Below are positions 1 through 64,000 of a stretch of 64,000 nt of DNA, piece by piece. Location: NCBI GenBank assembly GCA_973895155.1, contig OZ316899.1:2873455-2937454 (forward strand), read 5' to 3'. The translations under genes were made by a program, and so were the position numbers. The notes under the pieces are model-generated. The model saw only the letters and a program-made list of their open reading frames with translations. It did not search any database and was not told the DNA's origin. How positions within the stretch are numbered: position 1 is the first letter of the stretch; each line of letters starts with the position of its first letter. This DNA is from Marsupella aquatica. Lineage: Eukaryota > Plantae > Marchantiophyta.

Positions 1-1103
1 GGCGTGAGTGGGCAGGGCGGGCTCAGATCTCTAAGTTTAGGATTAGGATCAGGACCAGGAGGCGGCCCTGACACTTAGCTTAGTGGGATTGCGGTTCCAC
101 TGGTAAGAGCAACACTTGTACTCCTACCTCGCTGTACATAGGTAGATTCAGTTAGGTAGATTAGGCTTACGCTGCAAAGAATTAGGCGGATCCACTACCA
201 GGATAAGTACCTGGGCAGCGGGGAGCTCAGGGCCTCTTCTTTAGCAAGTTTTTAGTTGCACCAGCCGGGCTCGGATCAAGTAGTAAGAGAAGCTCTCGGT
301 TAGTCATACAATGACCCTTGTGTATATTCATGTTTCCTCATGCCTAAGAGCTGAATAGAGTTGGCCTCACGGCTTAGTTCGCAGAGCTTGTGTATGAGAT
401 GTACTGTTTGTATGGCAAGTGCATGGTATGACTCAGTCAGAAGGAGTCATTTTGCTATTTGTGTGTCGCATTAACTTGTGTGAAGAGTGCCCACATCAAC
501 TAATAGATGAAGGAAAGTAAGCAAGGGAGTGAGAGTTGGATGTGTCGAGCTGAGAGAGGTCTTAGCGGCTTAACCAAGCCTATTGGGGATCATTCCGGCG
601 GCGGAATCCAAATATACCTAACAAGAAGGAGGGGAAGACAAGGGAAGGCCTAGATTAGGCCGGCTACGTATCTCATGACCCGATGAAGGATCTGTCCAGT
701 ATATGTGTGTAAAATGTTAATAGTAGTAGTAGAGGGAGGTTAGCAACGTCCCATGCCACTAAGCCGCGAAAACGGCCTCGCCAAGCGCGAAACCTGCGGG
801 AATCGGCTTGTGAAGGGGGTTTCTGGGGTTTAGGGAGCCATGGGACGCACCACAAAGGCGGTAACACGAAGGCTTAGAATTCCGTGAGCCGGGGTTGACC
901 CCATGTCAACTAAGGTACGTTCCGGCGGTGGAACACAAACTATACCTAGGAGGTGTCTGTACATAACAGTAAGCGCACTTAGCGCTAGTTTACATGAGTT
1001 AGGAGCATTCTGTGCATCCCTCCCTGCCCAAACCCTCATATTTACGAAGGATGTGCCTGTCTAAGCCAAAGCCCAGGTTAAGGCCTAGGCTGACGACGTG
1101 ACA
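1..1103. mobile_element. Terminal part of an LTR-like element, inserted just before the protease of the DNMT-bearing gypsy
   Basis: Ends in ...GACGTGACA at 1103. The reverse complement of ~860-1103 matches 63610-~63858 (TGTCACGTCGTCAGCCTAGGCCTTAAC...). No coding signal. Gypsy protease-region coding starts immediately at 1104. Confidence 0.6.
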
Positions 1104-1530
1104 CTTTTGCTGCTATTGAGTGAGCTCCCTACCAAACCAGCAATTGATTGGAGTGCCGTGACTCCTGGTGTGGTTGTGGTGGACAACCGTGTTGGTGTTT
1201 TTACATTGGTTGGCCCTAGTGGCACGGTGTATGTGCCACCACGTGTATTGTTGGATTCAGATGCACTGTCTAGGGATTGGGCTTGAAGAAGGCTGATGTG
1301 GAGCCTTGCCCATTTCAAAGTCATACATCTCTTGGTGTACAAGAGAAGGCACAACACATGATGCGGAAAATCTCACTATGAGGTTAAATCCCCACCGTAT
1401 TGGAGATGATTTTGCCTTGAAGGTGAGAGTCGTTGTCACACCTGCAGAGTCTTATGATGTTTTGGTAGGAGGAGCCGTCCTTTACCTTATGGGCTTTGTG
1501 TTGAATTACTGGCAGGAGATCGTTCACTAT
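1104..1530 (+). pseudogene. Gypsy aspartic protease region (degenerate)
   Basis: ORFs 1098-1286 and 1306-1785 give VYVPPRVLLDSDA (D-S/T-G-A-like motif) and YDVLVGGAVL, typical of retroviral-type proteases. Confidence 0.7.
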
Positions 1531-1919
1531 CAACCAGGATGGCAGTCTGCTGGTGGTAGGAAGTGTGAGCTGCCAATACACTACTTCTTACATTGGACTG
1601 AGCCGTCACTAGAGAAGGTGATCAGTTTGTCAACTTGTGCCGGAGCTATCACCTGGCCAGGTGAGCTCTTGGAGGGTGATGCCCATGCTACAAACAACCT
1701 TGTATCAGAGGAGTTGCATAGCTTTTCAGGTGACCATGACATTCCTATTGTACCACAGGTATGGGGTTCCACTCATGAGTTATAGCAGCATGCTGATTTG
1801 TATGTACAGGCAACATGGAGTGAACCATTTGCCCCTTTAAAGAGCCACGTGTGGTAGATGGCATTCCCAATTTGAATAATGTGTCCCTGTTGGACATCAC
1901 TCTCATTTTGTGGACATAC

Positions 1920-2880
1920 CCTGCTAAGGGTATTCGGTTGTTGGAGTTGTTACATGACATGAGCATTGGTTTAGCTATTGTTTTACATTTTGGTATTAGA
2001 GTGTAGCTATCTCTATGTGGAAAGAGAGGACACAACCAGACGTGTCTCACTTTGTCATGTTGCTTAGTTGTACCAATAGTTCCCTGATTTGTTGCCCTTA
2101 TTAGCTATCAAAGGTTATCAACATGCTTTGCCAGCAAACATCTCACTTTTGGGGGCATCAGATTTAGTACGAGTAGGTGAGATTCACCTAGTGATTGCTG
2201 GTTGGCCGTGTTAGGGCCATTCCTCTACTAGGACAGGATCTGGTCTCAAAGAAATTGTTCTCACACGTTTTGGGAGATGCTATGTGTGATGAGGTTTTTG
2301 CAGGAGCAGTAGCATATCTCTCTAGCCTACATTTTGGAGAATATCCCCTTGTTGGGTGATACTAGGTCACAGATGGTGGCTAGTATGCACCAAGTGAGGT
2401 TTTGGTTAGGTCTTGCTATTTTTTTAGATGCTGCTAGCGTCGGATCGACAACACATTGTCCACAGTTATGGTGGACCAATTGTATGCCACCTGAGGTTCT
2501 ATGAAGGGCATATCAGCACATTATGCGGCCTATTGGGCTCACAGTGGACCGCATTTTGGATGTTGGGCGGCATGCATAGTTGGTGCGCCACAATGATCGC
2601 TCCCCATTGGCAGTGAACTGGGTTGGTCAGCCATGCGTAGCACTACCCACTTTGGTGAGTTTCCCCTCATTGTTGCTTACCGTGGACCGGGGTTAATTTG
2701 GGATTCCCAGCACAACAAGCTAATGGAGCCTACTATTGATGAGCGCAAGCACGCTATGGGATTTTAGACTCACCCCACAACAGTACCCACGGTCACTGAA
2801 GTAGCATGCCATCACATTCTAGGTTAGGCTATGGATATTAATTGTTTGACTTGGATTGTGAGCTTAGCCTTGGCAGAGCA
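1920..2880 (+). pseudogene. DNA (cytosine-5)-methyltransferase domain embedded in gypsy pol (disrupted)
   Basis: Hand translation gives motif I-like GIRLLELLHDMSIGLAIVL (~1930), motif IV HLVIAGWPC*GHS (GWPC at 2200-2211), motif VI YILENIP (2337), motif VIII-like GSTTHCPQLWWTN, motif IX-like DERKHAMGF and motif X-like ILG*AMD (~2820). Order is correct for a C5-MTase. Confidence 0.85.
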
Positions 2881-3212
2881 GTGCCGGTTAAATCTTTTGT
2901 GATACCTCCACATGGATGCTCTTCCTCTATTGGGCCACTAGAGATCAGAGCAGGGGCAACAATGCCACAACTTGTCATCCCTGGACTTCATGGGAAGTCA
3001 GTGGAGAGGCTAGTGGACTTCTTTTTTTGCAAAAGCATGGCATTGGTGCTCCTGAGGTTTCAGCATAGCAACCACAATTGGCATTCTTTGCACCTTTTGT
3101 CAAGGTTACTATTGATAGTTGGGAGCCAACTATTGGCCCCAAGATCACTGGAGGTGAGAGACGACGTGTATGACAATTTCTACCGAGTTATGGAAGTTAG
3201 TTTGCTTTCAAC

Positions 3213-4520
3213 ATGCAGGATTTGGGCATGTTAAAGGGACCAGGCATCCGGATAGATTTGGCAGTTGATGCGCCCATCTTTCGGAGACCATATCGGTATT
3301 CCAATATGGAGAGGGCATTGATTCAGGCAAGGTGCCAGGATTTGTTGGCAGCGGGACTTGTGGAGAAGTCATTTGGTGAGTATGCTTCTGCCACTGTGAT
3401 GCCAACAAAGAAGGATATGTATGGCAATTGGACTGACAGGAGGATGTGTGGAGACTATCGTCTAATTAATTGGCAGAATAAGTCTGACAGGTATGCCATG
3501 CCCACAACAGAGGAGATATTTGATGCCATTGGGCATGCAAGAGCGTTTAGCACATTGGATCTCAAGGCTGGATATCACCAGCTGCCTATTAGGATTGGTG
3601 ACAGGCAGAAGACAACATTCTAGGGATTGATGCTCATGGGAAGGATGTGTTGTATTAGTGGCTATTCTTACCGTTTGGATTGAAGAATGCGCTAGCTGAG
3701 TTTCAGAGGGTCATGGATCGGATTTTGGCAGACTTGGATTTTGCCAAATGTTATATAGATGACATTATTGTCTACAATGACATTGTGGAGGAGCATGCTA
3801 TACATTTGCAGTAGGTGTTTGAGCGGCTGAGAGAGTATGGGCTAAACCTGCATCCTGGCAAATGTAAGTTCTTCCATGACCAGATTGCATATTTAGGGCA
3901 TATCATTTATCCAGGTGGATTGGGTGTGCAACAGACAAAGGTGGAGGCAATTGCTGGCATCCCTTAGCCTACAAACGTGAATAGAGTTCAAGAATTTTGG
4001 GGGCTTGCAAACTTCTACCAAAGGTATGTGAAAGGATTTAGTGCAATTGCAAAATCTTTGACGTTACTTACGAGACTGGACCATGAGTGGCAGTGGGTTG
4101 TTAACCAGGATAGAGCTTTCCATCAGTTGTAGGAGAAGCTCACATTGGCACCCATCTTGAGGAGACCTATCAGGGGCGTCCATTCAGGTTGCACATTGAT
4201 TGGAGCATGTTGGGACTTGGAGCAGTGCTCACTTAGCAGGAAGATGAGGGAAGGGAGTTTGTGGTAGCATATGCCAGTCAATCACATAACTTTGCAGAAT
4301 CAAAGTATGGCTCCTATGAGGGAAAATGCTTGGCTGCAGTGTGGGCAATGGCTCATTTTTATGTTACTTGTTTGGTAATCCATTCACTCTTGTTACGGAT
4401 CACCAACCACTCGAATGGTTGATGGAGTCAGACAAGCTTATTGGTAAGCTTGCTTGTTTGGCACTCATACTTTAGGAGATGATTTTGAGGTCTTGCATAG
4501 ACCTGGTCACTTAAATCAGG
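3213..4520 (+). pseudogene. Gypsy A reverse transcriptase and RNase H (disrupted)
   Basis: PIFRRPYRYS, RMCGDYR, LDLKAGYHQL, LPFGLKNA, YIDDII, KLHPGKC; RNase H YAS...YGSYEGKCLAAVWA and TDHQPLEWL. Several TAG/TGA stops. Confidence 0.9.
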
Positions 4521-4859
4521 ATGTTGATGGATTGAGTTGCAATCCCTGCTCGAGCCAGAGGGATTTGATAGGAGCACGTTGGCATGATGAGGCAGACAAG
4601 GAGATGGTGCCAGGTTGGCATGCTTTTGCGTATTTGTGTTTGTTGCGGAGTGTGGATGGTCTTGGTGCTGTGGCATCATTGGAGAGACCCACTGCAGACT
4701 TTGTAGATCTAGAGATTTCTAGTGAGGAGTCTAGTGGACATGATATTCATGATGATGCAGATGTTGTGATGTATCTATGCACGGGCAGCATGCCGGGTAT
4801 GGTAACTGCCAAAGAGAGAGATCGGATCCTACAATGAGCTAAGCGGTTCAGGTGGGAAG

Positions 4860-5697
4860 GATCTCACCTATTGAGAGTTTGGGATGATGGCAGGGTGTGG
4901 TTGGTACCTCCTTTATCCCGGCATGCACAGTTGGTGCAACATGCTCATGAAAAGCTTGGACATTTGGAGTGAAGCGGACATACACTACTCCAGATGCAGT
5001 ATTGGTGGCGGTTTGTGGCGCAGTATATTGTGTGTACGTGATAAATTGAGAGCATCATTTAATGCTCCTACCCCGCAGTTGCATCCCTTGCCAATCATGG
5101 ACTTGGGATATCGTTGGAGTTTAGATTTTGCTGGATCCTTACCATTGACTAGACATCACAACCGTTATGCTTTAGTGATGTTGGAACACTTTTCTAAATG
5201 GATTGAGTTGGTTGCATTACCAGATAAAGGTAGTGAAGAAGTTTCCTATGCCTTTCTGGATTGTGTATTGAGTCGTTTTGGTGCTCCAGTTGAGGTTTTG
5301 ACTAACCAGGGGGTTGAGTTTTATGGAGGATTTCAGGCCTTGTGTGATCAAGCATTGACTGATCATCGTACGACATTTAGGGATCATCCAAAGGCAGATG
5401 GATTGATAGAGAGAGTTGTCCAAACAGTGGATTACGGAAATATGGCTTGTAGAAGGGTCACGTGAGTGATTGGGATATCCAGCTACCATGGTTAGCGATG
5501 GGATAGTACTTCAGCAGGCAAGCATCTCTTGCATCCATTTCACCATATTTTCTGCTCTATGGTATGGAGCCAGTGTTGCCAGCAACCATTAATTCAATGG
5601 GAGGTTGGTGAGGTGTTGCAGTTGGATGACCCTGATATGTGGATGCAAGCTTGTTCTCAATGTATAGAATTGTTTTGGAGAGTGATGCCCATGGCGT
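4860..5697 (+). pseudogene. Gypsy A integrase, N-terminal and core parts
   Basis: HEKLGH, PLPIMDLGYRWSLDFAG, EHFSKWIELVAL, EVLTNQGVEF, HPKADGLIERVVQT. Cut by element B at 5698. Confidence 0.88.
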
Positions 5698-6472
5698 TGT
5701 CGTGCCGAAAGATTTCGGCTCAAGAATGGCTTTTTATAGGGGATGATGGGCGAGGCCTCCCGGTTGGGTTGCGTGCATGCTAACTCGGAGGGGCTGCTTG
5801 GTTGGATGGATTGAGGTTTGGTGATTGGGTGACTCGTTGTCACCAGGTTTGGTGTTTGGGTGAGTCACCAGGCTTGGAGTTTGGATGAGCCTCGCTGATG
5901 GTAGTTGGCTCAGGCTGGATGGTTGGGTTTCTGATTCTACTTAAGACTTGAGCCTCGGCTCATTGAGGTTGGCGGTTGTCTATTGAGATCTGTTGAGTTG
6001 CGTTCTGTGAGTTCCACTTCGTTCTACGGAACTCGACTGTTGTGCGGCGGTTTTGGAGTTTTGTGCGAGTGTTGGATCCAGGTGTGGAGTTTTGGATCCA
6101 GGTGTGGATTTCCCAATTTTGGAACCTCGTTGGTCTAGGCCCGAGTTTTGTGTGAGCTGTTTTAGACTAGTGGAGTAGCTAGTCAAGTTTTGGTTTTGTG
6201 AGCTAAGGAGGAGAGTTTTTCCGTCAGATTTTGAGTAGATAGTCACTCGAGGAGTTCAGCTCGACAAGTGAGAGGTAGCGGCCCGCCGTAGGGCCAGCTA
6301 CCAGACTCTTGCGGGCAAGCTTACTCAAGGGCACCCATTGTAACCTTTGTGAGAAAAGTAAAAAATATAAAGGAGTGAGAGTTTGCTCCGAAAAGAGCTT
6401 GTCGCCTGTCCCAATCGTAGCCAAAAATGCACAGTTTTCCCGAGGAGCCCCTAACTTTAAGTCCTCGCGACA
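5698..6472 (+). repeat. 5' LTR of gypsy B
   Basis: Starts TGTCGTGCCG and ends GTCCTCGCGACA. Highly similar to 16736-17443, with a 63-bp extra segment between TGAGCCTCG direct repeats (5886 and 5949). Confidence 0.95.
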
Positions 6473-6473
6473 T

Positions 6474-6489
6474 TGGCGACCATACTGGG
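6474..6489 (+). promoter_or_regulatory. Primer-binding site, probably tRNA-Arg
   Basis: TGGCGACCATACTGGG, one base after the LTR end. Resembles the complement of a plant tRNA-Arg(UCG) 3' end as recalled; not aligned. Confidence 0.65.
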
Positions 6490-6513
6490 GAATCCTTGGG
6501 GCGATTGGATGAG

Positions 6514-9500
6514 ATGGGTGACTATGACAAAGTTGATTGGATTTCAAGCATCGCCATGTCAATGATGAGAACCATAAGGAAGGAAGAGCTTGAGGCGGAA
6601 AGGGCAAACAGGGAAGCAAATAGAACTACTCCGTATCTCCAAGAGGTTTTGAAGGAGAATGGGCAGTTTGATGGGAGAAATGTGACAAGCTACCTTAAGT
6701 CTTACTTGAGATGAGTGCTGCACTCGTGAGCGAGAGGATAGCTGCCCGCAGGAGACTGAGCAGCCACACTCATTTTGCCCCTTCTGCGTTTGAGATCCGG
6801 AAACTTGCAGCACTTCCATCCATACAGGAATTACATGAAACATTGATGCTGCTGCCCGCTGACAAAGCCCCAAGAGTGGACGGGTTGATCGTAGAGGTTT
6901 TCAAGTGCTACTGGGAATTTATGAAGGTTGATATTCACAGCATGGTCTGTGAGTTTTGGCGGACTGGAGAACTGGCACACTGCATCAAAGATGGGGTGAT
7001 TCGATTCATCCCCAAGAAACCTGACAAGAGGAAACTGAGCGATTGGCGTCCTTTAACTATGCTGACCACTATGTACAAAATCTTGGCTAAACTGCTGGTG
7101 GTGAGACTAAAGGTGCTTCTCCCTAAGATAATCAATCCTCAGCAGACAGGATTTATCCCAGGTCGACATATCTTAGAAAACATTTCCCTTACTTGGTTAA
7201 TGAACGACTGGCTTAGCTACACTGGAACTCCTGCTCTCTTCCTTAAACTAGATTTTGAAAAGGCTTTTGATCGAGTTGACCACTCGTACATCTGGGACAC
7301 GATGCACCTTCTGGGACTTGGCCCACATTTTATCTTCCTAGTTAAATTGCTCCTCAGTAATGCAAGCTCTAAGGTTCTCGTCAATGGGCTCTGGACTGCT
7401 GATGTCCGTATGCTTTGGGGTGTGCGATAGGGCTGCCCCTTGTCCCCCCTTCTCTTTGCCATTTCAACACAGCCGTTGATGGATTTTTTCAGTGCAGAAA
7501 TCAATGCTGGCAGGCTCCAAGGCATCCAGGTCTCTCAGTTTCTGAATATCTGCTTTTGACTTTTTGTGGATGATTTAGGACTTTTTATCCCTGCTACGGA
7601 AGTAGCTTTCAATCAAGCCCAAGATTCTATCCATTGCTATGAGATGGCAACGGGAGCTAAGCTCAATCTGAAGAAATCTATTGTTATTCCTTTTTCTGTT
7701 GAGGTGATCCCAGACTGGTTGAAGGACACAGGGTGTTTTATCAGTGAACCCGACGTGGTGCAGAGGTACTTGGGTGCACCCTTCGGGAATGGATTATCTG
7801 AGAGCCAACTCCATTGCTTTTGTCTCGATCGTATTGGGGCCAGGCTCTCTTCATGGTCTACACATTTCTTATCATATACTGGCAGATTGCTCCTGGTGAA
7901 ACATGTCCTCCAGGCCATTCCGGTATACCACATGATGTTCCTACGGTCATCGAAGGTTTTGACCAAGAAACTGATTGCTCTGAGCAGAATCTTTCTATGG
8001 GGCACTAATGTGCTGGGGGGCAGGCGTGTCCCATTGGTGGCATGGGAGAAGCTTACTCGACCCAAGCTGGATGGGGGCCTTGGTCTGAAAGAGTTCCGAA
8101 GCCATTCGGATGCTCTTCTGAGCAAGTGGTTCACAGAGGCTCTTGACCATCCGTCATCTAAATGGGCTTCTCTATATGCTGAGAATCTTACTCTAATCAA
8201 ATGGAGGAACTACAAGACGATCCGCAGGAATAGGTACTCGATGTCGGACAAGATGCTGCTCAGCACCCCACGTTCTTTTGGAAAATTTATCTACACTGGT
8301 CAACTGTGGGCTGCTTGGGAACTTGTGCGAGCCAACCTTATTTTTATTCCGGGAGTTTTTGCTATCCCTGGTCACTGGGGAATGGAGGACCTGCTACGTA
8401 GTATGATAGGCTTTTATGATCTCCCTGAGTCTAACATACTTGCAATAGTTAAGATCTGTGGTCGTCTGGGATCCCGCACTGTTGCGGATCTATGGTCTCA
8501 AGCAGACGGGGAGTGGAAACCCTTGACTGATCTTGTCTTACGGTTTAGGGGATTCTCCTGGGAGGCGAAGCAAGGGACACTTGCTTTTATCCGGGCTATT
8601 CACCAATCTGTTTTCCGGGGATGTGCTTTTGACTCAATGGCTAGGCAATGGAGATGGTTAGATAGGGCCACTGTTCCCCATTGCTTTAAGCTATCTAACA
8701 GTCGGGTGTATGAAATGCTCTGCCCCAAGGGCTCTGATTTCTGCCGGCTCAACCGGATCTGGAATGAAACGTACCCTGACTGAGGCTGCCTGGTGTAGAG
8801 TTTGGACAGTGGTGTGGACGGCTGATCTCTCTACTAAGGCAAAAAAAATTGTATGGAGGATATTGGCACAAGGGCTTTTCTCTGGTTCCAGAGCGTTGAG
8901 GATGTCTAAATCAGATGGAACTTGTACTCTTTGTGTGGACACTGTGGAAACTACCCCCCACATTTTCCTTTATTGCAGACATGCGCTCTGCTGTTGGAGG
9001 GTGATCAAAGGCTGGCTGCTTGGTGCTTTAGACCTTGGCCTTTTGTCTATCGTTGGTTTGCTTCACTCCACTACGGGGAAGGAACCTCTGACTACATTAC
9101 GTCTTTTCCTATTGTATCAATCCCTATGGAGCTTATGGCTTGCGCGGAACTCTCAGACCTTTGACCAATCCAAGTTGAGGGTGTTCGATCAACTGTTGAT
9201 CTTCTCAGAGACCCTTGATCACCTGAACGCAGTAGCAGCATCCTCAGCCCTGGGCAAGAAGCATAGAAGACTTACTCAAGCTATCTTGATCTTAACTGTA
9301 GAACAGAATAGGATTCTTCGGAGTGGTGTACGTCGCACTGTTACTCACTGACTTGTGTTCTTTTTGGAGATGCAGCATATGAGATGGTTAACTAGGAATT
9401 GTTCTATGCTTGATAGTTTACTGTTGGTCAGAGGTTTCTTCATAGTAAAAGGGATTGTACTAGGATAATCTAAGCACTGTTAGATCCCACTATGTGAAGT

Positions 9501-11379
9501 ATCTAGTCTATACACTGAGCTATGTTGCTCTGTTACTCAGATGGGAATCCCTAGGCTTGTATACTACTCTGTTGTTGCTGCGGCATTGCTTTGTTTTTCT
9601 TTCCGCCCGGGATGGCCTGCCGCCTTTTGGCCTGCTTGGTTCCCCCATCCGTGGGGTTCACGCGGAATAAAAGTTAAAATTTAAGAAAATAAAAAAAAGT
9701 CTTACTTGACAAAAGCAGCTGTCGACAAGTTGGACGAAGGGACGGCGGTGAAAGAGTTCATGGTGCTGGTTGAGAAGGAGTTGAGTTCAATGGTGCGGAC
9801 CATCGTTGAGTCAGCTGAGGGCTGAAATGACTTCGACCAGAAGATGAAAGAGGAGTTCCAAGCGGAGGATGCTGATTGGGTCACGCAGGCTACCTTCTTG
9901 GATTGGATGAATGATAGGAACAAGAAGTTGAAGGGGCCGCAAGAGCTCCTAAGGGAGTTCAAGAGAAGGGTGTCTCAGTTACCGAAGCGGGATGTGGGAT
10001 CATCGAGTTGCAGCGCTCGACGCTCTTCTTGAGGGCAGCCAATGAGGACCTTTGAGAGGAGCTTGAGAACGCAATGGAGCTGTTGGAACCTTCAAGAGTT
10101 ACCTTGTCTAACGATTGGAACCAAGTTGAGAAAGCGGTGTCAAAAGTGAGCAATCGACACCGGCAGCAAGAGCTGGACAAGGAGGCTACCACTCTCAACC
10201 TAAGGCCGTCGGAACCGATATTGAGGAAAGGGAAGCGAGAACCAGCGAAGGATGAGATCAAACCATCGATGGATGATCTTGCGGAAATGATGCAAAACCT
10301 GAAGATCTTGGCGGCACATGCGGTTGAGAATCTGAAACCAAGGGTTGTGAGTGCTCCCGAGAGGAAGCGAGAGATGTAGAGTTGGCCATGCATGTGGTGC
10401 GACAGCAAAGAGCATGATAAATGGGAGTGCCTGGACCTGAGGGAAGCTACGGATAAAGGGCTGATCAAGTTCATCGGTGAAGTTGGTCAGAAAAAGATAT
10501 TGTTTGCCGATACTGAGGAGCCGATTCCATTCAACTCCAACAAGGGAGGCATGAAGGCTTTGGCTGAGAAGTGAGCTGGGAAGCGAGTCGAAGAGGCGTC
10601 CTCTTCGCACCTGGAAGCGAATGTTTACAATGTGGAGTTGGATGGCCCCGTGACGGAAACAGACAAGTTTTACAAGCGCTTGGCGGATCTGGTGCGAGAG
10701 AGATCCGGATGGAGTGACCCGGTGCTGATCAATGCAATAACGGTTGAGGTTGGGGCTAGTTGGGATGCCTCGGTCGAGTCAAAAAGGAAGAAAACCAACA
10801 AGGATGACACTCCGTCTCAATCAGGGGAACGAGAGAGGCGGGATACTCGAGACAAGGAAAGGAGGGTTAGGTTCAAAGATGAGGAAATGAGTGAGAAAGA
10901 GCCGGAAAAAGGGAAACCAATCAGAAAGGACCCGAGATGGGTGCTTTGCAGGGATGTTGACCAGACTATGTACCCGGAGGTTGTAGCTGGAAAGTTCTGG
11001 AGCCAACAGGCTCAAGGGTTTAACAATGCCAAGTTCTTTGGCAGCATGAGGCGGGAGATCCAGGAGGCAATCTTGGAGAGATCCAAGAGGAAACGGATTT
11101 ACAAAGAGGGCCCTCACACGTTGACGGGGAGGGCTGGCGAGACAGAAATAGGGAGTTTCCGAATTTACACTGCTGGGGTGTCCATGGGTTTAGGAAGCAA
11201 AATTGTTGGCCCCAAAGAGTTAGGCTTGGGGATGCCAAAGAGGATCAAGTCCCTTGGAGGGGAGCTCATGGACGATGAGTTCTTTGATGCGGAAGAGGAG
11301 CTCATGGACTTGGACGATGAGTTCTTCGATGCGGAAGAGGAGCTCATGGGAACCGGAAGCAAAGTTGAGTCTGTGGCAA
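6514..11379 (+). pseudogene. Gypsy B gag and downstream region, split by a LINE (6710-9696)
   Basis: QFDGRNVTSYLKSYL joins TKAAVDKL across the LINE TSD. Zinc knuckle CMWCDSKEHDKWEC at ~10390-10430. Stops and frameshifts present. Confidence 0.75.
6710..9696 (+). mobile_element. 5'-truncated L1-type LINE (RT + zf-RVT)
   Basis: 13-bp TSD AAGTCTTACTTGA at 6697-6709 and 9697-9709; A-rich tail at 9666-9696. RT motifs KAPRVDG, WRPLTML, LDFEKAFDRV, FVDD; C-terminal CTLC...ETTPHIFLYC. Confidence 0.95.
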
Positions 11380-14300
11380 TGTCAAACACTTGTCAAGGAG
11401 CTTAAGGGACTTTTCTCCTAAAAAACTACCTACTACCTGCTCCATGTCATGCCAGGGTCACAAAGGATTGACAAAACTTCTGAAATGTGCTTACAATGTC
11501 TAATCACTCTATACATAAGTAGTTTCAACTCTCCACTTCTAGAGAGGTAGTCATCTTGACTACTTTTGCATTCACACCCTTCCCCTCTCCTCTACTCCAA
11601 GGATCAGCAAGGGGGATCTCCACTCCAAGCTGTCATCTTAGAGTAGATTCTCACCCAAACACCCAAGAATCCAAAGTACTTTCCTCTTCAAGCTTAAGTC
11701 TCCTCAAGACCCTTGAAGTAGTGTTACTCCTCAACCTTGCCCCCCCTAGCGTTGGTTTGGGTTCACACATCCCCTTTGAGCTCTAAAGAAGGCTCCTCTA
11801 TCTAAGGACTCTTCCTCTTGTTCTTACTTCTTGTTAACCCAACACACAAGCAAAGTACTTTCCACCCTCAAGCTATAATCCTTTCTAAGTCTCAAAGTAG
11901 TGCCCTACCTTAACCTTGCCTCCTTGGCCTTGGTTTTGTACTAGCACATCTCCTTTGAGCTTAGACCAAGATTACACCATAGCATGGACTCTTCTCTTGC
12001 TCTCATACACTTCAAATGCACTCACACTTAATGGTCACAATGAATATTGATAAGCCTCCTTTTATTGTATCACCTTTACAACAAAAGTTCACTACACATT
12101 CTCCACACTAAGCATGGACCACCTCTCCCTTCTCAAGCTTAGCCCTACCTTGGCAAGGTAGAGATTCCACTTAAGAGATGAGACTCCTGGTCCCTAATAA
12201 ATGAAAACTTCCTCCTTATATACTATTCTCCTTCCACACCACACCAAGCTTGACCTGGAGTCCAACTACTTCTCCCCCAAGTCCTCATAACACACAAAAT
12301 CCAACTCTACAATTCGTAGCCCACCCTACAACCTATTGTTTGGCCTCCTTCCAAGCCCTGGAATATGCCACACATGAGTTGCATGCTTTGACCTCCAAAC
12401 CTGCTCTCACTTATGGTCCTCCTCACTAGCTTCCCAACCCACTTGAAAGCTTGCAAAAAGAGTGAATGAGTCTCAAGTTGTGCCTAGTCAAAGTTGGCCT
12501 TATTTTACTTGTAACCCCTTTACTACCCTAAGTAAACTACCCCTTATACTTAATTTTCTTAACTTGATGGCCTTACACCTTTGACCAAAGGTACATACCC
12601 TTCCCTAGAGCCTAACTAAAGTAGTATGGTGCAAGAAAAGTCAGCCCCTAAATCTGGTAGTCATTCCCCTATGCCGACTTTGGTTTGCAAGCCATCGGGA
12701 CCCCCTTGTGGCCTTGGCTAAAAATATATTTGAGTGATTCTTTTTATGGGTTTCACCAAGGGGTGCCTTACCTTCCCCTAACTCAGCACAAAAAAATTGG
12801 GCCCCAATAGATACCCCTAGCCAAAGTTATGCCCATTCTCCCAAGGCCTATTTTTGGTGTAAAGTGGGTGTAAGCGGCGACCCTATTACACTTACCTTAC
12901 ATGTCCCTTATGGAGATTCCAGGTGTCACCAGGGGAGAGTACTCTCATCATACTCACGTTTCTTATGAAGAATTTGATAAGGACATCAATTTTTGCAGCC
13001 ATTTTCCTCTCTCTTGAACATCAATTTGAAACTGCATCATTCTCTGTTGGATTCGAATGGCAACAGGTCAATCTACAGCTCAACCAGGTTTGCAGCACCC
13101 TTCTCAGTCCACCTCCATAGCCATCCAGCCTTGCAAGTGATTCAAAATCGCAGCAGAATTTTGCAGCAGCCATAGCCCACCAATTCGCAGTTAGCCCTCT
13201 TAATTCCTTCTTTGCAGCTGATCCGTTTGCTACTACATTCAATCAATTTGCTAGCAGCCTAGCTCTATTCTCCAGCAGCCGGCCATAGCTCACCCTTCTC
13301 AACTTTGTAGCTAGCAGGGCAGCAACACTATTGAGCTTGCAGCATACGTACTAATCCGCCAACACTCAACATCTCGTGCTTGAAGCTAGCCCTTCTAACT
13401 CTGGTGCAGCAATAAGTCTGATCAGCTGCCAGCCCTTCAATTTCATAGCTCACCATAGCTCACAGCCAGCCAACTATCTCTTGATCAGCAGCAGCCTATT
13501 TCTCCATAGCAAGCAGCTCTATTCCAATCAGTAGCATCGAGGCAGCCAGCCAATTCTGATCAGCATCCCATGCTTGAAGCTATAGCAGCTCAATTCAATT
13601 TCGTAGCTGCCTCTTGATCCCAATTCAAAGCAAGCATCTCATGTATTGACCCTTATGGTGTTCCTAACCTTGTGCTTGAGTCACCCCGGCCTCGTGCTTA
13701 AGTCGTGGTCGCCGCCAATGCGGTTGACACTTAGAAAAAAATTCGGATTTTTTTGTTGGGAAAACAGTATTTCCAGGCCGTTTTGGACCGCCCCTTAAAA
13801 TCACACATGAGTCCAAAATGACTTCTGACATATTCTCTGGACACAGGCCTATGTCCTGGTTTACTAATATCTAGACAAAACCTTATCACCAATTTTCTAA
13901 AATTAGGTAAAAAGGGTTAATTATTATGTTTTCCAAAATTCTTCTCACCTTTGAGATGCTCCCAAAAAGTAACCAAAGATACCCAGCTTCTACCACAAGT
14001 TCCTAGGCATAGAGTGGACTATATTTAACCCACTTCCAAACTTGGAAATCCTAAATTTACTCATCATCTATTTTTCCCGGGACCCGCTATTTTGTTAATT
14101 TAAGTCACACTGAAACACAAGGAAACCCTAGGTTGAGACCCCACTTGACATCTAACTTTTTAGGGGTGCTCTAGGGACCTCCTAGCATCTATGGGAAAAA
14201 TCTGAACCAAAACTAAGACTTCAAGTGTCGGGTTGTTTCTCCGGCTCGGAATAGTCGCCTATTCTAAATAAGGATGGAACGTTGTATGCCCCATCATAAA

Positions 14301-14493
14301 GACCTTTCTTATCCCTTGTCACTTGCTTACAACTCAGTAACCTTCAATTCCACTATCTTTCCTATTCTACCTACTTAAGTTCCTAAAACCTAGTTACTCC
14401 GATAGCACTTAAAACATCTTTCTTACTATTCCTTGTTCAAAAAGCAAAAAAATGACAAGTTTCTTACATAAACCTATATCATGCCATTCCACA
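11380..14493. mobile_element. 3.1-kb non-coding insertion, probably a solo LTR
   Basis: TG...CA ends flanked by GGCAA/GGAAA. Removing it restores an open host frame ESVANRDPAEGKE...MGSMKG. Contains a degenerate ~170-bp tandem repeat at ~11670-12005. Confidence 0.6.
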
Positions 14494-16690
14494 GGAAAAC
14501 AGGGACCCAGCTGAAGGGAAAGAGCGAGAAGGCATTACTGCGCAATCGAGGACCATTCATGTCATGGGCTCGATGAAAGGAAACGGTTATGCTTACCGAG
14601 ATGGATACTGGGCTCGAGCAAGTCCGGAGAGCGAGTGTCAGTTGGAAGGAATGGAAGGCAAGGTGCGGGCGCTCATTAATACTGGCTCGGAGATCAACTT
14701 GATGGATCCAAAGGTGTTTCAAGACGGAATTGGCCGGTGGATAATGAGTTGCTTTGGAGTGTGAACTCCGTGAGTTCGATGAAGGACTATCTTTGGGGCG
14801 GATGTCCAAATGTGATGGTGAAGTTCGGGAATGTCAAGCAGGCTTGTAACATTTTGGTTCATGAGCACTTGTCGTTTCCGGTGATACTGGGCATGCTGTT
14901 CATCACTGAATGGAGGATGGAGATGAAGGTTCTGGATGATACTACCTTCATGGTGAAGGTTCGAGGCAAAGATGATAAGGAGGTGGTTCAGTTTCCGGCT
15001 GTTCTACCTGGAAATGAGAGGAACCAAAAGTAGCTGCGAGATCCAACAGCAATAGAAGTTGGCATTGCTATGGGGGAGAACCGAGGTGCTAAGATGGATC
15101 TAAGTGCAGATTTCAAAGGGGAGCCAATTGTGGACCGAAAGATGGGGAGTCTAGTGTTCAAGGAAGAGTGTTACTCAGGAGAGCTACTGGACATTGGGAA
15201 GTATTTGAGTGACTTTGGGAAGCGGCTGAAACGGGATGGTGAAGAGTTTGAAGACATTTGAGTGAGTTCTGATAAGTTCATTCTTAGAGAGGGCTACCTT
15301 TGGCGGAAACCTAAGGGCCCCATGCTAGTACCAATGAGAGTTGTCGATTCTAAGGATGAGCAAAAGCTGATTTTGGAGGAAGTCTATGATGCTGAGGCCA
15401 AAGGTGGTTCGAAAGGAATCAGGGCGAAGGTCTGTGAGCAGATCCAAAAGGAGTATTGGTGGCCAGGTTTATACTTGGCCGTTCGAGACTATGTCAAAAC
15501 TTGCAAGGTTTGCCAGTTTTACTCGAGGATCCGACATAGGGATGGATTGGTTCTGACTTACCCCGTGGCTCTACACTTTCAATGGGCTGTTGATGTGGTG
15601 TACATGCCGAGGGAGAGCAATGGGGCGAGATACTTGGTTTTGGCGAGAGAAGACTTGTCTTCTTATGTGGAAGGGAGAGCATTGGTTTCAAACACTACTG
15701 CTGCCATTTGCCAGTTCATACTTGAGGATATCATTGCAAGGCATGGATGCTTTACAAGGATCAGAGCTGATAGGGGGGAGCTCAGCTCCAAGGAAGCATA
15801 AGTTTTTTGACCAATACTGCATCAAACTGAAGCTGACTTTGAGTTACAATCCGGAAGGCAATGGGAAATCTGAAAGGGGGCACATTTAGATTGTGAGCGC
15901 TCTGGCTAAGGCTTGTGATGGGGACTTGGGCAGGTGGTCGAGTCTCCTTCCACTTGCTCTATTAGCGGATCGGATGACTTGTAGCTCAGTGACCGGATAC
16001 GTTCCGGCTGAGCTACTTACTGGGCACTTGCCGATGATGCCACTCGAGGAAGATGTTTGCAGCTGGCGACTGATTGGATGGAAAAATGAAGTTTCAAGAG
16101 AGGAGTTGCTGGTTTGAAGGATCGAACACTTCAACTTGTTACTTGCAAAGATTGAGGTGGCTCGGAAGCAATTGAAGATGGCGAGGTTAAGGAACAAGGG
16201 CAGGTTTGACAGGACTCATCGGTTGAGGCCTGTCTTGGTTAAGGAAGGGGATTGGGTTCTGGTTTACAAAAGTAAGTTGGATGAGCAACACTTGAGCCAA
16301 AACAAGTTTGCTTGGAGGTGGCAAGGTCCGTATGTGATGGTTGCTATTCATGCAAATGCGACCTACACTATTCGGGAGTTGGATGGAACAATTCACCTAG
16401 TACCTTACGCAGGGAAAAGGGTGAAGATCTTCAAGAGGAGGACCAAGAAGGGAATGGACTCAAGTTCCAACTTGAGTGAATTTGAAGACGAGGCACTGGT
16501 CCAGGCGCATCCAATGGACTTGAGTTTCGAAAGTGGCTTGACCGGTTCTGATTCGGATGAGTTGGACTTCAAGTTTCTGGAAAGTGGAGTGCCTAAGGCC
16601 GAGTCTGAAGGCTTTGGGTTTGAGTTTCTTGAGGAGGAAGTGGTCCAGGCGCATGGCTCAAATTCGGACTCAGACTTAGAGGAAATCTGA
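14494..16690 (+). pseudogene. Gypsy B protease directly followed by integrase
   Basis: VRALINTGSEINL (protease), then EYWWPGL...CKVCQ, QWAVDVVYMP, RIRADRGE, YNPEGNGKSERGH and GDWVLVY...WQGPY. No RT or RH motif between 15033 and 15262. Confidence 0.85.
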
Positions 16691-16735
16691 TGGATTGGAG
16701 CAGATTGGAGGCTGCTCAGGTTTACTGGGGGAGAA

Positions 16736-17443
16736 TGTCGTGCCGAAAGATTTTGGCTCAGGAATGGCTTTTATAGGGGATGATGGGCAAAGCCTCCTGG
16801 TTGGGTTGCGTGCATGGTGACTCAGAGGGGCTGCTTGGTTGGATGGATTGAGGTTTGGTGATTGGGTGACTCGTCGTCACCAGGTTTGGTGTTTGGGTGA
16901 GTCACCAGGCTTGGAGTTTGGATGAGCCTCGACTTATTGAGGTTGGCGGTTGTCTATTGAGATCTGTTGAGTTGCGTTCTGTGAGTTCCGCTTCGTTCTA
17001 CGGAACTCGACTGTTGTGCGGCGGTTTTGGAGTTTTGTGCGAGTGTTGGATCCAGGTGTGGAGTTTTGGATCCAGGTGTGGATTTCCCAAGTTTGGAACC
17101 TCGTTGGTCCAGGCCCGAGTTTCGTGTGAGATGTTTTAGACTAGTGGAGTAGTTAGTCAAGCTTTGGTTTTGTGAGCTAAGGAGGAGAGTTTTCCGTCAG
17201 ATTTTGAGTAGATAGTCACTCAAGGAGTTGAGCTTGACAAGTTAGAGGTAGCGGCCCGCTATAGGGCCAACTACTAGACTCTTGCGGGCAAGCTTACTTG
17301 AGGGCACCCATTGTAACCTTTGTGAGAAAAGTTAAAAAAAAAGGAGTGAGAGTTCGCTCCAAAAAGTGTTTGTCGCCTGTCCCAATCGCAGCCAAAAATG
17401 CGCAGTTTTCCCGAGGAGCCCCTAACTTTAAGTCCTCGTGACA
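16736..17443 (+). repeat. 3' LTR of gypsy B
   Basis: Starts TGTCGTGCCG, ends GTCCTCGTGACA, preceded by a polypurine tract. Confidence 0.95.
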
Positions 17444-17447
17444 GCAT

Positions 17448-17845
17448 TTGAGAACCTAGCATCAGACGATTTCATTCTAGAGACTACGTGTATTTGCAAC
17501 ATACAACACCTACTACTTTGGATGTTACTACTGGACATACTATTATGTGAGTGCAGAAGGTTTTTCCATCAGGCATCCTGGTTTTAGAAGGTTGTCATGG
17601 TATGGTTTGGAAGGATCATGTGCGCAATTGTGCACTTTGTCACCTTCCAAACATTGATGATAACATAGATCCTAGTCTAGCAGTGGTACCTGCAGGCTTA
17701 CAGTGTATGTTGTGTGGATTCGCCCGAGGAGTTGCAACCATGTTGATTTGTGATGGTTTCTCAAGAGGTTAACACTTGGCGTGTTTGATGCCACCTCTTG
17801 ATTCAGTCCTTGAAGGATGGTGGTTGTGTCCCAATTGTAGATAGA
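17448..17845 (+). pseudogene. Gypsy A integrase C-terminus ending in a PHD finger
   Basis: CMLC...MLICDGFSRG*HLACLMPPLDSVLEGWWLCPNCR* (~17704-17845) fits the C4HC3 PHD pattern, with one Cys changed to Phe and a stop in place of the usual aromatic residue before His. Confidence 0.8.
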
Positions 17846-18018
17846 GATTGGATTTAGTTAGCATAAAACTTATTAGGTAGTATAGAGTGTAGGCAGGCGA
17901 TTAACAATGGGGCTCCTTTGCACCCGGCCTCTTGATCTGTGCACCACATGAAATATACTTCCTTTTAGTTTTAGGGCTAGCTATAGTTAGCAGGACCTAA
18001 CCACCAGCTAGGGGGGCA

Positions 18019-18500
18019 GTTATGGATTTTGGTGTATATGTGTTGTGTGTTGTGTGATTATCTTTTTCTTGTTTTCATGGTGTGCCGCGATGTGAGTTGT
18101 GTTTGAATGTGTGTCCGCACGATAGCTGTCACTCCATGTTGTATTTTGGTTGCAACTTTGTTGAGGGTTTAGGGTTTACACATGTTGTGTTGTGGGTTTG
18201 GGAGGATGACCTAGGGTTTAGGTTTAGGGTTTAGGGTCACTTGGTAGGTATGATCTATTCACCCAGGTTACCATGCGCTTGGTGCTATGGGGTATACCTT
18301 GGAGAATGAGAATTAGCTCCTCATTCTTCCAAGTTGAGTCTCTTAGCACTAGTAGAGCTTGTGTAAGTGTGGCTATGGTGTGTGAGAGAGAGAGTGTATA
18401 CCGGTTGGCATGTGAAGCAACATTAGTAGGGTTTTGCTATGTGTATAGACTTGGAGTCCCACATGGCTAACGGGTGAGTTTGGCTTGACTTATTGATACC
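18019..18500 (+). repeat. 3' LTR of gypsy A (end approximate)
   Basis: Follows the PPT. Its first ~105 bp recur at 18530-18634 starting TGTTATGG. Contains short TTTAGGG runs. Confidence 0.6.
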
Positions 18501-18628
18501 TTGCAGCGGGATCCCATTTTGCACGAGATTGTTATGGATTTTGGCGTATATGTGTTGTGTGTCATGTGATTGTTTTTTTCTTGTTTACATGATGTGCCAT
18601 GATGTGAGTTGTGTATGGATGTGTGTCC

Positions 18629-18748
18629 GCATGACAAGACCCTGTTGGATCAACACATTGGTCACCTTCCGAGTCCAAAGGCTGAAGCTGACCTTCCGTC
18701 AAACTTCTCCACCTCAAACTTTAGCGCCACAAGCTTTCGAGAAGTCAT
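18629..18748 (-). pseudogene. Ty1/copia gag N-terminal fragment
   Basis: MTSRKLVALKFEVEKFDGRS/FSLWTRKVTNVLIQQGL with one frameshift. This matches the typical copia gag start KFExEKFDG..F.LW..K...L.QQGL. Truncated at a GCATGA junction. Confidence 0.7.
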
Positions 18749-20103
18749 GGATGCTACCACAAACAGTGGTGGACCTAGCCACCCAGCGCCCTCACCAATC
18801 CCAACACTCACGCCTAAGTGCCCCTGGTGCCCGAACGCCTCCACAGAATACCTTGAGCAAGCACCCTAGTGCCCCTTGCACCGCAAGCGGCCCCTCCCAT
18901 ACAAAGCCGCACTTTCTCTCCAACACGACCGCTACTCAACGGTCTTCACTATCTGCACAAGCAACCAAGCACCTCGGTAAGTAACCCTTCAGGATCTAGA
19001 ACTTGCCAAGTCTAGCATCCTAACTCAAGCTCAACAGACATTGGTAAATAGGTCAACGATAGGTCCTCCCGATGCCATAAGCCAGAACCAGAACCCACGC
19101 CCACTGTTTGTCTAGAATAGCTCCTTCCTTGGGCGCGGCCCGGGTTCCCCCTCATACCTATCCATCACCAACTGACCGCCTTGACGGAGCTGTTGCACTT
19201 GACACAAAGGTTTTTTTGATGTGCTTGATTGATTGTCTTGGGCTTTAGGATTAGATGTGGTGGACCATTTGGATCTCTCCTGGTTGACGAAGAGTTTTTT
19301 TCACAAGGGAGTTACTCTTAAATAGCTGGATGCAACTCACTATTGCTTTTACGGGGTCGCTGATCAGGTTTAGGGTTGACACGGCCACAAGCACTTGCTT
19401 GTGGAATCGTAAGAACGCTGCTACTGTTCCGCTACATTGGAGGAGGCCACACTTACATCTTTTTACTGATTCCATCAATCTTGCGCGATCAGGAAAGGCT
19501 AACTCAACGGTAGGGAATGGAGGGAATCTCATGCATGGCACTGTAGCATGCTGGGCCATGACGACGATTACCCGTGGATCATTGTGCAGCTTTGTCTCTC
19601 CCTAATCAAATGAGTGTGAACGAGGTAAGGTCGATCATCGTTGAAGCGTGATTCATTCTCAGCTTAGGGGTGAAACATATTGAAAGAAACAGCGACGAAG
19701 GGCGGTGAGTGCAGAGCAAAAGGAGAAGAAGGTTACTGAGGTGGGTCATCCTTGGGAATTAAGATTAGACTGGAACGTTTAGGAAGAGAACGGGAGGATT
19801 GACGGGAGGCCTTTCTGAATGCAATCTGCAAGCAGGGATTTGAGGAAGCTATAGGGACTAAAGCAAAAGTGGGACAATGAGGGAGGGAGGAAGTGGGGTG
19901 GGCTGCAAGGTTGTCCGGAAATGGCGATTGCGCAAGAGTGCCAGGATGGAGGACTGGTTATCCTTAGGCAATAATGTAGGGCAGGACAACCGAATCTAAG
20001 CAACCACAACTGCGGGATTTCATCGGGATTTTATTGGAAGCAAGCACCAAAGACGGGGAGAAACATAGGGGTGGCAGGGATGTGAAGAACTGCACTATAC
20101 AAG

Positions 20104-22229
20104 GTGAGATTCTCTTTAGCAGCTGTAACTCCCCCTTTTGGAATATCTCTGGGACTAGAGATGTCTCTGAGAGGTAAGGCACCTATGCGCAATGAGCCTG
20201 AGGAGGGGCGGAGTGAGGAGGGACATCAACAGGTGCTTCCTATGATGGAACCTGATAGATTCAGCCGTCAGGATTTTTGTAGCTTGTCGTTTCCTAGGGT
20301 TGGCCGTGGATTTGATCGCAGGCGGGTAAATATACAGCAACCCTTTGACTTATTCGCAAATTTGGAGAGGGTGCGTAAGAAGCTTCAGGAACCAAGGGAG
20401 ACTCTGAATGGCCAAGACCAAGCTCTGGCCGGGACTGATGCAACGCAACATCAAAAAGAGGAACGCCAAAAATTGGCACTTCAGAAGGTAGCGCTGCCTG
20501 ATCCGCAGAACGGGGCATCACCACTTATTGAGGCTAGAACGATAGACTCGGAACAAGAGGGGAGAAAAATGGCAAATACAAACAAGATGGAATAGGAGGA
20601 GGTGGTAGTAATTGAGGAATGCATAAGCATTCTAAAAGAAGTAGCGGCTAATTCCAAAGGCGACTAGAGCACGAAGCTGTACACATCGGTCGAATGGAAT
20701 CTGGGGGAGGCAGCAAATAATGCTCGACAACTGTACAGTTGTGGTATGCTATGCTATTTTACAGATTGGACCCCAATGTTACCAATGTTCTGTGCTTGGG
20801 TCATGGATGTTATGGTGGAGGAGTGCATTCTGGTCTGTGCTTCAAGTCAAATTTGTGGGGAAGAGCTTTTATTTGGTGGTATTTGAAAACGCTGATCACA
20901 GGGACCTTGCACTGGTTTCTGCCCCGTGGTTTCTAGAATGAAAATTGGTCTACACCTTTCCCTGGGATCCATCATTTGATATACAAACTGAGAAGTTTAC
21001 CAAGCTGCCGGTATGGATCAAGCTCCCTTTCAGGGCACTGATTTTGGAAGGATGCAGAATGAAGATAGCGGAATCACTGGGAAAATTGTTGCATTATATA
21101 CAAGGGGATGACTACAGCTCCTACCCGCATGACCAAGCCTGTATATTGTGGGATACGGAACGTGAGGCGCCTCAGAGTGCTAGGGTGGTGATCTGGGAGG
21201 ACATTGTCATCTGGCAACCGATCTTGTTCAAGAACATCCCCTACCGCTGCTTTAGATGCAACAAAAAGGGGCACCTAGCCAGAGAATGCAGAGAGGGGAG
21301 GGATGTGGCTGCAGAGGCGGATCTTGAGAATAACAATGAAGACCTAGTAGGCACCCTCAAGGAACTGGATTCAGTTGCCAAAGGAGATCTAGAAGAAGTG
21401 CTAAGAAAGCAACTTGCCATGAACCTACGAGTGAGGCTGGGAGCAGTGACAAATGCTCACATAGAAGAGGATACGGTAGCAGCAGACATTGGAGCGATTG
21501 AATCACTAGTTCGTGAGGAAGTGATTCCTTTGCTGCCTGACCTGGGAGAGGCAATGGCAGGGCTGCGGGAGGAACAAGCTGGGCCAGGGGAGGATTTGCG
21601 TGCAGATGCTGTGGAGGCAGATACCACATTGCAGCCGGGATGTGCAACCTTTAGAAGGGTTACCGCCCCTGATACAGCCTAATCTGGTACCCTCTAGGCT
21701 GGATGCTGAGGCACGCTGCTTTGACCTTGTGGGATTGGAGATGGTCCCCGTGGAGACGGGAGCCTGCGCTGGCTCTCCCAAGGAGCCATTGGAGCTGGAG
21801 GCTTTTTCATATCACGGTGATACGAACACGGACATGTCTGAATATGAAGTGTATGTGTCTAACAAGGGAAAGGAAAGAGCATGGAAGCTTGATAAGCAAG
21901 CGCCGTCTGCACCTAAGAGGGACAAGACAGTGCATGACTCCAAAAAGCAACGATCTCTGCAGTTCTCTCATGGTGAATTGCCTGATGCAGGGACGGGAGC
22001 TAAGAGAGGGTGGGCCGGGAGGGGGGAGGCCGGGAGGGGGGAGGGATCAACAATTGACACTGCTGCTGTACCAAGCAAAGACAGACCGACTGAACTTTGG
22101 GACTCCTCTTTGCAAATTGTGGATTCCAAAGTGGAGGAGACAGGGGAGATTGTTGTTGTCACACCCAGGCATTGTCGGTCTGGGAGTGTGGGTTCTGGCA
22201 CCTCCTTAGGAGGTAGGATGCGCATATAA
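20104..22229 (+). pseudogene. LINE-2 ORF1 (DUF4283-like region and CCHC knuckle), disrupted
   Basis: VYTFPWDPSF...KLPVWIKLP...GKLLHY...CFRCNKKGHLAREC. Stops and frameshifts present. Confidence 0.75.
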
Positions 22230-23907
22230 CGGCTGCCAACGTGGGAAGGGAGAGGAGGAGATAAGGGGCAGAATGCTGAGAGTTGTGTCGTGGAATGTCC
22301 GTGGGCTATGCGAGCCCAACAGGAAGAACGCTGTGAAGAATTGGCTTGCATCAAGGAAAGAGCTGATAAAAATCATTGCACTACAAGAAATCAAGGCAAA
22401 TCAGTGAGGCTCGATATGGCACTACGAGTCATTATGCCTTCATATTTGAGCTTCACTTCGGCACCAGACAAGGGCAGGGGGGAACTGCCTTACTCATCCA
22501 CCCGGCTCTCAGGTTGATTTTGTCAGGAACTGTGGAACTGGGAAGAGCAGTATGGGTGTTGGTAGAGTATGAGAATTGTACTTTTGGAATTTTGAGTGTG
22601 TATGCACCGAACTCTTCACGTCAAAGGGCTACATTGTGGCACAAACTTAAGGTGCAGCTACCGCAAGCCAACTGGTTGATATGTGGCAATTTCAATATGA
22701 CAGAACTTAGGGAAGATTCAACTGGCAATTCACCACTGATCAAGGGTAGAGAAGCGGAGTTTTGGCGATTCTTGAAAGTTTGGCTGAATCTGGTGGATGC
22801 TTGGCTTCTAAAGGGGGAGGCGAGGGGGGCACAATTCACCTGGCGCAGGAACTGGAATGGAATTATGGTACAATCGTTGCTAGATCGGTTCTATTTTAGC
22901 GATAACGGTGGGTGGATTCACGAATTGTTGGATTTGGAGCACGATGGGGGTTCAGCACTTTCTGATCATGACCCAATTGCTCTCTATATACAAATGACGG
23001 AGGAGCGGACTGAAGGATTCATCGGGGTGAGGAGGGCCCTGTTCAAGGCCAACCCAGCTATTGTCAGGATGGAAGGAATGGTGGAGATCCTAAAAGCGAC
23101 ATGGATTGAGGGAAAAGGGGACTGCACTGAACCCATACGCGCATTTGATAAGGCTAGCTGGAGTACGAGGCGGGATATATATTGAGAGACAAGCGTTGCC
23201 CAAGAAGAGGGAGGAAGAACTGCTACTACTGCGTAATCAACTAAGAGTGTAGAAAACGGCAATCCTGGATGAATATACGGATGAAGAGCTGAGAGACTAC
23301 ATTGATACGGAAGATCAGTTACATGCTACTGAACTAGAAGAGGCACACAGAGGAAGAAGGCTAGCCAGGATTAAGTGGTTAGGTGAGGGAGAGGAGCCAT
23401 CACGCTTTTACTTTGCCACTGTTAAGGCTAAACGAGAGAGGGAGGCAATGAAGAGCTTAACTCTAGAAGGAGGAGACGCGATCACTGACCCGGGGATGAT
23501 CTTGAGGGAAGTTGAGAAGACGTGCCAAGAACTTTATGCACCAAGGGCGCCAACCAGTGGAGAGAGGGTGGAGATGCTGAACAAAAGAGGGAAGCTTCTA
23601 GCACACACGAGGTGTGCTCTTACGATAGCAGAGATTACTATGTTGGAAGGGATGCCATCAAACAAGGAAATAAAAGAAGTAATGTGGATGCTGCCTAAGG
23701 ACAAGGCTCCTGGACCGGATGGGATCACGGTGGAAGTATACCAGGCATGTTGGGAGTTTATGCAAGATGACCTGGTAGCAATGGTGCAAGAATTTTGGTT
23801 GACAGGTAACCTGGCAGCGGGGCTCAAAGAAGGAATGATCAAATTTATCCCAAAGAAGCCTGACAAGAGATTTCTGAGGGATTGGAGACCACTTACAATG
23901 CTGAACA

Positions 23908-26900
23908 TGTTACAACCCATACCTAAACCTACCCTACCTAGGGTTAAACCCTACTACAGTTAGGCTAATCCCAACCGCCTAACTGCCTAGTCTCCATAGG
24001 AACTATATGTAATGGGGAGATAATGAATGAGTGATCTCTAGTTGTTGAACATCTTACAACACGTTATCAGCACGATGCTGGACTTGAATCAATTTTTTTA
24101 GGGATTACATTTTTCCATCCATTGCAAGACTTTTTTTTCCTCCATCATTGAGGGCAGGATTAAAGGCAGACGAAGGTGTAGTGGTGGCCAAAATCATCCC
24201 GTGAGACTGCATGTCAATGATCAAAGCGAATTGGATACGAAATCGGGCAATGAGATAAGAAACTCCAAATTTGCCAAATACAATTTGAAAATTTATTCCC
24301 AATTCCTTCAACTTCGCCAATTGAGTTTATCAATAAGAAATTATCCAAAAGAATGTCAACAAATTCCATGGAGAAACTTTTATTTCAACCACTCAGCATC
24401 GATGGCGCCAATTACTTGTCCTGGTTGCTTGATACGGAAGCTCATTTAACTTCAAAGAACCTATAGGATACTGTAATAACTGACAATGGCCTAACTCTCC
24501 AGCAAAAGGCGCAGGCATTGATATTAATCAGACACCATCTGAGCGACTCCTTGAAGCGGCAGTACATGAATGAATACAATCCAAGGATTCTCTAGGAAGA
24601 ACTCCAATCCCGCTTCGATCACACCCGCACCATATACCTGCCTGCAGCCAGACACGATTGGATCAATCTTAGAGTCCAAGACCGTAAGACGATTGCGGAC
24701 TACAACTACGAGTTATTCCGGATAGTATCACAATTGGCCATATGTGGCCACCCTGTAAATGATGAAGAACAGATTGAGAAAATGCTATCCACCCTCCACT
24801 CTACCAATCTCATCCTCTCCACGCAATACCGCAACATGCGATTCACCAAATACTCCGAATTGATCGCACATATGCTCCTAGCTGAGAAACATCAGCTATT
24901 GCTATTACAGAACTCCCCAAAACGACCTCCCGACACCCTCCCCCCAGCCACGAACACAAAATCTCATTACGTGACAACTCAAAGAGGAGAGGGATCATCT
25001 TACCGCGGCCAAGGCAGCTTCAGGGGGAGAAATACAAATAGAGGTCGGGGAGGTCCCCCCAGAGGACGCGGGGGCAGAAACAACTCTTTCAGAGGCAGAT
25101 CTAGGGGAAGATATCAAAACAATGGATACAACTTCAGAAACAATGGGCAAAGAGACAATTCTCAACCCCGATCGAGGATACCTCATCAGCAAAGCGCGCA
25201 AAGAGATAAATACGAAAACCCATCTATATGTTTTCGTTGCGGCACTAAGGGCCACATTCAAAAATTCTGTCGTGCCCCTATACACCTTGTACAATTAGAT
25301 AAGAAGAGCATTGAACAAAATGAACCCGAGACATATGGGACCTTCTTAGAATCCACTGATCTAATACCATCTATAAACATGACTATATCAAGCAACGCCT
25401 CTACCATAAAAGAAAATCTATCCCACTGCATAGTCGACAGCGGTACATCGCATTCCATCTTCAAGCATAAGGAATACTTTAAGCAAATAATACCATCACA
25501 AAGAAAACTAACAACTATTATGGGCCAGCATCAATTGGAAGAGGGATTTGGACCTGCAGTGGTCACCCTACCTGGCGGCACGCCCATCCAGGTGAAGTCT
25601 GCCATATATGCTCCAAAGGCAACCAGGAACTTACTGAGCTTCGGAGATATTCGTGCTAACAAGCTACACATCAAGACGGGCACCCAAGATGGACGGGAGG
25701 TCCTGTACATTACCTCGGGGGAACCACCAAACACAAAGACCAGAGAGATCCTACGTGCTTCACCCCCCGGTTGTTATACTACTAAAATCTACAGTGTCCA
25801 CATTGAAGCACCCCAAGGAACACTTACCGAGACCTGGCATAGGAGACTTGGCCACCCTGGAATGACAATGTTCCAGAAGCTCATCAGAGAAACCCAAGGT
25901 ATACCGGAGAAGGTACACCCCACGTCCATGAAAGCCACTTGTTTGGCTTGCTCACAGGGAAAGCTAATAATCCGGCCCTTGCCACCAAAAACTGAACATC
26001 AAATCCCACATTTCCTGGAACGCATACATGCTGATGTATGCGGACCAATCGATCCTCCTAGTGGCCCATTCCGATTTTTTCTGGCAGTCATAGACGCATC
26101 CACAAAATGGAATCAAATATCTTTATTATCCACAAGAAACCTAGTATTCTCCAGACTCCTCGCCCACATACTAAAACTGAGAGCTCAATTCCTTGAAAAC
26201 CAAATTAGAACACTGAGAGTAGATAACGCTGGTGAATTTACCTCTAAGACGTTCAAAGATTTTTGCCATGCCACAGGCATCAATGTTCAGTACCCAGTAC
26301 CCCATGTCCATTTTCAAAATGGAATAGCCAAATCCCTGATCAAGCGACTACAGCTCATTGCCAGACCCCTGCTAATGCAGACGAACTTACCAACAGCTGC
26401 TTGGGGCCACGCCATCCTCCACTCTGCTGCCCTACTAAGTTACAGACCATCATCATTTAACTCAACTACCCCTTACCACTTAGCATTTGGGAGCATGCCA
26501 AATGTCTCCCACCTGAGAACGTTTGGCTGCAAAGTCATGGTACCCATCTTGGGACCCAAGAGAACCAAAATGGGACCGCAAAGACATGCAGGTATATACA
26601 TCAGTTTTGACTCAACTTCCATAATCCGATATATGGAGCCTACTACATCTGATGTATTCAAAGCACGTTTTGCAGATTGCCACTTTTATGAAGAGATCTT
26701 TCCCAGTTTACAAACGAAACAACAACTCGACACAAAGAAGAAGACTCACCTTACTTGGCAAATTGATGCTGAATTCTGGAATGACCCACGGGACAACCAC
26801 GCAGACACCGAAGTACAATGGATCCTCCACTTGACCAGGATGGTAGAACACCTACCCGACTCCTTTACAAATGCCGCCCAAGTAACCCGCTCCCACATCC

Positions 26901-29818
26901 CAGCAGCAAATGCCCCATCAAGAATCCAAATGGAGACCCCACCAGCATCAGCCACTGCACCGAAAGCAAAGAGAGGCCGCCCACTGGGATCTGCAGATAG
27001 GCAGCCAAGACAGCGCAAAACCACCCCAACATCTGCACCAAATACATTGATCAGAGACCAAACCCCAATCCAACCAAATGTACCAGAAGATAATGCAGAG
27101 ATATCAATCAACTATGGAAGAACTGGACATATATGGGACAGAGACCATACCACGATAGACGAACACTTTGCCTTCCACATAGCACAGCAAATCAAAGAGG
27201 AACTGCCAGATCCACAAACAATTAAAGAAGCTGAGGCCCAACCTGATTGGCCTGAATGGGAACAGGCCATTCATTTAGAACTGGACTCACTGATAGCCCG
27301 CCAGGTATTTGGACCAATTACAATAGCAGAACCTGTGGTGCATCTCACAGGCTATAAATGGACACTGGTCAAGAAAAGGAATGCGAAAGGCGAAGTAACC
27401 AGACACAAGGCAAGATTGGTGGCCAAAGGATTTACACAAGTCCCCGGCAGGGACTACGATTTAACATACTCGCCGGTAATGGGTGTCATCACTTACCGGT
27501 ACCTTATTACATTTTCACAACGCCACAATTTATCCATGCACCAAATGGACATTGTAACCGCGTACCTATATGGACACTTAGACAAAGTCATATACATGGA
27601 AGCTCCACCAGAACTGGTGAAACGAGTTGAGTATCACAGCAAAGGGAAACAAACACATAAAGCTGGGTCCCAAAACCAGGCAGAAACATTCGAACATACA
27701 AATTTGGCGATACTCCACAAGACTGCAGCAAAGATTGCACTAACAGATCCTACCCAACATCAAAGGGACACCACCCGAAGAACTCGATTTGCAGTACAGG
27801 TGTTAAGATCCCTATATGGCCTCAAGCAAAGTGGCCTCACATGGTACAAACGTTTTAAGTCAGAAATGCTGGCAATGGGATTTACAAATGCCGACATTGC
27901 ACCCTGCTTATTTCTGAAACGGGAAAACAGAGAATTCATTATAGTAGCCATCTACGTGACGACCTGAACCTGTTTGGAACAAGAAAAATTATGGCTGAAA
28001 CTATAATACTCTTAAAACAGGCTTTCGAGATGCGCGACCTAGGGCAGACTTCTTTCTGCCTAGGACTACAATTTGAGCACCTGCACAATGGCATTTTCCT
28101 GCATCAGTCCACTACATCAAGAAAATTTTGAAGCAATTCAACATGGACAAAGCCACTGCAGTCAGATCCCCCATGGACATCCGCTCACTTGACAAAGAAA
28201 AAGATATCTTCCGGAAGAGAAATGAAATGGAGCCACTGCTTGGCCCAGAGAAGCCATACCTATCTGCCATAGGTGTCCTGATGTTCCTTTCAAACCAGAC
28301 AAGGCCTGATATCACCTTTGCAGTCAATCTATTGGCTTGCCATAGTGCCAAGCCAACCATTCGGCATTGGAATGGGATAAAGCGCATTTTCCGCTACCTT
28401 GTGGGTACCAAGGATTTGGGACTATTTTACCCATCCAAAACTAATTATTCACTTATAGGATATGCTGATGCAGGTTACCTCTCAGACCCGAAGGACGCGA
28501 AGTCCCAGACCGGCTACGTCTTCTTGATGGGCCAGACCGCAATCTCATGGCGAAGTTGCAAGCAGACACTAACAACTACATTGTCAAATCACTCGGAAAT
28601 TATAGCTCTCTATGAATCAAGCAGGGAGTGCATTTGGCTACGCAACATCATCAATCACATCCATGAAAACACGGGCATACCTACATTGTCAACACCAACA
28701 GAAAATTCACAAAGATAACAGAGCCTGCGTTGAACAAATTCAAGCAGGCTTTATCAAGGGAGATCAAACCAAACACATTGCCCCCAAGTTTTTCTTTACG
28801 CATGAACAACAAGGAAATAGCATCGCAGTTAAATGGATACAAAGCTCCCAAAACATTGCAGATTTGTTTACAAAATCACTTCCCCCTGTACTACACAGAC
28901 AACATACATTCTCTATAGGATTGCGCAACTTAGCTGCATTGCAGGACTAACACTTTTTGGATTGCTTCCGACCTACTTGTCTTCTGCCCAGGGGGAGAAT
29001 AAAAGTGAATCTCACAACTACACAACGATGCGTGAAGGAGCGACCAGAAAATACCACATCAAGGGGGAGCAGAACGCACACAACACACTTCCACGCCAAT
29101 GAAGCAGAAAGAATCCAACATTACCACAACTCGTTTAATGCGCAAGTGCTCCGATCACGAACCACCAAAGAGAAACGCCTGACATCACCAAGAACGACGA
29201 TCCCAAAAGGCAGCAACGCATAACCTGACAACATCAAACACAGCAACAAAAACAGCCCGAACATCGAACTCCACCTCGAACACTCTTGATCAAACGCATA
29301 GTTCTACTGCCCTAAACGCAAACTATGACTAATTTTGAACCCGTAGCGCGTAGAGGACTTACACGCAAATTACAGTAAAACCTTACTGTATAAGGCTACT
29401 GACCAATTGATATGGATACAAAGTCTAAAAGACAACCCGCTTAATTCTTTTTTAACAGACCATCATAACTTTACATTAACATATAGCTTGGAAAAAATGG
29501 TAACACTCTTTCCCCCTACAAGAAAGGAGAGGGGGTTTTAATGAGGTTACATTTTCACTCCTAACTATCAACCTTTCAAAGACTAGGACATATTACACAT
29601 TAGAGTAGGTTCTTCTTAGATGGTTGCAACATTACCCCGGGTCATGTTACACCCAAGGGGGAGTGTTACAACCCATACCTAAACCTACCCTACCTAGGGT
29701 TAAACCCTACTACAGTTAGGCTAATCCCAACCGCCTAACTGCCTAGTCTCCATAGGAACTATATGTAATGGGGAGATAATGAATGAAGTGATCTCTAGTT
29801 GTTGAACATCTTACAACA
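23908..29818 (+). mobile_element. Ty1/copia LTR retrotransposon, Bianca-like
   Basis: LTRs 23908-24061 and 29664-29818 are identical except for one extra A. PBS CGTTATCAGCACG; PPT AAGGGGGAG; flanks GAACA/TAACA. Integrase DASTKWNQISLLSTRN and KRLQLIARPLL are typical of Bianca. Confidence 0.93.
24353..28950 (+). pseudogene. Copia gag-pol (gag, PR, GAG-pre-IN, IN, RT, RH), disrupted
   Basis: DGANYLSW, CFRCGTKGHIQKFC, IVDSGTSH, WHRRLGHP...CLAC, LRVDNAGEF, YGLKQSG, IGYADAGY, KHIAPKFFF. Stops at ~24464 and ~24594. 1-bp deletion in YVDD (~27955). Frameshifts near 28120 and 28700. Confidence 0.9.
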
Positions 29819-32800
29819 TAACACAATATATAAGCTAATTGCCAAGATCCTGGCACTTAGGCTAATATGGATCCTGCCACGGCTCATCAGCCCGCAACAA
29901 ACCGGATTCATTCCAGGAAGAAATATACTTGAAAACATCTCCCTGGCATGGCTTATGTTCGACTAGGCAAAGAACCGGCGAGTTGAAGCGCTTTTTCTTA
30001 AGCTGGACTTCGAGAAGGCTTTTGATAGGGTGGAATAGAGCTACATATGGGAAACCATGCATCTGCTAGGAATAAGTGGATAATTTCATCAGACTTGTGC
30101 AGGCGCTACTGATGCAGGCATCCTCGAGGGTCTACGTGAATGGGATGATCTCTACATAAATTAGCATGTACCGGGGGGTAAGGCAGGGTTGCCCTCTCTT
30201 GCCACTTCTGTTTGTCATTTCAACGCAACCCTTAATGGACTTTATGGATGCTGAGATTAAGGCAGGTAGGTTAGATGGAATTCAGGTCTCCAGTCAACTT
30301 ACCATTTGTTATAGATTCTTTGCGGATGACATGGGGATGTTTATTCCTGCAACTGAGAGAAGTTTTCAGCGTGTAATGAAGGTGATTCAGTGCTATGAGG
30401 GGGCCACTGGTGCTCGGCTTAATCTGCGTAAATCAATTGTGATACCGCTGGCGATGTTGATTATTCCGGAGTGGCTGAGAAACACAGGGTGTGTGATTAG
30501 TGCTCAGGGGGAGCTTCAAAAGTATCTTGGGGCACCATTGGGTGTGGACCTGAAGACAGAACAGTTACATAGCTTTTGCTTGGATAAGATTGGGAAGAGA
30601 TTATCTTCTTGGTCCAACAAGATGCTTACTTTCACGGGGCGTACGCTTCTGGTCAGGCATATCTTACTTGCGATACCAATTTACCATACTATGTTCATGA
30701 AAGCATCAACGAGCCTGGCACGGAAGTTGACAGCTTTGTGCAAGGACTTTTTGTGGGGGCATAACAAGGAAGGGGGGAGAAGAGTGCCACTGGTCTCCTG
30801 GGCTTGGATCTCTAGATGGGGGATTAGGTTTCAAGGACTTTTGTAGCCACTTGGATGCACTGCTTTCAAAGTGGTTTACTGGTGCTATTGATCACCCCGA
30901 CTCAGAATGGGCCAGGATGTTTGCGGAAAACCTGAACCTTATTGGATGGGCCAATTATAAAGTGTTGAGAAGAAATGGCTACACCTTTCACGACAAGTTG
31001 CTGCTTTGCTGCCCAAGTGCATGGTATGGACTGGCATATACAGGAGGACTCTGGAAAGCCTGGGAGCTGTTGAGAGCACATCTGATTTTCTGTCCCATTG
31101 ATACAATACCAGGGAGATGGTCTATTGGGGATTTGCTTCGTTGCACCAAGGGATCCCAGTCGTGGAGTGGAGAAGAGATGACAGCGATGACGGTACTTTG
31201 TGGCAGATTAGGCCTCCAAAGAATCCAGGATCTTTGGTCGGAAGATGAGAACGGATGGAGAGGGATGACTGAGAGATGGGTGCATCTACGGGGCTTCACT
31301 GGTGATCATCTTACATTGGGTCTGAGATTTATGACGATGCTGACAAGTATTTCACAATGCGAATGGGGATTTGAACCTGGACCTGGCTACTGGTGCTAGA
31401 CGGACAATGCAACACCATTGAGAATATTCAAAATTTTGAATAAAAGAGCATACACGCTTCTCAGGCCTGAGGTGGGTGACTCCGAGAGTCTGAACAAAAT
31501 GTGGGGGATTGTGAAGACAGAGGATGAATGGAGTATTGGATGGGCTGGGATATGGGGCTCTAACTTATCAATGCGTGCCAAGATATTTCTCTGGCGGATT
31601 GTGGCGTTGGGACTTTTCACTGGGGTGAGGGCGGTGAGGATTGGCAAGGGCAATGGGGAGTGCAAGATGTGCCTTGGAATCTCTGAATCCATTCCTCACC
31701 AGTTCACTGGGTGCCTGCACGCACAGAAATGTTGGCTCCTTTGTGTTCAGTGCCTTGGACCGAGGCATCTTTGCAGACTTTAATGCTAGACTGATTGGGA
31801 TGATTGACTCGGCTCTTGGTAAAGAGCATCTGAAGATAATCAAGCTGTTTGTATTATACCAGATATTGTGGGCACTTTGGCTGGGCCGCAATGAGCACAT
31901 GTTTCAGAACAATGGAGTACGCAAATTTGATATGAGGTTTATTTTATCCGAGGCAGCAGATCATGTTGCTGCGGTAGGGCTGACTCTACCTATGTGTAAT
32001 AGACGGACCAGATTGCTGAGAGTGAAAGAAGTTATAAATAGGGAGAGGATTGTCTGGATGCAACGTAGGGATTGTTGGATTACATCCCGTTAGCACTGTT
32101 GTGGCCTTCAATGGCATAGATATGATTTTGGTTCTGTTAGGGGGACGCTTAAAGGTCTGAGGCAGTAAGGTGTTTGTTGGGTGCTTCTGAAGTATGAATG
32201 TTTGTAAATTGGTGATCATGGCATACTTGTCATGTCTCTGTTTTGGTTGGCTGGTTACCTACTGTGTTGGTTTCTGGGCTGTGTCTTCTGGCTTCCTCCT
32301 CCATGGGGTTTTTGTGGCCAAATTTTATAAAATTAAAAGCAAAAATGTTTAAAGGAAAGCTTGTCCCAAGCTTGTCCCAACACCAGAATGGCCCCGACTC
32401 TAGCAAACAACTCCTGATTTGCCTCACTAATGGTCTAGGGGCCAAACACTCTTGGAACTCAACCTCCACACCTACTCGGCCTTGCCTCCCCAACGCAAGC
32501 TCCCTTGGGAGACTGAACGCGGCTTGGCTGCTGTTCGGCAAGATTTGGCAAGCGTTCGAGTAAACACCCGCAAACCCCAAGAACCATGGTGCCCCCATAC
32601 CCAGATGATCTCAGGAGGGCGTAGCCCTTGTTGAGAGCTTTCCAACATACCCAAGACGTCCTCCAATGGACTTCCCGTTGGGAAGATATCGTCGTTTCCG
32701 TTTGGCGGTTTCCTTTAGTGTCGCGACCGCCGCGACTCACGACTTTGGCTCGCCCTTAGCCCCAAGGGAGACACCACTCCCCTCATATATGCTTCTGGAG

Positions 32801-33982
32801 ACCTGCCACCCCCGGACCAGATTTGGTCCCTAAACATTTGGCCCCCAACCCGGAACCTATCGCGCATAATGGACGCGCCACCAACTGCAACGCCCATAAC
32901 TTTCTTGTTAGGCCACCGCAAGCGGAGTGCCTTAGCCCGTTGTGATCGGGCCGACCCAGTGCTCATGCCTAGGTCCTCAGGTCTCATCGCCGCTTGGGAC
33001 CCCCGATCGGCCCAACCCGGATCGGGCCATAACTTGCACCCCAAGCGTTCGTTGCCCATGGCGTCAACTCCATTGGCCTTGGGCCCAAGAGGAGCTCACA
33101 CTCAAGCCCTCAGAACTCAAAGTCCATCTGGAGGTCTGGACGGTCGTCCTTGAGCCCGACCCATTTCTCCTTGACCCGACCAGCTCTCAGCTAGTCCAAG
33201 TCCTTAGTGTGTGTCACCAGCTTGGCTCCTTGCCTTCGCTAGCGCCACGTCTCGTTGCCCACAAGTCTCCCCATGCTAAGTCCTCCCCGGATGGCCTATC
33301 TAGGCCTGGACCATAAGAGAGCTCGGCGTCGGAGTCAGCGACGCCGGAGCTAAGTGTTAAGGTAGTCGAGTTTCGCAACTCAAACACATAGAAAAACACA
33401 ATCAAAATATCTCCACCCAAAAAATCACCAAAAACTAAAAGTTGGCAAAAGTGGAAATGGAATGCACCGCTGCGTAGCCTGCAAGGTACACTGCCAAGAT
33501 TTTGGCAAAAAACTCTTCCAGCAAAAACTTATTCAACCTGGACCGAAGGGTGGTCAAAATGGTTGTTTTGACCCCCGTCGGGTATCTTAGGTCCCAAATG
33601 TTTTTGCAATAGCAATACACAAATCAATTTCACTAGCCTGTGCTCAACTCCCTTGAGCACCCCCTTGCAAGATCTTGCAAAAACATTCTGTCTTGACAAC
33701 TGCTGAATTTGGAAATTTTGGCCAAAACTCAACTCTTTGGAAAAGTATCTTTTGGAGGGGATCAAAGTACAGTCAAATTTTACAGCAGAAGGCACCCAAT
33801 GATGACACCTGTCCAGCTCAAAAGAAAAACTTTGCACAAAGGAAAAGAAACAAGAAAAATGTCTAAAAGAAAAACATCCGGAAGGCTTAAGGCAACGATC
33901 GCACCATACCCCTTCTAATTTTTCTTAAACACTTCGTGACCCTTATGCCCTTTTGCCATGTGTTGCCCTCCACTCATACGTT

Positions 33983-34391
33983 GTACTTACCAGGCTCCCC
34001 TTAGTACATACCGCAAAGCTCCAACCAATCTTGGAGTACTTAAGTACTCAAGAGCTGCATTAATGCTATACCATGTGGTACAACAGGTACCTCCTTAAAT
34101 TCCCCAAAGGAATGGGAGCACATAGGCTCCTTTCCCTCTCCTGGCCTTTGTACCTTGTATCCAAATTATTGCAGGAGTACCTTGTACAGGCCTTGACCGT
34201 GGATTCAATGCTCCCCAAAAAAGATGGGAGCAAGTACGCTCCCTCCTCTCACTTGTACTTTGTACCTTCAGCTTTATGAGCCCTGTACCTTGTACCAAGC
34301 GGTACAGCAGGTACCACAAGCCTTTGCCCTCTTAAATGCCTAGTACCATCTTGCAGTACAACACTTGTACCGGGGTAACAGTCCTTTGTAC
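33983..34391. repeat. GTAC-dense degenerate repeat
   Basis: 20 GTAC tetramers counted in ~410 bp, often as TTGTACC or AGGTACC. Confidence 0.7.
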
Positions 34392-35864
34392 CACCCCTGC
34401 CACACAAACACAGTTGTATTTGCGTGTGCCTATACGCTGTATAACAGATCCGTATGCACCGCTGCAAATTAGCCTAAATAAGTGGATCTTATCCTAAACT
34501 AACCAAGGGCCAACTAACCCTAGGAAGGCCAAACAAATAGAAGCCGGGAATTGAGAGTGAATTCCTAACAAAAACCGTATCATAATCAGAAGACGTAAGA
34601 ACGTTTTCCATCCAATAGTTGTGAATCTCTTGCACCTTCCAGTATGACTTCCCCTCCTCCCTCTTTCACTTGGAGGAAGGCCGCCTATTTTGGCGTTGTA
34701 GCGGTGGACCTCTAGAATCCTTTTCCCTTTAGGAGCAGCTTGACCATTGTTCCATGCCATTATTGTCTATACCAGAAAACCAATGTCATTCAACTTACTT
34801 CCTGGCCAAGTTTTCTACAAAATCAAGCTGGTAAGTCTACAAGATATACAAAACCGATCCTCGATTGAGATGTCACAAAAGAGTTCCACAATGACCATGG
34901 AAAGTAATTCTCAAGACCTCAAAGCATCACAAAAGGTGGAACGAAACTTACAGAGGACAAAAAGCGAGGCGGCGACCTCGAATTAGTGGAGTAGAGCAAA
35001 TAAACTTTTGGGGGAGATGATCACGAATCAACCTTTGTGTCACTAGTACAACTAACGAGTCCTGGTCAAGGATCAAGAATGAAATAGATGCAAGAAATGG
35101 AGCACGAACAAAGCCTCTGCAATGCCGCAATCAAAGTTGAAGACGAGAACGCTTGGAGTCACGCGGAGAGGCTGGAGCAGACAAGCTCGAGTCTCAGAAC
35201 GACCGAAAAGGGAGGAATGGAGAGGAGGCCGAACATCCGACTGAGATACAGGGGCAGGTCGGCACATCAGATCCTACCCAACGGTTTCTGGTTCCTGCAT
35301 TTTCATGTGAGGACAATGACTTTCACACTCCACATTTCAGGTACAGGGAGCTTGGATTCTCAAATAGGATGCGCTCCCGTGACTTTCGCATTGAAGGCGT
35401 CTGCATCCGTTAGTCCCAGTCCCTGTTCCCGTCATATCTGCCTCTGATCATCCCAGTCCGCACGCCATTGTTCGTGGTAGAATGATGGGCTGCAATGTTC
35501 CTTGGATTTCGATGTTGAAAAGAGGGTACAGGTCTTGAATTATTATACGAATCCTTGGTTCACATATGATGCTCATTTGTGGCCTTCTAGTGAATCCAAT
35601 AAGTCACATCCACAAATGTACCTTTCAGGTTTGGTTTTTTTAATCCATTGAGCACTGAAAGGTATGTTTTGCAAAAGCTTGTTTTAGGCTAGCGAGGGTC
35701 ATTTCATGCTAGCAAGACAGTATTCATGAGATATTTTGGGTTATGCGATGAGAAAATGTGCTCCTGCGAGTATTTTTTTACTGTTTCCGTGCACATTACA
35801 ATGACCGAGAGCAACTCAACTTTTGCTGGATCTAATAGATCGTCTGTTGGGTTCATGCAAGCCA

Positions 35865-36186
35865 TCATGGAGATCCTTACCTTTTCACTCAGAATTTCCA
35901 CTAAAAATCTGTTGCTAGCAAGGTATTAAAATTAGATGTCACATAGTATGGGTCCAAGTATCAAGCTAACATTAATAACCTGCAACTTGTGGAACTATAA
36001 GGGAATCTAGCTTTCCAGAATACCAATGCCATTCATGGAGATCCTTACCTTTTCAGAATTTCCACTAAAAATCTGTTTGCTAGCAAGGTATTAGAATTAG
36101 ATGTCACATAGTATGGGTCCAAGTATCAAGCTAACCTTAATAACCTGTAACTTCTGGAACTATAAGGGAATCTAGCTTTCCAGAAT
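35865..36186. repeat. Tandem duplication of ~155 bp downstream of CBP60
   Basis: 35865-36021 and 36033-36186 both run TCATGGAGATCCTTACC...CTTTCCAGAAT, with few differences. Confidence 0.9.
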
Positions 36187-36622
36187 CAAAGCATGCATAT
36201 TATCAAACATCCGTATGTTTGGGTGTATGATTATGGCTGTCATCAGAAGGGGTTGAGATAAATTGTGGATGACAATTTAATCAAAGCAGAGTTTGAAGTA
36301 AACACTTGAAGCCAATCGAATATAGAAGTTCAAGTGTGATCATCACGCTTCACAAAGAAAACAAAAATCTGACTCAAAATGACGCTAGTAAAGGTAAAGT
36401 TACAAAGCAGTGTAACACTTCGGATCATTAACCTACAAGATCTCGGTCTTATACAGGGATAGTAGAGAAACCCATATGTCCTACGCTGCCATCCCAGCAT
36501 CCTCGTGCCGGTGGATCCCCTTCTTGATTCATTAAGCTAATCCCACAACCTAATAATAAGAAATATAGAAACCCGGATTCCTGTTTAGAGGAAAGTTCCA
36601 TACAAAGAGTATTGCCCAAAAG

Positions 36623-39600
36623 TTAATCGTCCTCCAGCTCCTCCAGTTGTGCCCTTCTTGCAGCTGCCCTCTTCCTGATAAAAATTCCCCATCGCAAGGC
36701 AGCCTTGAGTTTCAGCCAACCAATATTAGCCCTGCCATTCGATCGAGCTCTGTCCATTGTAACATTCAAATCTGGTGCAGGCGAGAAAGATCCAAATGGA
36801 AAATTTTCGTCACCTTGCACAGTTGGATACGGATTTGGCGGGGATTCACCAGCGGCTGCATTAAACATGCGGAGCAGCTGCTGGATCTGCAAGTGCATAT
36901 CTTCATTTTCCAGTATCTCTAGACTTTTTGCACGTAGTTCCTCCTCTGAGAACAATTCGTCCACCTGAAGAGTTCGAGGTAGGCTGTCCTGCCCTCGCAA
37001 GTCTTTAAAACGAGGCCAGTCACTTGCTGGCATAATTGCGCCAGGCATGGTGCCGACTGGATTGGCACCAGCGATATTTGGACTTGAGGATGAACCCATG
37101 CTGGCTTGAGGAAGTCCAAGTGCCAAGCCAGTCATTGGGACATTAACTCCATGCATGAAGTTTTGGTGTGAGATGCTTAAGATAGAAGATTGACCGGGAG
37201 AGTAGTTCAAACCAGTACTCAAAGCCGTTTGGGAATTTTGATGATCTGTCACGGAACTTACTTGATTCAGATACTTAAGATTAAACTTTTGCTCCGGAGT
37301 TGGACTCACCTGCCCACCTGAACAAAGAGGAAAACTAACTCCGTTGAGGGACAACTAAAGATGACGGCCATTTACATATAGCATAAAATGCCTCCCTTTC
37401 CTCTCTAGCTCATCAACTGTTAACAATGAAAATTGTCTAAGGTTGTGCACACTACCTGTAAATGATCGTTCCATAGCCATTGAATGAGTAGGACCAGAGT
37501 GCTGACTTGATGCACTTGTCTGGGGTTGATGCCCACCCAGTGTGTGACCATTGATGGGATCCTCAGTGTGAGCATCAATTCCCCTGAGTTTGTAAGGTTT
37601 GATACCTATGAGAGCTTCCCCGTCGTATTCAACCACATTCTCCCAGTTTTCATAAGCAACCTTGACCAGCTTATCTACATATACCTGCATCATTAAGAGC
37701 CAAGTGAGCACCTTGTAACAAAAATAAACAAGCAAAGCAGTAAGCTAGCTACAACCAGAGGAGATAACAGTAGCAACAGACCCGAACAAACAGTAGCAAC
37801 AGACCCGAACAATGCATGATTTCACAAAGTGACCACAGTACATGGTTGAAAGTACCTTCTCACTGTCAGAGAGTGAGTCTACAGACATGTACTGTCCATC
37901 TGCTATGAGGCCCATAAGCTGGAAGATGTTATTAAATATGACGCCGATGTTCTGCTTATCATCCGCATAGTAAACATGAAGTTTGCCACTTAGAACACAT
38001 GTCTTCGCATGTTCTACAGTCCCTTCCCACATCTTGTTTGACATTCCATTCCCAAGAATCTGCATATATAGACGAAGTTAGCTTCCATAATTGCTGCAGC
38101 AGGCAGCAAGAATGATGCTGCAAAGATGTAGAACGTAGGGAAAATACCAATTGCAAAGGCGTCAACGGACTGCAACAGGCAGGACTGTCAACACACTATA
38201 TCCAATAAGAAGAAGCGTTCACATCTGACCACATCTAATACACTGCAGAAATCCCCCAAATAACATACAACGTATCAATCAATTCCTGCTACTCGGAATC
38301 CAAATATAGTGTTCCATAGCTGCGTGAATTTCAGAGCCTCTCCTTCAAAGGAAGACTCCTAAAAATGAGGGTTGCACTTAAGAAAGATTGCAACTCTTCA
38401 TCCATTTGCAATCAACACTATATCAGTGCATCAATCTGCAAAAGCATGATACGATACTCCCACAACAAAAGGCGTCCAAGTATTCGTTTTGGATCCGAGG
38501 GACCTGATGAAACTCCTTAGACTGGGTCGGATAGAAAGAAACAATAAACCAGAACATTTACTTGTCTAGTGGGAGTTCTGGTCAATCACAACAAACGTCC
38601 AAGATATGATTTTACCTCGTTTGTAATCCCCCAACTCAAGATGAAGGGATTACAAATACTGACCAATCTGTTCAAAACACCCAACAAGAACAAATGCAGG
38701 GGACGAGATATGCTAGACACTTCCTCATGAACTTTCAAATTCGGTATTAACATACATTACGTAGCTTCTGGGGGTCCATCACCACAAGCCTTAGAAAATC
38801 CTCCACTGTTTGTATTCCGGCCTGGTTTAATCGCTTATGGAAAGCACCATCTTTCCCAATTTTATCCAAACGCCACACTTCGTCATGCAGAGCAGGCGGA
38901 TAGTGCTTCTTGTACACTGTTTCACACAATACAACTCACTCAGAAGTTTCACCTACAGCTATGGCCTTGCACTGGCATGGTCTTTGGACCCAAGAACACG
39001 GCTACAAGGAGAACGAATGTCACATAATCTCCGCTTCCACGGCATTTCTTGTATCCAGAGGAAACTCACAAGTACCTGAAAGCAAAACTATGAAGACAAA
39101 TGAATGACGCTAGGGAGAGAGCTTAGACATTTATCACAAACATGCTATGTTCAAACCATTTCCATACAAGTAAAAAAGTATCATCTCAATAAACAAAGGT
39201 TTAAATGCCAAGGTCTTAGTCGTTGCGTTGAATATTTTACGTTCTCCGCGGTGATCTTTGACTGTAAATGCCTCGGTCTTTGCCTCACGAATGCGAAGCC
39301 CCTCACAGTAACCTGACGAGATTTTGACTCCCAGCCGAAACTTCCTACTCCGTATCCAGCTCGAGTTATCTGTGAAAGTCAATTCCCCCAGAGTTCCTAC
39401 ACCTTCCTTAAGAGTAACAGAGAGATCTCCTGTCAAAAGGGGTCTTTTGCCATCACGCTCCCTAACTTCATGGTTTTCGAAGTCATCTTGTGGCCAATCC
39501 TCCTCGTCATCAGCAGAAAAATCACCCTCGAGAACCACTACTTCAAGTTTTGCGCTTGATTCTGAACCTCCAATCACAACCTGACCGGAGTTGACATCTT

Positions 39601-41017
39601 GCAACACAACATGAATCGCTGATCCTTGTTCACCTTCCAGTTTGCTGCCAGTGAACAGGGGAAGGGCCAATTTATTTCTAAACTGAAGGCGTAAGCTTCT
39701 AGAATCAGGCCCTTGAATCCTTTTCGGTGATGATCTGCTGCAAAAACCAGAAAGCCCAAATCAAGATAACGGGCGTGCGTTTTGATGAACTTCATTAAAC
39801 GCAAAATGTTACAATTACAAACCTTTTGCATATCCCTACTCAAATGATATCGCTTGAGATCCCTGACAACGAACAAAGAAAGGTCACCTGAACCCCACTT
39901 TCGCAGGAGTAAGCTTAGCAAGAACCCGCTCAACCTCCTCTCCCACCTGCTCCTTATCACACAGAAGAGGTTAACGCATAGAGACCTCCATTTGGGCACT
40001 ACCCCTCAAACGTTGATCTGTAAATACATAGCAATAAGCTCCAATAGCCTAGTATAAGCATGGGTCTGAACCTTAGTGAAACACAATAACCCGTCGGCAC
40101 GGAAAGTCGAAAATAGCTCAGTAAACATTTGACTAGCGAAGGTGATTTATCGACTGCAATACGGACAGCAGAGGCCGGATCTAACGAAAGGAACTTCTTC
40201 CTCAGATTTGTTACCCCGTCGCTTAATCAAATCCAATAGAGACCTCTGCCGAGAAAAAAGGATGAGTTTCGCATGGAAGAACATGACCCATGTGACGTAT
40301 GGCCCCAACCACTGACCTACCGGTTCCTTCATTTTATAAAACCATATCCATCTCCCTGCCATCTCCCTGCCATCGACCAGATTTTCCGAGAGTAGCTTGG
40401 CCACGCTATCATACGGCATCGACGCGTCGCAAACACGGATTCTCCGCAAGTCGCGGTCTTTACTAACGCTCGCCAACAGATGACGAGAAACACCAGACTT
40501 TGCTACTGGCCCGCACGGAGAAGCAACATCGAAAGCTTCAATTGCAAATCCGAAAAAGGGCAACTTACCACCCTACGAAGTAAAGGCTCGAGAGTTGAGC
40601 AAAGCTTTTGAAGACTGTCCATCTTTACCGCTTCCACAATAACACTGTACACAAAACGACGAGGATTGATTCTGTATACTGCAGAAGCTTCAAGTCCGAG
40701 AAAAGGCCTACTTGGCGACTACGTGACAAGTCTGGCAAAAGAGGTCCAGTAGCCACAGAGATTCTCAAACACTTGCAGGGCTTCCCACGCGAGAAGTATT
40801 CCCGGAATCCTCATTTAGAGAGGAACCACACAGAGAAAACTCAACATGAAATAATTTATGTCGGAAAAAGGTAAAGGTAAACGAAAGGGCTGAACGAAAA
40901 GATGAATCGATTCAATACAAAATAAAACCTTGCAAGCGCAGGCACGCGTTGGCGCTTCTCTTCTGGCATCGCTTCGGTAAATACATCCTTCTCCAACGGA
41001 CGCTTCTCCCTTGCCAT
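36623..41017 (-). CDS. CBP60: Calmodulin-binding protein 60 family transcription factor, 8 exons, about 668 aa
   Basis: Exons 41017-40929, 40644-40569, 39946-39888, 39734-39241, 38916-38756, 38059-37856, 37684-37456 and 37317-36623. All introns are GT-AG with consistent phases; total 2007 nt. Motifs: [73 protein letters not shown] and the C-terminal CaM-binding [17 protein letters not shown]. Confidence 0.97.
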
Positions 41018-41770
41018 CTTGCAACTCTAATAAAAGACGATAGCGGCGATCGTGTGATCAAATAGTGGCGTGCTAACGTTTGTGCGATTGTGCGAGGCCG
41101 AAGGAATTGCAAAACCGAGCCAGACCTCTGAACATTCAAACCTTCGCGACGAGTACCAAGAAACCCACTCGCTTACTGGGCTGGGACTGGTGATCTATAA
41201 TTATTTTAACGATTTAATGAGGTGATCGCACACTCGCCTCACGAAACGGACCCTGCTGCCTCCGGGAATCTGCATCCGTGTGCAAATGGGAAGTTCTTCG
41301 GGAATATCTCCAAGTGGTCAAAGAGGTGAACTATCTGGTGATAAGCCCATCCTGATAACCCCAATCGTGACTTCTCGTCAATCCGTAGACGCGATGTGCG
41401 ACATTGTCGATCGTTCAGGTTCCTTATCGCCCGTAAACCACAGTTTTGATTTCATACACAAGCTCTCGACTCGAGTACAATTAAAACGCACGCGCCCACT
41501 TCATGCTCTTTAGTCCACAGCCGCAGTGCTCCATACTAGTACCATGGAGAAATTTGAGAGGACTCATAAAATCGAGGATACAAAGCCTTAATTAAAGCTT
41601 GACCTTCTCACTCCGAAGACTTGACTATCGAGTTCGCAACTCTAAAGACGATCCAAACTACAGTAAAGTCAAAACACATCAGAATTTATAAATCAGGAAA
41701 AACAAAGTACAATAAGTTCCAAAGAGGACAAACACTTAACGAGAAAAAAGAAAAATGTAAACCTAAAAAA

Positions 41771-43372
41771 TCTAACACTATAATAGGCAATGCTGCCAAT
41801 TTTGTCCGTCATCCCATTACAAATTTCAATTTCGGTGGGAAATCCTATTACAAATTTCAATTTCGGTGGGAATCAACACTGACCGTTAGATATGGGTGAT
41901 GGATTTTTTGGTATTCATCCGATTCACGATCCCTACCCTCTCCACTCCACTCCACTCCGGCACTGCTGCAGCAACAACGCACGCAGCATGATGGCCCATG
42001 AAACATGGCACATTAATGCCTCGCGAGTGCAAGTAGGGGCGTCGGGGCGAGGAGGGCCCAAAGCCCTATGTGCAAGCCAGGAGGGGAGGCGAGGGGGGAC
42101 AGCTAAATGCTCCCTCCATTTGGGGGCACTTGATTACTCGGCCCGAAGCCCTATGCTGAAGGGGCAAGGAGGAGGCATTCAGGAGCGAGAAGGGGTGAGG
42201 AGGGCCCCAAGCCCTATGCGCGAGCCAGGAGGGCTCGAGAGCATTTAAGGGGTCCGAGGCCCTATGCAGGAGCATTTAGTGGGGAGGAGGAGGGGGCTGG
42301 GTCGGGCTGGGCAGGGCCGGGGGGTCAGGGTAGGGGGTGTGGGGCCGGGGAGGGGGTTTAGCCGGGGAGGTCAGGCCGGGGATGATTCAATGCCGCACCA
42401 GGCCAGGCTGGACCGGACCGAGAGGAATAAACAGGGCTGCGGGGAGGGCCGGGCCGGCTCGGGCCGTGCCAAGAGTGATGCCGGGAGCTGTAGGGAAGGG
42501 CCGGCTCGGGCCGGGAGGGGAAGGGCCAGGAAGTCAAGATCGGGAGTGATGCTGGGAGCCCTAGGGAGCCGGGAAGTCAAGATCGGGAGAGATGATTCTT
42601 AGGTCATATCACCTAAAATATGTGAGCTAGCCTTTATATCTTTTGTTCTCCTTGACATATTTTCTCCCCTTTAAATCTTTTTCTCATTTCAACATTTTAC
42701 CACATTAAAACACTTTTGTCCAATAGCATACCAAATCAGTTATGCTCAAGACTACCTTTACTTGAGAACTTTGTGTCCATTGGATTAGGGAATGTTTTTC
42801 CAGGGCAGTTCAATGACAAAATGAGCCCTCTCCAAATACTGTTTCACAGGACTATCCTATCCTTACCGACGTCCTTCCTCCTCGCCCGACAACCGGCCTT
42901 ATCATGCCCTTGACGCCCTTCCTCCCCTCGGTCCTGATGTCTGGCTTGGGCCTCAATGCCCTCCCAGAGCCTGACACCACACAACACCAAACCCTCCCAT
43001 GCTCGACACCCCAAGTGCCTCCCTGGGTCGACGACACTTCCACGCCTCCCTACCTCGCCTCCCTCATGAGTCCCACCTTGACATCTTTTTATTGTCTTGA
43101 CATCTTTTATCACCTCTACATCTTTTTATCACTTTGAGATATTGTTCTCACCTTGACATCTTTTCTCACCTTGACATATTTTTATCACCTCAACATGTTT
43201 TTATCACTTGACATCTTTTATCACCTCTACATCTTTTTATCACTTTGAGATATTGTTCTCACCTTGACATCTTTTCTCACCTCGACATCCTTTTATCATC
43301 TCGACATATTTTTATCACTCCACATCTTTTTATCACTCAACATCTTTCATGCAACGCAGGGCATCGGGCTAG
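41771..43372 (+). mobile_element. Non-autonomous Helitron, 1.6 kb
   Basis: 5' end A|TCTAACACTATAAT; 3' end CATGCAACGCAGGGCATCGGGCTAG|T. This gives TC...CTAG ends, an AT target and a degenerate GCAACGCA-type 3' motif. Internal GC-rich and tandem repeats. Confidence 0.75.
43075..43345. repeat. Minisatellite with ~19-bp unit (CTTGACATCTTTTTATCAC-like) in the Helitron 3' part
   Basis: About a dozen degenerate units, with a higher-order duplication at ~43097-43170 and ~43207-43281. Confidence 0.85.
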
Positions 43373-43539
43373 TGACCAATAAAAAGAGAAAAGTGTCAAA
43401 CACTACATGAGTGTAAACTCAATTACTAGTGTCTGCATTGGAACATGTGACAAGAGCTAATGGGTCACATCCAATGTCCTAACTAAATCAGTAAGTGGGA
43501 CAGGAATGTCCTCTAGAGGGGCTAGCGTCTACGGGGGAA

Positions 43540-44875
43540 TAGTGGCACCCACTATGAGGGATCGACGATAAATGGCCCAAGCCTGGGCATGCTATAAGGC
43601 CACTGAAGTGCACTGATGAAAGTGTGTGGTCAAGATGGATAGTGGGGGTCCGGAGGAACTCACCCGTCCGTGAATATCATGAGCAGCCCATCGAAGAAGT
43701 TCATCAAACTGATGATGAAGACCCCCAAAGATCTCAATAGCTAGCGGGAGAAAGGTATCAGATGAAGCTTGAGCAACATATTTTGCCTTCTTTGTTGAGG
43801 CCGCCCGGGATGCCGTTGCCCCTATCATTGTTGCTACTATCTCAACGTGGTCCTGATGCAAAGGGTTTGCTACCACAACATCCACCAAGTACGTTGACCA
43901 TCACGGACCATGGTCAAATCAACCCACAAGTGTTGTGGGGGAGGACCAGGTAGCTTGAGCATCACCTCCCATCGCACAAGTACCAAAGACCCAAAGAGAA
44001 CCTGAGCAGTAGCATCTCTCATAGCATCATGAACAACTATGGTTTTGACTCCCAAACTACATCAAAACAGATGGACCCTTGTGGCATCACAAGGCTTCCC
44101 ATATGTGCAGAAAGTGGGTAGACGGTCAACAGGAAGATGGCCCAGACAAAGACAAGCGGTGGTGAAAACTCCTCTGAAGATATCCGCAGATGAGGGGTGG
44201 TCAGATTGGCCTAAAGCCACCCTCCAGCCCCTTTCCCTCCGAGAGAAAGCATCCTCGCTAGAAAGGGTGAAAGTGTGCATACGCTCATTCAACAAGGTCA
44301 ACCTGACGACGGAGAGGGTCCAAGGATAAAAACTCTTGAAAAGAAGGTACTGCACCGCATACAAGAGGACTGGGCATCTTGCAAATGAACCTGAAAAGGG
44401 AGGGAACCCTCCTCAACCTCCATAAGAGATGAAAGTAAAATGGGCCGATCCTCAACAAGGAAGCGATCAGCCAACAAAGAGCCACAAACCCAAAAATGCC
44501 AAGGGTGCTATGCTCTCAATGGAAGTAAGCTCAAAACCTCCTTGAGAAATAGGAAGTGTGAGCTGTTGGTGAAGCCACGGAGATAAGAGCAAAGAACCAC
44601 GACCTAATAGGGAGGCAAAAGTCTCTCAAATAGAAGCATCAAAAGTACGTAGGTGTAGACAACGATCCTTCGTAGGGGCATGCATCCTACCAAGATAAGA
44701 TGCCCTAAGGTGGAGGCATCTCAACAACATCCCAAATGTTGTCTGAGTATCTGTCAACTTAGGGAGCAAAGGAGCAAGGGCTAGAGCAACATGTAGAGCA
44801 TCCGCAATAAAGACGAGCAAAAGGTAAGAGTACCTATAGGAGAGCCAAGGACCCAAAGACTGCCCGCTGAAATAT
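43540..44875 (-). pseudogene. 3' fragment of a non-LTR retrotransposon with a restriction-like endonuclease (CRE/NeSL/R2-like)
   Basis: LTDTQTTFGMLLRCLHLRASYL (post-RT region); knuckle CTYGKPCDATRVHLF*C...HDAMRD; then VDLTMVRDGQRT/LVDVVVANP...KKAKY...FLPLAIEIFG (PD-(D/E)xK-like). Confidence 0.7.
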
Positions 44876-47800
44876 TGTGACGGGGTCCCCGTCCCCAAAG
44901 ACCACCCTTAAGTGGTTACGAAGCGTCTTTAATGTAAATAATCCTCATGTAAATAACCTATTTCCAACTTAATTTTATTTTTCTTCATGACTAAGTGAAT
45001 GAGACTTTTCCATGTGTTCATAGTGAACTAGAGGGTTGACGCAATGGGAGCCGGGGAGTAACCCATTTTATATTTATATTTTTTGCTTTCTATAGCCCCT
45101 TAGTTCACTTCGTGGCTGGGAGTTTGTTTTCTTAACGGAGTACCCTGAATTAGTTTGTTTGGAAACCCCAGCAGTTTAGATCTTAGCTAAATGGTTGGAG
45201 GCCTTTTGGGGGGGATTAAAACCCCAATTGGAAAGGGTGTGGTCAGGAGAGAAAGGGGGGCCATAAGGGGCAACCCCAGAGGCTGCCACATGGAATCCCT
45301 GAGGCTGGGAGCTCATAAGGACAGCCTGGCCCAGTAGTATGGGCCTGGCTTGTTGAGGCCCTGGCAGTGCAAGCAGGAGGTCAAGCAAAAGGGTCCCGAC
45401 AATATGGGACTCAAGTGGGAGGACTGGGAGGACTTGCAAGCCCCGCAGGGCTGGCCTAAGAGGCCCCGACTTGTAGAAACCCCGACTTGGAGAGGCCCGG
45501 CTTTGTTAAAAGGACCCCGACAGCAGGCAGAACCGGGAATAAAAGGAAAAAAGGGGGGGGCGGGAGTAGGGCAAGCCCGGTAGCAGAAGGAGCCGTGGGG
45601 CACACAAGGACACGCGCCAGCAGGAACGGGTGTCGAGCCCCAAAGGGCGAGCCGGGAGGAAGGAGCCGAGTAAGGGCCCTGACAGCCCACAGAGTTAGGG
45701 CAAGGAAAGGCGCGCATAGGGCGGCAAGCCGGGTTGCGGGCAAAGGGGCAGGCCATAGGGCCCTGTGCCCCTCTAAGGGAGAGCATTAAAGCCCATGAGC
45801 GAAGACCGAGGTAGGAGGGGGATGCGAGTTAGGGGGCCGAGGGGGGCTTAAAGCCCCGGATTTTGGGAGCAGGTACAAAGGGGAATAAATGCTCCCCTAT
45901 CCCAAGGAGGCCTCAGGGGCAGGTACCAAGCAGTAGCAAGTTAGGGGAGGGGTGAATTAATCCCTTGACTCCCAAGAAACAGGTACAAGGGGGGGTTGAG
46001 GGCGAATTAATCCCTTGAATTATGGGAGGCAGGTACAAATGGTGTGTGGCAAGCCAAGAGAGGGCGGGGTGCGCATTGAGGCCCCGATACCGGGAGAAGG
46101 GAGCCGGGATTGCTCTCATTGCTACGGATGGTGGTACTTTGGATTAAAGAAAGCGTTGGCCCTGGATCCCGAGAGTGTGAAACCCGGGGGAAGTATCCAT
46201 TTGATGGGATCCTTTCTCTTGGCTAGGGCAGAGGGACTTATCCTTCCATTGGAAGGAGAGACCGTGCCACCTTTCACCATGGAGATCGGTAAGATAACCA
46301 TGACCATCTTGGGAGACTTAACTAAGGAGCCACCGTTTGAGGCTGCAACGAAGCAAATTATGGAGGAGGACCCCAAGGAGGATAGCATGGTGTAATGGTT
46401 GGAATCACTTGTGGGGAACCCGGAGGAGCCACTTGATTACAATTTTCCGGATGTATACTTGGTTGAGTTACAAGATTTCCGTGACGGAGTGCATGAGGGG
46501 CTGAAGCTATGCCAGACCTTGAGAGAGACCTTCAACCAAGCAAATGCCAAGGTAGGGACTCTGCAAGTGAGTAACCAAGCGTTGAAGGATGTCTGCGGAA
46601 CTCGACTACCTTAACACTTAGCTCCGGCATCGCTGACTCTGTCGCCAAGCTCCCTTATGGTCCAGGCCCAGATAGGCCATCCGAGGAGGACTTAGCATGG
46701 GGAGACTTGTGGGCAATGAGACGTGGCACTAGCGAAGGCAAGGAGCCAAGCTGGTGACACACATTAAGGACTTAGACTAGCTGAGAGTTGGTCAGGTCAA
46801 GGGGAAAAGGGGCCGGGCTCAAGGTGAACCGTCCGGACCCCCGGACGGACTTTGAGTTCTGAAGGCTTGAGTGTGAGCCAATGGAGTTGACGCCATGGGC
46901 AACAGACACTTGGGGCGTGAGTTATGGCCCGATCCGGGTTTGGCCGATCGGGGACCCCAAGCGGCAATAAGACCTGAGGGCCTAGGCATGAGCACTGGGT
47001 TGGCCCGATCACAATGGGCTAAGGCACTCTGCTTGCGGACACCTAATGAGAAAGTTATGGGCATTGCCGGTTGGTGGCGGGCCTAGTATGCGCAATAGAA
47101 TCCGGGTTGGAGGCCAAAAGTTTAGGGACCAAAGATGGTTTGGGGGTGGCAGGTCTCCATAAACATATATGAGTGGAGTGGTGTCTCCCTCGGGGCCAAG
47201 GGCGAGCCAAAGTTGTGAGTCGCGACGGTCGCAACACTAAGGGAAAGCGCCAAACGAAAACGATGATATCTTCCCAACGAGAAGTCCATTGGAGGACTTC
47301 TGGGGTGCGTTGGAAATCTCTTGAGGAGGGCTACGTCCTCTTGAGCTCAACTGGGTTTGGGAGCACCATGGGTTCTTGAGGTTTGTGGGTGTTAGCTCGC
47401 CCGCTTGCCAAATCTTGTCGAACAGTAGCCAAGCCATGTTCAGTCTCCCAAGGGAGCTTGCATTGGGGAGGCAAGGCCAAGTAGGCATGGAGGTTGAGTT
47501 CCAAGGGTGCTTGGCCCCTAGACCATTTGTGGTGCAAGAACCGGGAGTTGGTTGCTAGAGTCGGGGCCATTCTGGTCCCGATGTGTTGGGACAAGCTTGG
47601 GACAAGCTTTAGGACAAGCTACACTATTTGGGCCATGAGCATGTCCTGGGGTCAGGGCCGTCAGTTGGTGATGGATACGTATGAGGGGGAACCCGGGCCG
47701 CACCCAAGGAAGGAGGTGTTATTGACGAACAGTGGGCGTGGGTTCTGGTTCCGACTAATGGCATCCGGAGGACCTATTGCTGACCTATTTACCAATGTCT

Positions 47801-49210
47801 GTTGAGCTTGAGTTAGGATGATAGACTTGGTGAGTTCTAGATCCTGAAGGGTTACTTATCGAGGCGCTTGGTTGCTTGTGCAGACAGTGAGGACCATTGA
47901 GTAGTGGTTGTGTTGGAGAGCAAGTGCGGCTTTGTAGGGGAGGGGCCACTGGTGGTGCAAGGGGCACTAGGTTGCTTGCTCGAGGTATTTTGTGGAGATG
48001 TTCAGGCACCAAGGGCACCTAGGCGTGGGTGCTGGGATTGGTGAGGGCGTTGGGTGGCAAGGTCCACCACTAGATGATCCAAGAGAGGAGTAGATTACTC
48101 AAGGAAGCTCAAGTATAGATTTCTCAGTTGCACGGAGCTTTGTCTACCAAGGCCAAGGAAGCACAGGTAGTGGGAGCCTTGAGGGAGGAGTTGGCTAAGC
48201 AGAAGCACAACTCTGGGGAGATGGAGAAATTGAGGAAACATGTTACGGAGCTACAAAGCCAAGTGGGAATTTTTGAGGCTAGGGCAAAGAGGAGCAATAC
48301 CTTGAGGATGGGGAAGAGGAAGAGCCCCTGCCCACCTAGTCCCACTCTCTCCCCCCACTTGGTTTCCAAGGCTATTGAGATGGTTGTGAAGGAGGTGATG
48401 GAGAAGTACGGGCCTATGTTGGAGGCAACAAGGAAGAGCACAAAGAAGTGTAAGAGTCTAGAGAAGAAGTTGAGGGAGGTCCGTAAGTCATTACGGGAGG
48501 TGCAACAAAGTCACGACGCCACAGGAATGTTGGGGATGCCACCCAAATCCGTGACCCCGGGAACTCCTATGGCCACTAGCCAAGTCATGCCATTGGAATT
48601 ACGGGGTGGTGAGAAGGCGACGTTGTGGAAGGACACCATCAATCAAGGGTACATCAAGGCTTGGCAAGTCTTGGCAACGATGCAGAAGCAGGGAACCTCA
48701 GGCCAAACATCAGGATGGACCACCCTAGAGAAGAAGAGGGGAGGGGGTGCTGCAATCACCCAAGGAGAGTAGTGAGGCAAGCGATGATTCCCGAGGATGG
48801 AGTCCCGACACTGTTAGTGATTCCAATGAGGACTAGTTGGCCGTACGGATGTTAGCCGTAAGGAATTTTATTCTTGACACAACTTTAAAGGGTCAACCCA
48901 CAAGCTGGTTTGAGGGAATTTGTTAAGCTGATTCCAGCAAGGTGCGGCACTCCCCAAACGGAGTCAAGATGGATAAGTTATGAGCCCGGGAGTTTTGGTA
49001 GTTTTACAGATTGAAACCCCCGTAACTCGGCTATTCGGGATTGGTTTTGAGTACCGTTTACGGATCCATGATCAGGAGGAGCAGGGCTGTCCAAGGCTAT
49101 TCTCAAGGGAGTAGTTTGAATGATCTTAGGTTTTGACCATGGTAGGGCTCCCTCACTTTTCACGGACTACGGATTATTGTTGGCACCGTCGAAGGCACCG
49201 TCGGTTCCAT
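44876..49210. mobile_element. Uncharacterised GC-rich repeat or LTR-like segment
   Basis: Begins TGTGACGGGGTCCCC and truncates the RLE element. Contains the 46594-48071 module and ORF-like pieces (46015-46614; coiled-coil-like 48128-48772) with no recognisable domain. Confidence 0.35.
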
Positions 49211-51544
49211 TGTTAGGTTAGAGTTTTAGGGGGCATGTGTGGGGTATCACCACCGTGCCAGGAAACAGGAAAATCCAAACAGGAAACAGCAAAAAGGAAA
49301 TAGGAAAATACTTCAACCAAAACGTCAATAATATATTCCAAAATAACATGTGCAAAGAGAATATTCCATGAATAACCCGGCTAGTCAATGGGTAAAAACT
49401 CTCTAAATTTAAAGCAATGTTCACTTTTAATCATCCAGGGTCCCAAACATAGCGATCGACTCATACGTGAAAACATCATAGCGCCAGGCGCTACCCAAAA
49501 CTAAATACCGTAATGAAACACAACCATGAAACATCATAGCGCCAGGCGCTACCCAAAAATGAAAAAATGTAATGATACCAGTTAACAAAACTCAAGCCAA
49601 AATATTTTTACTAAAGCGAAAACATTGTGTATACACGCTTCTACTAATGAAGCACAATACAAAATTCCAAAATGAGGAGCCTAATGTCCACCTCCAGCGA
49701 TTCAAAATTATTCACCGGATCACATATTGCATGAGCCAAACAAGTATCTCCGGGAGGCCCAAGAGTCTAACCACAATTCTATTCAAAAATTCCGGATCAG
49801 AGAAAGACCCAAATCCGTCGTTGAGCCCTGCGAACTGTAGTCAACCTCACTCTAACAGAGTAATCCACGGTGAAAGAACCCATTCACAAGCCTAACCTAA
49901 CCCCAAAACAAAGCACCAAGTGCACCTCCTCCGATTCCAAACTACAAACCGGATGTGGTTCTCCTCCATGAAATGAGTAGCGCCTGGCGCTACCCAAGAT
50001 CATGACCACGATGATCCTAAGATGATCCCGGATCAAACGGAGACTCACATTCGTCGTTGAGCCCTGCCTTTTTGCGTTTTGGCTTCTGTCAAAAGCCAAA
50101 TGTTTGAGTTGCAAAGTACTGCGCACTTGGAAGCCTTCGCGAAGGGCGCGATGAAGACTCAGGAAGGTTTGTATCATAGAAATTGATACGACCAAGAAAT
50201 TTGGCAGACTGAATTTCCACATCCCAGAAGACATTTGATGAAGGATGTTCGGGAGTTGGATAATGAATTGAGAATCTCTCCTGAAATGGCCTCGGAGGAG
50301 AATCAGGAAGCCAAGGAATGTTCCGTTCACCCGGGCTCATCCCCTCGTCCGCAAGCAGTTGGAGACGATTCCTTATGTCGGAAGTCTCGGTCAGGCGACT
50401 CTCGGTGTCTGCAATCGATGTCGATGACCCAAAGTTGACCGTCTGATCGGTTTGCTCCTCCGACGCTGGCACTTCCCCCAGGGGCCGCACAACGTTATTG
50501 ACATTGAAACCAGGACGCTCCATATCGTCCACCGACGGTTACTTTGATCGGGTTACTCAACGCATGTAGCGCAAGAAACAACCTTCAAGCGCAGAGTATA
50601 CTTTCCAAACCGCAAGAGCATAGTGTGAACAGTTGGAATGAAACTCGTCTGGAGGGATTACTCAAATGTATGCCCCCTCAAAGTATCGCCATTTTTTGAT
50701 TCAACGGACATACGACCAAACCAATGCATGAGAATAGACCGACGGGTAATATGTCCCCAACGGGTGCTAACGTTCATTTATTTATGAACTTAACCGACAA
50801 AACTTCAACGGTAATACTAGTTCCGAAAGGCATATTATTGGCTAACGCCTGGCGCTATCAAAAACAAAGTCATTTCCATATCATTTTTGTTCCTTGAAAA
50901 TTCTGAAAACATGTTATTTGGTTAACGCCAGGCGCTATACAAATACGAGTCACCCAGAGCATGTCCCCAAAAGAATCTGAATTCAAGTTTTGCAATAGTC
51001 TCTGGCATGAAGCTAGGCACTAAAGTGAAATATTGAACTTTCATATTTCTCCAAGCTCACTTGTGAACATAATATACCAATTTGACTACAAATATTTGTT
51101 CATGTCTGAACATTTATATACAATGGAAATGATACAAATGGGGTTCTCACAACTAATCTACTCAGATGACTCTGTCTCACTACTATCGGATCTATTGGTC
51201 GACTCCGCCTCGTCGTCCACAAACTCACTCCGGCACATGTCATCCACAAATTTGTTCACCAAAAACTTCCTATCAGAACCTCTTCTAAGTCCCAGACCTT
51301 TTGTTTCCCAAGATAATGTCCCAGACCTCTCTACTTTTCTGGCGGCTTTCTCAGCATAGGATGGGAGAATAAATGGTTTTTCTGGTGTAATCTCCATAGC
51401 TTCAGCGATTGTTTTCTGGAGTTCAAACCTTCTCCGCGTATTCCACTCCGACCTGAAAGTTTCATCCATATTAAAACAAACACTAAGTTTACCAAAAATA
51501 TGTTGCTGAAAACAGTCGTACATTTGGAGTGAGCTTACGAGCAT

Positions 51545-54500
51545 TACTCAAAAGACTCCTCATCCTCGGAATCACTTTTTGATCCTGAGGGATTTGTTTT
51601 CTCTGCCTCGTCGTCTTCTAGATTGACAACCAGAATCTCTTCTTCATCAGATTCCCAACAACATCTGGCTTGCTCTCTTCGGAATCAAAGTTCAAAATTG
51701 ATCGTACTCTGTCCAACTTCTCTTTCCCTTTCTTTGACAATCTCTTCTCTGGATTCAAAGTTGACTTTGGCTCCAAAAGGTCAGCTAAGGTACACTTTGA
51801 AGCCGTGACAAACTCTATTCGCCCTTCCACCCCAACAACAAATCTACCACAATAGTCTCCCGCCATGAATAAACTTCCTGAGCAACAGGTCCAGTCGATC
51901 ACAATATCCCCTGGATAGGAGATGATCTCTATAACGGACTGCATAAAACCAACTGTGAGCCGCCCGTTTCCACAAGCCATAAGTTCTAGCATTGGATCCG
52001 ACTTTAAAGACGGAAGTCCGATCAGATTTGTAATTGAAGGATCTTTGGAAGGCGACAATGGACGGAACTTGGGATCTTTCGGTATTGTTGATTTTCTCAA
52101 AACCCGACCGAATATATCCAACCGCAGCGTGAAGATCTACAAAAATATAGAATAATAAGGTCATGAAACAAAAAGACGTAGATTAGCGCCTGGCACTGGC
52201 CAAAATGAAAGATATACAAGATTAGCGCCTGGCGCTGGCCAAAATGAATGATACAAGGTTAGCGCCTGGCGCTGGCCAAAATGAATGACATTAATTACCT
52301 GAGTGTCAGACTTAGGTTTGTACATAGGAAACCCCATGACAACTGTATACGATGCAATACAGTCAAACTTTTGCGACTGCTGGCATGCAGATATCACTTC
52401 CAAAATCTGGTCATATTCTCCAGTGTGAAGAATAGCCATAAGTCCGTCGTCCGAGAGGAAAGGGTCCATTGCGCTAAAGAAAGCCCCAGGGAGAGAGTGG
52501 TCTTGCACATTCCATTTCGGGACTTTCTTGTCCAAAAGTGATGGCCTCAATCCGGTAGGCAAATATAGAAATCCTACATCGACACCAAATGTCCTAACTT
52601 TTCCACCTCTAATAACCCCCTTTGACCAAGAACCCGACTTCACAAGATTCTTTCCCCAGGTCTCTACCTGAGAAACCCAAGATGGCTTCTCTTCCCTTTG
52701 AAACACACTATCGTAGAACTCTGCCAAGGTAGACTCCACGAACGTGTGCCTTGTTTTATTTCCCTTGAAGTCCCCCACATTCCTCTGTAAACCAGTTGCC
52801 GCAAGCGTTTCCTTGTGAGACCCACCGGAAGTAGAAACACGACGTTTCTTCTTCTTCCTAGTGCTCGTGGCGTCCACTGGCGGAGCACTCACATCCTCCG
52901 GGGTCTCCGACCCCTGTGGTGGATCCTCATCCTTCCCAAGACTGTTGTCACGAGAAGGCTCTGGAGTTGCAGTCAAAGCATTACCCGACACCAACCCCGC
53001 ATTTGATTTCCGAGATCCTGCTAGAGAAATTGTTACATTAATAACAGTGCCTGGCGCTAGCCAAATAGAAGACTGAAAATTATGAAGATTTGAAGCTGCA
53101 AAATTAGGAACTCACTTATTTTGGTCTCTTTTTGAGATCCACTTGGGGTTGTTTCTTGCTTGGGTTTTGCTCTTGGTTTTTGACTCCTTGCAACTTGGAC
53201 GACTTGCGTCTCACAAATCCGCTAGAGCTCTATCGCCGAGAGATCAATCTCGGCATCAATTCCCTGCTTCATCTCTGACAAAATGTTTCTGGGCTCCAAA
53301 TTCTTTGATAACTTGTGAAAAGCATCTTTCTGTGTCTCATCAAACGGTGAATTCCACTTGTCTGTGTCAAGATACCACGGACAATGCACAACCTCCCACT
53401 TTGCCATTTTCCTTGGGGGAAACTTTCCCTCCGGTGGGTACATGGTGTACCCAAGAAAGTCTCCAGACACTTCGGACCTCATATTCACAACGGCCCATTT
53501 CTGGAAGGCACCAGGATAAGCCCAGAAATAGCTCGGGTCACTCCTCTCCATTTTCACATAGTATCGATACAAATATCTCTTGGCTCTCTTGCGGTTCACT
53601 TCACTCAAATCCTCCTTGTCAGCGTACTTGGACTCCCAAATAGTGTTGGAAAACTTGGCCCTTACGGAATCCCCATACTTTCTAAAATCATCTACAATCA
53701 AAGCCTTCAACTTCTCAAAGGGAATCAGTTCTCCACCGAGTGTTGTAAGACGTTGTTCGGTGCATGAACCCATAGCCTCCTTCAAACATGCCTCGAGGAG
53801 AGCAGTTGCTATCCCTCAATCATTTTCCAAACATGCCAGGTGTGGCACCACTGCTTCACGGGGTCGTCCGATACTCCGAGCGGATGGAAAAACTGTTTCC
53901 TTAACTCGGGAGTACAATGTGCAACAAGCAATGTACTTCGCAATTTTGGATCTAATGCCGAATTGGCAGTGAACAAGCGAGCTCTATCCATGGTGCAAAA
54001 TACAACTTCAAGGACCTTTTCACGTTTTAGTCGATCTGTAAGACAATACATCTCAGCGCAAGTGTCCATGAAATCTTCAAACTCTGGGCTCAACAAGGAA
54101 GTGAGCTTCGGAGTTTTCACGGTCCACTCCTTAGTGGCTTCCTTCATCATCTGACTGTGACGAAGATTTGTCTCTTCGATCGACCATGGAGCGCCGGAAC
54201 TGCTCGCCTGGTTCTTCATCACCTGAAATTGCTGCGAGTACAATTTGATCTTGTTTTCACACAAGATGTATACCAACGCCTCCATCGGCATCTTCTTGGT
54301 AAACCATGAACCCTTTCGGGTTCCTTTCCTGGTCTTCTCAAATTTTGCATAATTTGCCTCATCAATTATGGGTTTGTAGTACTCGAGATCATGAGCCAAA
54401 ATCCTCCTGATTCTGTCCGCATCCAAAATCCAAGAAGACTCTACCACTGCCTGTCCCGTCCTGTGAAATTGAGGACATTAGAAATAGCGCCTGGCGCTAA

Positions 54501-55340
54501 CCTAACAATACAATCTAAAAAAGGGAGAAATTGTTGAAGGGAAACAATCAAATTTGGGAAGAGTAGTCGGTGGTGAAAGAAAACTCACTAGTTAACAATA
54601 TGCATCGCTGCCTCAATCTCGATGATTGATGCCTTCTCTCCTTTGAAAATTGTGCATTGCATGCAAGGATGATACTTAGGATTCTCTGGACTCTCGTTTG
54701 TGACTTGAGTCCACGAAAACAACCGATGATTTCCATCAAAAACATAGAACATTTTGTCCTTGAGGACGTGGAAAGCGGGGTCTGATTCACATTCCGCTTC
54801 GAACAACTCGTTCTCCATGATCCAAAGAGGATCCCAAGTACCGCAAATTTCATCTGTACAAATCTGCGGATTACCTTCAGCGTTGGATGGTTGAACGAAA
54901 AAGCGCATGCCAATGGACGAATTGTATCCAGATGTCCGGAATGAGTCCTTCAGCTTCTCAATCGATTGACTATTCCTCTGAAGAGTGCGCACAACCTCCA
55001 TGTGAACGAGACGACATAAAGGAATTCTTGGAGGCTCCTTTGGTAACCCATTTGCATCAACTCCAAACGATATCACGTGCTTTTCAATGACATCGACCAC
55101 CAATTTCTCAATGTCATCGACATTCTGAACGGCAAACTCACCAACATGTTCCATTTTCAATCGCCTCGGTTTTGGACAAGGAAGCTCAACTTGACTGAGA
55201 GGATACTGCACTGTGGAACGAGTTACTCTTTGACTTGAAACACAACTGGAATACGATGACTCTGAGGACTGGGAATGGTTTGGCGACCCAGATCCCATTT
55301 TGATATACTCTCTCAACTGCGATGCAGAGATTTTTCCCAT
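51545..55340 (-). pseudogene. ParB-like domain + beta-class amino (N6-adenine/N4-cytosine) DNA methyltransferase-like gene, 4 exons, disrupted
   Basis: ParB-like FYVFDGNHRLFSW (~54720). Motif IV-position GVDVGFLYLPTGL (52549-52587). Motif I region FMQSVIEIISYPGDIVIDWTCCSGSLFMAGDYCGRFVVGVE (~51830-51950). GT-AG introns 54461-54588, 53018-53115 and 52137-52298 join the frames. Lesions: TAG at the exon 1/2 junction, frameshift ~53815, TAG at 53222, frameshift ~51650. Confidence 0.75.
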
Positions 55341-56399
55341 TCAATTTTGTTTCGTACGGGAGTTTGTTTGGGAGTTCGTACGCTTAATCGTGCGGATTAC
55401 ACGCATCCCTCAACGACACCAACGCAAATGAGAAGAATCTGCCTCAGTAGGAACAATTCCAAAGGAAGCAAAGTACCCTAAATGTACGACGACTGGACTT
55501 CTGGCAACATGTGAGTCGGGGGATGTTGGACACCTGGAGCAAAATGCACCGTTGATTAAATCTGGGACTGACCAGTAGACCTCACAGTTCGTAAAGAGGT
55601 ATCCGTTTAAGTTACCGTTGACCTGCTACTTCCATAAATATTATACTCGAATTGACTAAAATGTCCGTTGAAGTTATCGTTGAAGAGCGAGTCATTATTA
55701 GATAGCGCCCGGCGCTATCATTGGTGTCCGTTGTGAAGGTTCCTTGAATCTATCGTGAACATCATATTCATTCAAGAAATTGTAATTTAGCATATAAGTT
55801 TTTACTAGCGCCAGGCGCTAGTAAAAACTGACAATCTAGAACCTTCAAAACTTGACTCAAAGTTTTGTTAGCGCCTGGCGCTATCATAGGGAGATGTCAT
55901 TCTTGTCTCTTTATCCTCTCATATATAACATGGAAGATAATATTCCTTCGAGAACAGAACATTTCTTTTTGAATAGTTTACTAGCGCCGGGCGCTATTAA
56001 ACATTAACCTGATAACCGTTAAAGTTACCGTTTGATTATTGAGTACACCTTTGATAGCGCCTGGCGCTAGCTTTGGGAGTTACCATTACGGACCAGATAT
56101 GCATGATACATATTTGCTAGCGCCTGGCGCTATCAAAGGTGTACTCGATACAATCGTGTCATCTGAGATGATTCTTGTCAAACCATCCATCACTATGTGC
56201 ATATGGAGCCTGAAGTTTTCATCTCACTTACTTAGCGCCAGGCGCTATTATTTGTGAGCCTTGCAATTTATGTTCAAATTTTGATCAATAAGCTTTTATT
56301 GGTAGCAGCTGACATGTGTAATTCCGTTAGAAAACGACAAGCATTCATTGCTAATAGGTCACTTTGTCGTATTCGTAACGGTTTTATTCAGCACAAATG

Positions 56400-59300
56400 A
56401 ATTTAGGTGGCCTCACATTTATGTACGCCATTTCCAATGGATTCACAAATTGTAATTTCTCGCTGTTCGCCTGGCAACCTCGTGGCAATCCTGCTTGCCG
56501 CTCCTAAGAAAAATGATGAAATTTCTGAGGAATATCTTGCCACCAGGTTTGGAATTCCTAGGGAAAGCATACAGCGAATAGTTATCTCGGGAGAGGAAGT
56601 GGTGGTTGATGTTTATTTCATTGAAGGAGTTTGGTATTGGAGGTTGTGCGGTGGGGTGAAGTATGACATCGTTAGGTTGGGAAAATTTGAGGTACCATCC
56701 TCCTCAAAGGGGAAGCTGAAAGTCGATTGAATTGACCATTCAAATAGTAGCGATGATGAAGATTTGGCGAAGCTTCGTCTTCCTCAGAACAACGTCAAAG
56801 TGGAGACGGTCCATGGGCGGACGACTGATTCAGTTGTGTACCGGAGGAGTGCTCTTGATGCGATTCTTCGATCAAAAGGCCAGAGTGAGATCTCAAGATT
56901 CATGCGAAGGAATGATTACCGATTTGAGCAAGTATCAAGCTTGCCTGGCACGTACAATGGGAATATTGTTTTTGAACTGCCTCCAGTTGTTGGAGTCTGC
57001 TCAAAAGGTGAACGCCTCTGGGACATGGATCGGGGCAAGGACTGCTACTATTGGACTCGGATTGTCACGACTTCTGCAAATGTTCTCCCAAAAAAGGTGT
57101 GGGATTTTGGGAAAGTCTTTTGCACGGGTTCTCTGGAATGTCGTAACAATTCATGCCAGTTCTGGGCAGAACATAAAAGGAGGAATGCAAAGTTCTGGGC
57201 AAGAGTTCCTAAGATTTCTGGACCGCATGTAGTCGGGCAACTCATTCCTGAGGGTGGGATTGTCTGTCACTATTGTTGGGAGTGCCCATTTTGTGTTGAG
57301 CTCTGTCCAGCAATGATGGTCTACATGTACGCGTCTTCCAAAGTTGATGCCAAGTCTGCTAAGCAAATGTCGCGGCTTGCCATTCACATCGGACATCATA
57401 ACCATCCGAGCAAGCAAGTTTTTTCAAGAGAGGCAGAGAAAGTTGCAAAGATGCACATGGAACAAGGTTTGACTTTGAATCCGAGTGCAACTACGGCGGG
57501 TATGAAGAACACCGTCACCGGGTCTCTTTTTAAAGCAATGTATGAGTTGTCAGTTCAAGACATGATCCCAATAGAAGAGACCAAGATTTTTGAATCTCTT
57601 CAAGTCATCTCAACGCCTCAGAAATTTGTGAACCTTCTGAGGAGTATCTGTCAAGACCAGAAAGGAAGAGGTGAATTGGAATTTTTGGTAAGCATGTAGA
57701 AGAACATTTCATTCCCATTTCTGCAAAGGTTCTTGTTGCCGGGACAAGGGTCTCGAGATGAGAGTGCACACATTTTCAAGATGTCCACTAAGGGTGAAGG
57801 CTATGGTCTGGATCTTCTTCGAAAGATGAGTCCCGGAGGGCCTCTTGAGGGTTTGTGGGTAAGTTTTGATGTGATGCACCGAATGACAAAGGATTGGCTT
57901 ACATTTAGTGTACATGTTTATGACCATAACTATCGTGCACTTTGCATGATATTCACTTGCAAGTTGCGAGCAGAAGATACAAAATCCCTTGAGAGGGCTT
58001 GGCGTTTAATGTTGGAGGTGGCTGATGAGAACGGTCTTCACAATGTCCACATTCATGGTTTTATGGCGGACAATGCTCAAGCTGGTTGGAATGCTGTGAG
58101 GAATGTGTTCTTTGGGGGACTTCCTGATCCCGAACGTGAGCGATCAGATGCATTTCACTTCTTTCAGTCATTTTGGAGACACTCAATTGAAGGCATTCCT
58201 GAGGGAAAGTAGAGTGAACATCGTGCCCTATGGGATAGGTTGCGGAATGCAAAGTCATTTATCGAGGCATATCGTATTTCTAGAGAAATTGATTCTTGGT
58301 GGAGGGCAGGGAATTGTTATCCTGGTAAATTACGAATGTTGCAAGGTTGGATTTCATGGTGGGTTGTCCAATGGCGCCAATGGGGAAACTTTATTCGATT
58401 GGTAAGTATTCTAAACAATCGTTGGTCAGCGCCTGGCGCTACTCATACATGTTCAAAGTGATTACATATGCTATTGTTTCTATGTGTTCATTGGCTAGCG
58501 CCTGGCGCTACTCATACAGGTTCAAAGTGATTATATCTGCTATTATTTCTATATGTTCATTGGCTAGCGCCTGGCGCTATTCAAGTCCTAAATCTAACCT
58601 TGTCGATGAATTTTGCAGAGCAAGAGTGCAGAAGAAGCGGCAATGATTCCAAATTGTGGTGGATCCGAGTCGTCTCACGCGTCAATGATTGTCTGGCAAA
58701 CGAAGAAGAAAGTTGGAGTCTTTGAAGGGTGTGAAACCGACCAGAATAGAGCGATCTCTCAAATTGCAGCCTATACGACTTACAAGAGAGGATTGAATAG
58801 AGGGAATGGTCCAACTGTGTTTGAGTTGGCTTTCCGCTCTGCAGATCTAGCGGGTTCCCCGCGGTTGTTTGAAGAAGCTTCGAACCTTTTCCTTTCCAAT
58901 GCGGCTGAATTTGATTTGGAAAGGAATTCCCCTTTGAATGGGGATGTACATACCCGGTCAGTAAAGAGGAAGGGACATGCTACTGGAAATGTCTCTGCGC
59001 AGGACTCCCATAGGCATGACACTATCCTCATTACGACCCCAAACACCCGAGGTTTGAAGAGAAGAAATCTCAATAGAACAAAATTCTCTGCGATTCCTTC
59101 TGAACCAGGTCCCCAAGAGAGTGTAGTCGTCAATATTTCAGAGAGCGATGCCTCAGCTAGTCTTGAAGAGTGGACACCTCCTCCTCCGATGGAGATGAGG
59201 TCATCTGCAACTCCAGTCACGCCCCCAGTACATGTTATTGAAGAAGTAACCCCGTCCGTGTTGGAGTCCAATGTTCCTTCTGGAGCATGGCATATTAGGA

Positions 59301-60117
59301 GAACTTGCTGGCCCAGTGTGCAATGGATCCCTTGGCGGACATGGAGATCATGACGAATGTAGAAATCGATTGAAGAAAGTAGGCTACCGGACGTCAAACG
59401 GAGTCGTTGGTATCGTAGTTTGAGCAGCGCAAATTTTCAGAGGGGAACCACATCCAGAACTGATCTGGTTCTGTCCGAATAATGTTTGTTACAGAAGTCA
59501 TCTTCGAAAAGGTGTGGTGAATGTTCCGCCTCCTTGTGATCACTTGCCCGTTGCATTGACTACAAATCTTTCTACTGCGGAGGTAGAGTTTCTGAAGGAC
59601 AATAGAATATCGATCGGAGGTGAAGGTGATCGTGTAAGAAATGCACCAAGTGGACTAGATCTTCGAATCGATGTCAATGTTTTCCCGGAAAGGATGAATC
59701 TACTTCAGTCGACAATTTGTTGTTTATCTCAAAACGGGAGGATGTGCCTACAGAGAGTGCATCTAACTAAATCGCACTATAAGAAGATTGAGGCAGTTGA
59801 GAAAGAAGAAATGAAAATAATTTGTTCTAGGGATGTTGCGACAGGAAATGGATGGGGCAAACAATTTTGCATCCAAACACACATTGGTCACCACTGTCAT
59901 TGCCTATTGGGTTCATATTTGCTGCTTCCCGTGCTGTTCTTGCGAAGATTTCTATTGTCGTCATGCCCACCGCAAACCCTTCTTGCCTTGCAAACATCTG
60001 TATTGGATTTATAAGAATGTTTTCAAACTGGACCTTCGAGAATCAACGTTGTCGAGTCAGCCTATACTCACCGTTGGAGAAATACGTCTCTTGTTGGAAC
60101 GACAAAGTTTAGGGTAG
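56400..60117 (+). pseudogene. Mutator-like DDE transposase with GCM-like Zn domain and SWIM finger, disrupted
   Basis: N-terminal CTGSLECRNNSC...CHYC..CPFC..CPA...HIGHHNHP. Catalytic candidates WVSFDVMH (~57865), GFMADNAQA (58069), DAFH (58147, at the CxxH position) and GSESSH (58667). In-phase intron 58402-58618. SWIM CSCEDF...CKH (59932-59997). Stops at 57697 and 58210. Confidence 0.8.
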
Positions 60118-61855
60118 TATTTAAAGAGGTGTCTATTATGTAGTTAACGTTCCAATGGTCAGTACTTTGTCATTTTCCAACGGCATTATCATATACAGAA
60201 GCTTATTGAGAATGAGTGTATTAGACAATGTTTGGTTTTGTAAAATAGGGTTGAGTCATTGATAGCGCCTGGCGCTAGTATTATTTACATATTTTGCTCA
60301 AAATCTGCCTTTTGAGGTTAGGGAGGTGCCCCGTTTGTTTTTAAATTGGTTTTGAACGTTTTTAAATGGTTCGAGAGACTTGGCACTCCACTTTTCATGG
60401 GATTTTTTGAATGTTTTTTTATTGGTGTTGCTCACAACAGTACGAAGGATGACAATTCCTTGAATGTTTTTCCTTATGTGAGTAAAAACATTGCTGATAA
60501 CAGTAAAACTCTCCTGATATGAGGAAAGTTTTTGCTCGTATCAGTAAAAAATCTCCTGTTTCCTAGCACGGTGTAAAGCCTCCATGTGTGTGCCGCATGC
60601 TTTAGGTTAGGGATTCCTTGAGTAGGGTTTTAGCGGCACCGCTAGGGTAACCGCCATTGTTGTGGCCCCGTGAGGGGTGTTTTGGTGTGTTTTTTCAGTA
60701 CTTAGGAAGGAGCCCCGTAGTGAATAGGGGGGAACTCAGTCTAGTGTTGATGAAACGTTAGCTCGTAGCGTAGAGAAAGAAGTAATCCAGAGTAGTGAGG
60801 TGAGAAGTAGTCATTGTCCTAGTAAGGCAGGAGACCGGGTTACTCATGCAATGTATTACTTATTAACCAAAAGATATGGATTGAGCTTGACTCTCCACAG
60901 TTCGTTATGTGTTATGATTTCGGTGCTTTCATAGTTGTGTTCTTCCTGTAGCCATTTTGGTGGGTTTTCGTGAGAGGACCCACCAAGTGAATTCTTGAAA
61001 GAAGTTTACAAGGTCTGGTCGGCCTTATGAGCCAAAGGAGTGGTGACAGCACTCCACTAGAGACCAAGAGGAAAGTGCAGTCCATGTGACTTGATCAAAA
61101 ATAGTGAAGGGTGAGAAAGTTGGCAGACTTGATCAAAAAATGCAATCTGGGAGCGAGAATGAATATACTCATTCCTAGTGTGATGAAGTCTAAACAACGT
61201 CCTTCCACGTCCCCTGATACGATTAAAACGGTATCTGTTGTGAAGAAGTGGAAATATAGGTAGTTACCATTTGATAAACAAACAACATAAGTGTGGTCTT
61301 GTTTTTGGCGCCGCTGCTTGGGAAACCTTCTTCTTCTTTTTTGGATTGCAAAAGGAGGGGAGCTACATCTATTTGGATTTCAGGCATATCAACCACAATG
61401 CAACTTGCGACGGTTGATACGTGAGAAGTTCTTTGGTTACTCTGTTATTGTACATCAACCACAATGCAACTTGCAACGGTTGATGTTTGAGAAGATTTTT
61501 TGGTGATATTTTTGTGTGAGCTTGGCATGCAGGTCTCAATGGGATGCCGAGGGGGAGAGGAAGTCCCCAACACATACGTATGCCAAGATCAGAGCTAGAC
61601 CAAGTGCCCTCTTGGATTGGTACTAGATGAAGAGTAGTTGCCAAAGAACGATTACAACTTTCTAAGGAGGGGAGGTTGCCACTAGAGTTGGAAGGACATC
61701 ATGGAATACAACAAGAAGCAGCTCAACATAACGAAGTCATACATCTAGACAAAGAAACGGAAGCAGACCAAGCGCTAGAGCGGAGGGAGCTCTTTGGGGT
61801 ATTGCAACGTGAGCTTCTATAGAGTCCAAGTCCAAAGCACATTGCAATACTACCA

Positions 61856-62889
61856 GTGGCACGGAGGAAAGCATTACCCCCAGTAGCACACATGGCTGTT
61901 GCTCAACGTACTCGTGTTCAGTACATACCCTTCAAGGGGAGACCAAAAGATGATCCAAACGAATGGGTCAAGGAGTTTGAAGGGATCACCAAAGCTAATG
62001 GGGAGTCTGCACACAAGCTCACTATCATTCCTAGAATGATGAGAGGAGAGGCAGGCACATGGTTCATTTCATTGCTACCCAATGTCAAAGCCAATTGGGC
62101 GTTATTCAAGCAAGCTTCTTGAAGGAGCTCAGATCCATTGGAGTGGAGGCCATGTCACTACTGAAGGTGGGCCAACTCAGGATGAAGAAGAAAGAGTCAT
62201 TACAGAGGTTTTTGCAAAGATTCCAGAAATTGGTACGACGGATACAAGCCCATACCGATAACACTATGCGTCAAGCGTGGTTTGTAGCAGCCCTACCAAG
62301 CAAGATGGGTTTCTTTGTACGTCAAGCCAAACCAACCACATTGGCTGAAGCCATTGCAGCAGTGGAGTCATACACTGTAACCAACGCCACAAGCAAGCGT
62401 TGCCAAAGAAAAAAGCTGAAGTTGGTTGATAGTTCCTCTAGTGATGAATTGAGTGGATCCGATTCACATAGTAGTGATGACTCTAAGGATTCTGAGAGCA
62501 CTACAAAGTTGGACACTATGGAGTTAGAAGCTGAAAAACAGAAGAAGAAGTAGTCCAAGAAGATCAAGAAGGCCTCTCATCGTGACGTAGTACTACCCAC
62601 AGTGGCCATTACTCCGTTGTCTATGGCAAGACATCTAAAGGAGCAAGAGGCCAAATACAATGAGTTGACAGAGCAAATGAAAGCGTTGAAAGTACATTTT
62701 GCCGGACTCAAGTCAGAGAGGAGAAAAGTTCCGGTGGAGAGAGCCAATGTGTGGTGTCCCAAGTGCATGAAGTTTTGTCATGCCCCAAAGGAGTGCCCAG
62801 TGGGAGAACCAGCCAAGGTTTTCCAAGTACGGGAGGAGGACGTTGAAGGGGAAAGCTACTCAACCCCTCCATATGCAGCGGTGTGGTAG
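61856..62889 (+). pseudogene. Retrotransposon gag with CCHC knuckle (frameshift ~62110, stop 62553)
   Basis: Retrotrans_gag-like helices and a CX2CX4HX4C motif at ~62755-62795. Confidence 0.75.
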
Positions 62890-63609
62890 AGTGGTCACAA
62901 TGTTAAATAACAATTTAATATCGGAGGACCCTAATTCGTTCCCTTGAAGAGCTAATGAGAAGTGAATTGGTATTGAAAAGAACAAATAGGATGTTAATTG
63001 GGCATAACCTTGCCAAGGAGTTCTCTCTCCAAAGGATTGATGGAAATCAATGCACAAAACTAACAATTAAAGAAATATATGGAAAATGACTAGTAAGAAT
63101 GTCTTTTCAATTGGCTTATGATAGAAGATGATGCAAAATGACGATCCTCCAGTAGATCAATAGGATCCTGGATTTTTTAAGATTCAAAATGCAGCAGAGC
63201 TCACAACATTAATTAGAAATTGACATGGGGATCTAGTTATCAAACTAAGAATTCTTTCTGGACAACAAGTGGTGACGGTACTAGAATGCTTCACACAAAA
63301 AGTTCTAGATTGTCAAATTGATAACTTCTCAATCAAATTTAGATGATTACTCATGGTAAGGAAGCATTCCATTTTGACTACTGAAACAACAAGAGTTCAA
63401 TGTTATCAAGAATTCACATGAGTAACTCAAATCAAAATTCAATTTCAAAGTATGATGTCAAATTTTCTAAGTATTAACTTCTCAACAGGAGAAGGAGTCT
63501 ACAGTTCTACTCACAGCAGGTCAAGGCTCAACAGGGGCACCTGAGGAGGAGCTTCTATGCTTCCAACAAAAACTGAGAACTGAAAAAGAAAGCTAACTGT
63601 CACCCTACT

Positions 63610-64000
63610 TGTCACGTCGTCAGCCTAGGCCTTAACCCGGGCTTCGGCTTAGACAGGCACATCCTTCGCAAATATGAGGGTCCAAGCAAGGAGGGAAGCA
63701 CAGAATGCACCTAACTCACGTGAACTAGCGCTAAGAGCATCTACTATTATTTACGAACACCTCCTAGGTATGGTTTGTGTTCCGCCGCCGGAACGTACCT
63801 TAGTCAATAGCGAGATCGACCCCGGCTTACGGGATTTTAAGCCTTCATGCTATCCGCCTTTGATCCAGATTTGATGAAATGGTTACTCAACCCGTGCTCG
63901 CAACCACTTACCCGCAAGCTGCACCCAGTGCACGGCTCGGGTAGTGCTTTTGGCCAAGCGTTGGCACCCATACACAAGATACACACATATGCACACGCAC
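63610..64000. mobile_element. Terminus of an LTR-like element related to 1-1103, in inverted orientation
   Basis: Starts TGTCACGTCGTCAGCCTAGG. About 250 bp match the reverse complement of 860-1103, then the two diverge. Confidence 0.65.

Follow-up and report, generated by a model that had tools for sequence, protein, structure and literature searches.

The locus at 49242-60582 of the window (the whole 64-kb stretch of DNA that was analysed) raises the question of whether a plant transposon can carry, next to its transposase, a protein that recognises or even marks the transposon's own DNA. An earlier note on this DNA had described a TIR-bounded transposon with two head-to-head genes, one for a Mutator-like transposase and one combining ParB with an amino-methyltransferase, and had proposed that such an element could mark itself with 6mA or 4mC. 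The explanation that we consider the best, and reasonably probable, is that the locus represents an autonomous-type Mutator-superfamily (MULE) DNA transposon, here in an inactivated copy, from a family of non-seed plants with three co-inherited parts: a transposase, an accessory gene and the element's own palindromes, which the accessory protein would recognise. As the usual catalytic motif is absent, this protein probably recognises its own DNA rather than methylating it. The structural and family claims, i.e. the anatomy, the conservation and the two-gene family architecture, are held with high confidence.

The bounds of the element were set by comparing elements from the liverwort Riccia sorocarpa with the stretch. 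TIRs had previously been placed at the outer limits 49251 and 60573: the 20-bp core is indeed real, with its arms (49251-49270 and 60554-60573) identical at 19 of 20 positions, while the Riccia comparison puts the true termini 9 bp outside this core on each side, the ends and the TSD thus having been set 9 bp too far in. The left terminus (49242-49270, plus strand) starts with nine poorly matched end bases, GGGTATCAC, followed by the TIR core CACCGTGCCAGGAAACAGGA; the right terminus (60554-60582, minus strand) comprises the core and nine end bases and reads GAGGCTTTA CACCGTGCTAGGAAACAGGA as its reverse complement. The termini GGG.../...CTC are the same in the Riccia elements, which also have the GGG/GAG asymmetry in common with the window element, the G-G/A-G ends being conserved. 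Directly outside, CATGTGTG is found at both 49234-49241 and 60583-60590 and accounts for 8 of the 9 positions of a 9-bp TSD, the register of which was taken from three Riccia elements with perfect TSDs (L001, 9/9; L002, 9/9; L003, 9-10 bp). A 21-bp subterminal tandem repeat (2.3 copies, 49259-49307) overlaps the left TIR core, and no empty-site paralogue of the insertion site was found within the 64-kb window. The observed TIRs, TSD and gene layout together bear out the earlier description of the element.

In tblastn searches, the plus-strand gene aligns collinearly with a Riccia transposase from about 56815 to 60117. The introns of both genes were predicted from frame changes, Riccia gene models and the palindrome-filled gaps that separate homology blocks; since GT/GC-AG pairs leave too many frame-compatible options, exons are given as homology blocks. 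Exon 1 of the transposase (56437-58212, plus strand) encodes a zinc-finger-rich N-terminal part, which cannot be aligned between the window and Riccia, and a MULE-like core (57733-58212); the middle exon (58613-59353, plus strand) was identified by tblastn to the Riccia transposase, and the last exon (59514-60117, plus strand) contains a SWIM-type CxC...CxH motif at 59935-59997. The gene carries an in-frame TGA at 56728-56730, an in-frame TAG at 57697-57699, where Riccia has Q, and a frameshift around 59890-59905. When the core was compared with MULE clusters in an atlas search based on protein-language-model features, a score of 0.95 with 176 shared features was obtained, the ten best family-assigned matches all falling within one family or clan. 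The D...E...D spacing, judged by eye, is in keeping with the MULE pattern, and the SWIM-type motif has the form C-S-C-x15-C-K-H in both the window transposase and Riccia. Profile searches gave little: the Pfam MULE (PF10551) and SWIM models found nothing in the window transposase ORF pieces, and on Riccia transposase copies PF21056, from the clan of PF10551, reached E = 0.05-0.19 only and SWIM an E-value of 0.09, below the cut-off. An intact 584-codon Riccia transposase exon matched PF21056 alone in Pfam (E = 0.19) and nothing in NCBIfam, and a PDB sequence-profile search with the transposase core returned nothing meaningful. Amongst the ORF pieces of both window genes, the one Pfam match was to N6_N4_Mtase, at a sub-threshold score; the MULE, SWIM and ParB models stayed below threshold, so that these assignments rest on fold and feature evidence. 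Membership of the Mutator superfamily is supported by the 9-bp TSD, the TIRs, the MULE-like core features and the CxC...CxH motif. A transposase of this make-up (zinc-finger N-terminal part, MULE-like DDE core, SWIM finger) would be expected to act by cut-and-paste and to leave 9-bp TSDs.

The accessory gene lies on the minus strand, aligns collinearly with Riccia proteins from about 55340 to 51161 and diverges from the transposase gene across about 1.1 kb (55340 to 56437), which agrees with the gap of about 1 kb seen earlier. Its first block, the ParB/Srx-fold exon (54591-55340, minus strand), has 217 homologues and contains a DGNHR motif at 54723-54737. It is followed by a helical middle region of no recognised family (53222-54471, minus strand), a linker with the N-terminal half of a methyltransferase-like domain (52302-52994, minus strand), the C-terminal half of that domain (51621-52121, minus strand; sub-threshold Pfam N6_N4_Mtase, alignment, and family profile against the PDB) and a putative last exon encoding an acidic tail (51161-51544, minus strand), for which tblastn found a weak similarity to the last exon of Riccia genes (E = 0.003). 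Compared with many family contigs, the gene has lost 1 bp at about 53812. Both genes are thus broken, the transposase by its stops and frameshift, and the copy is decayed, as the earlier note had it.

The AF2 model of the ParB domain has a pLDDT of 84, and its top 43 Foldseek matches in the PDB are all ParB/Noc/KorB/Srx/SbnI/SerK structures, but at E-values of 0.06-1; VIA gave a middling Z of 7.2 over 97 residues with an rmsd of 2.8. Within the WDGNHRL motif, a candidate for the phosphate-binding motif with Arg of this superfamily (GxxR / DGxHR type), residues G203, N204, H205 and R206 are nearly invariant in 36 homologues. Pfam ParB_N (PF02195) found no match in the accessory ORF pieces, nor did a PDB sequence-profile search with the ParB alignment yield anything meaningful. 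From modest model scores and this one motif, the N-terminal domain is very probably of the ParB/Srx fold. The middle region showed low recognition in the atlas, with helical-bundle look-alikes only; no recognisable HTH was found in it by the atlas or by PDB sequence-profile search, the latter returning nothing meaningful. Pfam SET and 2OG domains were detected neither in the window ORFs nor in full-length Riccia proteins.

Does the accessory gene belong to the element? MULEs frequently capture fragments of host genes, and a one-off, Pack-MULE-like capture or a separate nested element would agree with the finding that no second copy of the element is present within the 64-kb window. However, no internal TIR or TSD was found around the gene within the element, and in Riccia the same head-to-head pair of accessory and transposase genes occurs at 4 of 6 loci, in elements with TSD-bounded ends and with all transposase exon blocks collinear at 33-59% identity. 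The two-gene layout is therefore a family trait. In each of the three protein regions, comparison of Riccia subfamilies gave pN values of 0.26-0.35, with pS at about 0.8: the accessory protein is under purifying selection. Contigs of two organisms furthermore cover 49800-55450 evenly, with word depths of hundreds to thousands, such high and even repeat depth again speaking against a single capture; short high-depth contigs from four runs behave as DNA, without splice joints. Capture or nested insertion, which had been named as the outcome that would overturn the two-gene reading, fails on the Riccia evidence and was rejected as extremely improbable. The family includes about 50 Riccia gene models, which for annotation purposes are transposon genes, and Adiantum (fern) proteins have ParB-like and methyltransferase-like regions in common with the accessory protein. 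Some of the Riccia homologues are automatically named 'Trimethylguanosine synthase' in UniRef, the name of an RNA methyltransferase.

The second question is whether the accessory protein methylates DNA. For the methyltransferase-like domain of a Riccia homologue, modelled with a mean pLDDT of only 59, every one of the top 44 Foldseek matches in the PDB is a beta-class N6A/N4C DNA methyltransferase (best E-value 2.7e-9), and the order of strands and helices agrees with the permuted Rossmann fold of this class. A family profile run against the PDB recovered DpnA/M1.HpyAVI (1.2e-4) and CcrM (3e-3). Hence the pairing of ParB with an amino-methyltransferase in one gene holds at the level of folds (ParB/Srx and beta-class N6A/N4C). 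Pfam N6_N4_Mtase (PF01555) aligned to the window at model positions 169-219 of 221 (E = 7e-4, 20 bits) and to scanned Riccia proteins at 23.7-26.2 bits against a gathering score of 26.7, covering model positions 165-219 only; in a precomputed Pfam column, a few Riccia gene models do carry PF01555, flagged as weak in the case of P0164. The 167-aa methyltransferase piece found 0 matches in a word-indexed protein search.

If the protein were an active amino-methyltransferase, targeted by ParB to the palindromes, the element could use a 6mA or 4mC mark to recognise itself, to evade silencing or to control its transposition. In favour of this, the domain does have the fold of beta-class N6A/N4C enzymes, and no other part of the protein is as conserved between Riccia subfamilies (pN 0.26-0.29). 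Riccia also preserves the AdoMet-binding motif I well: 14 of 31 proteins have GDIVIDFAGGWGAT and the others close variants. The window has GDIVIDWTCCSGS (about 51870-51911), with Cys for the first Gly of the D-P-F-x-G-S-G-T-T type. The canonical motif IV, (D/S/N)PP(Y/F/W), is found in none of 33 Riccia proteins, nor in the window or in P0205, a second, independent copy of the window's lineage: Riccia has D[LMI]P[TS] in 30 of the 33 (DMSS, DMPI and DLSS in the other three) and both copies of the window's lineage have YLPT (52554-52565 in the window), neither an aromatic residue nor a PP pair being present. One fern protein retains Asp and an aromatic residue at this position (DVPF). In place of the HPTQKP-like motif, Riccia has RRKC(T/V)G and the window GRLTVG, and Pfam covers only the last 50 model positions at a sub-gathering score. 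Relatives in which motif IV lacks the aromatic residue are inactive, METTL14 (EPPL) for example. On the other side, fusions of ParB with N6_N4 methyltransferases are common in phages (PMC12704722), and 4mC is used in liverworts, via another enzyme (bioRxiv 10.1101/2021.02.12.428880). A relation to that enzyme, Marchantia DN4MT1, was set aside because it has TSPPY. The non-canonical motif IV makes a self-written 6mA or 4mC mark doubtful, and with the HPTQKP-like motif lost and PF01555 sub-threshold this part of the earlier proposal is not borne out: an active, ParB-targeted methyltransferase is quite unlikely, and catalytic DNA methylation in the window's lineage equally so. We consider it more plausible that the domain, with motif I kept and motif IV non-canonical, would serve in this lineage as an AdoMet- or DNA-binding module.

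What the accessory protein might recognise is suggested by the palindromes. Copies of AGCGCCNGGCGCT (arms TAGCGCC and GGCGCTA around a central W) with at most one mismatch occur 21 times, all within 49480-60276, against a chance expectation of 0.06, and 0 times in the other 52.7 kb of the window; the earlier count of 21 between the TIRs and none outside was thus reproduced. All 21 lie outside homology-defined exons (7 intergenic, 8 intronic, 6 subterminal or 3' of genes). Seven form an array in the shared intergenic region (55704-56246), which may function as a promoter, three lie in a 37-bp tandem repeat in the intron that splits the methyltransferase-like domain (52185-52273) and three in a 69-bp tandem repeat in a transposase intron (58428-58578), while five are left subterminal, 3' of the accessory gene (49480, 49538, 49979, 50844 and 50924; 49480-50936), and one is right subterminal (60264-60276). 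The Riccia element L001 carries 13 copies of another palindrome, 10 of them intergenic, in an array (8386-9371) equivalent to that of the window; other Riccia lineages have further variants, each lineage having its own, different array, although co-variation of palindrome and protein lineage is seen in only a handful of loci. We are therefore highly confident in a lineage-specific, GC-rich family palindrome with an odd central base, present in about 10-20 copies in promoter, introns and subterminal DNA.

These palindromes could equally be transposase-binding sites. TIR elements such as En/Spm (TnpA) and Ac commonly have repeated subterminal and internal motifs to which the transposase binds, and here some palindromes are subterminal at both ends, the transposase has a zinc-finger-rich N-terminal part and the accessory protein lacks a detected HTH. 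The accessory protein would then act elsewhere, for example as a general chromatin or anti-silencing factor or on RNA, which the trimethylguanosine synthase name would suit; the structural matches, however, are DNA methyltransferases and not RNA ones. Most palindromes are moreover intergenic and intronic rather than TIR-adjacent, and sites that are palindromic, present in many copies and specific to a lineage fit the classic picture of ParB and parS. In Riccia, L002 (TSD-bounded, about 9.7 kb) has no transposase homologue but retains both the accessory gene and palindromes. Independent work on red-algal transposons of other superfamilies has likewise linked ParB-domain accessory genes to inverted-repeat arrays (bioRxiv 10.1101/2025.02.11.637652). 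Palindromes serving as transposase sites, or as structural or regulatory repeats of the bidirectional promoter, with the accessory protein acting elsewhere, are on balance rather unlikely.

In the explanation that we prefer, the divergent accessory gene encodes a protein with a ParB/Srx-fold N-terminal domain (DGNHR), a helical middle and a C-terminal beta-class methyltransferase-like domain that would recognise the palindromes of its own element, as ParB does parS and VANC its motif arrays, and thereby regulate the chromatin state, expression or transposition of that element. That it binds the palindromes as a VANC-like self-recognition module has in our view close to an even chance. A bolder version, in which the protein is a ParB-type NTP-dependent clamp that loads at parS-like palindromes and spreads, its methyltransferase-like domain sensing AdoMet or marking, and in which such self-recognition or self-marking is ancient in land-plant MULEs (of liverworts, ferns and the genome of the window), is speculative and rather unlikely as a whole; if true, it would enable each element lineage to distinguish its own copies from any other DNA, and protein and palindrome would co-evolve.

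Transposon self-recognition and counter-silencing are understood in molecular detail for very few families, with VANC in VANDAL as the main case. The present family may provide a second, independent and apparently much older land-plant example, built from prokaryote-type ParB and DNA-methyltransferase folds, and its candidate binding sites are clear and lineage-variable, which makes protein-DNA co-evolution directly testable. It also illustrates that a PF01555-like domain on a transposon is not evidence for eukaryotic 6mA or 4mC before motif IV has been checked.

Amongst known systems, MuDR of maize (mudrA, mudrB) is likewise a two-gene autonomous Mutator element with 9-bp TSDs. Its genes are convergent and driven from TIRs of about 200 bp, whereas here the genes diverge from a central region, the TIRs are about 29 bp and the second gene is unrelated. 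VANC, from the VANDAL MULEs of Arabidopsis, is a self-binding accessory protein for which binding and hypomethylation have been shown experimentally (PMC5735166). VANDALs resemble the present family in being Mutator-superfamily elements with a transposase and an accessory protein, and in their short, family-specific motif, partly tandem, which lies in the promoter, introns and other non-coding parts of the element and varies between related lineages. They differ in lacking long TIRs and in having motifs of 8-9 bp, non-palindromic and in one orientation, as opposed to palindromes of 15-21 bp; VANC itself contains neither a ParB nor a methyltransferase fold, and our analysis found it unrelated in sequence to the accessory protein. 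The ParB-N6_N4 fusions of phages and prophages at ParB-Tls loci (PMC12704722, PMC4738411) likewise join a ParB fold to a methyltransferase fold, in that order from the N-terminus, and reside on mobile elements, but these bacterial proteins have canonical DPPY/SPPY and no long helical insert, whereas the accessory gene is eukaryotic with introns, has a ParB domain beyond the reach of Pfam and is non-canonical at motif IV. Marchantia MpDN4MT1 (bioRxiv 10.1101/2021.02.12.428880) and rotifer N4CMT (PMC8885841), domesticated bacterial-type N4C methyltransferases shown to methylate DNA, share the beta-class amino-methyltransferase fold in a eukaryotic setting, the rotifer enzyme being among our structural matches; they have kept TSPPY/SPPY, are host genes rather than transposon cargo and lack a ParB domain. 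The nearest precedent is found in red-algal transposons with separate ParB and methylase genes and repeat arrays: the PAG1-3 cassette, carried by Plavaka, Zisupton and Chondrus Mutator elements, contains a PF01555-type methylase-like gene, a ParB-like gene and adjoining inverted-repeat arrays, and PAG3 sets a precedent for a self-binding accessory protein, the authors proposing self-binding and self-modification (bioRxiv 10.1101/2025.02.11.637652). The red-algal cassette encodes two proteins, methylase with SET and ParB with 2OG oxygenase, whereas in the present family, hosted by land plants (the liverwort Riccia, ferns and the organism of the window) rather than by red algae, ParB and methyltransferase-like domains are joined in a single fusion protein with neither SET nor 2OG detected by Pfam.

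Comparison with loci from the liverwort Riccia sorocarpa shows that a three-part unit, consisting of a transposase, a ParB/methyltransferase-like protein and lineage-specific palindromes, is conserved between the window genome and this liverwort. In four of the six Riccia loci fetched, a transposase homologue lies head-to-head with the accessory gene, ~2–2.5 kb upstream of it, whilst in the window ORF listing and homology place a minus-strand and a plus-strand gene divergently across ~1.1 kb, which bears out the earlier note's reading of two divergent genes around a shared region of ~1 kb. In the lineage of the window itself, family contigs (four runs, two organisms) cover 49800–55450 evenly, their word depths running from hundreds to thousands, and this makes the accessory gene just as repetitive as the subterminal DNA. 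A one-off capture of the accessory gene, named beforehand as the outcome that would speak against such a partnership, was rejected on the Riccia head-to-head pairs together with this even repeat depth. One further Riccia element (L002, about 6577–16251, ~9.7 kb and bounded by a target-site duplication) carries the accessory gene and palindromes with no transposase homologue in the locus: a non-autonomous derivative in which the accessory gene was retained. Fern proteins have regions of the accessory protein in common, ferns being known here from proteins alone.

The 20-bp terminal inverted repeats described from the sequence were recovered by an inverted-repeat search (49251–49270 and 60554–60573, identical at 19/20 positions), but the true ends of the element lie 9 bp further out. 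Immediately outside the 20-bp arms no target-site duplication was found; CATGTGTG is present at 49234–41 and 60583–90, each copy 9 bp beyond an arm. In Riccia, the element of locus L001 (1081 to 17074) is flanked by a perfect CATGCAACA, that of L002 by GAAGAAATG and that of L003 by GTGAAATTT(A); all three exhibit GGGGG... at the left end and ...GGTCTC at the right end, with a better-matched inner repeat lying inside these terminal bases. Since the Riccia termini fix the register and the window termini display the same asymmetry (left GGGTATCAC; right, as reverse complement, GAGGCTTTA), we place the window element at 49242–60582, and its target-site duplication is read from the sequence as one of 9 bp with eight positions surviving. 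A 9-bp duplication is the hallmark of the Mutator superfamily. CATG opens the duplications of both the window element (CATGTGTG) and L001 (CATGCAACA, 1072–1080) and is not seen at the start of the other two Riccia duplications; this may reflect chance or a target preference. The host DNA is another repeat (48300–49241 and 60591–61200), in which short words, among them TTAGGTTAG, GGCACCG and CCATTGTT, recur on either side of the insertion; upstream of the element a coding-looking stretch extends to near 48770 and is followed by non-coding DNA. No second copy of the element was found within the 64-kb window.

Each block of the plus-strand gene aligns, in the same order, with the gene adjoining the Riccia accessory genes, at 33–59% identity. 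Pfam does not recognise the Mutator-like transposase that had been proposed: the window pieces gave no Pfam match, the Riccia transposase reached E = 0.05–0.19 with a MULE-clan RNaseH-like model and E = 0.09 with SWIM, and NCBIfam returned no match for the Riccia protein. In a protein-language-model search the transposase core (57733–58212) groups with MULE clusters (0.95, 176 shared features), the ten best family-assigned matches all falling in one family or clan, and a CxC-x15-CxH motif is kept at the C-terminus. On the basis of duplication, termini, features and motifs, "Mutator-like" is accepted for the window element.

The 250-aa first ORF of the accessory gene has 217 relatives in a full HMMER scan. 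Those of the long relatives that we inspected come from Riccia sorocarpa and Adiantum ferns and are hypothetical proteins; further searches brought the family to about 50 gene models in Riccia. Four blocks of the Riccia accessory protein P0153 (1207 aa) align in order with the minus strand of the window: a ParB-like block (55040–54591), two middle parts (54471–53815 and 53695–53282) and a methyltransferase-like block (52586–51747). Many of the Riccia proteins (P0153, P0163, P0175–P0177 and others) bear the automatic UniRef name "Trimethylguanosine synthase" and one gene model is called "Profilin" or "Plant heme peroxidase"; these names seem to be annotation artefacts or to come from chimeric gene models. 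A 147-aa ORF in the left subterminal region (50089–50532, minus strand) is covered at high depth by family contigs, and nothing matching it is present in the Riccia loci.

The window copy is decayed, as had been supposed. Its transposase contains in-frame stops at 56728–30 (TGA) and 57697–99 (TAG), the latter where Riccia encodes Gln within an uninterrupted 584-codon exon, and a frameshift directly before the SWIM motif through which Riccia reads; the accessory gene lacks one base at 53812 that many family contigs have, a loss that splits the middle exon, and a related contig (L007) reads through this point. Window-only differences from the family contigs across 49800–55450 include many transitions, mostly C>T or G>A, an excess expected from 5-methylcytosine deamination in a methylated, silenced copy. 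One of these window-only differences, at 55339, creates the ATG of ORF 54588–55340, and the real start codon of the family must therefore lie elsewhere.

In case of the ParB-like domain, the assignment made in the earlier note holds for the fold, although sequence profiles fail to recognise it. An AlphaFold model built with 36 homologues (pLDDT 84 overall, >90 for residues 80–250) has as its best 43 PDB matches only ParB, Noc, KorB, sulfiredoxin, SbnI or SerK; a second aligner gave Z = 7.2 over 97 residues with an rmsd of 2.8 Å. These structural scores are modest but one-sided. Within the WDGNHRL motif, G203, N204, H205 and R206 are nearly invariant in the 36 sequences. In a protein atlas, the nearest feature-space neighbours of ORF 54588–55340 are fungal DUF3723 clusters, although Pfam DUF3723 does not match this ORF; the Starship giant transposons carry DUF3723 genes as one of their accessory families (bioRxiv 10.1101/2021.12.13.472469). 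The resemblance is no more than a lead that unrelated mobile elements of eukaryotes may repeatedly carry ParB-like accessory proteins.

The methyltransferase domain stands as a beta-class N6A/N4C methyltransferase fold. The match to Pfam N6_N4_Mtase is confined to the last 50 model positions (motif I), with scores (window 20, Riccia 24–26) below the gathering threshold of 26.7 bits; the accessory-family profile finds DpnA/M1.HpyAVI (1.2e-4) and CcrM (3e-3) in the PDB, and the Riccia model (pLDDT 59; core 70–90) has nothing but beta-class N6A/N4C DNA methyltransferases among its first 44 structural matches, the best at E = 2.7e-9. The canonical motif after strand beta-4 is (D/S/N)PP(Y/F/W). At this motif IV position 30 of 33 Riccia proteins have D[LMI]P[TS] and none has the canonical motif, whilst the window has YLPT: because P0205, an independent intact ORF of the window lineage from another sample, also has YLPT, the change belongs to the lineage and is not peculiar to the window copy. 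The HPTQKP-type motif has been lost, and Cys replaces the first glycine of motif I in the window. Catalytic writing of 6mA or 4mC by the accessory protein in the window lineage, the self-made mark initially proposed, is thus unlikely despite the fold. One fern protein has DVPF at the motif IV position, suggesting that the domain may have had a more canonical ancestor. Between Riccia subfamilies the accessory gene shows 0.26–0.35 non-synonymous differences per site against ~0.8, saturated, at synonymous sites, conservation being highest in the methyltransferase-like region; the domain is therefore maintained, but probably not as a standard amino-methyltransferase.

The palindromes had been reported as 21 copies confined to the element, and this proved exact: with at most one mismatch, AGCGCCNGGCGCT has 21 matches between 49480 and 60276 and none in the other 52.7 kb of the window, against 0.06 expected on average from dinucleotide-preserving shuffles. 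Four are imperfect, each by one transition, with three of the four changes at CpG. The arrays occupy non-coding DNA only; seven palindromes lie in the ~1.1 kb between the window genes, and 10 of the 13 in L001 are intergenic. Each Riccia lineage has its own odd-centred palindrome (CGGCGAG-N-CTCGCCG, CGGCGGA-N-TCCGCCG or CAGCGGA-N-TCCGCTG). The centre of the window palindrome is CCWGG, a plant CHG context and classic Dcm/EcoRII site; the centre itself is not conserved, because the Riccia palindromes differ there. A spacing of ~63 bp between neighbouring intergenic palindromes recurs in the window (55704–56246; 63, 63) and L001 (8386–9371; 63, 64), which would fit composite repeat units or a constraint on phasing; the remaining intergenic spacings are ~103–144 bp.

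By analogy with known systems, we infer that the accessory protein would bind the palindromes carried by its own element and thereby regulate the element. Three precedents support this reading. The parS sites bound by ParB proteins are palindromic and present in multiple copies. VANC proteins of Arabidopsis VANDAL MULEs recognise motifs peculiar to each family; these motifs have built up as tandem repeats in the promoters and introns of the element that encodes the protein, and motif and protein co-evolve (PMC5735166). On Plavaka transposons, a red-algal genome preprint describes arrays of inverted repeats next to an accessory gene with a ParB domain, with homologous accessory genes on Zisupton and Chondrus Mutator elements, and proposes self-binding (bioRxiv 10.1101/2025.02.11.637652). 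In the principal rival reading, the palindromes could equally be bound by the transposase rather than by the accessory protein. Fusions of ParB and N6_N4 methyltransferase are typical of phages (PMC12704722, PMC4738411), and in the red-algal transposons the ParB and PF01555 accessory genes are separate, whereas in the window family they are fused. Our full-text searches turned up no account of land-plant MULEs with a fused ParB/methyltransferase-like gene as their fixed partner, or of the degenerate motif IV of the fused gene.
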